Origin: Candidatus Hodarchaeum mangrovi
GTDB lineage: Archaea > Asgardarchaeota > Heimdallarchaeia > Hodarchaeales > Hodarchaeaceae
DNA length: 47,684 bases
Direction: 5' to 3'
Assembly: GCA_016839515.1 (NCBI GenBank)
Contig: JAEOUE010000163.1
Location: 1 to 47,684 of the forward strand
Below are positions 1 through 47,684 of this stretch, piece by piece. How positions within the stretch are numbered: position 1 is the first letter of the stretch; every line of letters starts with the position of its first letter. Made by a program: the position numbers and the translations under genes. The notes beneath the pieces were generated by a model. That model was given only the letters and a program-made list of their open reading frames with translations. It was not told the origin of the DNA and did not search any database.

Positions 1-1405
1 AAGAATCATTAGGGAGATAACTAAATCGCTTCTGAGTCATCAATAAAGTTTTTCCTTGCTTTTTTGCTTCAATAACTGGATATCCAAGCTGATAAACCCA
101 AGTTTTCATCATATCTCCAATAGGTTCCTTGGTAGCTTCCTCAATACCTTCCCAATATGCAGTACTTTCTGCACACTCAAAACTATATTTCTCTAAGAAA
201 TAATTAATTCCTTTTTTAAATTTTTCTTCACCTAAATATCCATTTATCATTTGAAGAATTGCTCCACCTTTAGAATAAATGATGGGGGCTGTAGCAGCTG
301 TTATTTTTGTTTTTTCACCTTTTCCTGGCAATTCAATAGGGAAAGTTTCAATTAATGAATCGCGCTCAAAAGCACTATCAACCTCACCTGCTAGAAATTC
401 TTCCCAAATTTCCCATTCTGGATAATAATGATCCGTGATAGCATAACCAAATAATGTGGCAAAAGATTCATTGAGCCAGATATATTTCCAATCAGCGGGA
501 CTTACAAGATTTCCAAACCACTGATGAGCTACTTCATGTGCAATTACTTCAGCTATTCGTTCTAATCCAGCTTTGGAAGTAATTCCAGGATAAACTAAGA
601 GGAGATTTTCTCTATAGGTTATAGCAGCATAATTCTCCATTGCACCAAAAGCAAAATCGCTGATAGCAATTTGATCCAATTTATCAATAGGATACTCTAT
701 TCCTGTGTATTTTTCTCCAAATTCAATACTTTTTTGTCCAAAATCGAGTGCAAAAGAAGCATATTGGGTTTTTCCTGGGGTTGTTGCAATCCGATAATGT
801 ATTCTATCAGAAAAAGATTCGATATACTCGAATTTCCCAACCCCGAAAAATAATAAATAAGTGGACATTTTTGGAGTAGTCTTGAATTTAATTAATTTCT
901 TTCCTTCCTTAAAATCCTCTTCTGATTCTATTTTGGTGTTTGATATCCCTGATAGTCCATTCTCAATGATAAATTCAATATCAAAAGTTGCCTTCTTTGA
1001 TGGATGGTCAAAACAAGGGAATGCCTGTCTTGCATGTTCTTCTTCAAACTGTGTCACAGCAACATATTTTTCCACCCCATCTTCTTCATATTTACTTCGA
1101 TAAAAGCCTACTAATTGATCATTTATTAAGCCAGTATATTCAATTTGTACATTAATATCGGTTAACGCTTCTGGGAAATTAATTATAAGTTCCTGTTTGT
1201 TTGGATCTATTTGAAATGGGCAATCAACTAATTTTCCTTGATAGTTCACTTTGCATTTCCATATTGCTAATTCAAAAGAGTTTAAAACAACAGCTATTGT
1301 TGGATCATTGGATGTTATAGTAATCTCTATTCTTCCATCAAATCTAAAAGTTTCTAAATTTGGCTCTAAACGCACTTTATAATGCTGGGGTATTAAATTC
1401 GTCAT
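1..1405 (-). CDS. M1 family zinc aminopeptidase (PepN/tricorn-interacting factor-like), runs off the left edge
   Basis: Absent from the ORF track (truncated). Manual minus-strand translation from ATG at 1405 (MTNLIPQHYKVRLEPNLETFRFDG, GGTGAT SD upstream) contains FGAMENY and EVIAHEVAHQWFGNLV...WLNESFAT (GAMEN plus HExxH(x18)E). Confidence 0.93.
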   Translation of the reverse strand, partial: MTNLIPQHYKVRLEPNLETFRFDGRIEITITSNDPTIAVVLNSFELAIWKCKVNYQGKLVDCPFQIDPNKQELIINFPEALTDINVQIEYTGLINDQLVGFYRSKYEEDGVEKYVAVTQFEEEHARQAFPCFDHPSKKATFDIEFIIENGLSGISNTKIESEEDFKEGKKLIKFKTTPKMSTYLLFFGVGKFEYIESFSDRIHYRIATTPGKTQYASFALDFGQKSIEFGEKYTGIEYPIDKLDQIAISDFAFGAMENYAAITYRENLLLVYPGITSKAGLERIAEVIAHEVAHQWFGNLVSPADWKYIWLNESFATLFGYAITDHYYPEWEIWEEFLAGEVDSAFERDSLIETFPIELPGKGEKTKITAATAPIIYSKGGAILQMINGYLGEEKFKKGINYFLEKYSFECAESTAYWEGIEEATKEPIGDMMKTWVYQLGYPVIEAKKQGKTLLMTQKRFSYLPNDS

Positions 1406-1670
1406 TATAAATCACCATATATGATAAACGAATAAAAACTCAGTATATCAAACCTCTCAAAGTGATTTTTAAATCAATCTATCTTGCCACATAATGTGAA
1501 TGGCAGCTAAACAATCTTTATGTATTTTCATGATTAAATATTTAATTTCAAAATCATTAAATTTCCATTTAGATCGTGTTTAATAGGAAGAAAAGCACAT
1601 AATCCTTATTTAGGACAAACGGATATCTGATCAGCATTAGAATTACCCTCTCATAAGAAAAAAGAAGGAT

Positions 1671-2690
1671 TTATTTCCTCTTTGTTTTAATCATATTTTG
1701 ACTCCTCATCCAGTTTATTGTTCTTTCAACTCCTTCTTCAAAAGTGACCTTTGGGTGGAAACCAATATCTCTTTTTGCTTTTAAATTTAAATAATTTCGA
1801 TTTGTTTGCAATTTATAGAGACCATTAGGAACATATGGATATCCAAATCCTTTCTTTCGATAAAATTTCACTATTAGTGGCCAGAAAGGCTTTATAAATA
1901 TTAATGGAAAATACGGTATAAAAATTGGACGCCTACGACCAATTTTGTCTGCTATTGTACAAAAAATTTGTCGATAGCTTTGGGGATTATCAGAAACCAA
2001 ATGATATATTTGTCCCTTAGTTATCTTTGGATTTTGAATTATCCGGATAAGTCCTCTAACCACATCATCGACATAAGTAAATTGAACATTATTCATAGCT
2101 TTTGTGGGAATAAATTTATTGAGAATGGTCCGATCTATTGAATCAATTATTTCTTTAAATACATAATTTTCTCCTGGACCAAAAACTCCACTGGGCCTTA
2201 CTATCGTAACTGGAAAATTGTTTTCATGATACATTTGAAGAAGGATTTTTTCTGCTTCCATTTTGCTTTTGCCATATACCTCATCAGGATGGTATTCAGA
2301 TTCCTCTGTTCCATCAATGACAACTCCTAGGGCTTCTGTACTTGAACAATATATAAAGTGGTTAGTATTTAACGAGAGACACGTCTCAGCAAGTTTCTTT
2401 GTTGCCTCAACATTCTCCTTGAATAAAGATTCCTCTGATGCTAAAAAGTTAAAATTTGCTGCTAGATGAACTACAACATCCTTGTCTTGAACAGCACGTT
2501 TAAAGGTAGTATAATCATTTAAATCAAAATTTTCTAGTTTAACTCCCAATTCCTCCAGTTTAGTGATGTAAGAAGTCTTTCTAACTGCCCCAAAAATGTT
2601 GTAATCAGGTTTTTCAGTAACTAAATGATGAATTAGGGTGGTACCAATAAATCCACTAGCTCCAGTAATGAGGATTTTCATTTGAATCAA
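1671..2690 (-). CDS. NAD-dependent epimerase/dehydratase (extended SDR, 3-beta-HSD-like)
   Basis: ILITGASGFIG Rossmann motif, HLAA, YGKSK (YxxxK), RPSGVFGPG. True start is probably the ATG at 2681. Confidence 0.9.
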   Translation of the reverse strand: MIQMKILITGASGFIGTTLIHHLVTEKPDYNIFGAVRKTSYITKLEELGVKLENFDLNDYTTFKRAVQDKDVVVHLAANFNFLASEESLFKENVEATKKLAETCLSLNTNHFIYCSSTEALGVVIDGTEESEYHPDEVYGKSKMEAEKILLQMYHENNFPVTIVRPSGVFGPGENYVFKEIIDSIDRTILNKFIPTKAMNNVQFTYVDDVVRGLIRIIQNPKITKGQIYHLVSDNPQSYRQIFCTIADKIGRRRPIFIPYFPLIFIKPFWPLIVKFYRKKGFGYPYVPNGLYKLQTNRNYLNLKAKRDIGFHPKVTFEEGVERTINWMRSQNMIKTKRK

Positions 2691-2827
2691 ACTTCGATCA
2701 GATAAATAGAAGTACGTAAAATTTTCCTACATATTTCAAAATATTAAGGTTTTAAGACATACCATTTTTATAGATAAAAATGATCTGTATTTTTAAAATA
2801 TTTCATGAAATCTAATATTTCTATAAT

Positions 2828-4012
2828 TTGAGAACAAAGGATTCATCTGAATTGAAAAAGATTGGTTTTATAGTTAATCCTATTGCTGGAATTGGAGGTA
2901 GAGTGGGATTAAAGGGAACTGATTCAATAGAAATCCAAAATGAAGCTCTAAAAAGAGGTGCTATTCCAATAGCTGCAGATCGAACACGTCGATTTCTTAG
3001 TCATTTTTCCAAATTCCCTGAAGTGAAAAATGTTGAATTTTTTATTCCTAAAGGAAAAATGGGAGAAGAAATTTTCCATTCATTTCAACAAACCAAATTT
3101 GTAATAAAATATTTCGTTTTGGATGAGATAATTATCCCTGATTTAACTACTTCAAGAGAAACGATACTATGTGTAAAAAAACTCGTCTCTCTGAATGTCG
3201 ATCTCATAATTTTTGTAGGAGGAGATGGTACTGCACGTGACCTACATCAAGCTTTAAAATCACAAACTCCAATTCTTGGTATCCCTTCGGGAGTAAAAAT
3301 GCATTCAGGAGTTTTTGCTCAAAGTCCGGAAAAAGGAGCTGAAATTTTACGTAAATTCGTTATGGATGAAGTATACTTTATGGAATCAGAAATAATAGAT
3401 TTAAATGAAGAAAAATTTCGCAAGGACTCTATTCAAACAGAATTATATGGATTAGGAATTATTCCCTATGTACCAACTCTTATGCAATCCACAAAATTAA
3501 TGACAAAGATAGAAGATACTGAGCTTGAAAATATTGAGGGAATAGTTAAAACATTGAAAAATTTAATAAAACAAGATGTTATTTATATTTTAGGGGCGGG
3601 ATCAACTATAAAACAAGTATCAAAAGCATTTGGATCTCATATCTCTACTAATAAAACAGTTTTAGGAATTGATGCTGTAATAAATGGAACCTTCCTTGGA
3701 AAAGATCTTTCAGAATATGGGTTACTTGAAATACTTAATAAAAATAAAGAGAGGGAAGTTATAATCTTATTAACACCAATTGGAGGACAGGGTTTCATCT
3801 TAGGAAGAGGAAATCAACAAATTAGTCCTAATGTCTTACAAATTGTTGGAATAAATAACATTCTAATAATAGCATCAAAAAATAAATTAAACAAGATCGA
3901 AAGAAAGACTTTGCATGTTGATACAGGGGACTTACAGCTCGATGAAGCATTAATTGGGTATGTTAAAGTCCTAGTAGACTTTGAAGAATATATGATGGTA
4001 AAAATTAGCTAA
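2828..4012 (+). CDS. ATP-NAD kinase family protein (AcoX-like)
   Basis: IGFIVNPIAGIGGRVGLKGTD, GGDGTARD, GIPSGVKMHSGVFA and GGQGFILGRGNQQIS signatures. Confidence 0.88.
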   Translation: MRTKDSSELKKIGFIVNPIAGIGGRVGLKGTDSIEIQNEALKRGAIPIAADRTRRFLSHFSKFPEVKNVEFFIPKGKMGEEIFHSFQQTKFVIKYFVLDEIIIPDLTTSRETILCVKKLVSLNVDLIIFVGGDGTARDLHQALKSQTPILGIPSGVKMHSGVFAQSPEKGAEILRKFVMDEVYFMESEIIDLNEEKFRKDSIQTELYGLGIIPYVPTLMQSTKLMTKIEDTELENIEGIVKTLKNLIKQDVIYILGAGSTIKQVSKAFGSHISTNKTVLGIDAVINGTFLGKDLSEYGLLEILNKNKEREVIILLTPIGGQGFILGRGNQQISPNVLQIVGINNILIIASKNKLNKIERKTLHVDTGDLQLDEALIGYVKVLVDFEEYMMVKIS

Positions 4013-4030
4013 TTTATTCAGAAAAAGAGA

Positions 4031-4717
4031 TTAGACCCTAATCGATTCGAGAATTTGATTTGCTTCTCCAGGTAAACTAAATTCTAATAATTGAGATAAT
4101 TCTTCCTTCATACTATTGTTTAAATTTAATACTATTCTTTCAAAGATAGTGTCCACAGTTTTTTTATTACCTTGAGTTTCAGGAAACCTAGGATTCACAC
4201 TACAACACCCTCCTGGAAGAATTGAAGCGTGATAATATCCATACTTCTTTGATAATTCCACAACTTCTTTTTTATTATATCCAATCAATGGTCTAACCAC
4301 AGGGATATCAATCTCAGCATTAACTAAAGGGAGATTACTAAGAGTTTGACTAGCCTGTTCTCCCAAGATCTCACCTGTGACTATAATATCAGCAGAAACT
4401 TTTTTAGCATAATATTCAGCTTTTCTAAACATTTGGATCCTACAGAAAAGACAAGTTTGCCTTATTTCTTTGTCATGAAGCTGATTAAGTATAATTTCTT
4501 GGGATTTACCGTGTGGTATTATGATTAGACTAATATTTTCGTCTAGATTATTTAAAGCAATTTTATTTGAGATTTCAATAACTTTTTCAAGAGTACCAAG
4601 AGAATGAAAGGGGTAATTGTGATAATGTAACAAATATGGTTGGAAACCAAGATTTATCGCTATCTGAACAGCAACAGGACTATCGATCCCACCAGATAAT
4701 AAACAAACAGCTTTCAT
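4031..4717 (-). CDS. ThiI-like PP-loop sulfurtransferase, catalytic domain only (no THUMP domain)
   Basis: LLSGGIDSPVA PP-loop, CLFCR (CxxC), TGEILGEQASQTLSNL, RPLIGYNKKE, GGCC. The protein starts directly at the PP-loop domain. Confidence 0.85.
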   Translation of the reverse strand: MKAVCLLSGGIDSPVAVQIAINLGFQPYLLHYHNYPFHSLGTLEKVIEISNKIALNNLDENISLIIIPHGKSQEIILNQLHDKEIRQTCLFCRIQMFRKAEYYAKKVSADIIVTGEILGEQASQTLSNLPLVNAEIDIPVVRPLIGYNKKEVVELSKKYGYYHASILPGGCCSVNPRFPETQGNKKTVDTIFERIVLNLNNSMKEELSQLLEFSLPGEANQILESIRV

Positions 4718-4926
4718 GACGCATTTTTCCCCTTACTGACTAATATGCCTTCATTTTTTTATTTTAGAGTCAAATTATAGTTTTTCGTTTCTGATTTTAG
4801 AAGCTACTTCTTTTCAAACCTAAGAAAATTTCCCTTAAAATTAACTTAGATTAACGTTATTTGAAAGAGTATGATTCTTAAGATAATTTACAATCTCGAA
4901 TTAAAAATTGAATATGGGTTTATTGA

Positions 4927-5232
4927 ATGGGTGCTCTAAGCTTTTCTATCAGTCCTTGTACATCTAACCCTAGGCGATGGTATGTATATTTCTCAATTAA
5001 AAGTCCTTTTAACATGGAACAAGTGAAAAAGTCTATGAGTGGGAAAAATTTTACGATCTTAGCAGATACACCTAGTGTAGTAGTATTTCGTTCCTCACTC
5101 CATCGTTTAACATGGCATCGACAAGGTATGATTCAGATTGATATTTATGCATCAAATGGAACCAAAAAAGATAATATCGAACAGCTTATTAACCACATTT
5201 TGGAAGATAATTCGATTGAAATATTTGGGTGA
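4927..5232 (+). CDS. Small hypothetical protein with N-terminal PCTS motif, possible TBP-like alpha/beta fold
   Basis: 101-aa ORF that overlaps the next gene by 4 nt (GTGA). The pattern PCTS...helix...VVVFR...LTWHRQGMIQI resembles small archaeal proteins and ThiF/MoeB C-terminal domains (by eye). Confidence 0.6.
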   Translation: MGALSFSISPCTSNPRRWYVYFSIKSPFNMEQVKKSMSGKNFTILADTPSVVVFRSSLHRLTWHRQGMIQIDIYASNGTKKDNIEQLINHILEDNSIEIFG

Positions 5233-5714
5233 TTTTTTTGGATGATGCCCGTTTAGAAATATCTACTAAAAAGTTTACTTATTATTTCCCTTTAGATAGA
5301 TACTATTACTCTAATGATCCAGGCCATATTTGGTTTAAGAAAATAGATACTTTAATTGAAATTGGATTTGATGATTTCGGGCAAAAGCAAGCAGGGCATC
5401 TTCATCATATTCGAACACGGCGGATAGATGACGAATATCAACAAGGACGAGCTTTTGGAACTGTTGAGAGTGATAAATGGATGGGGCAACTTCGATTACC
5501 CCTTTCAGGCATTCTAAAGGAAGTAAATGAAAAAGTTATTAAAAATCCATCCTTGGTGAATACAGATTGTTATTCTAATTGGATTGTTCGGATCGAACCA
5601 ACGAATTTCAAAGAGGAAATCAAATCTCCAGATATTATTAAACAAGGAGAATGTGATAAGTTAAGGGATTATATAACCTCTGATTTGCAGAAATATGATG
5701 AGCCCCCTATCTAA
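5229..5714 (+). CDS. GcvH-like lipoyl carrier, LbpA-like subtype
   Basis: HIWFK, IGFDDFGQKQAG, FGTVESDKWMG (lipoyl Lys followed by Trp), PLSGILKEVNE, NPSLVNTDCYSNWIVRIEP. Confidence 0.85.
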   Translation: MIFLDDARLEISTKKFTYYFPLDRYYYSNDPGHIWFKKIDTLIEIGFDDFGQKQAGHLHHIRTRRIDDEYQQGRAFGTVESDKWMGQLRLPLSGILKEVNEKVIKNPSLVNTDCYSNWIVRIEPTNFKEEIKSPDIIKQGECDKLRDYITSDLQKYDEPPI

Positions 5715-5851
5715 CAGTTAATGGTTTATATAATATGGGATGTCTTTCTAGTTAGGTTTAAATAGTGGAATTTTGATTAAACAAAAATGATTGATGAATA
5801 AAGAAGATATTCTGAACAATAAAAAAAAGAAAAGTAAGGGGATTATTCAAT

Positions 5852-5977
5852 TTGGATATTTGGTCACTCATAACAACATTAATAATAATTGGTGTCATTA
5901 GTCTTCTGGGGATTTTTCTTATTGTTGGGATAATAATTCTTGCATATCTAGCATTGACAGGTAACCGTTGGGATTAG
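5852..5977 (+). CDS. Small membrane protein (41 aa), below the ORF-track cutoff
   Basis: TTG at 5852 after AGGGGA gives MDIWSLITTLIIIGVISLLGIFLIVGIIILAYLALTGNRWD*, a long uninterrupted hydrophobic stretch ending 9 nt before the convergent queD stop. Confidence 0.55.
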   Translation: MDIWSLITTLIIIGVISLLGIFLIVGIIILAYLALTGNRWD

Positions 5978-5986
5978 ACTCCCATA

Positions 5987-6502
5987 CTATTTTTGAAAGA
6001 TTTTATCTGAAAATAACGCTTTATTACCATAATTTTCTTCGATAATAATTTTGAGCCATTTAAAAGTATTAGGATACATTTCATTGATTGCTTTAGAGAT
6101 TTCTAGATGAAGATATTTAGCTAGATTTTCGGAAGTGATTGCAGAAAATCCTTCTAATATTATAACATCTTTCTTTGGAAAGGAATATCTTTTTTCACCA
6201 GTTGTCACAATCCAATTAGAAATATTTAATGCAGATTCAATTAAGACTTCAGAATTAGAGCCAGCAAGTAAAATTTTTTGATCAAGAACTTTTACTTTTG
6301 ATCTTATCAGTAGATTTATTTCTGAAAAATTTACAGCAGGGACATTTTTCTTGTATTCAAGACGGACCTCCACTATATAGTTATGACCATGTAATCGTTC
6401 ACATTTTCCAAATCCTAATAAAAAATGGCTTGCACAAAAAGAATTTTGGGGGTGGGAAAAGACTAATTGAAGTGATGACATATATTTCAGCAATTTATTC
6501 AT
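5987..6502 (-). CDS. queD: 6-pyruvoyl-tetrahydropterin synthase / QueD family
   Basis: FCASHFL and CERLHGHNY Zn/catalytic motifs, ITSENLAKY. Confidence 0.85.
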   Translation of the reverse strand: MNKLLKYMSSLQLVFSHPQNSFCASHFLLGFGKCERLHGHNYIVEVRLEYKKNVPAVNFSEINLLIRSKVKVLDQKILLAGSNSEVLIESALNISNWIVTTGEKRYSFPKKDVIILEGFSAITSENLAKYLHLEISKAINEMYPNTFKWLKIIIEENYGNKALFSDKIFQK

Positions 6503-6644
6503 CTAATTTCAGTAATAAATTATTTTTCTATTATCAATTGGGTTAACTTGTGGAATACTCTATCTCCCATAATATGTTAATATCATGTTTTCTTTAATTT
6601 TTATTTGAGACTTATTCATTCATATACTGCTTGGAGATAAGAAG

Positions 6645-7169
6645 CTGGCTACAGAAGTAATTGCTAGTAAATTGATCTTGATCGGTGATGGAAAGGTTGG
6701 TAAGACTTCATTATGCTCAAACCTTCGAACAAAAAGAATTCCAGGTACTTATGAACTAACAGTTGGCTTAAATATTGAAGTTCATGAAACCCTGTTCAAT
6801 AACAGATCTATAAAACTTGTATTATGGGATTTAGCTGGTCAAGAACGATTTGGTTGTATAAGGGGTGATTTCTATTATGGGGCTTGTGTAGCAATCATTG
6901 TTTTCGACCTTCAGAATCGTGGTTCCTTTTTTGATATTAAACATTGGGTTAGAGAACTTCGATTATATGCTAAGAATACACCTATAATTCTTGTTGGTAA
7001 CAAAAACGATGTGTTTAAACGAGAAGTTACAAGAGAAGAAGGAGAACTTCTTGCTAGAGAATTAAACGCTCCTTATTTTGAAACAAGCGCTCTAAAGGGT
7101 AACAACGTGGAAGAATTATTTAAAACAGCTGCAAAGATTGCTTTACAAGGAACCGCTGTAGCATATTAA
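6645..7169 (+). CDS. Rab-like small GTPase (Ras superfamily)
   Basis: G1 GDGKVGKT, G2 T, G3 WDLAGQERF, G4 NKND, G5 ETSAL. The ORF track starts at 6672, but the frame is open to a CTG at 6645 preceded by GGAGAT. Confidence 0.93.
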   Translation: MATEVIASKLILIGDGKVGKTSLCSNLRTKRIPGTYELTVGLNIEVHETLFNNRSIKLVLWDLAGQERFGCIRGDFYYGACVAIIVFDLQNRGSFFDIKHWVRELRLYAKNTPIILVGNKNDVFKREVTREEGELLARELNAPYFETSALKGNNVEELFKTAAKIALQGTAVAY

Positions 7170-7412
7170 AATAAAATACAGCACTATATTAGAAACAAAC
7201 CTATTCAATCTGGATTGGAAAATTACTTCATAAACTCATCTTTTTTAATTTTTTCAAAGGAGAAACAATGAATTGATCCATCTTATTACTTCTCGAAACT
7301 TACTAAAGTAGTTACATATTTCCGGAATATCGATGTGTTTTTCAGCATATATACTTTTACAACCACAAAAAGCTTTGTATTGTTACATTGATTCCCCCTT
7401 AGTAAAATACAG

Positions 7413-8051
7413 GTGACACACTTAATGAAACAATTATATAAGAGGATTTTCATTTTATTCATAATTTTAGGAATGATAAACTTAGCTAATTCAGTTACAA
7501 ATGGTCAAAAAATATCGATTGATGCATCTCCTCTTATAGTTTATCAAGTTGCTGACCCTATTACTGTTTATCAGACTGAACAATTCAACTTAAGTATTTC
7601 CGTCACTAATATTTATTTTGAAGATTTTTACAATGTATCTCTTAAAATTATAGTACCATCTCAAATTGAATTTTTAAATAGTTCAAAAACTGGAACCGAA
7701 TTTAACAATGAAACCGATGAAATCCTCTATCATATTGGTAATTTATCTGTTAGTTATAATTTTCAACTTACTATTATTTATAATGTCACTTCAGATAATA
7801 TTGAAACACTTGTCCTACCAGAGGTTGAAGTAACATTTTACTTTGAAAATGGCATCTCTGGAAGCATTAAATCATCAAGCAATATAGAAATCTCTTTTAG
7901 AGGAAAGAAAATCACAACAACAACCACTAGTTTACGACCCATTCCAACAGGAACAATTGATCCTCCTCCATTCATAGAATTACTAATATTTATCATTCCA
8001 TTAGCAGCATTTACCTTTGTTGTTTTTGCTCTCAGAAAGTTGAAGCTCTAG
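7413..8051 (+). CDS. Exported single-pass membrane protein with Ig-like beta-sandwich (TRAP-beta/BatD-like)
   Basis: N-terminal signal peptide, beta-rich ectodomain with several NxS/T sequons, Thr/Pro-rich linker, C-terminal TM helix and basic tail (RKLKL). Confidence 0.7.
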   Translation: MTHLMKQLYKRIFILFIILGMINLANSVTNGQKISIDASPLIVYQVADPITVYQTEQFNLSISVTNIYFEDFYNVSLKIIVPSQIEFLNSSKTGTEFNNETDEILYHIGNLSVSYNFQLTIIYNVTSDNIETLVLPEVEVTFYFENGISGSIKSSSNIEISFRGKKITTTTTSLRPIPTGTIDPPPFIELLIFIIPLAAFTFVVFALRKLKL

Positions 8052-8175
8052 AAGAATAATAAATTTTTCAAATTGCTAAAAAACTTCTATTTTTCCATCT
8101 CCACAGTCTCTAAGTTCCTATTATTTAATCCGAACAGTTTTAAAAATAACTAGCTTCACTGGGATTTGTATCTTC

Positions 8176-9621
8176 TTGTATAAATTCATGGTGAAATTGT
8201 CTATGACATTTACTCAACGATTCATTCACCCATATCTACCTCAAACTGATGCTCAAATTAAGAGTATGCTTGATGAAATCGGTATCTCATCTATTGAAGA
8301 ATTATTTTCAGATATCCCCATAAATATTAGGTTTTCAAAAGAGCTTGATCTTCCTAACATGCATTCCGAACAAGAAACCATCAATAGAATACGAAAAATA
8401 CTTTCCAAAAATATAGAAGTATCAAAAGTCTCATCATTCCTAGGAGCAGGAATTTATTATCAAGCAATTCCAACCATAATAAATGCTATACTTAGTAGAT
8501 CAGAATTCTATACAGCATATACCCCTTACGCTCCAGAAATTTCCCAAGGTATGCTACAAGGGCTGTGGGAATATCAATCGATGATTGCTGAATTAACCCA
8601 ACTGGATTTTGTAAATTCATCGATGTATGACATGGCTACAGCATTAGGGGAAGCTGCCTTAATGTGTACAAGAACAAATGGAAAGAATGTTTTTCTTGTT
8701 CCTTCTGCAATTCAACCTGAGCGATATCAGACTCTTGAAACCTATGCTTCTGGAGCAAACATTTCTGTTATTAAATATCCATTTAATTCAAATACAGGGG
8801 CTACAGATATTTCTGCTCTAGAAGAGCTTTTAAAAATGTATAAAGGAAAAATTTCAGGTGTATATACTGAACATCCTAATTTCTTTGGCGTGATAGAGAC
8901 AAAAATTAATGAAATCAGTAAAATTGTTCATCAAAACGATGCTCTTTTTGTTGTAGGAATAGATCCAATCTCACTAGGAATTTTAAAATCCCCTGGAGAA
9001 TATGAAGCAGATATCGCAATTGGAGAAGGACAATCTTTGGGATTACCAATGAACTTTGGTGGACCTTTACTTGGGCTTTTTGCTGTGAAAAATGATATAA
9101 AATTATCAAGAACAATGCCAGGCCGAATTATTGGGTTGACTACTGAAAAAAAATCAGAGAAACGAGCATTTATTATGACTTTGCAAACCAGAGAGCAACA
9201 TATTCGTAGAGAAAAGGCAACATCAAATATTTGTACTAATAATGCTCTTTGTGCCTTAGCATCGGCAGTTTATCTTAGTACTATTGGAATGAACGGTTTA
9301 AAACAGCTTGCGAGGATAAATATATCAAAAACAAATTATTTGATTCAACAAATGAAAAAGATAAAAATTCTTAGTGTGCCTGTTTTTTCAAATCCTCACT
9401 TTCGAGAATTTGTTTTCCAACTTAATAATGAAAATTTACAAACAGATTTTGAAAATCATATGTTTAAAAACGACATTTATCTAGGATATTCACTCAAAAA
9501 GTTTTATCCAAATCTTGGAACATCTTATTTATCTTCTGCAACTGAAATGACACAATTATTTGATATTCAACATTTTATATCACAATTGAATAACTTTCAA
9601 AATATTACTAGAGGTGCCTGA
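8176..9621 (+). CDS. gcvPA: Glycine dehydrogenase (decarboxylating) subunit 1
   Basis: HPYLP, FLGAGIY, EFYTAYTPYAPEISQG, NSSMYD, LQTREQHIRREKATSNICTN. True start is possibly ATG 8203. Confidence 0.96.
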   Translation: MYKFMVKLSMTFTQRFIHPYLPQTDAQIKSMLDEIGISSIEELFSDIPINIRFSKELDLPNMHSEQETINRIRKILSKNIEVSKVSSFLGAGIYYQAIPTIINAILSRSEFYTAYTPYAPEISQGMLQGLWEYQSMIAELTQLDFVNSSMYDMATALGEAALMCTRTNGKNVFLVPSAIQPERYQTLETYASGANISVIKYPFNSNTGATDISALEELLKMYKGKISGVYTEHPNFFGVIETKINEISKIVHQNDALFVVGIDPISLGILKSPGEYEADIAIGEGQSLGLPMNFGGPLLGLFAVKNDIKLSRTMPGRIIGLTTEKKSEKRAFIMTLQTREQHIRREKATSNICTNNALCALASAVYLSTIGMNGLKQLARINISKTNYLIQQMKKIKILSVPVFSNPHFREFVFQLNNENLQTDFENHMFKNDIYLGYSLKKFYPNLGTSYLSSATEMTQLFDIQHFISQLNNFQNITRGA

Positions 9622-11145
9622 ATGTATCGCCAAACTACTTGGGAAAAGGAACTTATTTTTGAGAAATCAAAACAAGGACGTATTGGATTCCTTGAAACTG
9701 ATCTTTCGGAGGAAGAAAATGAAATTTTTGACCAAGTCATTCAAACAATCCCTACAGACCTTATTAGAAATAAACCATTAGAACTCCCTGAATTGAGTGA
9801 ACTGGATGTTGTACGACATTATACTAGACTTTCTCAAATGAATTATGGGGTTGATTCTGGATTTTATCCTTTGGGTAGTTGCACAATGAAGTATAATCCT
9901 AAAATTTGTGATTTAGTTACCTCTTATCCGGAGGTTCAAAACATCCATCCTTATCAAGATCAAAATAGCATCCAAGGATGTCTCCAAATTATCTATGAAC
10001 TATCAAAATGGTTAGCAGAGCTTTCTGGGATGAATAAAGTAACTCTACAACCAGCTGCAGGAGCTCATGGAGAATATACTGGAGTTATGATTATTCGTAA
10101 ATATCATGAGATTAAAAAGAATCTATCTAAAAAGCTTGAAATAATAGTTCCTGATAGCGCTCACGGCACAAATCCTGCTACAGCCACCATGTGTGGATTT
10201 AAAACGGTTGTTATCCCTTCAAACGAAAAAGGCTGTGTTGATTTAGAAGCTTTACAATCGGCAGTGTCAGATCAGACAGCTGGTATGATGTTAACCAACC
10301 CAAATACTCTAGGAGTTTTTGAGTCCAACATAAAAGAGATTATTGATATAATACATGAAGTGGATGGATTAGCATATTACGATGGTGCCAATTTCAATGC
10401 GATCATGGGGAAGGTAAGACCAGGAGATATGGGGTTTGATATTGTTCATTTTAACCTTCATAAAACCTTTGCAACACCTCATGGAGGAGGTGGGCCAGGA
10501 GCGGGACCAGTGGGAGTAGTTGAACGTTTAAAACATTATTTACCAGTTCCTACAGTTGATTATAGTCCAGAGAAGGATGAATATTTTTTCCAATATGATC
10601 ATCCTTATTCAATTGGTAAAGTACGTAGCTATTTTGGTAATTTTTCTATCATCCTTAGAGCTTATGCCTACATTTTAAGATTAGGTAAGGAGGGATTACA
10701 ATCTGTTTCAGAAATGGCTGTTCTTAACGCTAATTACCTGAAAAGTATTACTCAAAAGATAAGAGGATTTTCTGTTCCCTATAGAGAAAATTCCTTTTGT
10801 ATGCACGAATTTGTTCTATCAGCCCGAACTTTAGGGAAAGAAACTGATATTTGTGCAAATGATATAGCTAAATTTCTACTCGATCATGGTTATCATCCTC
10901 CCACTATATATTTCCCTTTAATCATTCCTGAGGCTTTAATGATAGAGCCTACTGAAACAGAGCCAAAGGAAATGCTTGATGGTTACAAAGAGATATTAAA
11001 AAAAGTTTCTGATTACGCTTATTCTGGAAAACGGGATATTATCTTAGAATCGCCGAAAAATACTTCAGTTGGACTAATAGATGATGTCAAAGCAGCACGA
11101 AATCCAATACTTAGCTATCGGATGCTAAAAAAAAATAGAAGTTAA
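9622..11145 (+). CDS. gcvPB: Glycine dehydrogenase (decarboxylating) subunit 2
   Basis: YPLGSCTMKYNP, QPAAGAHGE, SAHGTNPA, HFNLHKTFATPHGGGGPG (PLP lysine). Abuts gcvPA. Confidence 0.97.
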   Translation: MYRQTTWEKELIFEKSKQGRIGFLETDLSEEENEIFDQVIQTIPTDLIRNKPLELPELSELDVVRHYTRLSQMNYGVDSGFYPLGSCTMKYNPKICDLVTSYPEVQNIHPYQDQNSIQGCLQIIYELSKWLAELSGMNKVTLQPAAGAHGEYTGVMIIRKYHEIKKNLSKKLEIIVPDSAHGTNPATATMCGFKTVVIPSNEKGCVDLEALQSAVSDQTAGMMLTNPNTLGVFESNIKEIIDIIHEVDGLAYYDGANFNAIMGKVRPGDMGFDIVHFNLHKTFATPHGGGGPGAGPVGVVERLKHYLPVPTVDYSPEKDEYFFQYDHPYSIGKVRSYFGNFSIILRAYAYILRLGKEGLQSVSEMAVLNANYLKSITQKIRGFSVPYRENSFCMHEFVLSARTLGKETDICANDIAKFLLDHGYHPPTIYFPLIIPEALMIEPTETEPKEMLDGYKEILKKVSDYAYSGKRDIILESPKNTSVGLIDDVKAARNPILSYRMLKKNRS

Positions 11146-11154
11146 AAAAATCTT

Positions 11155-11793
11155 TCAATTTTTTTTTCGATAATCTTCAAGTAGTTCATTTATTGTTTCT
11201 ACCAAATTCTCACGATTTAATGCTAATACAACATCTCCACGAGTTTTTTCGGTTAAATTACGCACAAAATCTGTTTTCTTGCGTAAGTTGTAAGTTAGTC
11301 CATCAGGAAAATCAAGTGTAATTAATAAGGAATAGAGGTCATCCATAAAATCTAATGTTTCTAAAGCAAATGCTATGCTTTTTTGCTTTCGGAGAGCGTC
11401 AAGAATTACTCTCCTTAATTCTCCAATATAATCTGTAATTCCATGTAAATAAGCTAAATATGGTATGTTTAAATCTTTATAAGTCAGAAAAGGCTTTTGG
11501 TTAAGAAAAGAGTATAAAAACATCGATTCAGCGTATTCCTGATAAGCACCAAGTAATATACCAAAGGGGGAGGGATCTAATTTCTCAGATAACTCATTAA
11601 GATTGGAAATTAGTTCTTTATTCTCTTGAATCAATAATTCAGCTTTTTCAATCTCTCTCCTGTGGAGATGACGAATAATAACTGAGGAAGTACGTATTGA
11701 TTTTCTAGAAATTTTTAGAATTTCCTCACGAATCTCATTATCCTTCTCTAATTTCTCACGAATTTCAGAAAAAATGTCTTCAATATAATTCAT
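11155..11793 (-). CDS. Translin/Trax family RNase (archaeal C3PO)
   Basis: REEILKISR, QEYAES, YLHGITDYIGELRR and LRKKTD family motifs, with the Trax-type acidic catalytic residues present. Confidence 0.9.
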   Translation of the reverse strand: MNYIEDIFSEIREKLEKDNEIREEILKISRKSIRTSSVIIRHLHRREIEKAELLIQENKELISNLNELSEKLDPSPFGILLGAYQEYAESMFLYSFLNQKPFLTYKDLNIPYLAYLHGITDYIGELRRVILDALRKQKSIAFALETLDFMDDLYSLLITLDFPDGLTYNLRKKTDFVRNLTEKTRGDVVLALNRENLVETINELLEDYRKKN

Positions 11794-11861
11794 TTTAGTT
11801 TTTCCTTTTTAGGATGTATTTAATATAATATTAATCGGAAAATAACGCTCTAAATTAAAAA

Positions 11862-11949
11862 TGGTGCGGGAGGTGAGATTTGAACTCACGAACGCCTATG
11901 CGACTGGATCCTAAGTCCAGCTCCTTTGACCTGGCTGGGAAACCCCCGC
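11862..11949 (-). tRNA. tRNA-Leu(UAG), CCA encoded
   Basis: GCGGGGG/CTCCCGC acceptor stem plus ACCA, anticodon arm CTGGA-CTTAGGA-TCCAG, long variable arm, T-loop TTCAAAT. Confidence 0.96.
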
Positions 11950-12114
11950 AATATTTATGTGTCTTCTTTAACAACAACAACTTGAATAACAATATTTTTC
12001 TCAAGTTTTCTATTTATTATTTTATTATCAGATCTTTTCTAAAGCATTTTGGTTAGATAGTAAATTTTCTCCTATCCTTCTAAAAAACCATTTTTGAGTT
12101 TAATTGTATACTAG

Positions 12115-12189
12115 TGGGCCGGACCAGATTTGAACTGGCGACCCATTGCGTGTAAGGCAATTGTCATAACCGAGCTAGACCACCGGCCC
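12115..12189 (-). tRNA. tRNA-Val(UAC)
   Basis: GGGCCGG/CCGGCCC acceptor stem plus A, anticodon arm ATTGC-CTTACAC-GCAAT, T arm GCCAG-TTCAAAT-CTGGT. Confidence 0.96.
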
Positions 12190-12220
12190 TATTTTTTGGT
12201 AACAATAGATAAGTTATTGG

Positions 12221-12230
12221 TTATATATAA
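12221..12230 (-). promoter_or_regulatory. Putative TATA box for tRNA-Val
   Basis: TTATATATAA lies about 32-41 nt upstream of the mature tRNA 5' end. Confidence 0.5.
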
Positions 12231-12456
12231 TTTAACACTTATATCATTCAAATAATCATAGCAGGATGCTAAATTATACAACGAATCTTCATTTAGAAGA
12301 TATATTTTCTTCTTCCCTGCACTTTTATATATGATTAGCATCTATTCTATTAACGAAAAGCTTTCATTAAATTCCTTAATAGAATTAAAAAACACACACA
12401 GTTCAATAAATGATTTCATAATGATACTGATTTTTTAGATAATAGGAAGTAGCCTA

Positions 12457-13524
12457 ATGGGAACGCAAATTGGAGTCCTTATCTCAAGTTGTCGGGTAGA
12501 AATTTCAAAAGAAGCACTAACTGGTAAAAAGGTTGGATTTGACGCATACAACCTTTTATACGCACTTCTCTCTTCAATTAGACATACTGAATCCTGGGGT
12601 GGTCATTTAACAGACTCAAAAGGTAATGTAACAAGCCATCTTCAAGGACTGTTCTACCGTCTTACAGACCTCTTAACTTATCAAATCTCTCCTGTGTTTG
12701 TATTCGATGGAAAACCTCCAAAATTTAAACAAGAAGAGGTGGCAATTCGAAAAGAAAAGAAAAAACGGGCAGAAATTAAACATTTAGAAGCGATTGAGCT
12801 TGGATTAAAAGAAGAAGCATTAAAATATGCCCCATTGACAACAAAAATTACTCCTCAAATAGTTAAAGACACAATGACTTTATTGGAAGGTTTTGGCATT
12901 CCTTATATTTTAGCAGAAGAAGAAGCTGAAGCACAGGGTGCATATATGGTCAAAAGAGGCATTATTAATGCAATGGCATCCCAAGATTATGACACATTTC
13001 TTTTTGGATGTGAGACCGTTATAAGAAACCTGATCGTTACACGAAGGAGAAGGATCACTGATCAATCCGTTCCTCCTGATTTGCCGATTGAAGAAATTAA
13101 ATTGCCTAATTTGTTAAAAGATCTAAATTTAGAAACACAAGATCAATTAATTTTACTAGCTCTATTAATAGGTACTGATTATAACCCTGGAGTAAAGGGA
13201 ATTGGTCCAAAAACCGCGCTTAAAATACTTCAAAAATATAAAACTGTTGAAAATACTTTAGATCACATAAAATTAAATTATGATATGAAAGAAGCATTCC
13301 CTTATGAACCTGAAATATTAATAGAATATTTTAGAAAGCCTATAATTAATCCTGTTATTGATATTTCTTTTAAAAGTCCAGACTTTTCAAAAATCAGTGA
13401 TTTTCTCATTAAAGAACGAGGATTTGATGCAACTCGTATCAATCGACGACTATCTGCAATGGAAAAACAACAAAAACAGATTTCACGTAAAAGAAATCAA
13501 CGTGCCTTGGATAGTTTTTTTTAA
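12457..13524 (+). CDS. fen: Flap endonuclease 1
   Basis: MG start, GFDAYN, TSHLQGLFYR, VFVFDGKPP, EAEAQ, SQDYD, GTDYNPGVKGIGPKTA, and C-terminal PIP box QRALDSFF. Confidence 0.97.
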   Translation: MGTQIGVLISSCRVEISKEALTGKKVGFDAYNLLYALLSSIRHTESWGGHLTDSKGNVTSHLQGLFYRLTDLLTYQISPVFVFDGKPPKFKQEEVAIRKEKKKRAEIKHLEAIELGLKEEALKYAPLTTKITPQIVKDTMTLLEGFGIPYILAEEEAEAQGAYMVKRGIINAMASQDYDTFLFGCETVIRNLIVTRRRRITDQSVPPDLPIEEIKLPNLLKDLNLETQDQLILLALLIGTDYNPGVKGIGPKTALKILQKYKTVENTLDHIKLNYDMKEAFPYEPEILIEYFRKPIINPVIDISFKSPDFSKISDFLIKERGFDATRINRRLSAMEKQQKQISRKRNQRALDSFF

Positions 13525-13527
13525 TTA

Positions 13528-14199
13528 TTAATATCCATATTTTCCTCGTAGAGGAACAAAAGCTACAGAAGAAAGCAATTCTTCTTTTATTTTGTTCTCA
13601 TCTAATTTTCGAATCCTTGTCATTTGTTGCCATAATCCAGGACGTCCTAGGGGAATGACCAATATTCCTCCAATTTTTAGTTGTTCCATTAGAGGTGGAG
13701 GCACCTGAGGTCCAGCTGCGGTGAGGATTATGCGATCATAAGGAGCTTGTTCAGGATAACCCAAGGTTCCATCCCCACTGATAACTGTAACGTCTTCATT
13801 TAACCCAGATTTCTTCAAATTATTTTGTGCAAATTTTATTAATTCAGGAACAATTTCAACGGTATATACATGCCCCTTATTTAATGGATCAGAGCATATT
13901 GCTGATGCAATTAACGCTGCTTGATATCCTGAACCAGCTCCTACTTCAAGAATTTTCAATCCTGCTTTTAATTCTAAATAATCTAATATCATGACTGTCA
14001 TATGTGGAGCAGAAATTGTCTGACCAGTATTCATTAAACTTAGTGGTCGATCAATGTAAGCTAACGAAATCTGATTAGGTGGAACAAAATTCTCACGAGG
14101 AACACAACGAAAAGCCTCAATTGAACTTTGATCCTTTACATAACCCATTTGACAATAATACTCAATCAACCGTTCTTTCTGTTCAGTAAAGTCAATCAT
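13528..14199 (-). CDS. pcm: Protein-L-isoaspartate O-methyltransferase
   Basis: VPRENFVP, GQTISAPHM, LEVGAGSGYQAA, GDGTLGYPEQAPYDRI, VAFVPL. Confidence 0.96.
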   Translation of the reverse strand: MIDFTEQKERLIEYYCQMGYVKDQSSIEAFRCVPRENFVPPNQISLAYIDRPLSLMNTGQTISAPHMTVMILDYLELKAGLKILEVGAGSGYQAALIASAICSDPLNKGHVYTVEIVPELIKFAQNNLKKSGLNEDVTVISGDGTLGYPEQAPYDRIILTAAGPQVPPPLMEQLKIGGILVIPLGRPGLWQQMTRIRKLDENKIKEELLSSVAFVPLRGKYGY

Positions 14200-14219
14200 C
14201 GTATCTACTCTACTTTTTA

Positions 14220-15272
14220 TTAAAGAATTTGAATATCAAAATTCAATTGAATCTTAGACGGAGAAATTTCTCTTCCTATTTTATGGTATATTACCTTATA
14301 TGATTTAAGACCTTTCAATGTTCTTTCTAATATATATGGGATTCCAGCTTCTGGTAAATCTTTTTTTGACATGAATTGATAAAAAGTGATAATCCCACCC
14401 TTCTTTAAAAATTTACTTGCTAGTAAGACGTATTCCCATGAATTTTGGGGAAAATTAATTATTATTCTATTAAAAGATTGTTTTTTGTTTAAAAAAAGAG
14501 TTGAGTCACTTATAACGGGATTTATTTTTCCTTTTAATTTGTTTTTAGAAATACTTTTTTTAAGTGACTCTATTGCGTGTTTATTTATATCAACCGAGAT
14601 TACGTTACAAAATGAGTTTGCTGCACAATGAAGAGCAAAAGATCCTACTCCAGTAAACATATCAAGAATTAAGTCTCCATCAAATACGGATTTACCTACA
14701 CGATAATGTTCTTCTGCTAATCGAGGGTTGAAATAAGCATTTTCTAAATCACAAAAGATACGCAAGCCATATTCACGATGCCAAGTCGTAGTTTGAGTTT
14801 TACCAGCAAGAATTTCAATAGGATAGAGTCTATTTTGTCCTTCGATGCTATCAATTTTGTTTAGTACAGTCTGAACTGTTGGATAATAACTTAAAATTAA
14901 TTCCCCTATAAATTTTCTTAATTTAATCTCAGTTTTTGTAGGATCCAATTTAAGTACGATTAATTCTCCAATCTGGTCATATTTTAATGATATATCATTG
15001 TTAACTAGATTTGGATGATTAGTTTTTATTAGATCATCTAGAGGTATTTTTCTAGACCGATTTCTAAATTGATAGGTTCCTACAATCACATCTGGGCTTC
15101 GGATTACCTCTTTAATATCCATTGCATCAGTAATCGGAAAAAATACAAGATTATCCTTTCTAAATGGTTTAATTCCTGAAACTAATCTATTGGCCTTTAA
15201 CAATCGAATTCGAGCAGATTCAGCATTTTCTATTGGGACTCCGACGCCAATATTCCATCGATCATTAGTCAC
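14220..15272 (-). CDS. trm5: tRNA (guanine37-N1)-methyltransferase Trm5 family
   Basis: N-terminal D1 domain, YDQIGE, YFNPRLAEEH, DMFTGVGSF SAM motif, IIINFP. Confidence 0.88.
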   Translation of the reverse strand: MTNDRWNIGVGVPIENAESARIRLLKANRLVSGIKPFRKDNLVFFPITDAMDIKEVIRSPDVIVGTYQFRNRSRKIPLDDLIKTNHPNLVNNDISLKYDQIGELIVLKLDPTKTEIKLRKFIGELILSYYPTVQTVLNKIDSIEGQNRLYPIEILAGKTQTTTWHREYGLRIFCDLENAYFNPRLAEEHYRVGKSVFDGDLILDMFTGVGSFALHCAANSFCNVISVDINKHAIESLKKSISKNKLKGKINPVISDSTLFLNKKQSFNRIIINFPQNSWEYVLLASKFLKKGGIITFYQFMSKKDLPEAGIPYILERTLKGLKSYKVIYHKIGREISPSKIQLNFDIQIL

Positions 15273-15313
15273 TGCTTAATGCCTCTTTAAATCACCCCTT
15301 AAGGGAAATTAAA

Positions 15314-15417
15314 CGGGCGTAGAGGGACTTGAACCCCCATTTGGGTGAGTAATGACAAATTACCGACTGACCAACGGGTTAAGAGCCCGTCGCTCTACCT
15401 TGCTGAGCTACACGCCC
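15314..15417 (-). tRNA. tRNA-Lys(CUU) with 30-nt intron (15339-15368) at non-canonical position 48/49
   Basis: GGGCGTG/TACGCCC acceptor stem, GCTC/GAGC D stem, ACGGG-CTCTTAA-CCCGT anticodon arm, V loop TGGTC, a 30-nt insert, then GGGGG-TTCAAGT-CCCTC. The insert boundaries form a bulge-helix-bulge-like motif. Confidence 0.92.
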
Positions 15418-15720
15418 ATCTAATACAATTTAAAATTGTCAAATTTAAGATCTATTATAATGAAAGTGGTAGAAGGAAAATAGATCATATTCTATGTGAG
15501 GCTGAATGTCTTCATAAGCGTTTTCTTCTGACTTTATCCCTCCAATTAAAAATAAAAGGGAAGGCCTCAATACTGAACTAAGAATCAACCACAAACTAAA
15601 TCATGTACTCATGTCCTATTTTATTAATGAAGAATTCTCTATTTAATAATATAAATAAATCCTTAGAAAGGGATTTTTATGCCAAATCTTCAAGAGTTAT
15701 TTGTTTTAAGGTGATCATTC

Positions 15721-16419
15721 TTGAAAGATTATGTTGATAATGCAGATTTGATTGGCTTACTTATTCATATTGGCAAAATGGGAGGGATTAGGCGTCCTAT
15801 CTCTTGTACGACAAGTGAACTTGGAAAAATCATGGGGATATCTCAACAAAGTGCGTCACGTAAACTTAATCGAATGGAAAATGCGAATTTAATTGTTAGA
15901 CAATATTTACAGAGAGGAAATCAAATTAAAATTACCCCAGAGGGAAATGCACTTCTAGAAAGGATATTCAAAGATCTTTGGATGATTTTAAATGTTGAAG
16001 GTCGTGAAGCTGAGGAAAAAATAACTTTAAGAGGAAAAGTGATCAAAGGTATGGGAGAAGGGGCCTACTATATGAGTCAAGAAGGTTACAAACAACAGTT
16101 CGCTGTGATGTTAGGTTATACTCCTTTTCCAGGAACCTTAAATTTGCAACTTCTTGAAGAGAAGAGTATACGTGATTTCGAGCAACTTATTAGAAGTCCA
16201 ACTAAATTTATTCCTGAATTTCAGAAGGAGAATAGAAGATTTGGTAAAGTTTTTGTCTGGCCTACCTATCTTATTATAGGTAATGAAAAAATTGATTCAG
16301 CAATCATCCGACCAGATCGTACACATCATAATAATCAAGTAGAATTAATTGCAGAAGTAAGTATTAAGAAAACTTATCGAATTCAAGACGGTGAGGAATT
16401 AGAAATCATCGTTAAATAA
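15721..16419 (+). CDS. ribK: CTP-dependent riboflavin kinase with N-terminal wHTH (RbkR type)
   Basis: ISQQSASRKL HTH, GMGEGAYYM, GYTPFPGTLN, RPDRTHH, VELIA. Confidence 0.93.
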   Translation: MKDYVDNADLIGLLIHIGKMGGIRRPISCTTSELGKIMGISQQSASRKLNRMENANLIVRQYLQRGNQIKITPEGNALLERIFKDLWMILNVEGREAEEKITLRGKVIKGMGEGAYYMSQEGYKQQFAVMLGYTPFPGTLNLQLLEEKSIRDFEQLIRSPTKFIPEFQKENRRFGKVFVWPTYLIIGNEKIDSAIIRPDRTHHNNQVELIAEVSIKKTYRIQDGEELEIIVK

Positions 16420-16422
16420 TGA

Positions 16423-17094
16423 TTATTCAAATGAATGCTCATCAAGATTTTTTATCTTAATTGAACTCTTTTCATTAGGAATAAATGATCCCAACCGAAT
16501 TATTTCGATCCCTTCGAGGCCTTTATCAGCTAAAAACTCCTGCAATTTATCTTCGGTTAAAGATTGATCATAACCTAAAGCAATCACATCAGGTTTATAT
16601 TTTATAACTATATCCATGAATTTAGTGGGATCAGAGGTCCCCTTTTCAACTAAATCTACAATTTTGAGTTGTTTCAAAAGTTCCATACGATTCTCTTGGT
16701 TATTTAACGGTAACCTACCTTTACTTCTTTCAACAGTTTCATCGGAAGCCACAACTACCAATAAAAGATCTCCTTCTTTTGCTGCTTCTTCTAACGTTTT
16801 AATATGACCTAGGTGCAAAATATCAAACACACCTCCGGTCAATATTAGATTCAAATTTTTCCTTCCTCCTTCAGTGATTAAATAGTGTTGTGGATCATTT
16901 TTGACAGTATTTACCATGTAAATGCTCTTTAAAACTTTTAGAAGACTTATTGACTCTTCATTTGTTCGCATAAGGGCTTTTGAATAATCCTCAACGCTAA
17001 AACCTCCCTTTCCTACAGTCAATAAAAAAGCTATTTTTAAAAATTCTTTTAATAATGCTTGAAAACTATCTGTAGAATTTTCAGTAGATTTCAT
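16423..17094 (-). CDS. ribL: FAD synthetase (RibL-like cytidylyltransferase) with N-terminal wHTH-like extension
   Basis: GGVFDILHLGH (HxGH), VVVASDETV, PDVIALGYDQ, terminal SS motif. An extra ~80 aa N-terminal domain ends in YLITEGGR. Confidence 0.8.
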   Translation of the reverse strand: MKSTENSTDSFQALLKEFLKIAFLLTVGKGGFSVEDYSKALMRTNEESISLLKVLKSIYMVNTVKNDPQHYLITEGGRKNLNLILTGGVFDILHLGHIKTLEEAAKEGDLLLVVVASDETVERSKGRLPLNNQENRMELLKQLKIVDLVEKGTSDPTKFMDIVIKYKPDVIALGYDQSLTEDKLQEFLADKGLEGIEIIRLGSFIPNEKSSIKIKNLDEHSFE

Positions 17095-17165
17095 TGGTTT
17101 TCAGCTCGATAAAAACAATTTATTAATAATTTTGTCAAATATTCATCCCTTTCTTGATTATTACC

Positions 17166-17957
17166 CTAATTTTCTATACCCCATAATTCTTTCAAAGATT
17201 CTTCTTCGGTAAAATGGAGGTTTTCAGCACAAACAATAAGGGCTTGAGGTGGACCAATTTCTCTCCAATGAATCTTTTTTATTTTAAGTACCGTTCCAGC
17301 GTGTATAAATTCATATTTATGACCTAATTGAGCTATTCCAATAACTTTACTCTCATTAATGAAGACATTTTCACTTTTCTTACGTTCAATTTCTAATAAT
17401 TGATCTATTGCTTCATTAATTGCTAAAAAACGATTAGAAAAAGGGTCAATATCTAAAAGAACAAGGGTATGAGCATTTATAAGCTTATTTGCCTTGATAA
17501 TTTCGTAGGGGATGTCACTATAATTTTCAGAAAAAGGAAAGGTTACTGTCTTTCCAAACTTATATCCTGATAACCCAGATGCCGATGCAGCGGCAGATAC
17601 AATTGATGTATTATGTACAACCTGACATTTAAAACCCTTCTTCTTAGCTGTAATTCTTAATGAAATATGGGTAGTAGCAATAAAAGGGTCACCAGGTATC
17701 AATAAAGCAATGGTTTTATTTCTATTTTTTTCTAAAAATATAGAATCTTTTTCTTCAAGTTCTTCTCTAGTGACAAATTTAAATTTAAAACTCATTTTTT
17801 GCATTAAAGGAGGGAGTTCCTCTAAAATAAAGTTGGTATATTTCTCAATGTAGATTATATCGGCTTTTTGGAGGATATCAAGACATTCCAACGAACAGGT
17901 GTAAAATCCTCTTAAACCCATTCCAATAAAATATAGTGTAGATTCTTGTTTTTCCAC
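17166..17957 (-). CDS. dph5: Diphthine synthase
   Basis: LYFIGMGL, IYIEKYT, GDPFIATTH, HNTSIVSA, YKFGKTVT, HTLVLLDI, GPPQALIV. Confidence 0.95.
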   Translation of the reverse strand: MEKQESTLYFIGMGLRGFYTCSLECLDILQKADIIYIEKYTNFILEELPPLMQKMSFKFKFVTREELEEKDSIFLEKNRNKTIALLIPGDPFIATTHISLRITAKKKGFKCQVVHNTSIVSAAASASGLSGYKFGKTVTFPFSENYSDIPYEIIKANKLINAHTLVLLDIDPFSNRFLAINEAIDQLLEIERKKSENVFINESKVIGIAQLGHKYEFIHAGTVLKIKKIHWREIGPPQALIVCAENLHFTEEESLKELWGIEN

Positions 17958-17994
17958 AGTTTTTCATCTATATAAAAATAGAGATTAAAATTGA

Positions 17995-18381
17995 TTAATC
18001 TAATAAGTTAGAATACGCTTCTGGAGTAAGCAATCGATCCCAATCCATTTCAAGATTAGATGGATTTATTTTTATTAACCAAGTTCCATAAGGGTCATTA
18101 TTAACTCTCTCTGGTTCAGATGCTAGAATTTCATTTATAGCAACAACCTCACCAGCTACGGGACAAAAAAGATCGGAAACGGCTTTTACACTCTCAATTG
18201 AACCAAAAATTCCTTTGAAATCAAAATTATCTCCAATATTAGGTAATTCTACATAAACTACATCTTTTAAAGTTTTTTGGGCATAATCTGTGACCCCAAC
18301 CAGAACCAAGTCGCCTTCAACCTTGGCCCAATCATGTTCTGCCAAATACTTCATATTTGGATCAACTTTATATTCTGTCAT
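17995..18381 (-). CDS. gcvH: Glycine cleavage system H protein
   Basis: HDWAK, VGVTDYAQKTLKDVVYVELP, SIESVKAVSDL (canonical lipoyl Lys), VNNDPYGTW. Confidence 0.96.
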   Translation of the reverse strand: MTEYKVDPNMKYLAEHDWAKVEGDLVLVGVTDYAQKTLKDVVYVELPNIGDNFDFKGIFGSIESVKAVSDLFCPVAGEVVAINEILASEPERVNNDPYGTWLIKINPSNLEMDWDRLLTPEAYSNLLD

Positions 18382-18497
18382 ACTAAATCGTCCAATAATC
18401 TATGATAAATTGAAAAATCTACTGAATTATCGATCTAATTTTTTTGATTTATTTTTTTTTCCACTAAGTTTCATACGATGATTACATTTATTTCGTT

Positions 18498-19016
18498 TTA
18501 ACTATCATTTTTCACATTCCAGATACGATCGCCTAAATAGTGGATATTTAAAATCCCCTTAATCCTTGAAGTGAGTAACTCAGTAGAATTCAAAATTGCT
18601 TTTCCCAAAGCGAGTATAGAATCTTGAGGGTTAACAATTATAACGATTTCATTTTCATTAAACTCTTCAAGAATAGAAACAATACCTTGGGTATAAATAT
18701 CTGCACCATTTAAGATATAAGGAACTGCACCTTGATCCACTTTAACTTTAGGAATTTTAATTGACGGATTACTTCTAATAAATTGTATACTGGGAAGGTA
18801 TTTACCTTCATAAAGGAAAAATTGTAAACGTTGTTCAGGATCATAAAGAAAACTATTAATTCCATCTTCAGAATTTGAAATAAATTGAATTTTTTTCTTT
18901 AAAAGATTGTTAGGTATCCCAGGGGCGAAAACTTTAGAAAAAATATTTTTTTTTTCTTTTGAGCGGATTTCTTTTAGTAAAACCAATTGAAAATCTCCAG
19001 AAGAGGGTCTAGGCAA
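18498..19016 (-). CDS. PUA-domain RNA-binding protein (Tma20/MCT-1-like)
   Basis: YLPSI, VKVDQGAVPYILNGADIYTQGI, IHYLGDRIW. Overlaps the aCPSF1 stop by 8 nt. Confidence 0.88.
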   Translation of the reverse strand: MPRPSSGDFQLVLLKEIRSKEKKNIFSKVFAPGIPNNLLKKKIQFISNSEDGINSFLYDPEQRLQFFLYEGKYLPSIQFIRSNPSIKIPKVKVDQGAVPYILNGADIYTQGIVSILEEFNENEIVIIVNPQDSILALGKAILNSTELLTSRIKGILNIHYLGDRIWNVKNDS

Positions 19017-20949
19017 AACGAATTGTTTCTAAATTCATAGGTATGTCTATTTTCGCATGATAACGTTTTGATATTGCTTGAGCAAGAGATTGAGATTTAT
19101 TTCGTTGTCCATGAACAAGAACAACTCTTTCTGGTTTGGGTGATAACTCCCGGAAAAAATTCATAATTTCACCACGATCAGAATGACCTGTAAAGCCATC
19201 AATCTGATGAATATCCATATTAACTCTTAGAAGTTTTGCTTTACCATCTTCATAACTTCTGATTTCCTTCACCCCTGATGAGATCCTATTTCCTAGAGTA
19301 CCTTCAGCTTGATAGGAAACAAAAACAAGAGAATTCCTTGAATCTTGGGCTAATTTCCTGAAATATTCAACAGAGGTACCACCAGTTAGCATACCAGAGG
19401 TTGCCATAATCACAGCTGATTTTCCTTTACTTAACGGTTCTCGTTCATTTTGCTTATCTAACCGTATGAAAATTTCACTAAGGAAAGGATTTTTTCCTTC
19501 ATTGAAAATTTGATCTTGAAGAAATTGTGATAAGTACTCAGGGTGACAGGAATGGATAGCTGCCGCTTCTGCAATTAATGAATCCAGATATACTGGAACT
19601 TCTACCATTTGGTTCTTTTGATACGCATTTGTAAGAACAATCATTAATTCTTGAGCTCTACCTACAGCTAAAGTTGGAATAAGGACTTTTCCACCTCGTT
19701 TAGCAGTCTGATTGATAATTTTAACAAGTTGGATTTCAGCATCATCTCTTCTTGGCATTGCATCTCTTGGTCCACCATATGTTGATTCCATAATAATCGC
19801 TTCAAGACGGGGAAAACGACTATTTGCTTTGTCAAGTAAACTATTACGACTTCTTCTAGCTTTAAAATCATTCATAACAGCTAGATTGTATTTTCCATCC
19901 CCAATATGCATATGCATAATAGATGAACCTAATATATGACCAGCTGGGGTCATTGTTAAACGGATGTCATTACTTAAGTCTGTAACTTCTCCAAAACGAC
20001 GAGTTATTGTATGAAGGATCATATTTTTGATGTCCCCTGTGCTATAGGGGGTTATTTTGCCTTCACGAGCAGCTACCTCTATAAAATCCTTTTGAAGTAG
20101 TGTCATTAATGATAAGGTGGCGTCATTCGAATAAACTGGCCCACGATATCCCCATTTATACAGAAAAGGAATTGAACCACTATGATCCAAATGTGCATGG
20201 GTCACAATAACAGCATCTAAGTCGGCGATATCAAATTCTGGACTATTGAAATGAGGAAACATTTGATTTGGCTCCCTAGAACCGACATTCATTCCAGCAT
20301 CAATGAGAATTTTCGATTCAGCAGTTTCCAATAGGAAACAAGATCTTCCAACCTCTGAAAACCCTCCAAGACCCGTTAGACGGATAAAATCGTCTTCTTT
20401 TACTCGAGGACGATGAATTCGTAGTCCAATGTTTAATAAAGCCCGTTTTCTAAGTTCAGATTCAGCAGTTAAGGTATACCTAATCGAATTAATTAATTGA
20501 GACTGAATTGGAGGAGATCGGACTACACGAGGACGCCATGAAATTTCACGGGCAATTTCACGAAGTGTAGCTCCATTTCTACCGATTACTGCACCAGGTT
20601 TCTTAGCCTCGATAATTACTTCCCCAAGTTCATCATCGAAAATGGTATTAGTGATTTCAGCAGTATCAGGAACAATTTCAAGAATCCTAGCCTGCGCTTC
20701 ATCTTTAGCACGTCTTACAGAGACATCAGATCTAATAACTATCCTTTTTCTTAAAGATTTAGCTAATCCCTTAACTATATCACCATTTTCCATCAAAACA
20801 GTTGGATTTAATGAATATAATACAACAAAAGGTCCTTCGAACACAACTTTAGATACTTGTGCATTAGGTGGTAATTCACTTATAAGATCAGCTTTAAGTT
20901 CTTCTATAGCTGTTTCTCGACTATAGCGTTTTCCCTTTTCTTCAGTCAT
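19009..20949 (-). CDS. fttA: aCPSF1/FttA beta-CASP ribonuclease with N-terminal KH domains (transcription termination factor)
   Basis: KPGAVIGRNG KH motif, LGGFSEVGRS, THAHLDHSG, AGHILGS, MESTYGG, FTGHSD, VHG. Confidence 0.96.
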   Translation of the reverse strand: MTEEKGKRYSRETAIEELKADLISELPPNAQVSKVVFEGPFVVLYSLNPTVLMENGDIVKGLAKSLRKRIVIRSDVSVRRAKDEAQARILEIVPDTAEITNTIFDDELGEVIIEAKKPGAVIGRNGATLREIAREISWRPRVVRSPPIQSQLINSIRYTLTAESELRKRALLNIGLRIHRPRVKEDDFIRLTGLGGFSEVGRSCFLLETAESKILIDAGMNVGSREPNQMFPHFNSPEFDIADLDAVIVTHAHLDHSGSIPFLYKWGYRGPVYSNDATLSLMTLLQKDFIEVAAREGKITPYSTGDIKNMILHTITRRFGEVTDLSNDIRLTMTPAGHILGSSIMHMHIGDGKYNLAVMNDFKARRSRNSLLDKANSRFPRLEAIIMESTYGGPRDAMPRRDDAEIQLVKIINQTAKRGGKVLIPTLAVGRAQELMIVLTNAYQKNQMVEVPVYLDSLIAEAAAIHSCHPEYLSQFLQDQIFNEGKNPFLSEIFIRLDKQNEREPLSKGKSAVIMATSGMLTGGTSVEYFRKLAQDSRNSLVFVSYQAEGTLGNRISSGVKEIRSYEDGKAKLLRVNMDIHQIDGFTGHSDRGEIMNFFRELSPKPERVVLVHGQRNKSQSLAQAISKRYHAKIDIPMNLETIRFA

Positions 20950-21364
20950 AGTTAAACCTCGATAATAATTAGATTTTATTTTATTTTTAATGAAAATAGG
21001 GATTTATATTGAATCAAATTATCAATTGTTTTGTTCCAATTCCCACAGATTAAATTTTGTTGTAAAATCTTGAGTTAGCTTTTTCTAATCGCTCTTAGGA
21101 ATGATTATAATCTTATATTCATGAATAAAAGTTTAATTTGTGTTGTCTATTTTATAATTTGAATTATATTAATATGCAATTAAAGGCTAATACTCTCATA
21201 AGTAATAAAGAAATAATAACAAAATCTTACAAAACATAATTAAAACTATTATGCAAGATGAACTTTTTCTTATAAAAATTCCCGCATGTTGTTATAAACA
21301 CACAGTATTTATAAATTTTTTTGGATTGTTCTCAAATGGGCGTAAGTAAAAGGACTACAACAAA

Positions 21365-22447
21365 ATGCCTAGATCAGAGATTCTTGAATCAGTTGTACCA
21401 AGATCGATTATTATTGGGGAATCAATTTTAGAGAAAATCCCATCGGTCGTGAAAAATTTACGGATACCACCGAAAGTGGTTATTTTCACTGGACCAAAAA
21501 CTCGAAAAATAGCAGGGGAAGAGGTTTACGATATTTTGACAAGAAATGATATAGATTCAGAACTCATCCTTGTCGAGGACTCCAGTTTAGAATCTGCAAT
21601 TGCAGTTAAAGAACAAAGTTTTTCTTATAATCCAAATGTGCTTATTGGGGTAGGAGGAGGCAAAGTAATTGATGTTACAAAATATTGTTTATTAGGTGGA
21701 TCGAAAAAACAAGAGATGATTTCAGTTCCTACATCAACTCCTCATGATGGAATTGCTTCTCCCTATATTTTTTTGAAAAATCCCACTGAAACTTATATCG
21801 GTGAATGTCGTCCGCCATTAGCTGTTATTGCTGATATCAATAAAATCCTTCTACACCCCAATTTAACAAGATATTTAATTGCTGGGGTTGGAGATACCGT
21901 AGGAAAGATAACAGCAATTTGGGATTGGAGACATGCTTGGAGAATCAAATCAGAAAGATTTTCTCGTTTTGTTGGTGGAGTATTAGAAAATTCAGAAAGC
22001 TTATTACGAAATCAAGTCTCTGAGGTATTAAAAGATTTAAACCATGCAGTCAAAGTAGTCTTAAAAGCATTACTCATTGCTGGAGTCTTAATGGGCACAT
22101 CAAATGATATCCGAGTTGGATACGGATCAGAGCATATGTTTTCTGCAGCACTTGATGCTGAAATTCCTAATTCAAATATTCTTCATGGAGAACGAATCGC
22201 TCTTGGAGCCATCATGATTGCAAGACTTCAAGGACAAGATGATTATCGTATAAAAGAATTATTAGAAAATGCTGGATGTCCAACAAGTATCGATGACTTA
22301 GAAGAAGAAATCCCTCCAGAGGCAATTGTACAGGCATTAACTAAAGCACATAAAATAAATTCAATGTATACTATCCTAGGTACCTCTGGATTAACAGAAA
22401 GTGCAGCATTGAATCTTGCAAAAAATACTGGAGTAATAAGGTCTTAG
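21365..22447 (+). CDS. egsA: sn-glycerol-1-phosphate dehydrogenase family (divergent)
   Basis: GVGGGKVIDVTK, PTSTPHDGIASP, AGVGD...TAIWDW, GSEHMFS, LHGE, YTILG. Confidence 0.82.
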   Translation: MPRSEILESVVPRSIIIGESILEKIPSVVKNLRIPPKVVIFTGPKTRKIAGEEVYDILTRNDIDSELILVEDSSLESAIAVKEQSFSYNPNVLIGVGGGKVIDVTKYCLLGGSKKQEMISVPTSTPHDGIASPYIFLKNPTETYIGECRPPLAVIADINKILLHPNLTRYLIAGVGDTVGKITAIWDWRHAWRIKSERFSRFVGGVLENSESLLRNQVSEVLKDLNHAVKVVLKALLIAGVLMGTSNDIRVGYGSEHMFSAALDAEIPNSNILHGERIALGAIMIARLQGQDDYRIKELLENAGCPTSIDDLEEEIPPEAIVQALTKAHKINSMYTILGTSGLTESAALNLAKNTGVIRS

Positions 22448-22595
22448 CTTATTCTTACATGGAAGTTTTTCTGGTTTGATTTTTATTAATAAAAAATAGT
22501 TCTTGTTAAATTGGAAATAACTTGTCAATTATTTTGGATAGTACAGTAATGGGAGCCATTTACAGGTTATTCTCAAAGACAGAAATGATCTAAAA

Positions 22596-22910
22596 GTGGA
22601 AAGGATGATAAATATAAACAAAAGAGTTTCAGGGATAACAACAATGACTTCATTTCGTATTTATAGGGCTGTTAATAATAAAAACATTGAGTATTTAGAG
22701 GATATCTGTATTCTTTTAGACATTTATGTAATTGCTGATCCTAGAAAAAAGACTTTATTTGTTATATTCGATTTTCATCTTCGTCACTCAGTAAACATCA
22801 AGTTGGGATAATTATTGACTCCATGGAGAATAAAAGACGTAGAGGATTCAATAAACGAAGTGTTGATTCCCCTAAAGAATTCGATCATCAAATGCATTTC
22901 TTTGGATTAA
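22596..22910 (+). pseudogene. Possible degraded ORF or small hypothetical protein
   Basis: A 71-aa ORF ends at TAA 22811, but the same frame continues for about 32 codons (LLTPWRIKDVEDSINEVLIPLKNSIIKCISLD*). No family recognised. Confidence 0.25.
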
Positions 22911-23099
22911 AAAATGGATCTTAAATAATGATTTTATCAATAGTATTCAATGATTTTATTTACACTTATTAGGGAATTTTTGAGTTGTAAAAGTAAAAAA
23001 AGACTTAAGCAATAATCAAAATGGATTAATTATGTTCATACGTAATATTAATTTTAAACACCCTCCAGAGAGATTTTTATGAAAAAGGAAGTCTAAAAA

Positions 23100-23888
23100 A
23101 TGCTCAAGGAAGGAGATCCAGTTAAAATTGCCGATTTTTCAACACGATATGTAAAATCGTGGATTCTATTCCTTAAAAAAGACTCAGAATTTTCAACACA
23201 TAGGGGAAAAATACTTCATAATGATATTATTGGGCATAAATATGGAGAAATTATTCCAAATCTTAAAGGCCAATTTGTAATTTTAAAACCAACACCTAGA
23301 GATTTCCTTCGCAAATTTAAATTAAAAACACAAATTATGTATGAAGATGATTCAGCAATTGCTTGTAATATAGCTGGTATAACTAATGGAATGGTTGTTG
23401 GGGAAGCAGGAACAGGTTCGGGCGCTTTAACACTTATTCTAGCAAGTTTAGTTGCTCCAAGTGGTCATATCTATTCATTTGATATTAATGAAGAACACCA
23501 AGAAAATGCAAAAAAGAATCTTGAAATGACTGGATTTAGAAAATATGTTTCTTTTACTATTCAAGATATTCGAACTTCAATAGAATTAAAGGATCTAGAC
23601 GCTTTTTTCCTTGATTTTTCTACTCCTTACGAAGCAATTAAATCTGTAGAACTTGCTCTAAAAGGAGGAGGTCATCTTATATGCTTCATCCCTAACTGGG
23701 GACAGGTTGAAGATACAGTTTATGAAATCCAAGAAAACCCTAATTTAATTCTTCAAGAATGCTTTGAATTAACTCGTAGGAACTTTATAATTGATCCAAG
23801 AAAGCATATCATGCGTCCAGTCTTTCGGGATCTTGTCTATTCCGGTATTCTCGTTCATGCAATTAAGATTTTAAGACCTTTGAGATGA
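23100..23888 (+). CDS. trmI: tRNA (adenine57/58-N1)-methyltransferase
   Basis: FSTHRGKILH, TQIMY, EAGTGSGALT, FFLDFSTP, FIPNWGQV. Confidence 0.93.
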   Translation: MLKEGDPVKIADFSTRYVKSWILFLKKDSEFSTHRGKILHNDIIGHKYGEIIPNLKGQFVILKPTPRDFLRKFKLKTQIMYEDDSAIACNIAGITNGMVVGEAGTGSGALTLILASLVAPSGHIYSFDINEEHQENAKKNLEMTGFRKYVSFTIQDIRTSIELKDLDAFFLDFSTPYEAIKSVELALKGGGHLICFIPNWGQVEDTVYEIQENPNLILQECFELTRRNFIIDPRKHIMRPVFRDLVYSGILVHAIKILRPLR

Positions 23889-23892
23889 ATAT

Positions 23893-24795
23893 ATGATAAT
23901 AATCCCAGATACAGTCTATAAAAGATTTTTGCAATTTGCACTGGAAAATGCACCACCTCATGACCGATCTAATTGGAAAGAATGTATCGGACTTGTTTTA
24001 GGTAAAATAGATAATGAATTAATGAGAGTCACGGATATTATCCCAATTGGATCTGGCACTTCTGTATTTGTAGATATAACTGACTATGAAAAAGTATTCT
24101 CTCTAATACCACCAAGTAAATTTGAACAAGGAGAAGTCATTATTGGATGGGCGCATACACATCCAGGTTTGGGCCTTTTTTTTTCTGGAACAGATAGCAA
24201 AACCCAACTCCTCTACCAAAGAATGCATCCAAAAGCATTTGGATTAGTATTGGATCCAACTGCAATATCATCTACAAAATCTGGTTTCAAAATATTTCGT
24301 GTTGATGATTTGGGAAGAGATTACTATGCTGTTGACTATCAGATGGATCCTATCTTCGATTTTCAAGAAGTAAAAAGAGAAATTATTTCACAATTAGCCT
24401 TATTTCCTGCATTACCCCCTAGTCCACAACGTATATCAAATACAGAAATCTCTTGGAAGAATATCAGAGTGATGGTTAGGGGCCCAACATTAATTCGAAA
24501 AAATCAATTATTTAAAGCCGCTTTAGTTTTAAAAACTACTTTAAATCAATTTATTCGGCTTCAATATCGGATAAAAATTACTGGAAAGATACAATCAATA
24601 GTTCCATTAAAGGATTATAATCAAAACCAAATTGTTCACGAAACTATTTCTCAAGGAACTCTTGCTATAATTCAATTTATAGCTAAGGATAGTGGTTTTT
24701 CTAGCATTATATTAACCGATGTAAAGATAACTGATTATACTCAAGAACTTCAAAAATCACCTGATTTGGTTTTAAATCTAGAGGTCCAAGAGTAG
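23893..24795 (+). CDS. JAMM/MPN+ metalloprotease (Rpn11/CSN5-like) with C-terminal beta-rich domain
   Basis: ECIGLVLG (catalytic Glu) and IIGWAHTHPGLGLFFSGTD (HxH-x7-S-x2-D), followed by TQLLYQ and GLVLDP. Confidence 0.92.
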   Translation: MIIIPDTVYKRFLQFALENAPPHDRSNWKECIGLVLGKIDNELMRVTDIIPIGSGTSVFVDITDYEKVFSLIPPSKFEQGEVIIGWAHTHPGLGLFFSGTDSKTQLLYQRMHPKAFGLVLDPTAISSTKSGFKIFRVDDLGRDYYAVDYQMDPIFDFQEVKREIISQLALFPALPPSPQRISNTEISWKNIRVMVRGPTLIRKNQLFKAALVLKTTLNQFIRLQYRIKITGKIQSIVPLKDYNQNQIVHETISQGTLAIIQFIAKDSGFSSIILTDVKITDYTQELQKSPDLVLNLEVQE

Positions 24796-24802
24796 CTTAT
24801 AA

Positions 24803-25552
24803 TTAGAGATCTTCTCTATATTTACGGTCACCATAAATCCCTATAACAATGACACCAATGAATAATATACTTACAAAGTAGAAAACGTATAAAATTATAT
24901 ATGGAGGGGAGGCATATCCTTTTACAAGGTCAAAAGTATAATTTTCAGGGTAAAAACTTGATTTAGGTAACTCATCACCATTATAAATGTGGAATTCTAC
25001 TCTAAAAACAAATTTATATGTACCAATTTCTACTAGGGTTAAAGCTGGTATTTCTACAATATCTGACCTAGTAGAATTTGGAGGAAGTATTATTTCTGCT
25101 GGATCTAAGTACCTAAAATTACTAATCCCTGTATAGCTTTTGTTCAGTTGATCTGCTTCTCCAGTGATATCTTTATAAATATCAACTGAAAATTTTCGAA
25201 TAACTAATGACTCTGATCTTCCGATTGGAAGGGAATAGGTTACCTGGACTCGGACAGAAGATCCATTAGCAATCTTAGGATTAGGATCTTTTTCTTCTAC
25301 TTTTTGCGATTCTTCAATTAAATCTTCTAATTTAACATAGGTGTTTCCTTTTTTAACCTCTAGATGTAATAAATTGACTTCTAGGAGATTAGAAGACTCC
25401 TGAAGGGAGTGAGGAATGGCTTCGGCCCGTAAATCATGGTTTAAACCATTTATTTGTGTTGGAATGGAAATCAGAAACAGAATTATCAACAATAGGGCGA
25501 ATATTTTTCTCATTTGATGTATCAACCTGTTTACGTTATTAAATATGTTCAA
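24803..25552 (-). CDS. Exported single-pass membrane protein with beta-sandwich ectodomain
   Basis: Signal peptide (MRKIFALLLIILFLIS, probable true start), beta-strand-rich body with sequons, C-terminal TM helix (YIILYVFYFVSILFIGVIVIGIYG). Confidence 0.75.
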   Translation of the reverse strand: MNIFNNVNRLIHQMRKIFALLLIILFLISIPTQINGLNHDLRAEAIPHSLQESSNLLEVNLLHLEVKKGNTYVKLEDLIEESQKVEEKDPNPKIANGSSVRVQVTYSLPIGRSESLVIRKFSVDIYKDITGEADQLNKSYTGISNFRYLDPAEIILPPNSTRSDIVEIPALTLVEIGTYKFVFRVEFHIYNGDELPKSSFYPENYTFDLVKGYASPPYIILYVFYFVSILFIGVIVIGIYGDRKYREDL

Positions 25553-25890
25553 TCATCGATTTAAGGTTCAATTGTATTTTTTTTTAACCTAACTATATTT
25601 TTTGTGATCTATACAGGTCAAGTGAGCAAAGTCTCTTATTCTTTAAAAATAAATTTCACTCAATTTATCTATTTTATAGTTCTTCATGGAATACTAGGTT
25701 GTGTATTCCATTGTAAAAAAACTCCTCATTTCTGTTTAGTCTTTTATCAAAGAAGTTTTCTAGAACTAATGCATCCCATTAAATGAAATTCCTCCAATGA
25801 GTGTCTCAGGCCAAGTAATATGTAATATCGAGTTATGTAAATTACTAATTCTATGTCTATCCTTCAAATTTATCAAAATCACCAGGTTTA

Positions 25891-27036
25891 CTATTCTAAC
25901 TCCATTATAGAAGTCTCCTCAGCAAGTAAAACTTTAACAACACTCTTAATTTTTGACTGTGACTCCTTAATTTCATTTAAATCATAGAACTTACTCATTT
26001 CCTTTTCAACGAGAAATTCAGGGTTATTTTTATTTTCTTCCGATAGGATAAGAAATATTTCTCTTTCGACAATACCTCGTGAAAATTTTCCTTTCAAAAG
26101 ATCAAAAATTATCTCATGAGCAATTAGAATCTCAAGATCCTTTGGAGTAATTCGTTTAATTACTTCTTTATTAATCATTAGGAGAGAAAAAAGTTCACTA
26201 GATTGACTAGATGACGTCATAGTGACTATTGGGAGAATAATAGGGTTAAATCGATTCTCTAAAGAGGTTTGGAATAAGAAGGGGACAACATTAATTCGAT
26301 AACGCTTAGCAATTTTTTGGGAATACTCTTTAAGATTTGATTGAATGCTTACCAGAGCTCGTTTTGCAACTCCTAATTCTTCAAAGAACTCAATCCTTTC
26401 TTTCTTGAAATCTTCATAGATTGTAGAAACAGGATGGATAGGAATACCCATTCGGACTTTCATTTTAAGTTGTATCTCAATTTTTTCAGCAAAATCCTTA
26501 TATGGAATAATTTCTCGTTTCTGAACCTGTATTGGGGATAATCGCTTAATATCATTGAATGCCTCAACTTCAGCCTCAGAGAGAGATAATTTTTTTTCAC
26601 ACATAACATGTCTTAAAATCGCTGCTAGGTATTCCATAGAAGTAGTAAGTGCAATGTTATCTAAAGATTGAAAGATAGGAATTGAGAAGGCAATTATTAG
26701 GAACATTTGATCATTTGAATTGAATAAATGAAAACAAAAGGGGCTTATCTTTTTATTTTCTCTTTGAATTAAACCATTAACTCCAAAAAAACGGACTCTA
26801 TCGACTACATCCATTAGACCTGCATATTGAAGAGTTACTTGTTCAAATTCAGTAGCCATCCATTCTTCTATAGTCAAACGATATTGAAATGATCGCGAAG
26901 GTATCTCATCAGTTCTGGGAATCATTTGAATAGCTTCTGTTTTATTATAATAAAAAAAATTTGGTAAAAAGAATTTCAAATGGATTAAAAGTAAATTAAT
27001 ATTTTTTTTTGCTACAAATCGCCAATATTTATACAA
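25891..27036 (-). CDS. Hypothetical protein with degenerate zincin-like motif
   Basis: Long ORF, probable true start at MIPRTDE (about 26925). LEILIAHEIIF resembles HExxH but lacks the second His. Confidence 0.7.
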   Translation of the reverse strand: MYKYWRFVAKKNINLLLIHLKFFLPNFFYYNKTEAIQMIPRTDEIPSRSFQYRLTIEEWMATEFEQVTLQYAGLMDVVDRVRFFGVNGLIQRENKKISPFCFHLFNSNDQMFLIIAFSIPIFQSLDNIALTTSMEYLAAILRHVMCEKKLSLSEAEVEAFNDIKRLSPIQVQKREIIPYKDFAEKIEIQLKMKVRMGIPIHPVSTIYEDFKKERIEFFEELGVAKRALVSIQSNLKEYSQKIAKRYRINVVPFLFQTSLENRFNPIILPIVTMTSSSQSSELFSLLMINKEVIKRITPKDLEILIAHEIIFDLLKGKFSRGIVEREIFLILSEENKNNPEFLVEKEMSKFYDLNEIKESQSKIKSVVKVLLAEETSIMELE

Positions 27037-27090
27037 TTAAGTAATTTTTTTTTGTTAAAATGTCCATTGAGATAAAAAAAGCTTGAATCC

Positions 27091-28113
27091 TCAAAATCGC
27101 TTTCCAGCTCTCTGATAAGCTATCCAAAATATTATGAGAAATATTGAAAACGCAAATATTATTGCAGTTGAACGACTAATCGTTTCTAGAGACCCTGAAG
27201 CGAAGTTAACAAGTTGGAAAAGGACTAGTGTTAACCACCCAGTAATACTAGTATCCTTAGTGCTAAGTAAACCCTTCCAATACCTAATAACAAGCATTAT
27301 CACACCTAATATGACTGCACCAACATGAATCCAACTAAGAAAAATTCCAAAAGTGTCAGTGAAAGATAAAAATAATGTTTCTAATACAAGAAAACATGAA
27401 ATAGAAATAATATTGATTATTAGGATTGGAACTTTCACAGTATAGTCTACCTGTTGAGCACCCTCATATACTAAGTAAAGAATCCCTCCAATTGTAACTG
27501 AATCAGCTAGTATTAATGCAGAAGTATATAAAATATCAATATTTTGGATCCAGAGATCTATTATATGGAAGAAAAAGCCTAAAATACCAGATCCAGTACC
27601 AAAGAGGTTATATCCAAAAAAAAATCCAATAACGACTAATAAGGGTAAAGGAAGGTATATCAGAGTCAATAAAATTGTTTTTCGTTGGGTGGTTATGACT
27701 TTACCCTCATCTCTCCACTTAAAAAGATAGATAGCGATGAAATATCCTCCGAATAGAGAGATAAAAGGTGTAATAATGGGAAATAAATAAATCATGCCAA
27801 TAACAAAGTTAAATCCATAAAATGCCTTGATAGTGGTAGGAAGACGCCAGACTTCATGCCCAAAAGTCTCATATGCATCTCCTATTTGATATCTTTTACC
27901 ATATGTCCAGAATAGGAATGGAAAGGCCATTATAAGGGGCCCGATTCCATAAACCAGAATATCAGAAATCAAGCGTAAATCTGAAGTATCTAAAAACCAA
28001 ATTACTCCATCTACAAAAATAAATGAAAGAACGTAGAAATAAATAGGAATTAAAATAGCTTGAAGAACAACTACTAATCTTCCATAATGAATGTAGGTGT
28101 CATAATCACTCAA
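27091..28113 (-). CDS. Multi-pass integral membrane protein, unknown function
   Basis: About 9-10 hydrophobic segments, GGAG SD before the TTG start. Confidence 0.8.
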   Translation of the reverse strand: MSDYDTYIHYGRLVVVLQAILIPIYFYVLSFIFVDGVIWFLDTSDLRLISDILVYGIGPLIMAFPFLFWTYGKRYQIGDAYETFGHEVWRLPTTIKAFYGFNFVIGMIYLFPIITPFISLFGGYFIAIYLFKWRDEGKVITTQRKTILLTLIYLPLPLLVVIGFFFGYNLFGTGSGILGFFFHIIDLWIQNIDILYTSALILADSVTIGGILYLVYEGAQQVDYTVKVPILIINIISISCFLVLETLFLSFTDTFGIFLSWIHVGAVILGVIMLVIRYWKGLLSTKDTSITGWLTLVLFQLVNFASGSLETISRSTAIIFAFSIFLIIFWIAYQRAGKRF

Positions 28114-28271
28114 GTTTTATATACTCCTAAAAAATGAATACTCTTAATTAGAAATAACTATTATTTCTTTAAAAGGATACCTAATCTGGCTTTATAAATT
28201 TTCCAAAGAGCATGCATTTTAAGAGGGGATTCAATTTTCAGCCCCTTTAACCCAAATGGGAGAAATGATAT

Positions 28272-28586
28272 ATGCCTAGAAACAAAAAAGAAATAGAGAA
28301 TTTCCCTTATCAGTCAGATTATTACCATTTAATAAAGGGAAAGACAATCTCAAAAAGAGGAAGATGGTGGACAGCAGTTTTATTAGTCCAAAGTATAAAT
28401 GACGCTAATAAAAGAGTTGTTTCAATAGAAAGATGGCAAAAAAGAAATAGAGCCGACCCTGACGCTGAAGGTAAGATGTCCAGCTATTGGGCCAGAGCAA
28501 AAAGCTTTACATTTACATCTAAGAATTCCTGGCAAATTTTGAAAGATAGTATAGAAGAGTGGATTTCAACAAATGACTGGGATTAA
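28272..28586 (+). CDS. Small basic Trp-rich protein, possible PC4/whirly-like nucleic-acid-binding fold
   Basis: GGGAG SD. Beta-strand run (RWWTAVLLV, VVSIERWQK, YWARAKSFTF) followed by a C-terminal helix (SWQILKDSIEEW). Confidence 0.7.
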   Translation: MPRNKKEIENFPYQSDYYHLIKGKTISKRGRWWTAVLLVQSINDANKRVVSIERWQKRNRADPDAEGKMSSYWARAKSFTFTSKNSWQILKDSIEEWISTNDWD

Positions 28587-28608
28587 ACAAGTCATTTTCT
28601 TTTAGTTC

Positions 28609-29940
28609 TTAAATAATCTCGATAAAATCATAAGCTTGATGTAGAGAATCGAAGGCATAATGTAACTTTTGGAAGTCTGAACGAAAATCAGTGACTTCCT
28701 GAGCTATTTTGTCAGGATTAATTCTTTTTATTAAGAGCTTATGGAAGAACTCTGCTATTATAACCATATCACTTTCTTTCATTCCTAATCGTGTAATTTC
28801 CTGCGATCCAATACGGATTCCTCCTGGATTTCGATAATTACGCTTTTCAAGAATATCCCAAGGAAGAAGATTCCGATTTGCTACAATATGAGCTTTTTCC
28901 AATAACTGTTCAACTTCTGCACCTAATCCAATCGAATTCTGAAAGTTAGTTATATCTACCAATATTGTATGAGACTCTGTGAAATCTTTTTCGGGACACA
29001 CAACATGAATTCCCCGCTCATATAATGCCTGACCTAATGCTTTTGCATTTTTAATCACCTGTTTTGAATACTCTTTACCAAATTTTTTGAATTCTGCAGC
29101 TGCTATTGCTAAACCAGCAACATGCATTAGGTGATGATTTGACGTCATTCCTGGGAAAGCGGCTGTTTTAATCTTTTCTGCAAAATTATCATGAGCAGCA
29201 ACTACTATACCTTTTTGAGGTCCAGGAAACGTCTTGTGTGTCGATAATGTCATTGTGTCAGTTCCTTCTCTGATTGGATCCTGAAATTGACTACCAGCAA
29301 TCAATCCAGCAACATGTGCAGCATCATAATTGACATGAGTTCCAACCTCATGTGCGACAGGAGCTAATTCTTTTACCGGATGAGGAAATAGAAATACACT
29401 AGCACCAAATTGAAGTATTTTGGGTTTTATCTTACGTATTGCCTTAATTGACTCATCTACATCTATATTCAATCCATATCGATCGAAAGGTAAATAATCT
29501 ACATCAAGTCTGGAAACAGCTCCAGCAGTTCCACCAATGAAAGCACCAGTTTTAGCTTTATTTGGTCCAAAACTAATATGTCCTCCAACTGGAATAGATA
29601 TGGCAAGCATCTTATCATGGGCTTGAGCAAAGGCAGTATAAATGGTTAAATTTGCTACTACTCCAGAAATTGGCCGAGTATCAATGAAAGGTGCATCAAA
29701 AAGATCTTTCAATAATTTAATGCATAGATCTTCAATATCATCAAAATATTGATTACCTGGATATACACGTTCACCAATCCACCCTTCAGCATACCGATGT
29801 GATAGGTCAGTAATTGCTGCTTCCCTTACAGAAGGACTTGTTAAATTTTCACTTGCAATTAAAGGAATAGAGTTTTTCCAATATTCATGATGGGCTTTCA
29901 GAATATCTCGGATTTTTTGATGGTCAGGATCAATAGCCAT
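28609..29940 (-). CDS. glyA: Serine hydroxymethyltransferase (archaeal type)
   Basis: LIASEN, HRYAEG, GGHIS, YDAAHVAGLIAG, STHKTFPGPQKG (PLP Lys), GIRIGSQE. Confidence 0.97.
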   Translation of the reverse strand: MAIDPDHQKIRDILKAHHEYWKNSIPLIASENLTSPSVREAAITDLSHRYAEGWIGERVYPGNQYFDDIEDLCIKLLKDLFDAPFIDTRPISGVVANLTIYTAFAQAHDKMLAISIPVGGHISFGPNKAKTGAFIGGTAGAVSRLDVDYLPFDRYGLNIDVDESIKAIRKIKPKILQFGASVFLFPHPVKELAPVAHEVGTHVNYDAAHVAGLIAGSQFQDPIREGTDTMTLSTHKTFPGPQKGIVVAAHDNFAEKIKTAAFPGMTSNHHLMHVAGLAIAAAEFKKFGKEYSKQVIKNAKALGQALYERGIHVVCPEKDFTESHTILVDITNFQNSIGLGAEVEQLLEKAHIVANRNLLPWDILEKRNYRNPGGIRIGSQEITRLGMKESDMVIIAEFFHKLLIKRINPDKIAQEVTDFRSDFQKLHYAFDSLHQAYDFIEII

Positions 29941-30107
29941 TGCTTTATCACCTTCTTTTCCTACTGACTAATTAGGAACTGCTAAAATTTTAAATAAATT
30001 CGCAAGAATCTTTTAAATGTATTATCCTGGGTATTTTTAACTAAAATAGTCTAAATCATTCTAGTTAATGCAATTATAAAAATAATGGTAATATGTTGTG
30101 ATAGACA

Positions 30108-31253
30108 ATGAGAACTCAATTGTATAATTGGCATTCAAAACATGGAGATTTGATAGAATTCGCTGGATTTGAAATGCCAGTAATGTTCTCCTCTATTAAG
30201 GAAGAGCATCTAGCAGTAAGAAATTCAGTAGGATTATTCGATGTTTCTCATATGGGAAGGATGTGGATTAGAGGTAAAGATGCAGAAAAGTTTCTAAATT
30301 TTTTAGTCCCTAGGGATCTTACAAAAACAAAAGTTGGAAGAGCATCTTATACCTTTATGCTAAACGAACAGGCTGGTTTCAAAGATGATCTTGTTTTTGA
30401 ACGAATCGAACAAAATAATTGGCTGATGGTCTGGAATGCAGGAAATTTAATGAAAATTAAGCACTGGATCAAAACTCAATATGAATTTGTAAATATATTT
30501 TGTCAGATAGATGTTAATCTAGTAGATATATCGACAACATCAGCTATGTTTGCTTTACAAGGACCAAAAGCCATTGATGTTCTGAAAAGAGTGTTTAATA
30601 ATTCAATCAATCTTCCTAACTCTTGGGGAGTAATTAGTATTACTTTTAATAACATAGATCTCATTATTTCTGGAACTGGATATACTGGAGAAGCAGGATA
30701 TGAAATAATTGTATTGAATACAACAAACAAAGATCCTTCAGCAGCTGAAATTATTTGGGAGCTCCTCCTAAATAATGGAGAGGAATTCAATATAAAACCA
30801 TGTGGATTAGGAGCACGAGATTCACTCCGCTTAGAAGCTGGATATCATCTATATGGTAACGATTTAAATGAGAGTCTTGATCCTATTACAGCAGGATTAT
30901 ATTTTCCCCCTTTTATACATATTTTGAAAGAAAATTTTGTCGGAAAAGCCGTGCTAGAGATTCTTGAAAAGAATAAACCAAAGAAAAAACGAATTGGGTT
31001 AATTGCGATTAAGAAAGGACCAAGTCCTAGAGGAGGACAAAAATTATATTATGAAGGAAATGAAATAGGGCAAGTATCTTCTGGTGGATTTTCACCATTA
31101 CTGGAATTGGGGATTGGGATGGGGTATATTGATGCTTCTGTTCCATCGGACTCTGGAATTGTTCAGTTTGAAGTTAGAGGAAAAATGCACGACGCACAAA
31201 TTAGGAATTTTCCCTTGTTTGACCAAAAAAAGTATGGAAAAAATAGAGGATAA
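30108..31253 (+). CDS. gcvT: Glycine cleavage aminomethyltransferase T
   Basis: FAGFEMPV, EHLAVR, GLFDVSHMG, ALQGPKA, TGYTGEAGYEI, GLGARDSLRLEAG. Confidence 0.97.
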   Translation: MRTQLYNWHSKHGDLIEFAGFEMPVMFSSIKEEHLAVRNSVGLFDVSHMGRMWIRGKDAEKFLNFLVPRDLTKTKVGRASYTFMLNEQAGFKDDLVFERIEQNNWLMVWNAGNLMKIKHWIKTQYEFVNIFCQIDVNLVDISTTSAMFALQGPKAIDVLKRVFNNSINLPNSWGVISITFNNIDLIISGTGYTGEAGYEIIVLNTTNKDPSAAEIIWELLLNNGEEFNIKPCGLGARDSLRLEAGYHLYGNDLNESLDPITAGLYFPPFIHILKENFVGKAVLEILEKNKPKKKRIGLIAIKKGPSPRGGQKLYYEGNEIGQVSSGGFSPLLELGIGMGYIDASVPSDSGIVQFEVRGKMHDAQIRNFPLFDQKKYGKNRG

Positions 31254-31265
31254 ATTTTCTTTCCT

Positions 31266-34200
31266 CTATCTCTTTCGTTTCTTTTCTTCTTTACCCGATT
31301 CACCCCCGATTGAACTTAATTCTGATAATGCATCAGAAAAAAGTTCAGCTAAATCAGGAGGTTTGACCTTTGTTTCTTTTGATAACTCCTTAGATTCCTC
31401 TTTAACTTCTCCATATGCTACTTTTGGAATATTCAATTCTTCAGAGCTTAAATATTGTTCATCCTCAGAAATTGCTCTGACTATTGAAGACAGAGAATCG
31501 GGAACTTCCTTTTTAAAGAGTGAATCTGCTGAAATCTTAGAACTTTCATCTTTTCTGGATTTAGAGATAATATTTTGTGTATCTGCAATTGCCTTTTCAA
31601 GAATTGCTATTTCAGGAATTGAATCGTCTCTTTCCTGATACTCACGTGGCTCTTCCACTTTTTCAGCTCCGAAAATCGGTTTAGAACTCTCCTCTTGAAC
31701 CATTCTTTCTAAGGGTGATAAATCTGGTGTATCTTTTTGTGTAATCTTCTTGGTTTCTGGAGAGAGAATTTCCTCTTCCTGTCCAGATTCTTTTCGCCAT
31801 AGCCGGCCAAATGAATCAACCTCCCATTCTCCTTCGTCAGGGTAATCCTGTAAAATTTCTTTTGGTTCACTTGGAGTTTGACTAGAGAATAATTCGGAGA
31901 TTTCGGAATCGCTTAATCCAGCTTTCATTTTCTTTTGAATAGGCTTAATTTCAGATTTCTTCACTTTTTCTTCAAATTGAGGTGAAAAAAGCTCACTAAT
32001 TTCGTCATCTGATAAACTTGCATCACTCACATCTTTCGATTTACTTATTGGGAGTTCAAGGATTTCATCATCGATTTTTGGACTTTTAACAACAGGTTTT
32101 TCAGTTGGAATCCCTTTCAATTCTTGAGTAGCTTCAAAAAAAGCTTTTTCTACTGAATCAAGAGAAGGAATTTTATCTTTCTCATATACTGGTTTTGAAT
32201 CAGTTGCTTGAGTTCCAATTTCATAACCTTTTATCACTTTTACAAATTCCTCATCTATCTTTTCCTCACTTAAATCTTCCGTCATATCAATCTTAGGGCT
32301 AACATCGGGTATAATAATTTGAGAAGTATCTACAATAATTGGTTTGGGTTTAACTCCAGATGAAGGTTCATCAGCTATCTGAGTTTCTATTTTTAAATCT
32401 GTTTCTACATCAATAATTAGTTCCTCTGGTTTTAGGACTCCTAACTGGCTCGCTCGTTTATCTAAAAGTGCTTTGAACTCTTTTTTATACTTTTTAGGAC
32501 TAATTCCGAGATTTTCAAGATATTTTTGAACTAAATCTGCCTTAATTTTATCTCTTTTTTCTTTTGCATCATTAAGAAGGTAAACTAAAATACCTGCCAC
32601 CTTTACATTTTGATTGATCATTGCACTGAGACGACAAATATAATCTAAATATGAATACGCAATTTTAAGATTATCATATTCAATAGCTGTTTCTATTAAA
32701 ATGTGAACAGTATTAAACAATGCATCTAGGTCTTCTAAACTTTCTAATTTTTCTAGGGTTTGTTGAAATGATCCAAGGGCTGTTGAATGATTATAGCGAA
32801 TTAGGTAACTTGTTAAGGCAGCAAGCAATTGAGCTTCATATTTTTCAGCGTTAAATTTCTTGCAAATTTGGATACCCCGTTTATAAGTTCGAATAGCTCT
32901 TTTAGGAGAGGGGTATTTGTCACCTAAATTAGTATAAACATTTACGATGCCTTCAAAATTATTTAATCGTCGATAAAATTCTGCAGATTGGTATGCGTAT
33001 TCAGATGCTAAATCTGGATTTTCAAATGCAACAAAAAGGGCAAATTTTTCTGTAATCTTCGCAGCTAGAAGATTACCCTCACTACCAAATCTTTTTGTAT
33101 CAGAAACCATTTGAAGAATTCGATCGGTATACTCTCGTGCAATTTCGAGTAATGAACCTGAAATTAATTCTTTTATAAATTGAAAAGCGTGAGGTAAAAC
33201 TTCAGAAATTGGCTTAGTGGTCTTTTCTAATAATGTAGCCATTAAACGGGAGGATGACGAAAATTGATTGACCCTAAAAAATTTGGGGGAATATTTTAAT
33301 ACCAATTCATCTCCAAAATTATTTTTTCCCTCTTCATATGGATCAAGGAGTTGATTTACAATAAGATCAGCATTTTCTTTTGATAAATTTTCGCTCTGAA
33401 GCATTAAATCATAGATCGGTTCTGCAAATTCAAAAAATTCTTCGATTTCTGGTTTCATAACTCTCTTGATAGTAAGCAATAATTCAGTATCAGGATATTT
33501 TTGGAGAATTGAAGAAAAATGCTTTTTTGTGACTTTTTTAAAATCTCCTTCCTGATGTCGGGTTGTAACAATTCGTTCAAATACTCTTATTGCAGCTTCT
33601 TTATTTGTTTCATAGGTCGTATTGAATATCATTTGGAGAAATTCAAGAGCTTTATCAGCTTTACTATCTTCTTCAAGAAGTTTTGCCATTTCAATGGCAA
33701 AGGTTGACGCAGACTCAGCATCTCCACGATCTAATGCATTTTTTGCGTAATTCTTGACAGCATTGATTGCTAATTTATACTCAGAATGACTTCTACCAAA
33801 ACGTATTATTAGATCGGTCATACGATTTGCATCTTCGTATTGACCATGTTCTAAAAATATATCACGATTCTTTTCTAAATATTTAATCACTTGAGATATA
33901 TCACCAAGTCGTTCATAATACCGAGCTGTCTGAACAATAAATAGATATGCATCTTGATACCTTTTCATTTCAAATTGTTTCTCTATCAAACGTGAGACAA
34001 TAGTTATACTCTTCTTAAAGTCCTGACGTGGTTCTAATTGTTTTAGGATCATATCAGTGATTTTTTGCGCCAAAATAACTGAGGACTTCAAAGATTCCTT
34101 TTGATAATCTATTAAACTTTCAATAGCTCCTTCCAAATCTCCCATATTATTATATGTTTCAGCTATTTTTTGAATAACCGCATAGAGAAGATCATAACGA

Positions 34201-36848
34201 TTTGAATTTTCAAATAAATGAGTTACAAATCTTCCCATATAATCTATTGCCCGAGTTTGGTCTTTATTTTTTATTTGAAGAGCAGTAAGCTGATCTAATA
34301 AGAAAGCTGCTCTATCTAGCTGATTTCCAAGAAGAAGTTCTTTTATATAATCCATTAATAGATCATAATCTGTTTCATCAGTCTGAAGCATCAGACTAGC
34401 ACTGTATTTCATATACTCAAAAATCATATCGAATTGTTTATGTTCTTTTAACTTATCAATAAAATTACGACAGAACTTAAGAACATCAGATATCTTTTTT
34501 TCTGTTAATAACTTACCAAGTTCAAGATTTATCATTTCTTGAGCAGTTAGAACAGCTTGACTTTGCAATAATTCATCTACATACTGAAGAACTATTTTTT
34601 CTCTCTTTTTTTGATCTTTAATAGTATCAAGAGCTGTTTGAATATAAACTTTTGAATGATCCTTCATTCCTAATTTTCCAAATAAATCTCCTAGAGCTAA
34701 TTGTTTTTCAATTCTCCTAGATTCATTCGAAGCATAAGCCTGATCTATTAAATTTACAACAAATTTTAAATAATCTCGTGCTGCATTCGATTCTTTTAGT
34801 TCTAAAAGTCCTTTTACAATCTCTAGGCTAAAATCAACAGCCTCTTCTATTTTGTTAAGTTCATAAAAGTATTTTATAGTCTTATTGCCATACTCACATG
34901 CTTTAATATGATTATCAGAATCCATTAAATAAGAAGAACCATCTTTTGCATATTCAAGAGCAATATCTTTTTTATTTTGGGTTTCAGAGATCAGAATTAA
35001 ACGATCAGCATATTTCGCAAATAATGGCTTATAATTATAAGTTTTAATTAACTTTAGAGTAGTTTCTAAGGATTCCATAAGCTCAAAATGAGCCTTTTTC
35101 TCATCTTGAGCATTAAACGCTTTATCCAAAAATTCACAAGCTATTTCTTGAAATTTTTCTATCTCTCTTGAAGATAATCCGATTTCTTCAGATTTACTAA
35201 GATATCGTATCAAGAAATGACCATATCGTAAAGAGTTTTCCCACATTACTACAGGTAGTCTTGCTTTTTCAAAAGAATCAACCTGCTTTTGAGCAAGATC
35301 AATTACCTTTTTTACATCTGAAATCTTAGTTTCATCTGCTAAAAAGAAATCCAAGGCTAATCCAATTAAATTAGCCGCACTCAAATTATTTTCCTGTTCT
35401 ATTAGAATTTTTATTGATTCATCCACGAATTCTAACGCATAGCTCGGTTCTAACTCTAATAATTCTTCAATTATTTCATCACGGAGCTTCCCTGCGTCGG
35501 AGGATTTTTTCTGTTCATCATAATAATAAACTAATTTTTTGCCAAATTGTAAAATTCCTTTAGCATTTCTTTCTTTTTGAAAACGTTTGTAGAGTACTTG
35601 AGTTACTTTAGTAGCTCCTTTCATATCTTTTTTGGATTCAAATTGTTCAATTACTTCAAGATAATGCCCAACCGCAACATTTATTATGATTTCTTCCATG
35701 GGCTTTTGAGAAAGTAACTCTATTGTCTGTAAGACTTTTTCAGAAGCATCATATAAATAACTAAATGAAATCTGGGGTATATCTTTATTGATTACCTTTG
35801 CGATTTCATCTTGATTAATCTTTACTTCGGTTAAAGGAGTTAATGAACCTGAAGGCAACCGAAATCGTAGATACCATTTTTCCATTTTTCTTAGAATAAT
35901 GCACACTGAGCCACCTGATTGTTCTATTTTCATTTCTTTCACAGGTAGAGGCTGCCCTTGACTTACAAATTCCTTAACTTTGACCAAGAATTTATCAAAA
36001 TCTTCAGCTTTTGTGTATTCTGAAGTATCTAATTCGGATAAATCTATAATAGATAAGTCATCTTCAACTATACTGCTCTCAACTTCTTGTTCTTCTTCTA
36101 TATAACTCTCAACTTTTTGTTCTTTCTGGATAGTATCTTCAGACATTGTAAATTCTTCAGGGTGTAGAATAATTTTCTCTATCTGTTCAGCAGAGTCATA
36201 AATGGCAGAAAAAGAGAGAAAATCGACCCCTGATTCAGTTATTAAAGTAACGATTTTATCTTGATTAATATTTTCCTTTGTAAAACTTTTTTTAATTAAT
36301 GGAGTGCTCCCTCTGAAAATAATTATTGCATATTTCCCTTCAACAGTGTAATAAATCTCGGCAAATCCCCCTTGGGAGTATGGCATCGTAAATTTACTAA
36401 GGAGTTTGTCAGTAACATCTATTTTGACTTTAGGTTCTAGTTTACTCTCTTCAACTATTTCAGTGGGTGTATCGCTTACCTCTTTATCCTTGTATTTATC
36501 CGATATTTTTCGTGATATTTCGTCCTTTGTAATTTTTGTCTCAACAGGATAAAATTCTTCCTCTACATGTAGTTTTGATGTCATTGATTTAATAGTTGAT
36601 AATAATAAATCAGCCACATCAAAAATTGCCGAAAAACTAAAAAATTCTACTCCTGCATCACTTAAAAGGTCAACCATTTTATCCTGATTTACTTGTGTGA
36701 CTGATATTGCGGTTGATTTTAGCTTTCTTTCATTCTGAAAGAACGTAAAAACATATTCATCTCGATTTAAATCCTTACGTACTTCACATTCGACTCCACT
36801 TGTTGAAGGAAGCTCTAAACGTACTGAATTTTCTTCTCGTGTAGCCAT
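31266..36848 (-). CDS. Giant (1860 aa) protein: three N-terminal repeat domains, TPR/alpha-SNAP-like solenoid and acidic disordered tail
   Basis: Three copies of a ~75-80 aa unit sharing (V/I)NQD...SFS(A/Y)(I/L)(F/Y)D, about 1070 aa of amphipathic helical repeats, and an E/S/K/P-rich C-terminal ~390 aa. Confidence 0.85.
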   Translation of the reverse strand: MATREENSVRLELPSTSGVECEVRKDLNRDEYVFTFFQNERKLKSTAISVTQVNQDKMVDLLSDAGVEFFSFSAIFDVADLLLSTIKSMTSKLHVEEEFYPVETKITKDEISRKISDKYKDKEVSDTPTEIVEESKLEPKVKIDVTDKLLSKFTMPYSQGGFAEIYYTVEGKYAIIIFRGSTPLIKKSFTKENINQDKIVTLITESGVDFLSFSAIYDSAEQIEKIILHPEEFTMSEDTIQKEQKVESYIEEEQEVESSIVEDDLSIIDLSELDTSEYTKAEDFDKFLVKVKEFVSQGQPLPVKEMKIEQSGGSVCIILRKMEKWYLRFRLPSGSLTPLTEVKINQDEIAKVINKDIPQISFSYLYDASEKVLQTIELLSQKPMEEIIINVAVGHYLEVIEQFESKKDMKGATKVTQVLYKRFQKERNAKGILQFGKKLVYYYDEQKKSSDAGKLRDEIIEELLELEPSYALEFVDESIKILIEQENNLSAANLIGLALDFFLADETKISDVKKVIDLAQKQVDSFEKARLPVVMWENSLRYGHFLIRYLSKSEEIGLSSREIEKFQEIACEFLDKAFNAQDEKKAHFELMESLETTLKLIKTYNYKPLFAKYADRLILISETQNKKDIALEYAKDGSSYLMDSDNHIKACEYGNKTIKYFYELNKIEEAVDFSLEIVKGLLELKESNAARDYLKFVVNLIDQAYASNESRRIEKQLALGDLFGKLGMKDHSKVYIQTALDTIKDQKKREKIVLQYVDELLQSQAVLTAQEMINLELGKLLTEKKISDVLKFCRNFIDKLKEHKQFDMIFEYMKYSASLMLQTDETDYDLLMDYIKELLLGNQLDRAAFLLDQLTALQIKNKDQTRAIDYMGRFVTHLFENSNRYDLLYAVIQKIAETYNNMGDLEGAIESLIDYQKESLKSSVILAQKITDMILKQLEPRQDFKKSITIVSRLIEKQFEMKRYQDAYLFIVQTARYYERLGDISQVIKYLEKNRDIFLEHGQYEDANRMTDLIIRFGRSHSEYKLAINAVKNYAKNALDRGDAESASTFAIEMAKLLEEDSKADKALEFLQMIFNTTYETNKEAAIRVFERIVTTRHQEGDFKKVTKKHFSSILQKYPDTELLLTIKRVMKPEIEEFFEFAEPIYDLMLQSENLSKENADLIVNQLLDPYEEGKNNFGDELVLKYSPKFFRVNQFSSSSRLMATLLEKTTKPISEVLPHAFQFIKELISGSLLEIAREYTDRILQMVSDTKRFGSEGNLLAAKITEKFALFVAFENPDLASEYAYQSAEFYRRLNNFEGIVNVYTNLGDKYPSPKRAIRTYKRGIQICKKFNAEKYEAQLLAALTSYLIRYNHSTALGSFQQTLEKLESLEDLDALFNTVHILIETAIEYDNLKIAYSYLDYICRLSAMINQNVKVAGILVYLLNDAKEKRDKIKADLVQKYLENLGISPKKYKKEFKALLDKRASQLGVLKPEELIIDVETDLKIETQIADEPSSGVKPKPIIVDTSQIIIPDVSPKIDMTEDLSEEKIDEEFVKVIKGYEIGTQATDSKPVYEKDKIPSLDSVEKAFFEATQELKGIPTEKPVVKSPKIDDEILELPISKSKDVSDASLSDDEISELFSPQFEEKVKKSEIKPIQKKMKAGLSDSEISELFSSQTPSEPKEILQDYPDEGEWEVDSFGRLWRKESGQEEEILSPETKKITQKDTPDLSPLERMVQEESSKPIFGAEKVEEPREYQERDDSIPEIAILEKAIADTQNIISKSRKDESSKISADSLFKKEVPDSLSSIVRAISEDEQYLSSEELNIPKVAYGEVKEESKELSKETKVKPPDLAELFSDALSELSSIGGESGKEEKKRKR

Positions 36849-37182
36849 CTAATATCCCTATAGCTATTTACCTTAATAATAAGGAAAGTCAATTATATAA
36901 GGAAATTGGAAAATTTAAAATAATTCTTATTTCTGTAATTTTTTCCTCTATTTTTGTATATCAAGTGTAGCTTTTAGCCCTTTCCAATTTCATGATTTTC
37001 TAATAGAAAAATAAAACTAAATTTTGCTTTAAACATTTAGATTAATAATTATCTTTTTAGATGAGGCATTTATTATATCTTTATTTTTGTTTAAGCGTCT
37101 TCTAATCCTCAATATAATCCAAATAATCGGTTTTAGTCTATCTAATGTGAAGGTATAATAGTTTCTTACGTTATTCTATAAG

Positions 37183-38430
37183 TTACTCTGATCTTTCACG
37201 AAAAATCTGAATCAGATTTAGTATTGTTTCCACTGATTTTTCTAAGGCTAATAAAGGAACAAACTCCTTTTTACTGTGGAAGTTCATGGCTCCAGAAAAA
37301 ATATTAGGTGTAGGAAGTCCTTTATAACTTAATCTTGCCCCATCAGTTCCACCACGAACAGGTTTCTTTATAACATCTATCCCAGAACGTTTAATGGCTT
37401 CCTCAGCATATTGAATGGTATAAGGGACTTTTTCAAGCTGATACTTCATATTTTTATATTGTTCTTTGATAGATAGATGAATCTTAGCTTTGGGATATTT
37501 GTCTTGAATATTCCCCACTATCTTTTCAATCCTACTAATCTTGTTCTTAAGCTCTACATAATCAAAATCACGAAGAATAAACCGAATTTTGGATTCATTA
37601 ACAGATCCTTCAGCCTCATAAACATGAAAAAAACCTTCCATCCCTTCAGTTGTTTCTGGAGCTTGGTTTAAAGGAAATTGATTAATAATCTCTCCCATTA
37701 TTCGAAGAGAATTGACCAATTTATCTTTTGCATAACCAGGGTGAAAATTAAATCCCTTAATCGTGATGGTTCCTCCTGCTGCATTGAAAGTTTCAAATTC
37801 TAAGACTCCCATTTCATCACCATCAATTGTATAACCAACATCTGCACCCAATGCTTTTACATCAAGTGCATCAACTCCATGACCTACTTCTTCGTCAGGA
37901 GTAAAGACTATTTTAATAGTTCCATGTTTAATGTGGGGATTTTTATGTAATGTCTCGACTGCTGTCATGATAGCAGCAATTCCTGCTTTATTATCACCCC
38001 CTAATAGAGTAGTTCCATCCGTAGTGACAATATCACTCCCAATAAAGCGCTTTAATGCAGGAGTTTCAAATGGAGAGATGAAGATTTCGGAATTATTTGG
38101 TAATAGGATATTTCCTCCATCATAATTCGTGATTATTTGAGGATTAACATTTTCTCCAGGTTCTTCAGGAGAGGTATCCATATGGGCTAAAAAACATATT
38201 ACTGGAATCTTGCTAGACTGTTCTTCAGGTAAATTAGAGGGGATTGAACCAATAACATAACAGTGATCATCTACAACAGCATCAAAAACCCCAATCTCTT
38301 TTAATTCCTTTACAAGAACTTTTGCAAGATTAAATTGTCTAATAGTACTTGGGATATTGTCGATATCCTCTTGGCTAGTGGTATGGATTTTCACATATCT
38401 TAAAAAGCGTTCTAAAATAGGTGTGGTCAT
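37183..38430 (-). CDS. pepT: Peptidase T (M20B tripeptidase)
   Basis: ERFLRYVKIHT, AHMDTSP, TDGTTLLGGDNKAG, FTPDEEVG, RGGTDGARLS, NFHS. Confidence 0.96.
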   Translation of the reverse strand: MTTPILERFLRYVKIHTTSQEDIDNIPSTIRQFNLAKVLVKELKEIGVFDAVVDDHCYVIGSIPSNLPEEQSSKIPVICFLAHMDTSPEEPGENVNPQIITNYDGGNILLPNNSEIFISPFETPALKRFIGSDIVTTDGTTLLGGDNKAGIAAIMTAVETLHKNPHIKHGTIKIVFTPDEEVGHGVDALDVKALGADVGYTIDGDEMGVLEFETFNAAGGTITIKGFNFHPGYAKDKLVNSLRIMGEIINQFPLNQAPETTEGMEGFFHVYEAEGSVNESKIRFILRDFDYVELKNKISRIEKIVGNIQDKYPKAKIHLSIKEQYKNMKYQLEKVPYTIQYAEEAIKRSGIDVIKKPVRGGTDGARLSYKGLPTPNIFSGAMNFHSKKEFVPLLALEKSVETILNLIQIFRERSE

Positions 38431-38766
38431 CTTAACATCATAAGATTTTTGTAAAACTCCTTGATATAGTTGTTTTGATTTGTTGAATACACTTGTTCAA
38501 TGTTTATCTTTTCAAAAAAAGATAAGGAAAAAAAAGGCCCACTCCTATTTTTAAATCACCAATTCTGTTATTATTTAATCTTAAATCTAGCTAGTATCTT
38601 CAACAGCTCTTCCCCTAATTTAGTTAATGACCAGTATCGCTGTCTACAATTTGTAAAATAATTATTTTATATAAAAAATAGATTTTGAATTAAAACTATT
38701 AATATTTGATAAATGATAGCTATATTTAACTTTATATATTTAAAAAAAAGAGAAAATGAAGGTGTT

Positions 38767-39477
38767 TTACCTAGAAACAGGGAGATGAGGAATTAATAAT
38801 GCTGCTAACAACCCTATTTCACGATTTTGAGTATAAACGACTCCTGGACCACGATATCGAATCACAATACCTTCCCCACCGAGTATGAAACTCTTTCTTC
38901 CACCTACCTTCGAGACAGTATGGTTCATATGCGTTTGAAATGCCATCATCACGCCATTGTCGACCACTAGCTCTTCATCATCCTTAAGGTCATGGCGTTC
39001 AACAAAACCATAACCTCCAATCCAGACATCTCCTTCTGCTTCAGCATACAATTTTGTTAAAACAAGTCCTTCTCCACCAAGGACACTTTTAAATCCTCCT
39101 AACTGAGATGTAACTTCAATACTTGGAGTTCCACAGATATATGCATCTCTACTTAATGTCCATTCTTCGCCCTGATTAAGATGCAAATGTACAATGTCTC
39201 CAGGGGCACCATGGGCAAAAGCAACCATACCAGGAGGTGAACCATCAGGAAGAGTAAAGAAATTCTGAAACATTGATTCACCTGAAAATTTACGTTGTAG
39301 GCCCTTCATAAGGCCGCCAGCGGATTTTGTTTCCATAGAAATATGTCCTGACATATAAACCATAGCACCACCCTCGGCTCTAACCTGTTGTCCAGGCTGT
39401 TCAAGATGGATTCGGACTAAAGAAAACGCTGGTTTACCTGTTATTTCATATTTTAAAAAAGACTTATCTTTATTCAT
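38767..39477 (-). CDS. AIM24 / TIGR00266 family protein
   Basis: VRAEGGAMVYM, SGESMFQN, repeated GGEG motifs, VDNGVMMAF, GPGVVYTQNR. Confidence 0.92.
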   Translation of the reverse strand: MNKDKSFLKYEITGKPAFSLVRIHLEQPGQQVRAEGGAMVYMSGHISMETKSAGGLMKGLQRKFSGESMFQNFFTLPDGSPPGMVAFAHGAPGDIVHLHLNQGEEWTLSRDAYICGTPSIEVTSQLGGFKSVLGGEGLVLTKLYAEAEGDVWIGGYGFVERHDLKDDEELVVDNGVMMAFQTHMNHTVSKVGGRKSFILGGEGIVIRYRGPGVVYTQNREIGLLAALLIPHLPVSR

Positions 39478-39581
39478 GTTACCACCAAAATTAAATCTAT
39501 ATTCAAGGTAAAAATATTGAAGTATTAATAAGTAAGTAAACCAAAATTAGTAAAATTATGAAAGGAGAACCTCTATCAGCT

Positions 39582-39606
39582 AAAAAAAAGGGAGGTGAAA
39601 AAAAAA
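39582..39606 (-). terminator. Oligo-U tracts after the vWA gene (putative archaeal terminator)
   Basis: T9 and T8 runs on the minus strand immediately after the vWA stop. Confidence 0.5.
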
Positions 39607-40890
39607 TTAGGGGGATAGATTTTGTTTTCTTAATGAATACATTGTTGCGGTCATTTTCTTCCGATTTACCTTTGAATAACTTTCTTGATCCAACATATCA
39701 GACAAAATGCTAGTATTTGTACTTTGGAGCTTTTCTAATATTTGCGAACCCCCTGTTTTCTCTATTCTTTCCTTGAGCTTCTGTTGAAACTCATTCATTG
39801 TCCTTTGAGCATTTGAAAATTGTCCCTGATCTGCAAAATTAATCACTTCTTGGTGAATAAAAACTGCTTCAAGCAAATGAGCATTTTCGATGATCTCATC
39901 ATCTTCCTGTGCTAGATAATCTTCATTTTCAGTGTAGATAATTTCACAACTAGAATGTGTTTTATCCTCTTTTGGTATTCCACTTCCAGGAATCCAACAT
40001 ACTGTAAAATCTAGGATTTTTTGCTTAGAACCTCCTAGAGATTTTGGCGGAACTACAACATCGAGGATTAGAATGATTTCTTTTTCACTTCGTAAATCAC
40101 CGAGCTTAGTTGAATTGGAAAAACGGGATTCATAGGGAACTCCCAGGACTCTATTAATTTTTAAGCCTTCAATTCCCTTCCATTGTACTTCTAAATTATA
40201 AGCAACTGTTTCAAGTAATCCTTCAAACTCTTGTGCAATATATTTCGGTATATCATCTGCTGTCTCTATAAAATAGAATGTACCACCTGCAGAATCAGCA
40301 ATAGTAACAAGAAGATCCTCATCAAAATCTTCTCCAACCCCAAATGTGCTAATGCATATTCCTTTATTATAGATCCCTTCTACTCCAGATTTTATCGTTC
40401 CTTTATCAGTTATACCTTCATTCGCTAATCCATCTGACAAAAGCAAGATCATATTTCTAAACTCCTTATTTTTCCCCATTTCAACTTGCTTTACTCCTTC
40501 CAAGATTCCTCCATATAAATTAGTTCGACCACGATCACAAACATTCCTTATTTTGTTGATTGTTGATGTTTGTGATATTAAAACTCCAGAGGGTATCAAA
40601 TTCTCAATTAAGTGGTCATAAACTGTAAAAGAAAATATATCTGTGTTTGTAAGATTATTGACTATAAATTCCACAGCTTCTTTAGCTTTTTGGAGTTTTT
40701 TTCCTCTCATACTTCCTGATCGATCAAGTACAATACCTAAATTCAAAAAATTTCGTTGTTTAACAGGATTAAAGTTAATTCCGGTTATTTTAAGCTGAAC
40801 AAAAAGGTGTGTATTTCCCGATGCTAGAGCATAGGGGGAACTTAGAGTAACTTCTAACTTAAAAGGTTTTTTATGTTTCATACCATTCAT
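39607..40890 (-). CDS. von Willebrand factor A domain protein (YfbK/CLCA-like) with intact MIDAS
   Basis: LNLGIVLDRSGSM, GRTNL, LLLSDGLANEG, FGVGEDFDEDLL, GGTFYFI, followed by a beta-sandwich and a C-terminal helical bundle. Confidence 0.93.
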   Translation of the reverse strand: MNGMKHKKPFKLEVTLSSPYALASGNTHLFVQLKITGINFNPVKQRNFLNLGIVLDRSGSMRGKKLQKAKEAVEFIVNNLTNTDIFSFTVYDHLIENLIPSGVLISQTSTINKIRNVCDRGRTNLYGGILEGVKQVEMGKNKEFRNMILLLSDGLANEGITDKGTIKSGVEGIYNKGICISTFGVGEDFDEDLLVTIADSAGGTFYFIETADDIPKYIAQEFEGLLETVAYNLEVQWKGIEGLKINRVLGVPYESRFSNSTKLGDLRSEKEIILILDVVVPPKSLGGSKQKILDFTVCWIPGSGIPKEDKTHSSCEIIYTENEDYLAQEDDEIIENAHLLEAVFIHQEVINFADQGQFSNAQRTMNEFQQKLKERIEKTGGSQILEKLQSTNTSILSDMLDQESYSKVNRKKMTATMYSLRKQNLSP

Positions 40891-40902
40891 TTTATTTCTT
40901 CC

Positions 40903-41487
40903 TTATTTTGATCGCCTTTCAATTGATTTTTGTTCGTCATAAACTTTTTTACCCTTTTTTGTAGGCTTTATTTTTTTATTTGGCCTTCCAGGTTTGTTTT
41001 TTTTATAAATTTCTTTTTGATCACGGCTTCTTGTTGTTTTTGAATAATAATTTGTTTCTTCTATTAAATCTAATCTGTTCAACTCCCGTAAGCCTTGAAC
41101 AACTGTATTGGGGGATAATTGAGTGGAATCTTGAAGAGCTATAACGTTAATCCCCTCATTCAAGTTTATTTCTTCAAGTAAAATTCGTTGTGATCTTGAG
41201 AGCTGTGAAAACTCAGGATGAGACACCAGTTCCTTCTCTAAAATATTAAATCCCTCAGGGGTTAATGAGTATGATTTAGAATTTGGAGGATCTCTTGATA
41301 TCAGGCCTGCTAACTCCATTTCTTTAATTCTTCTATAAACGGTCGCAGTTGTTACCTTTCCCCTAAAAGAGTAAAAAGAACTCTCATTTATTTCTTGATT
41401 TATATCTGGGGCAGTTTTCTGAGGATTAGATTTAAGATAATTCAAAATTTCAAGCGTTCCTTTAGCAGACAATAAATCCAACATCAT
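40903..41487 (-). CDS. Tandem winged-helix DNA-binding protein
   Basis: HTH1: TLEILNYL...TVYRRIKEMELAGLISR...YSLTPEG. HTH2: QRILLEEI...LSPNTVVQGLRELNRLDLI...KPGRPNKKIKPTKKG. Confidence 0.85.
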   Translation of the reverse strand: MMLDLLSAKGTLEILNYLKSNPQKTAPDINQEINESSFYSFRGKVTTATVYRRIKEMELAGLISRDPPNSKSYSLTPEGFNILEKELVSHPEFSQLSRSQRILLEEINLNEGINVIALQDSTQLSPNTVVQGLRELNRLDLIEETNYYSKTTRSRDQKEIYKKNKPGRPNKKIKPTKKGKKVYDEQKSIERRSK

Positions 41488-41496
41488 AAATCATCC

Positions 41497-42840
41497 TTAG
41501 GTTTTTTGAGTGGGGTGAATTACCTCAGGAGGGGCTTGATTTATTATTTCTTGTCTTTGTATTAAATTTCGAATCTGATAACCACGAGGTATAGTTCTTG
41601 GAGATTTTCTCTCTTTTAAGATATCAATGTGTTTCTTAGAGGCATAGAAATGAGCTGGAAAATCATCAAACATAACACAGATACCCTCCCATTTGTTATC
41701 ATTGAATTTATACAGTGATCCACCTCCAGTTGCTTTGAGTGGTTTAACTTCTAAATCTTGAAACTCCTTCTTTAATATGTTATTTATATCTCCAGAAAAA
41801 CCTTTAGATATCTTTTCATGGAAAAAAACTTTATCAGTAAGAAATCCCTTCAATACTACTTCATTAAATTGAAGCCAAAGAGAATTAGACCCATAAATCT
41901 CTATTCCGAGTAATTTATCGTTATAGAAACATAACAAACCTACCTGATTGGGAATCATTAAATCAGGCTTTAACTTTTGAAATATTTCCGACATTTTTTG
42001 GCTTTTTTCTATCGATTTCTGTTGAATTTCGCGGTAGCTACTAGTAGGGGCTTCATCGATTCCAAGATTGAGAGCATCTGCAACCACTTCTATGGCATTC
42101 CAGACTGTTGACTGATCAGCTCCCATTGAAGCAACGTATCCCATTTGAGGGGTCATTCTTGTATCTGCAGATTTAAATTTAAATGTGGTTGCTTCGCCAT
42201 GTGAACTTTCGTAATTCCATCGCGATCGTTCAATACATCGCGCAGGTATTTTCAAGGGATTGTCCTTTGTACGACCTGATGGAATAATAATAGGTTCAAA
42301 AATGGTTCTGTCCTGTTTTCCTCCTTCAACCTGATGAAGGTAGGGTATGAGAATAGGTAATTCACTTAGATTTATTGCTTCCAACCATTCTACCGACTCA
42401 GCCCTCTCATTTTCTTGGATCCAACCCAATTCACGTTTCTCAGCTTCAGTAATTCCTAGCATTGAGAGGCTAGATTTTTGGATTATTGGATAAATTGTAA
42501 AACCTTCACAATATTTAGAGGATTCAAATTCATAGATTTCTGTAAAATTATATAAAATCTTCTTAAAACTCGCTTCTGTCATTTTATAATCACCATCTGG
42601 CTTAATATTCAATTTTTCTTTTAAATAAATTATAGATTTTTTATTATTAAATCGGACATACTTAATTAATTCTCTTTGTTCTAGAATATTTATAATTTGA
42701 AAGATTTTTGCAGTAGTTACTTTTTTATGCATCTTAAGAATAAGATATTCATTTAAATCATCAATAGATACTCTAGGATTTCCATTAAGGAATTCTAAAA
42801 TATCTAATGTGAGTTTTCCTTTTTGATTCATTTGGCTCAA
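41497..42840 (-). CDS. wHTH fused to an ARPP-1 (DUF6569)-like domain
   Basis: N-terminal ~80 aa wHTH, then VEWLEAINLSELPILI...EGGKQDRTI...IIIP...IPARCIERSRW, QSTVWNAI and NQVGLLCF...GIEIYGS, matching the ARPP-1 pattern (GxKQxR, CxExxRW, QxxVW). Confidence 0.8.
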   Translation of the reverse strand: MSQMNQKGKLTLDILEFLNGNPRVSIDDLNEYLILKMHKKVTTAKIFQIINILEQRELIKYVRFNNKKSIIYLKEKLNIKPDGDYKMTEASFKKILYNFTEIYEFESSKYCEGFTIYPIIQKSSLSMLGITEAEKRELGWIQENERAESVEWLEAINLSELPILIPYLHQVEGGKQDRTIFEPIIIPSGRTKDNPLKIPARCIERSRWNYESSHGEATTFKFKSADTRMTPQMGYVASMGADQSTVWNAIEVVADALNLGIDEAPTSSYREIQQKSIEKSQKMSEIFQKLKPDLMIPNQVGLLCFYNDKLLGIEIYGSNSLWLQFNEVVLKGFLTDKVFFHEKISKGFSGDINNILKKEFQDLEVKPLKATGGGSLYKFNDNKWEGICVMFDDFPAHFYASKKHIDILKERKSPRTIPRGYQIRNLIQRQEIINQAPPEVIHPTQKT

Positions 42841-42857
42841 AACAGGTTTTAATTAAT

Positions 42858-42906
42858 TATACTTTTTGATAATTTATAAATTTAACTATTTCTATCAAAA
42901 AATATA
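42858..42906. promoter_or_regulatory. 14-bp inverted repeat flanking a TATA box upstream of the ARPP-1 operon (putative operator)
   Basis: TATACTTTTTGATA (42858-42871) and TATCAAAAAATATA (42893-42906) are 13/14 complementary. The 21-nt spacer contains TTTATAAA (42873-42880). A third half-site TATCAAAAAA starts at 42958. Confidence 0.5.
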
Positions 42907-43142
42907 ATAAAAATTTAATGACTTTGTTTTAACAATTTCAAATCATATTCGATTAATTATCAAAAAAATTATTCTAGAAGATATAATTTAAGCCATAATT
43001 TAAAATTCTTTTATAAAATCCTTATAAAAAATACGTGAAAATGATATTCCTTATATTATGAAATTAAGATAAATTAGAATGATAAATTTCCTAAGTAAAA
43101 CATATAATCAAAGAAAAAAGGAAAGAAGTTCTATTCTCTCAA

Positions 43143-44600
43143 TTAACTATATGGAGCACGTTTTCCTGCTAAAAATTTTTTGTGATAACTTGTTACACGA
43201 GTAAAGAAGGAAAATCCGATGAAGAATAGGATAAAGAGAATAGCTATCCCAATTTTAAATGCAATCGCATTGGATCCAAACCCTTGACTAGATGAAAAAA
43301 AGCTAATTACCGCTCCAAAGGCTAAAGAACCAATAGCACTACTACCCTTACCAGCAAGCTTACTAAAACCAAAATATTGACCAATTTTATCTGGAGGGGC
43401 TAATTCAATCGTCATTGTACGCTGAACTACCCATATTGAACCCATACCAAACCCAACTAAAAGTGCCATCAAAAAAATTGTGTAATTGGGTAAAAAACTC
43501 AGAAAGAAAGGTAATTCAACTGTAGGATCAAAGGAATCTGCAAAGATGGGAATTGAGAGAGCGACTAACCAAACAATAGAAACAATTACAGCAAGAACTT
43601 TTGGGCCATATCTATCAGATACAGGACCAGCGATACCAGTAAGAACCACAGCACAAACCACTCCGATTAAAAGGAGAATAGATGCGGTAAAATCCTCCAT
43701 TCCAAAACCTAAAACTGCAGCAGGTTTCATAATATTTATAACTGTCTGAACGACATCTACAGTAAAAAACCATCCGATGACAAACCATCTCATATCTTTA
43801 TAATTCCAAATTTCTTTAGCTGTTACAATTGTATCATTTAATGCACTTTTAACTAATTTCCCAACTCCCTCTTCTTTTATTCGATTTCTATCTGGGTATT
43901 CTCTTGTCCAAAGAAATGGAATAGCTATTAATAGGAATCCTAAAGCACATAACCACCACATTTCATCAAAATAACCAAACCAAGTTGATTGAGACCCTAA
44001 AATGGATGAATATTGATTTGGATCAATTTCACCAATATTATCGGGTAAATCTATGACGTCTCCGAAAAATGATGGGGCAATAAAACTGAATGCTACTGCA
44101 AAGAAGGAACCAAAATATCCTAAAGCCACTCCAACTGCTGAAACCCAACCCAGATCTTTATCTTTTGCTATTCGAGGAATCATGGTATCATAAAACAGAT
44201 TACCCCATTGATAAAATACATTAGCCGCAATAAACATAAACATGGCGATAAAAACGTTATCAAATAGAAAGACAATACCTGTGAATAAGATTGTTAACGA
44301 GCCGAACAGAATTGTCCCAGGTTTCCCCTTTCCGTTATTATCAGCAAAAGTTCCCATCACAGGGATAGTAATTGCAACAAATAATGTACTTATTGATACT
44401 GCTATATTAGCAATAAAAAAACTTAGGCTGTACCCTAAACCATTCATCATTCCTAATAACGTGCCATATTGTAGCACAGTCATGCTGACAATACCCATAC
44501 TAAAAACCGTATTAGCAATGTCATAAGTTGTCCAGAGAAGAACGTTTACTATTGACGTTTTAACTGTGTCATGTGTCATAATACTTTCCTCTTTTGACAA
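43143..44600 (-). CDS. MFS transporter, UMF1/ATG22-like (YxiO) family
   Basis: WTTYDIANTVFS, FYDTMIPRIA, VSAVGVALGYFG, GPVSDRYGPK, GQYFGFSKLAGK, about 12 TM helices. Confidence 0.9.
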   Translation of the reverse strand: MSKEESIMTHDTVKTSIVNVLLWTTYDIANTVFSMGIVSMTVLQYGTLLGMMNGLGYSLSFFIANIAVSISTLFVAITIPVMGTFADNNGKGKPGTILFGSLTILFTGIVFLFDNVFIAMFMFIAANVFYQWGNLFYDTMIPRIAKDKDLGWVSAVGVALGYFGSFFAVAFSFIAPSFFGDVIDLPDNIGEIDPNQYSSILGSQSTWFGYFDEMWWLCALGFLLIAIPFLWTREYPDRNRIKEEGVGKLVKSALNDTIVTAKEIWNYKDMRWFVIGWFFTVDVVQTVINIMKPAAVLGFGMEDFTASILLLIGVVCAVVLTGIAGPVSDRYGPKVLAVIVSIVWLVALSIPIFADSFDPTVELPFFLSFLPNYTIFLMALLVGFGMGSIWVVQRTMTIELAPPDKIGQYFGFSKLAGKGSSAIGSLAFGAVISFFSSSQGFGSNAIAFKIGIAILFILFFIGFSFFTRVTSYHKKFLAGKRAPYS

Positions 44601-44732
44601 AAATAATCATTTTTACAACTGAATCATTTTCAGAAATAAGAATTTTTCCTATTAATTTTAGCTAGATAAGCATAAAATTATTATTTAAAATGAAATAGGA
44701 ATAAACAATTCCATTGTTATTGATTTTGTGAA

Positions 44733-46529
44733 ATGATCATGGGAACTCTCACATATCAAAGTCTAGGAAGGCCAACTGACACAAGTCTCCCATTAATGGG
44801 TCATCGCCCAATGTATCTTATGCATAAATTTTTTGCCAGAAAACAGGCAAATGTTATCCGAAAGTACATAAAATTGCATTCTTCTGAACAAGATGTTGTT
44901 TTAGATCCATTTTGCGGTAGCGGAGTAATGATTGGCGAAAGTCTTCGTTTAAAACGGCACGCTATAGGCATTGACATTAATCCAGTTTCAATCTTTATAT
45001 CAAAAAATACTTTAACTTTTGTTTCACCTGATTTAATATTAGATGAGTTCAATCGCGTAAGATTTGAGGTTGCAAAGGAAATTGAATCCTTATATAGATC
45101 TACATGTCGTATATGTGAATTACCTATAAATGCTATTTGTTTGACATGGAATCACTCTGAATTAGTTGATATACGCTATAATTGTCCTAAAGATGGAAAG
45201 CGAATAGACCTAGTAAATGATTATGATTTACAACTTATTGATTTTATTGCTAATAACAAAGATTCACGGTTTTTTAAAAAAAATGGAGAATCAAAATTTT
45301 GGTTCCCAAAATTGCCTTTGGTTTATCCTGATGGAACTCCCTTTCTTAAAAGGGAGCATTATAACAATATTCCAGAGTTATTTACTCCTAGAAACTTAAT
45401 ATCCTTGGCAAAATTATTCTCAAGTATCCAAAAGTGTTCCAATCCACAATTGAAAGAATCACTTTTGTTTGGCTTCTCATCGATTGTTCATTTAGCGTCA
45501 AAAATGGTTCCTGTTCGCCCCTCAAGACCCTTTAGTTCAGCTTGGGTACAACAGAGTTATTGGTCGGTTCCAAATTTTATGGAATCTAATGTATGGAGTC
45601 TCTTCGATCGAGCAATAACAGGAAAACAAGGACTCCTAAATGCAAAAATAGATTTAAAACAATCTATAGATAAAATCCAGTATAAATCTGACATTAACGA
45701 ACTATTTCAAAAGCAGAATTCTCAAATTCCAATCTATACCTTGATAAATTCATCCCTTGAAAAGCTTAAGAATATCCCTGATGAATCCATTGATTATGTT
45801 ATTACTGATCCTCCTTACGGACATTCAATACAATATGGAGAACTATTGTTTTTGTGGGGGGCATGGTTAAACTTAGTTGATGAATATACAACAGCTCTAT
45901 CTCAAGAACTAATTGAAAACTCTCGTCAGAATAAAACAATAGCAGATTATGAAAATCATCTCTTTATTATTTTTAAAGAAATTTTCCGTGTATTAAAACC
46001 ATCAAAATGGCTTACAGTAACCTTTCATAATCCTCAATTAAAATATCGTACCATCTTATATCGTTGTGCAATTTTATCAGGTTTTTCTCTCGAGGAAATC
46101 CATTATCAACCACCAGCTCGACCATCAGCCAAAAGTTTGCTTCAACCATTTGGATCATTAAGTGGAGATTATATTTTTCGCTTTAAGAAGCCTAAAAATG
46201 CAATAAATAAGGATTTTCAACTAATTTCTGAAGATCAATTTGAGAAAATTGTAGTGAATTTGGTTTATAAAATTATAAAGGAATACAAAACTCCGATTCC
46301 TTTTACTTTAATCCAAAATTCTTTGGACCCAAAGCTTTATAAGAAGCTCTATGAACATGATATGCTTCTAACATTTCATCCTAAGAAGATAGAAAGTATT
46401 TTATCTAAACATCTAGGGAATCTATTTGTTTTGAGTGATATCAAGTGGAAAATTACTGCAAATAAGGAAGTTTCCATGAAAGGGTGGTTTATAACAGAAA
46501 ACAAACATCCCAAGAGACCTGTTTCCTAA
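44733..46529 (+). CDS. Amino-DNA methyltransferase (probably N6-adenine, COG1743-like with Zn-ribbon-like insert)
   Basis: MHKFFARK, VLDPFCGSG (motif I), CRIC insert, VITDPPY (motif IV), RVLKP...VTFH. Confidence 0.9.
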   Translation: MIMGTLTYQSLGRPTDTSLPLMGHRPMYLMHKFFARKQANVIRKYIKLHSSEQDVVLDPFCGSGVMIGESLRLKRHAIGIDINPVSIFISKNTLTFVSPDLILDEFNRVRFEVAKEIESLYRSTCRICELPINAICLTWNHSELVDIRYNCPKDGKRIDLVNDYDLQLIDFIANNKDSRFFKKNGESKFWFPKLPLVYPDGTPFLKREHYNNIPELFTPRNLISLAKLFSSIQKCSNPQLKESLLFGFSSIVHLASKMVPVRPSRPFSSAWVQQSYWSVPNFMESNVWSLFDRAITGKQGLLNAKIDLKQSIDKIQYKSDINELFQKQNSQIPIYTLINSSLEKLKNIPDESIDYVITDPPYGHSIQYGELLFLWGAWLNLVDEYTTALSQELIENSRQNKTIADYENHLFIIFKEIFRVLKPSKWLTVTFHNPQLKYRTILYRCAILSGFSLEEIHYQPPARPSAKSLLQPFGSLSGDYIFRFKKPKNAINKDFQLISEDQFEKIVVNLVYKIIKEYKTPIPFTLIQNSLDPKLYKKLYEHDMLLTFHPKKIESILSKHLGNLFVLSDIKWKITANKEVSMKGWFITENKHPKRPVS

Positions 46530-46746
46530 AAATGATTTTTGTTTGAAATGATTATTTCTCTTAACATTAAAACTCAAAATATTTAAAAATGATATAATCT
46601 AGCGTTACATGCCCTATAATTTCGAGAATGAACCACGATCTACAAGAAATAATCTGAAAATCTAGGATCTTCCTAGCTTTCGAATTATTCTTCAATCGTA
46701 TCATTCACGGGATTATAGGCAATAATAAACCGAGAGGGATAAATAT

Positions 46747-47684
46747 TTGAAAATTAATAAGTTTTATAATGATAATCGCGCTAATTTCCCAAGGACTGCA
46801 GCAGTAATTTTTGACGGAAGCTATTGGAATACTATTCGACGGGAATTAGGGATGCTTGAGGTCGATTTAACCCTATTAAGTGAAGCACTTTGCAGTCCTT
46901 CTTATCGCTTAAGATCTTATTACTTTGATGGAAAAGATAATCAAAGACAAAGCTTCCATGATGGATTACAGTTTCTACCACGTTTTGAAGTAATTCTTGG
47001 CGATGTAGTTGAACGACAATCGGAATGTCCTCATTGTCATAAAGAAATAGTCTCACGAGAGCAAAAGCGAGTAGATGTACAACTTGCAGTGCAAATGGTT
47101 CATCTTGCTACATCACGTCAAGTAGACATGATAGTTTTAGTAGCAGGAGATCGAGATTTTATTCCATCATTGGAGATAGCAAAATATGCTGGTGTTGTAG
47201 TAAGACTGGTTCATGGACCAAAAATCACCACATCAACTGACTTGAGATTTCATGCAGATGAAACCTTTGAATTAACACAAAATTATCTTTCAGAATTCAT
47301 TCGTTCTAATAAAAAGCAAAAAACTAAGAAATCATCTGTGAAAAAAATTACAAAAATTCCATCCGTCCAAGAAGAATCTATAACTAAAGAATTAAAGGTT
47401 GAAGCGAAAAATCTTCTTATTAGTGCCCTAAGTGAGCTACAGGAATCATCTGATGAAGATATATTAGCAAGTCAACTAGGAATTGTTCTTACCAAAATTA
47501 AACCAAAATGGAAGGATTATTTTAGGGTAAAAAAACTCATAAATTTTGTTCAGTTAACAAATGACAGTATTCTAGTTCCTAGATTTAAAGGTAAAGTTTT
47601 AATATTTAAACAAAAGATTGATATTCCCCCAGCAGCTAAAAAAATTGGAAAAAAAGAAAATTTGGGATCAGAATTCCTCATAAA
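46747..47684 (+). CDS. NYN-domain (LabA/DUF88, PIN-like) nuclease with OST-HTH/LOTUS-like domain, runs off the right edge
   Basis: Absent from the ORF track (truncated). Open frame from TTG 46747 (GAGGGA upstream) contains AVIFDGSY, YYFD, EQKRVDVQLA, LVAGDRDFIP, LRFHADE, then ILASQLGIVL...FRVKKLINFVQ. Confidence 0.9.
   Translation, partial: MKINKFYNDNRANFPRTAAVIFDGSYWNTIRRELGMLEVDLTLLSEALCSPSYRLRSYYFDGKDNQRQSFHDGLQFLPRFEVILGDVVERQSECPHCHKEIVSREQKRVDVQLAVQMVHLATSRQVDMIVLVAGDRDFIPSLEIAKYAGVVVRLVHGPKITTSTDLRFHADETFELTQNYLSEFIRSNKKQKTKKSSVKKITKIPSVQEESITKELKVEAKNLLISALSELQESSDEDILASQLGIVLTKIKPKWKDYFRVKKLINFVQLTNDSILVPRFKGKVLIFKQKIDIPPAAKKIGKKENLGSEFLI

Follow-up and report, generated by a model that had tools for sequence, protein, structure and literature searches.

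A giant Hodarchaeales protein with repeated N-terminal modules, a TPR-like rod, and a motif-bearing tail as a candidate docking scaffold

To our knowledge, arrays of docking modules, rods of more than 1,000 residues, and motif-bearing disordered tails are frequent in the hub proteins of eukaryotes but seldom seen in prokaryotes. RFxV peptides are recognized by CCT domains. Among archaea, the Hodarchaeales have been proposed as the order most closely related to eukaryotes. Non-enzymatic, uninterrupted TPR-like rods of about 1,000 residues are found in IFT-A (8bbg_D, 8fgw_D), Ski3/TTC37 (4buj_B, 9g8r_B, 7qdr_B), and Ctr9 (7dkh_I, 6af0_A). The CCT/PF2-like domains of WNK, OSR1, and SPAK (5g3q_B, 6fbk_A) and the PUR repeats of human PURA (8cht_B) and Drosophila Pur-alpha (3k44, 5fgp) are also among the closest known systems to the protein described here. 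This giant protein of Candidatus Hodarchaeum mangrovi is encoded in a window of 47,684 nucleotides, the whole stretch of DNA that was analyzed. It unites an array of docking-type modules, a rod of more than 1,000 residues, and a probably disordered tail whose motifs are conserved like folded domains, and few orphan proteins of its group are as large or as well conserved.

Architecture of the giant protein and its gene

The open reading frame has exact bounds, an ATG start, and no internal stops (Table 1). The intergenic spacer on its 5' side is 334 nt long and contains TTATATAA, a putative TATA-like box, and the oligo-T runs past the stop codon may be an archaeal terminator; both assignments are read from the DNA letters. 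The gene was present in 20 DNA runs from 7 studies, and no RNA run was listed as containing it. The protein is predicted to be soluble and cytoplasmic, without enzyme, NTPase, transmembrane, or signal features. Regex scans of all 1,860 residues found no Walker A, HExxH, CxxC, or GxSxG motif, the highest Kyte-Doolittle mean over 19 residues was 1.49 (within module 1), which does not indicate a transmembrane segment, and the N terminus is polar. NCBIfam returned zero families, and no WD40 match was found in the protein.

Table 1. Features of the giant-protein gene, in window coordinates
Feature	Position	Strand	Basis or remark
Whole gene	31266..36848	-	1860 aa + stop codon
Putative TATA-like box TTATATAA	36893..36900	-	48 nt 5' of ATG
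Module 1, residues 6-95	36564..36833	-	Four-strand beta-meander + two helices; acidic, pI 4.8
Linker 1, residues 96-147	36408..36563	-	Acidic, low conservation, low pLDDT
Module 2, residues 148-238	36135..36407	-	BLASTP, HMM, AF2
Linker 2, residues 239-280	36009..36134	-	AF2, conservation
Helix 281-296 + module 3, residues 301-385	35694..36008	-	AF2, HMM, NJ tree
Predicted TPR-like alpha-solenoid rod, residues 386-1469	32442..35693	-	~54 helices in ~27 hairpins; ~78-aa sequence period
Acidic low-complexity tail, residues 1470-1860	31269..32441	-	Short conserved motifs within
Motif LSDDEISELF, residues 1612-1621	31986..32015	-	Alignment; occurs in no other gene of the genome
Motif LSDSEISELF, residues 1645-1654, second copy	31887..31916	-	Alignment
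Motif EWEVDSFGRLWR, residues 1674-1685	31794..31829	-	Conservation 0.90
Motif TPDLSPLE, residues 1707-1714	31707..31730	-	Alignment, conservation
Terminal acidic amphipathic motif PPDLAELFSDALSELSSIGGE, residues 1830-1850	31299..31361	-	Conservation 0.89
Polybasic C-terminal tip KEEKKRKR, residues 1853-1860	31269..31292	-	Sequence, alignment
Two oligo-T runs (T6, T7), possible terminator	31225..31243	-	Directly past stop codon

The N terminus carries three homologous units of about 88 residues, as a sequence-only reading of this DNA had proposed. All pairs were detected by BLASTP (R1/R2, E 3e-13; R1/R3, E 3.6e-6; R2/R3, E 2.8e-6), and a repeat HMM gave the three modules 83 to 101 bits. AF2 predicted the same four-strand beta-meander followed by two helices for each, mostly at pLDDT 85 to 94, with linkers 92-140 and 236-265 below 50 and no confident packing of the modules against one another (pTM 0.37). 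A search of the PDB sequences with the module profile returned nothing under E 0.8, and the ESM Atlas gave zero usable matches for residues 1-400. Among 400 Asgard genomes the module occurred in just two settings, the giant-protein family and stand-alone ORFs of 102 to 125 aa, and all 65 longer module-bearing proteins were members of that family or fragments of them. When proteins of near length were searched with the module profile, just four fragments of the giant protein came up, and the stand-alone forms were missed. The modules are an undescribed small domain family. Their copy number varies from two to five across the giant-protein family, and in a neighbor-joining tree (rough, without support values) the first, middle, and last modules clustered by position across lineages; module 3, which adjoins the rod, is of the type common to all lineages.

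The model of residues 385-1475 is all-helical (mean pLDDT 86.9), with 57 DSSP helix elements between residues 386 and 1469 arranged as tandem antiparallel helix-turn-helix repeats in an extended rod, the hallmark of the TPR-like superfamily. Comparison of the rod profile with itself showed the tandem period throughout, a shift by one unit giving E 1.4e-31. These boundaries, from AF2 and the profile period, lie close to the span of residues 387-1456 (35690-32480) claimed earlier for the solenoid. The Pfam family TPR_14 scored 18.7 to 21.8 bits on the giant protein, below its cut-off of 23.5, and matched 12 of 16 family members at E<=0.01, while TPR_12 reached 43.1 bits in the distant member P0048 against a cut-off of 30.1. 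The ESM Atlas returned generic TPR clusters alone for residues 385-1475 (0.90 to 0.93). The best Foldseek matches were IFT-A, Ski3, and Ctr9 (E 1e-10 to 1e-8), and SNAPs, bacterial Rap proteins, and designed repeats matched at similar levels. By its model, the rod is thus a TPR-like solenoid of the generic kind.

The remaining 390 residues are probably disordered. Residues 1466-1860 have a net charge of -36 and a pI of 4.5, and conservation in the tail is 0.47 overall versus 0.70 to 0.77 in the folded parts, with motif islands at 0.82 to 0.90; the low-complexity, motif-bearing tail described from sequence is thus borne out. Residues W1675, D1678, F1680, G1681, R1682, and L1683 of the EWEVDSFGRLWR motif are invariant. 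The giant protein has three ELFS-type motifs; the regex LSD.E..LF had zero matches in the genome outside its gene, and the W and PDLSP regexes had one chance-like match apiece. Terminal motifs of the PPDLAELFSDALSELSSIGGE type also occur in the distant members P0053 and P0056-P0061.

Family range, gene neighbors, and a split counterpart

Full-length orthologs, at 42 to 60% identity, include those in all 21 other genomes of the genus (47 to 57%). The mean column identity was 58% in an alignment of 39 sequences, taken from 46 homolog matches after seven partial sequences were excluded. Divergent forms with two to five modules carry the labels Hodarchaeales, Borrarchaeum, and Sifarchaeum. Only 26 of 1.84 billion representative proteins matched at E<=1e-30, and every labeled one that was looked up was Asgard. 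By these sequence searches the family appears confined to a few Asgard lineages, with no sign of a spread in bacteria. Three genomes of families f19 and f20 (E 1e-5 to 4e-4) were rejected as carriers, the similarity being of the generic TPR kind. Because Borrarchaeum-type members have the modules and no tail, and the tail of the two-module form lacks the Phe motifs, the tail motifs are not essential to the core function of the family. Literature searches on Hodarchaeales, Heimdallarchaeia, and Asgard solenoids, TPR proteins, and ESPs found no description of the giant-protein family; the available text of a 2026 preprint on Asgard solenoids does not mention it, nor, by term search, does that of a 2026 Nat Microbiol paper on structural ESPs, and the supplements of these two papers may list it. 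Alpha-solenoids make up about 1.5% of Asgard proteomes according to the same preprint, so the earlier statement that long solenoids are uncommon in most archaea stands with some softening for Asgard archaea.

Within the window, a Ras-family GTPase (6672-7169) lies 24 kb from the giant-protein gene and a JAB/MPN protein (23893-24795) lies 6.5 kb from it, in keeping with the Rab-like GTPase and MPN+ protein noted before as nonadjacent. At the orthologous loci a convergent GcvT gene lies downstream in 9 of 11 cases and an M20 peptidase gene upstream in 3 of 11, and the distant homologs are flanked by unrelated metabolic genes. No conserved GTPase, ESCRT, or longin neighbor was found at giant-protein loci. 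We judged the neighborhood to be metabolic and uninformative.

The same genome holds a second, split version, in which a module gene stands beside a TPR-like gene with a like terminal motif. On contig C337, a 98-aa single-module gene (P0228; 85 bits to the module profile) divergently adjoins a gene for a 1,157-aa TPR-like protein (P0227). This arrangement was found in 11 genomes, solely in this genus. The 1,157-aa protein ends in DLF..LL..M and a basic tip, and its terminal motif stands at exactly the same distance from the end as that of the giant protein, 16 residues. A loose form of the motif occurs near the end of 25 of the 10,120 ORFs of the genome; among these, only the giant and the 1,157-aa proteins combine a basic tip with a length above 500 aa. 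The C-terminal motifs of the two aligned in hhalign at a statistically modest E of 0.009 (single comparison). Their rods aligned with a probability of 15% (E 0.0018) in default mode and a repeat-inflated 65 to 80% in greedy local mode; given the default value, homology of the rods is not claimed. The split pair therefore resembles the giant protein in its homologous module and in a TPR-like helical partner with the same type of terminal motif and basic tip, but it is spread over two genes, has a single module where the giant protein has three, lacks the long tail, and has a rod that is only weakly repetitive.

Candidate functions

We favor, with a probability of roughly 0.6, the reading that the giant protein is a soluble, non-enzymatic, multivalent docking scaffold, which is also the type of modular Asgard architecture that the sequence-only reading had described. 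The three beta4-alpha2 modules on flexible acidic linkers would act as separate docking units, and the rigid rod with its approximately 27 hairpins would offer a long interaction surface and set the spacing. The acidic tail would display short Phe- and Trp-centered motifs as docking peptides for partner proteins, ending in a predicted acidic amphipathic helix and then the basic tip, which may add electrostatic contact with a membrane or nucleic acid. We infer a binding role for the modules as well as the motifs, and an assembly of other proteins by the giant protein.

The partners might also be internal. By analogy with the binding of RFxV by CCT domains, the N-terminal modules could bind the Phe-centered motifs of their own tail. 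The outcome would be autoinhibition or else a network or condensate that assembles itself through multivalent contacts; in the split version, the equivalent contact would join the 98-aa module to the terminal motif of the adjacent 1,157-aa protein. The numbers agree with such head-to-tail recognition, three modules facing three ELFS-type motifs in the giant protein and one module facing one terminal motif in the split pair, as do the charges, the stand-alone module being basic (pI 9.4) and the last 60 residues of its neighbor acidic. We nevertheless regard it as rather unlikely. Similarly doubtful is the wider proposal that the modules represent a new family of short-motif-binding domains, CCT- or polo-box-like, that recognize the Phe-centered acidic motifs of their own tail as well as the terminal motif that the split paralog has in common with the giant protein. 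The nucleic-acid alternative, in which the modules, as PUR- or Whirly-like repeats, would bind single-stranded RNA or DNA with the aid of the basic tip, would parallel the RNA-linked TPR scaffolds Ski3 and Ctr9. However, no PurA (Pfam) signature was found at E<=1 when residues 1-400 and 22 single modules were searched, and unlike PUR repeats the modules are acidic, stand on long linkers, and are not predicted to pair; we consider this very unlikely.

It had also been suggested from the sequence that the protein belongs to a proto-trafficking or cytoskeletal system, that is, a proto-coat, tether, or adaptor akin to alpha-SNAP, Get4, clathrin/COP/IFT, or TRAPP. Contact of the polybasic tip with membranes is conceivable, and the available text of a preprint on cultured Hodarchaeales reports protrusions and vesicles, but it also reports a simple internal cell structure. 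The SNAP, Get4, clathrin, IFT, and TRAPP families did all appear among the structural matches of the rod, but only at generic levels. Match scores for gamma-SNAP (14.4), IFT-A (13.9), TRAPPC8 (12.9), and Get4 (11.5) form a continuum that includes bacterial and designed TPRs, clathrin had a Foldseek E of 1.2e-6, and in the same lists Ski3, Ctr9, Naa15, spliceosomal HAT proteins, Rap, LapB, Pins/LGN, and designed repeats scored equal or higher. TM-scores were 0.09 to 0.23 at 10 to 14% identity, and the family profile found no solved chain under E 0.29 among PDB sequences. The protocoatomer plan of an N-terminal beta-propeller and an alpha-solenoid is absent as well, AF2 giving three separate four-strand modules and linkers for the first 400 residues. 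With generic matches, no transmembrane segment, and no informative neighbors, the trafficking or cytoskeletal link is unsupported, and we consider this reading unlikely. The protein might instead be the TPR sensor in a STAND- or defense-type system, or a quorum-type peptide receptor resembling bacterial Rap proteins, but the rod is about three times as long as the Rap TPR domain. Additionally, the Walker A regex, Pfam, and NCBIfam revealed no P-loop NTPase of the NB-ARC, NACHT, or MalT type, PADLOC returned 0 families at E<=0.01, and there was no effector domain or defense-island context. We consider a sensor extremely unlikely, and no match to an enzyme fold was found either.

A docking scaffold of this size bears on how far Hodarchaeales cells already used large multivalent scaffolds. 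If head-to-tail recognition were true, the protein would be a self-recognizing multivalent domain-motif scaffold, either a network- or condensate-forming polymer or a closed/open switch, an organization regarded as typically eukaryotic in the very order proposed as closest to eukaryotes. Experiments could start from the modules, from a set of four or five short peptides, or from the split two-gene version. Cultured strains of Hodarchaeales (HC1 and SC1) now exist, with proteome data; the preprint on them names the data sets PXD059994 and PXD059995.

Comparison with described systems

The match to the SNAP family (gamma-SNAP 2ifu_A, Sec17 9cru_G) spans a quarter of the rod. It equals the level of RapI (14.4), lies below Pins/LGN and a designed repeat, and was accompanied by no sequence match. 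Compared with the listed chains of IFT-A, Ski3, and Ctr9, the rod gave Foldseek E values of 1e-10 to 2e-8, TM-scores of 0.10 to 0.15, an rmsd of 29 to 40 A, and 11 to 13% identity, and the VIA Z for SKI3 was only 11.8, under many unrelated TPR proteins. The likeness to these three lies in the repeat type and is not evidence of kinship. Overall, the giant protein shares with them a non-enzymatic, uninterrupted rod of TPR-like repeats, to which it adds an N-terminal module array found in none of the three.

Split look-alike in the source genome

Our main new finding was a split look-alike of the putative scaffold protein within the source genome. A search of that genome with module 1 identified a 98-amino-acid ORF on another contig (C337), which scored 85 bits against the module profile and was divergent from the gene for a 1,157-aa protein. 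This larger product was helical with sub-threshold TPR matches, and its C terminus (...EAFTDLFDGLLDDMTSLMDPNERKKRQKKK) carried a motif of the DLF...L type and a basic tip, as in the scaffold protein. Homology between its rod and that of the scaffold protein was not demonstrated by comparison. Within the genus, the stand-alone module was found in 18 of 22 genomes, source genome counted, and the 1,157-aa protein in 16 of 22. The two genes were adjacent and divergent in 11 genomes and on separate contigs in 4; three further genomes had the module gene without a match to the 1,157-aa query, and in one the large gene was interrupted by a contig end.

A loose terminal-motif pattern was run against all stop-to-stop ORFs of 60 aa or more in the source genome (10,120 in number). 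In 25, the motif occurred at most 40 residues from the end, and only the scaffold and C337 genes among these exceeded 500 aa and had a basic tip. The motif lay 16 residues from the end in both proteins, whose C termini aligned end to end without gaps (E = 0.009 in a single comparison), giving modest support, at the sequence level, to their likeness. We take the C337 pair to be a second system that shares the plan of module, rod, and terminal peptide, a likeness that does not prove paralogy. This common plan argues that the three parts function jointly.

Architecture of the proposed scaffold protein

The sequence-only reading had described a triple N-terminal repeat, a long TPR-like solenoid, and a disordered tail bearing motifs, and all were recovered from an intact ORF of 1,860 codons that starts with ATG and is free of internal stops (see the table). 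We infer only that the TTATATAA box may act as promoter and the oligo-T runs as terminator of the gene. The repeat was confirmed by pairwise BLASTP among the modules (E values of 3e-13, 3.6e-6, and 2.8e-6), which have the core NQD...G.-F-SFSA-YD-AE with two serines invariant in 22 units from four lineages, and by a common predicted fold. AF2 modeling of residues 1 to 400 with the family alignment (mean pLDDT, 74.7) gave each module four antiparallel strands followed by two helices, the second of them long. Linkers 92-140 and 236-265 had pLDDT values below 50, and the pTM of 0.37 indicated no confident packing between modules. Foldseek returned no module match at E ≤ 0.001, and fold searches showed no clear relative.

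Features of the scaffold protein, its gene, the C337 pair, and the window
Feature	Location	Strand	Remarks
Scaffold ORF	window 36848 to 31266	-
Modules 1, 2, 3	residues 6-95, 148-238, 301-385		pairwise BLASTP
LSD.EISELF, two copies	residues 1612-1621 and 1645-1654		conserved tail element
EWEVDSFGRLWR	residues 1674-1685		conservation 0.90
TPDLSPLE	residues 1707-1714		conserved tail element
PPDLAELFSDALSELSSIGGE	residues 1830-1850, then KEEKKRKR		conservation 0.89
TTATATAA box	48 nt upstream of scaffold ATG, inside 334-nt spacer	-
Two oligo-T runs	directly after scaffold stop codon	-
Stand-alone 98-aa module gene	C337 (locus L055) 4614-4907	+	module 1 search
1,157-aa TPR-like protein gene	C337 (locus L055) 956-4426	-	divergent neighbor of module gene
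Two GcvH, split GcvP, SHMT, GcvT	window 5229-5714, 8176-11145, 17995-18381, 28609-29940, 30108-31253		glycine cleavage/one-carbon
Ras-family small GTPase, 165 aa	window 6672-7169	+	Pfam Ras 148 bits, Roc 95 bits
Translin-family protein, 212 aa	window 11155-11793	-	Pfam Translin E 1.9e-11
JAB/MPN protein, 300 aa, directly after GCD14/TrmI-type tRNA methyltransferase gene	window 23100-24795	+
ARPP-1 domain protein, winged-helix regulator, VWA protein, AIM24-family protein	window 38767-42840	-	same-strand run

The rod model (residues 385 to 1475; mean pLDDT, 86.9) was all-helical. DSSP assigned it 57 helix elements, each about 17 residues long and joined by turns of 3 residues, which gives about 27 hairpins across residues 386 to 1469. 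Comparison of the rod profile with itself gave off-diagonal alignments, with E values including 1.4e-31 and 6.8e-23, that spanned positions 8 to 1061 of 1,070, their offsets clustering at about 78, 156, 233, 312, 392, 468, and 547 residues; the rod is therefore composed of 13 to 14 two-hairpin units. This period of about 78 residues and the helical model bear out the solenoid. The Pfam TPR signal was sub-threshold in the scaffold protein, TPR_14 matched 12 of 16 family members, and TPR_12 exceeded its cutoff in one distant member.

The C-terminal region was acidic (residues 1466 to 1860; net charge, -36; pI 4.5), and the tail (residues 1470 to 1860) had a low mean conservation of 0.47, interrupted by conserved motifs. 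The terminal motif PPDLAELFSDALSELSSIGGE has hydrophobic residues at i, i+3/4, i+7/8, and i+11, a spacing that fits a putative acidic amphipathic helix.

Distribution, neighborhood, and likely role

When 5.8 billion proteins were searched through a word index, 7,999 candidates were scored and 46 of them, query included, reached E ≤ 0.001, all at E = 0, the majority of 1,800 to 1,940 aa with 42 to 66% identity and, where labeled, mostly Hodarchaeales, Hodarchaeota, or Heimdallarchaeota. Thirty-nine were aligned (58% mean column identity), and seven partial sequences were omitted. Of 400 phylum genomes searched with the full protein, 33 gave a match (E ≤ 0.001): 21/21 in the genus, 2/2 in the rest of the order (26 to 27% identity), 5/5 in a Borrarchaeum/Sifarchaeum-labeled family (about 25%), and one further genome, with weak generic matches in three more; the sister family within the class had a match in 0 of 31. 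The module profile found the same 30 genomes and the module in no other context. When a profile of module 3 plus rod was run with HMMER against all 1.84 billion representative proteins, 124 matched at E ≤ 0.001, of which 35 reached E ≤ 1e-10 and 26 reached E ≤ 1e-30. Eleven of twenty stronger matches checked were labeled, directly or via a cluster member, ten as Hodarchaeales, Hodarchaeota, Heimdallarchaeota LC_3, or Hermod-, Thor-, or Lokiarchaeota (submitters' wording); the eleventh, a weak match, was annotated just "TPR repeat protein."

Family members had two to five modules and lengths of 1,376 to 2,317 aa, and in a plain neighbor-joining tree without support values, first, middle, and last modules each clustered by position across lineages. 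Distant members repeated the terminal DLF..ALS.L motif, and the two-module form had a tail without Phe motifs. In the five-module homologues P0058, P0059, and P0060 (2,172 to 2,317 aa; OLS27512.1 from Heimdallarchaeota LC_3 is among them), that motif was internal and followed by about 150 further residues, conserved and helical, that replace the basic tip.

The scaffold gene had metabolic neighbors, GcvT (convergent), SHMT, and an M20 peptidase, with partial conservation (GcvT at 9 and M20 at 3 of 11 orthologous loci). GcvT lies convergently downstream, and SHMT also occurred near a distant homologue (locus L019). The nonadjacent Rab-like GTPase and MPN+ protein noted earlier in the window correspond to the Ras-family GTPase, 24 kb away and without evident link to the scaffold gene, and the JAB/MPN gene, 6.5 kb away. 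A divergent four-module homologue from the same order has, upstream and in divergent orientation, a gene for an Arf/Ras-like GTPase of 236 aa (locus L017, 5118-5828, plus strand), a single case seen at no other locus. The ARPP-1/winged-helix/VWA/AIM24 run is possibly one functional cluster. No RNA sequencing run containing the scaffold gene was found.

We detected no Walker A, HExxH, CxxC, or GxSxG motif, no NCBIfam or PADLOC family, and neither a transmembrane segment nor a signal peptide in the scaffold protein; the lack of catalytic motif, transmembrane segment, and signal peptide agrees with what was first noted. The best-supported explanation, with a probability of about 0.6, is a soluble, nonenzymatic, multivalent scaffold. 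The boldest reading, which we consider unlikely, is that the modules would bind the protein's own Phe-centered tail motifs. The counts match, with three modules for three ELFS-type motifs and one for one in the split pair, the module make-up is CCT-like, and the stand-alone module is basic while the neighboring terminal peptide is acidic; however, modules 1 and 2 are themselves acidic, and the tail is missing in some lineages, being absent from the Borrarchaeum-type form.

The proposed multivalent scaffold and known solenoids

In the literature searched, the family was not described. According to one preprint (2026), alpha-solenoids account for about 1.5% of Asgard proteomes; another (2025) reports that cultured Hodarchaeales have a simple internal structure, protrusions, and vesicles, with proteomes deposited.

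With the rod as query, Foldseek matches at E ≤ 0.001 numbered at least 500 chains. The matches listed were headed by IFT-A TPR subunits, Ski3/TTC37, and Ctr9 (E values of 1e-10 to 2e-8); Naa15, spliceosomal HAT proteins, separase, and clathrin heavy chain came next, with overall TM-scores of 0.09 to 0.23 and identities of 10 to 14%. The proposed comparison with alpha-SNAP, Get4, clathrin/COP/IFT, and TRAPP singled out no named trafficking family. Scores in a second structural comparison (VIA Z) included those of a designed repeat (17.6), Pins (16.2), LGN (15.8), and TTC7 (14.6); bacterial RapI equaled gamma-SNAP (14.4), and IFT-A (13.9), Sec17 (13.8), VPS35 (13.3), TRAPPC8 (12.9), SKI3 (11.8), and Get4 (11.5) followed. 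Designed, bacterial, and unrelated repeats score alongside trafficking families, and the rod, as modeled, belongs to the generic TPR-like solenoids.

Follow-up and report, generated by a model that had tools for sequence, protein, structure and literature searches.

The 47,684-nt window, which is the whole stretch analysed here from Candidatus Hodarchaeum mangrovi, contains three intact, co-oriented genes on its minus strand. They encode a fusion of a winged-helix (wHTH) domain with ARPP-1, a tandem winged-helix protein, and a vWA protein (Table 1). The gaps between the reading frames are 9 nt (positions 41488–41496) and 12 nt (40891–40902), in agreement with a sequence-only reading that had proposed a compact operon. 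The trio is present in a single copy in the genome of the window (G000), and the GC content of its genes is typical of that genome (0.331 vs 0.329). The operon is neighboured by pepT, AIM24, and an MFS gene, and at least one of these flanks is common to most relatives. No ARG, phosphatase, or AAA+ gene adjoins the operon in a Pfam scan of 32 proteins from the window, as stated earlier, and no Nudix or WYL sensor or REase was found at the locus in the window or the genus loci. The NCBIfam profile search gave no matches over the cut-off. PADLOC gave none for ARPP-1 or the vWA protein, and its matches of the wHTH proteins are to generic CARF/Csa3 HTH. The phage collection yielded no tblastn matches, and plasmids yielded three weak ones with one distant homolog as the query.

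Table 1 Features of the operon and its borders, in window positions
Feature	Position	Strand	Details
Distal 17-bp operator box, weak copy	42892..42908	-	PWM 9.7
TATA-box-like TTTATAAA	42873..42880	-	flanked by both operator boxes; within an inverted repeat of 9 bp
Proximal 17-bp operator box	42856..42872	+	inverted relative to operon; PWM 17.3
wHTH-ARPP-1 fusion gene	41497..42840	-	ORF and Pfam; 447 aa from TTG, 444 aa from ATG 42831
N-terminal wHTH of the fusion	42616..42831	-	paralog of wHTH-1 in the next gene
Shine-Dalgarno-like GGTGAT and in-frame ATG (M87)	42580..42594	-	at the boundary of the ARPP domain; putative internal start of translation
ARPP-1 domain PF20208	41647..42531	-	meander beta-sheet core, inserted beta-barrel, and helices bearing invariant residues; AF2 pLDDT 93
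Tandem winged-helix regulator, predicted repressor	40903..41487	-	194 aa; two wHTH domains
vWA protein, YfbK/ArnB type	39607..40890	-	427 aa; MIDAS intact
T9 and T8 tracts, predicted archaeal terminator	39582..39606	-	directly after the vWA stop codon

Residues 104–398 of the fusion protein match PF20208 (ARPP-1, DUF6569) with an E-value of 8.5e-33 and a score of 114 bits (cut-off 27), and the alignment spans profile positions 3–294 of 297, which confirms the earlier domain assignment. The residues Q176, R178, C202, E204, R207, Q243, W247, and G301 are invariant in 138 of 138 ARPP-1 proteins. The KQxR and CxExxRW motifs, both present in the protein from the window, are thus conserved as had been claimed; Q243, W247, and G301 had been overlooked. 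The set of invariant Cys, Gln, Arg, Glu, and Trp residues fits a putative active site. The family comprises 4974 representatives at E-values up to 0.001, and no solved structure related to it by sequence was found. The best hits of the fold searches with Foldseek and VIA-align have a Z-score of 4.2 for the model of the whole domain (rmsd 5.3, 90 aligned) and 4.7 for the isolated insert with the Cys and Gln residues (pLDDT 95.6; rmsd 3.5, 65 aligned), the latter to phage baseplate wedge barrels. Both scores are at background level, and the predicted models have no clear match to solved folds. In the ESM Atlas, the domain matched ARPP clusters alone and the insert gave no usable match.

The N-terminus of the fusion protein (residues 13–75) has a weak match to a FUR-type wHTH in Pfam, with an E-value of 0.025, which does not reach the cut-off. 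It is 34% identical to wHTH-1 of the 194-residue protein (E 3e-7). The recognition helix of the fusion wHTH has diverged in the window genome, where it reads TAKIFQII vs TATIYRR[VLI] in relatives. The 194-residue protein contains two wHTH stretches and nothing else matched by Pfam. It has no recognised ligand-binding or sensor domain and is predicted to be a repressor. A Shine-Dalgarno-like hexamer precedes an in-frame start at the ARPP boundary in seven of eight intact fusions, compared with 4 of 129 start-type codons within the ARPP core. This predicted internal start probably yields a free ARPP-1 domain as well.

The TATA box upstream of the operon lies within an inverted repeat, as had been reported, although the 9-bp repeat alone is at chance level (an arm of 9 bp arises in 77 of 200 shuffles). 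What gives the repeat weight is its identity with a 17-bp box that relatives conserve. Both in the window and in nine relatives, a pair of boxes surrounds the TATA box, and the boxes of a relative outside the training set (genome G003, locus L023) score 24.4 and 20.1. When the sites of the window genome are ranked with a PWM built from relatives only, the proximal box is fifth of the 259 sites scoring at least 10; the other nine among the top sites listed are single boxes, most of them within ORFs. A wider regulon was rejected, as elsewhere in the genome there are only two weak box pairs. The loci of G001 and G016 retain ARPP and wHTH and have no box scoring at least 11 near the gene. The 17-bp boxes are a candidate operator of this operon, and their conservation, together with the lack of a wider regulon, supports the proposal of a self-regulated unit at the level of sequence. 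The U-tracts described downstream of the operon correspond to a T9 tract at positions 39598–39606 and a T8 tract at 39582–39589.

The third protein matches the VWA profile PF00092 with an E-value of 1.4e-16, and its MIDAS residues (D56-x-S58-x-S60, T123, and D153) are invariant across 66 homologs. It shares the MIDAS vWA domain with YfbK and with ArnB and ArnE of Sulfolobus, and its best solved relatives are 8s05 (E 1.1e-12, residues 50–235), which is ArnB (PMC12852372), and 5a8j (VWA2). The match to ArnB is confined to the vWA part of the protein. The split beta-sandwich with a C-terminal helical bundle, given as the ArnB layout in the part of PMC12852372 covered, is suggested here from length and sequence alone; in the ArnA–ArnB module this bundle is phosphorylated on Thr. 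The closest relatives beyond the Hodarchaeales homologs are YfbK-like (about 30–35%), and the named ones are bacterial. Unlike ArnB and YfbK, the protein is co-encoded with ARPP-1 and wHTH proteins. In contrast to the ArnA–ArnB system, no ArnA partner with FHA and ZnF domains was found in G000 (no PF00498 match in this 91% complete genome), and no link to the archaellum is seen. MoxR–vWA systems differ as well in that no MoxR AAA+ gene is present at the locus, in the window or the genus loci; two strong AAA_3 matches lie on other contigs. The prediction of a complex of ARPP-1 and the vWA protein scored 0.00 in both runs, which gives no answer and weighs neither way.

The three genes are adjacent in 10 of the 22 genomes of the genus. 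Four genus genomes have ARPP and wHTH without a vWA gene of this clade, whereas the locus in five others has a solo wHTH, the tandem wHTH, and the vWA gene without ARPP-1, and the inverted box is kept in four of these five. The survey of neighbourhoods thus reveals recurrent co-occurrence, but not one obligate unit. Of 301 Asgard genomes, 122 have ARPP-1, and this vWA gene is missing from all of 21 other Asgard ARPP-1 loci. A conserved small gene is positioned directly upstream of ARPP-1 at 16 of these 21 loci; four of the five tested match ArsR-type HTH models, and several loci have, as judged by eye, their own palindrome behind the TATA box. In a second Asgard clade, ARPP-1 is located behind a different, putatively ArsR-type wHTH. 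The pairing of a regulator with ARPP-1 recurs across Asgard clades, and the vWA gene, which accompanies it in this one genus of the Hodarchaeales alone, is therefore a local addition. Measured from G009, the values for the operon genes are 58–86% (ARPP), 45–80% (wHTH), and 66–85% (vWA), and those for the flanks are 78–96% (AIM24), 87–93% (MFS), and 77–85% (PepT); evolution is faster in the operon than in AIM24 and the MFS gene. The trees, of which the ARPP one is a quick version, place G000 on long branches and give neither firm deep forks nor an order of ARPP gain or loss. The operon genes are gained and lost as modules, a pattern that also fits conflict systems.

The literature searched, with subscription journals outside its scope, contains one paper on the ARPP-1 family, Iyer et al. 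2022 (PMC9503650), and this operon nowhere; Figure 7 and part of the supplement of that paper are outside the coverage and could hold an ARPP–vWA or archaeal example. In its section 3.8, bacterial neighbourhoods centred on ARG bring ARPP together with vWA chaperones and genes for repressors. The section also ties ARPP to contexts with ADPr, HIRAN, and WYL (with HIRAN-ARPP, WYL-ARPP, and deacetylase-ARPP neighbourhoods) and puts forward a covalent reaction on ribose that is mediated by Cys. The earlier claim of an undescribed system therefore holds only in part. Common to the published systems, as far as the covered text describes them, are ARPP with the invariant Cys and Gln, a repressor-type regulator, vWA among the variable chaperone genes, and a modular make-up. 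Unlike them, the operon is archaeal, has a housekeeping neighbourhood, and is without the ARG that is the core gene there, as well as without phosphatase and REase. Its regulator is a sensor-less tandem wHTH protein rather than the Nudix- or WYL-HTH that is common, though not universal, in the text of PMC9503650 covered, and a wHTH is fused to ARPP-1. The operon is an ARG-less archaeal variant of the published ARPP neighbourhoods.

The three genes are a conserved chromosomal unit and, with a probability of roughly one half, a self-repressed damage- or stress-response operon whose ARPP-1 likely acts through Cys202, covalently, on a ribose-type substrate. The genes with their domains and conserved residues, their distribution, and the conservation of the operator are observed; the mechanism that follows is inferred. 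The tandem wHTH protein would bind the asymmetric 17-bp boxes on either side of the TATA box and keep the operon off, and the paralogous wHTH on ARPP-1 may aid repression where it is intact. A stress signal would relieve the repression. ARPP-1 would then attack a ribose- or sugar-bearing damage product, such as an ADP-ribose remnant or a damaged nucleic-acid end, and Cys202 in its Gln/Arg/Glu/Trp pocket would form a covalent intermediate, as section 3.8 of PMC9503650 proposes for the family. The vWA protein may be an accessory metal-dependent peptide-binding adaptor or co-regulator. SRAP proteins use an N-terminal Cys. The Cys of ARPP-1 is internal, and there is no SRAP family match among the matches listed. 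ARPP has been likened to the SRAP/HMCES abasic-site cross-linking proteins (PMC9503650), with which it shares, in the text covered, a proposed Cys-mediated covalent capture of a sugar and a damage context. The damage- or stress-response reading is favoured by the paired boxes around the TATA box, the recurrent pairing of a regulator with ARPP-1, the frequency of ARPP-1 in Asgard genomes, the single-copy genes of native GC among housekeeping neighbours, the invariant residue set, the contexts and chemistry given in PMC9503650, and the ARG encoded elsewhere in all nine other genomes with the triad, which are relatives and not independent. Observations that run against it are the divergence of the operon genes, which outpaces that of AIM24 and MFS, the modular gain and loss, the weak distal box of the window, the absence of an ARG match in the 91% complete G000, and the G001 and G016 loci without a box scoring at least 11.

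It is possible, but unlikely, that the operon is an ARG-less conflict system against ADP-ribosylation of the type described in PMC9503650, induced when a virus modifies host molecules, in which ARPP-1 would process the ribose remnant, the vWA protein would chaperone modified proteins, and ARG would act in trans. Repressor, ARPP, and vWA chaperone are all named in such systems in section 3.8 of that paper, the operon genes show the modular turnover and fast divergence described above, and ARG is encoded away from the operon in 14 of the 22 genus genomes, including all nine other genomes with the triad, although these relatives are not independent. However, no ARG was found in G000 (91% complete), and the locus has none of the sensor, phosphatase, or REase genes of those systems. 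Because the operon is single-copy, of native GC, set in a housekeeping neighbourhood, and blank in PADLOC for ARPP-1 and vWA, defence is less likely than damage or stress response; of the earlier proposal of a stress or conflict system, the stress-type role is the part that finds support.

Somewhat more doubtful is a functional core of wHTH and vWA proteins, an ArnB-like signalling pair whose vWA member would modulate the DNA-binding protein, with ARPP-1 as an inserted passenger on a borrowed promoter. The five genomes that keep both wHTH proteins and vWA without ARPP-1 agree with it, as do the solved relatives of the vWA domain; ArnB regulates the genes of the archaellum negatively (PMC12852372, in the part covered). 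The four genomes with ARPP and wHTH but no vWA of this clade, the missing FHA partner, the YfbK-like nearest relatives, and the limited extent of the ArnB match argue against it. Moreover, the operator was found at this operon alone, and therefore no output gene is visible beyond the operon itself.

Complement C3 and factor B pair a thioester protein with a vWA protein. By analogy, ARPP-1 could be a widespread, independently evolved intracellular Cys–Gln thioester or covalent-trap protein, a "chemical harpoon" for its target, with the Hodarchaeales version co-regulated with a MIDAS-binding vWA partner as a prokaryotic analogue of the complement pairing; we consider this improbable. The invariant C-[IVT]-E and [DNS]-Q-x-x-[VIT]-W motifs of ARPP-1, 30–57 residues apart, resemble in sequence and spacing the motifs [YFL]C-phi-zeta and TQxx-phi-W of the TED family (PF08341, Gram-positive adhesins), as given in the covered parts of PMC4450167 and PMC6194298. 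TED proteins and the ARPP-1 model both have a beta-barrel with three helices after it, and the second invariant Gln, Q176, could serve as acyl donor. Against this, the profile–profile comparison with a seven-sequence TED alignment is not significant (probability 0.6%, 12 columns), though centred on both cysteines. C-phi-E and the Q and W of the second motif are invariant, but of 138 sequences only 21 have Y or F ahead of the Cys, and 6 have T ahead of the Gln. The candidate donor Gln precedes the Cys (by 22–26 residues in 133 of the 138 sequences), opposite to the order in TED, where the thioester Gln is on a strand C-terminal to the helices. Unlike TED proteins, ARPP-1 is cytoplasmic, without secretion signal or cell-wall anchor, and tied to a DNA regulator, and it is separable from vWA across genomes. 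No TED structures are among the best 50 or fewer matches listed for each Foldseek and VIA-align search with domain and insert, in which a circular permutation could be missed. A search for the TED family had no match among 201 Asgard genomes, but no control gave a signal either, so this result carries no information; mean-field covariation over 138 sequences is too noisy to place C202 relative to Q176 or Q243.

The triad is confined to one genus of the Hodarchaeales, a lineage proposed to be near eukaryotes; its parts are separable, and components of these types have been published before. The ARPP-1 family is large and has an invariant, catalytic-looking pocket; for it, the literature searched, with subscription journals outside its scope, holds no experimental function, substrate, or activity. 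In Asgard archaea, ARPP-1 is often found beside a dedicated wHTH regulator and without ARG. With its defined operator, its repressor candidate, and a natural start for the free domain, the locus described here makes the inducing signal and the chemistry of ARPP-1 directly testable.

The wHTH-ARPP-1, tandem-wHTH and vWA genes form a real and conserved operon, yet one that is modular and lineage-restricted. The three closely spaced, co-oriented genes described in the sequence-only reading were confirmed as intact open reading frames, and the assignment of ARPP-1 was borne out by a Pfam match over residues 104–398 of the first protein (E 8.5e-33). In the second protein Pfam identifies two wHTH stretches, and the third carries a vWA domain. 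The wHTH at the N-terminus of the wHTH-ARPP-1 protein falls under the Pfam cut-off but shares 34% identity with wHTH-1 of the tandem-wHTH protein. By the labels of its homologs, the host belongs to the Hodarchaeales. T9 and T8 tracts directly follow the last stop codon of the operon.

Features of the operon and its surroundings in the window
Feature	Position	Strand	Remark
First ORF (wHTH-ARPP-1)	41497-42840	minus	intact
Second ORF (tandem wHTH)	40903-41487	minus	intact; 9-nt gap from first
Third ORF (vWA)	39607-40890	minus	intact; 12-nt gap from second
TATA-like octamer	42873-42880		
Proximal 17-bp box	42856-42872		
Distal 17-bp box	42892-42908		
CACCTCCC, anti-Shine-Dalgarno-like	39590-39597	minus	between both T-tracts past the vWA stop; possibly chance
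Helical/TPR-like protein, 1860 aa	31266-36848		repeated N-terminal domains, acidic tail
Orphan-looking DNA methyltransferase, then NYN-domain protein	44733-47684		methyltransferase has PADLOC PglXI/MTase_II matches
Three successive ORFs (249, 381, 340 aa)	24803-28113		zero Pfam matches; adjoin JAB/MPN protease gene
JAB/MPN protease gene	23893-24795		

The 1860-aa protein is conserved in the genus at 45–56% and has weak Pfam matches to TPR and none above these. In G009 and G017, too, the methyltransferase lies close to the operon. A TldD/TldE (PmbA) protease pair is positioned between pepT and AIM24 in related loci (L020, L021, L023, L028–L030) and is missing from the corresponding place in the window (38430–38767).

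The distribution of the operon was compared in 22 genomes of the genus (that of the window, G000, and 21 others). Because the genomes are 70–99% complete, missing genes are described as not found rather than absent. ARPP-1 was found in 16 genomes, and its expected co-occurrence with the other two genes held in ten, where the triad is adjacent (G000, G003, G007, G009, G011, G012, G014, G015, G017, G019). The arrangement is modular, however: ARPP-1 and wHTH occur with no vWA match in four genomes (G001, G006, G016, G021), and a solo wHTH, the tandem wHTH and vWA occur without ARPP-1 at the locus in five (G002, G004, G013, G018, G020), of which G018 and G020 have a lone ARPP-1 elsewhere. The vWA of G008 lies at a contig edge, and G005 and G010 yielded no match. 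What stays constant across the arrangements is the tandem wHTH (19/22 genomes). Most ARPP-containing loci have at least one flank in common with the window (pepT, AIM24, MFS, DNA methyltransferase or the large TPR-like gene); none of these flank genes was found within the fetched stretches of G014 and G015. The ARPP-less arrangement occupies a different genomic site, common to its carriers. In this variant (L072–L076), the solo wHTH has a short Cys/His-rich tail, and next to the genes lie a 699-aa gene and one for a small GTPase. Decay of the operon is seen in G003 (L023), with stops in the N-terminal wHTH and two in the vWA gene, and in G006 (L021), with a vestigial wHTH and no vWA.

Two copies of an asymmetric 17-bp box are positioned upstream of the first gene in relatives, one before the TATA box and the other over the expected start site. 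The copies form a direct repeat in most relatives; in the window and in G019, the proximal one has the opposite orientation. This inversion accounts for the inverted repeat previously noticed around the TATA box: the repeat corresponds to the conserved box, but its 9 bp alone are at chance level (reached in 77 of 200 shuffles). With a matrix built from 16 boxes of eight relatives, the window being left out, the proximal box of the window scores 17.3, fifth of the 259 genome sites at 10 or above, and the distal box 9.7. G003, outside the training set, carries both boxes (24.4, 20.1), and the inverted form is present in four of the five ARPP-less loci (11.9). No box scoring at least 11 was found near lone ARPP-1 genes or at the G001 and G016 loci. 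Since the remaining top matches in the genome of the window occur singly and, for the most part, within genes, the box seems to serve autoregulation rather than a regulon. The tandem wHTH is predicted to bind it, because of the position of the box and because its presence correlates better with the wHTH genes than with ARPP-1.

The wHTH-ARPP-1 frame is intact in eight genomes (G000, G007, G009, G011, G014, G015, G017, G019). G003 and G006 have a broken or vestigial wHTH, the frame begins at the ARPP domain in G001 and G016, and contig ends cut the gene in G012 and G021. In seven of the eight fusions, the ARPP boundary has an in-frame start codon with a Shine-Dalgarno-like hexamer ahead of it; within the ARPP core, the same holds for 4 of 129 start-type codons. 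These signals suggest that free ARPP-1 is likely also produced from the fusion gene. The hexamer and linker residues of the window differ from those of its relatives, which argues against mere amino-acid conservation, a point tempered by the kinship of the genomes. The fused wHTH of the window may be decaying, as its recognition helix has diverged.

The operon had been proposed as an undescribed stress or conflict system. We favor an autorepressed damage or stress operon, with a probability of about one half, over a conflict system, an ArnB-like module, and a thioester trap. A conflict system with an ADP-ribosylglycohydrolase (ARG) acting in trans is unlikely. It would fit the gain and loss of modules and the faster divergence of the operon genes relative to AIM24 and the MFS gene, although ARPP-1 and vWA do not diverge faster than PepT. 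ARG is encoded elsewhere in 14 of the 22 genomes, including all nine other triad genomes, a correlation weakened by their kinship; none was found in G000. However, the operon genes are single copy (one tblastn match each in the 4.0-Mb genome), have GC content native to the genome and housekeeping neighbors, ARPP-1 and vWA lack a PADLOC match, and no toxic effector domain was seen.

The MIDAS residues of the vWA protein are invariant in 66 homologs, and among solved structures it best matches 8s05, ITIH1, and 5a8j. Sequence identity is 43–87% within the Hodarchaeales clade and approximately 30–35% to the closest relatives beyond. No FHA protein was found in G000, and its MoxR-type ATPases are on other contigs, away from the operon. 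Excerpts of PMC12852372 describe ArnB as a vWA with a split sandwich and a helical bundle, and ArnB-like architectures also in YfbK, Heimdallarchaeota, and Sec23/24. That the operon is such a wHTH-vWA module with ARPP-1 as a passenger is still less probable than the conflict system.

In 138 diverse ARPP-1 members, eight residues never vary: Q176, R178, C202, E204, R207, Q243, W247, and G301. The confident AlphaFold2 model (pLDDT 93) has an outer sheet plus an inserted subdomain of a barrel and helices, which bears all of them except G301, in agreement with the fold description in PMC9503650. No solved structure matching ARPP-1 by sequence was found. By analogy with SRAP, PMC9503650 proposes that ARPP acts on ribose through covalent chemistry mediated by its Cys. 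It is improbable that ARPP-1 is a thioester trap: its C-phi-E and Q-x-x-phi-W motifs recall those of bacterial thioester domains (TED; excerpts of PMC4450167 and PMC6194298), but a profile comparison against a small TED alignment had a probability of 0.6%, most of the residues flanking the motifs are different, and the Gln that could act as donor is on the wrong side. In fold searches with the ARPP domain and with its insert, the best matches stayed at background level (Z 4.2 and 4.7). Passages of a 2026 preprint (10.64898/2026.10.19.760177) on TED-like folds in immunity deal with the toroid of complement type, and ARPP is not named in them.

Beyond the genus, ARPP-1 is present in 122 of the 301 Asgard genomes in the sample, and a family-wide count at E up to 0.001 gives 4974 representatives. 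The 22 most distant of 36 loci from a genome-contig scan (L050–L071) were compared; one duplicates G016, leaving 21, which represent the phylum unevenly because the pattern search was biased to close relatives. A conserved small gene lies immediately upstream of ARPP-1 in 16 of the 21, and four of the five tested encode an ArsR-type wHTH. A window-type vWA or tandem wHTH was matched as partner in none of the 21; among the loci compared, vWA next to ARPP-1 was seen only in the genus of the window. The pairing of a regulator with ARPP-1 therefore recurs with differing regulators. By eye, a palindrome is positioned just behind the TATA box at several of the small-gene loci. In another Asgard clade, for the most part labelled Promethearchaeota, ArsR-wHTH and ARPP-1 form a two-gene operon (L054, L056, L058, L059, L062, L063, L065, L067), with a conserved imperfect palindrome approximately 15 nt behind the TATA box upstream of the ArsR-like gene. 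At L050, L051, and L098, a lone ARPP-1 without an HTH gene is flanked by an MFS transporter on one side and acetyl-CoA synthetase on the other.

The ARPP partners given in sections of PMC9503650 are ARG, HIRAN, WYL, and deacetylase, and vWA is named there among the chaperones of ARG systems. The operon is an ARG-less archaeal variant of these known neighborhoods, and the variant is new. The analysis further contributes the operator, the three-way modularity, the predicted internal start, and the recurring regulator and ARPP-1 pairing in other Asgard archaea. The ArsR-wHTH and ARPP-1 operon offers a second, less complex system in which the ARPP-1 signal could be sought.
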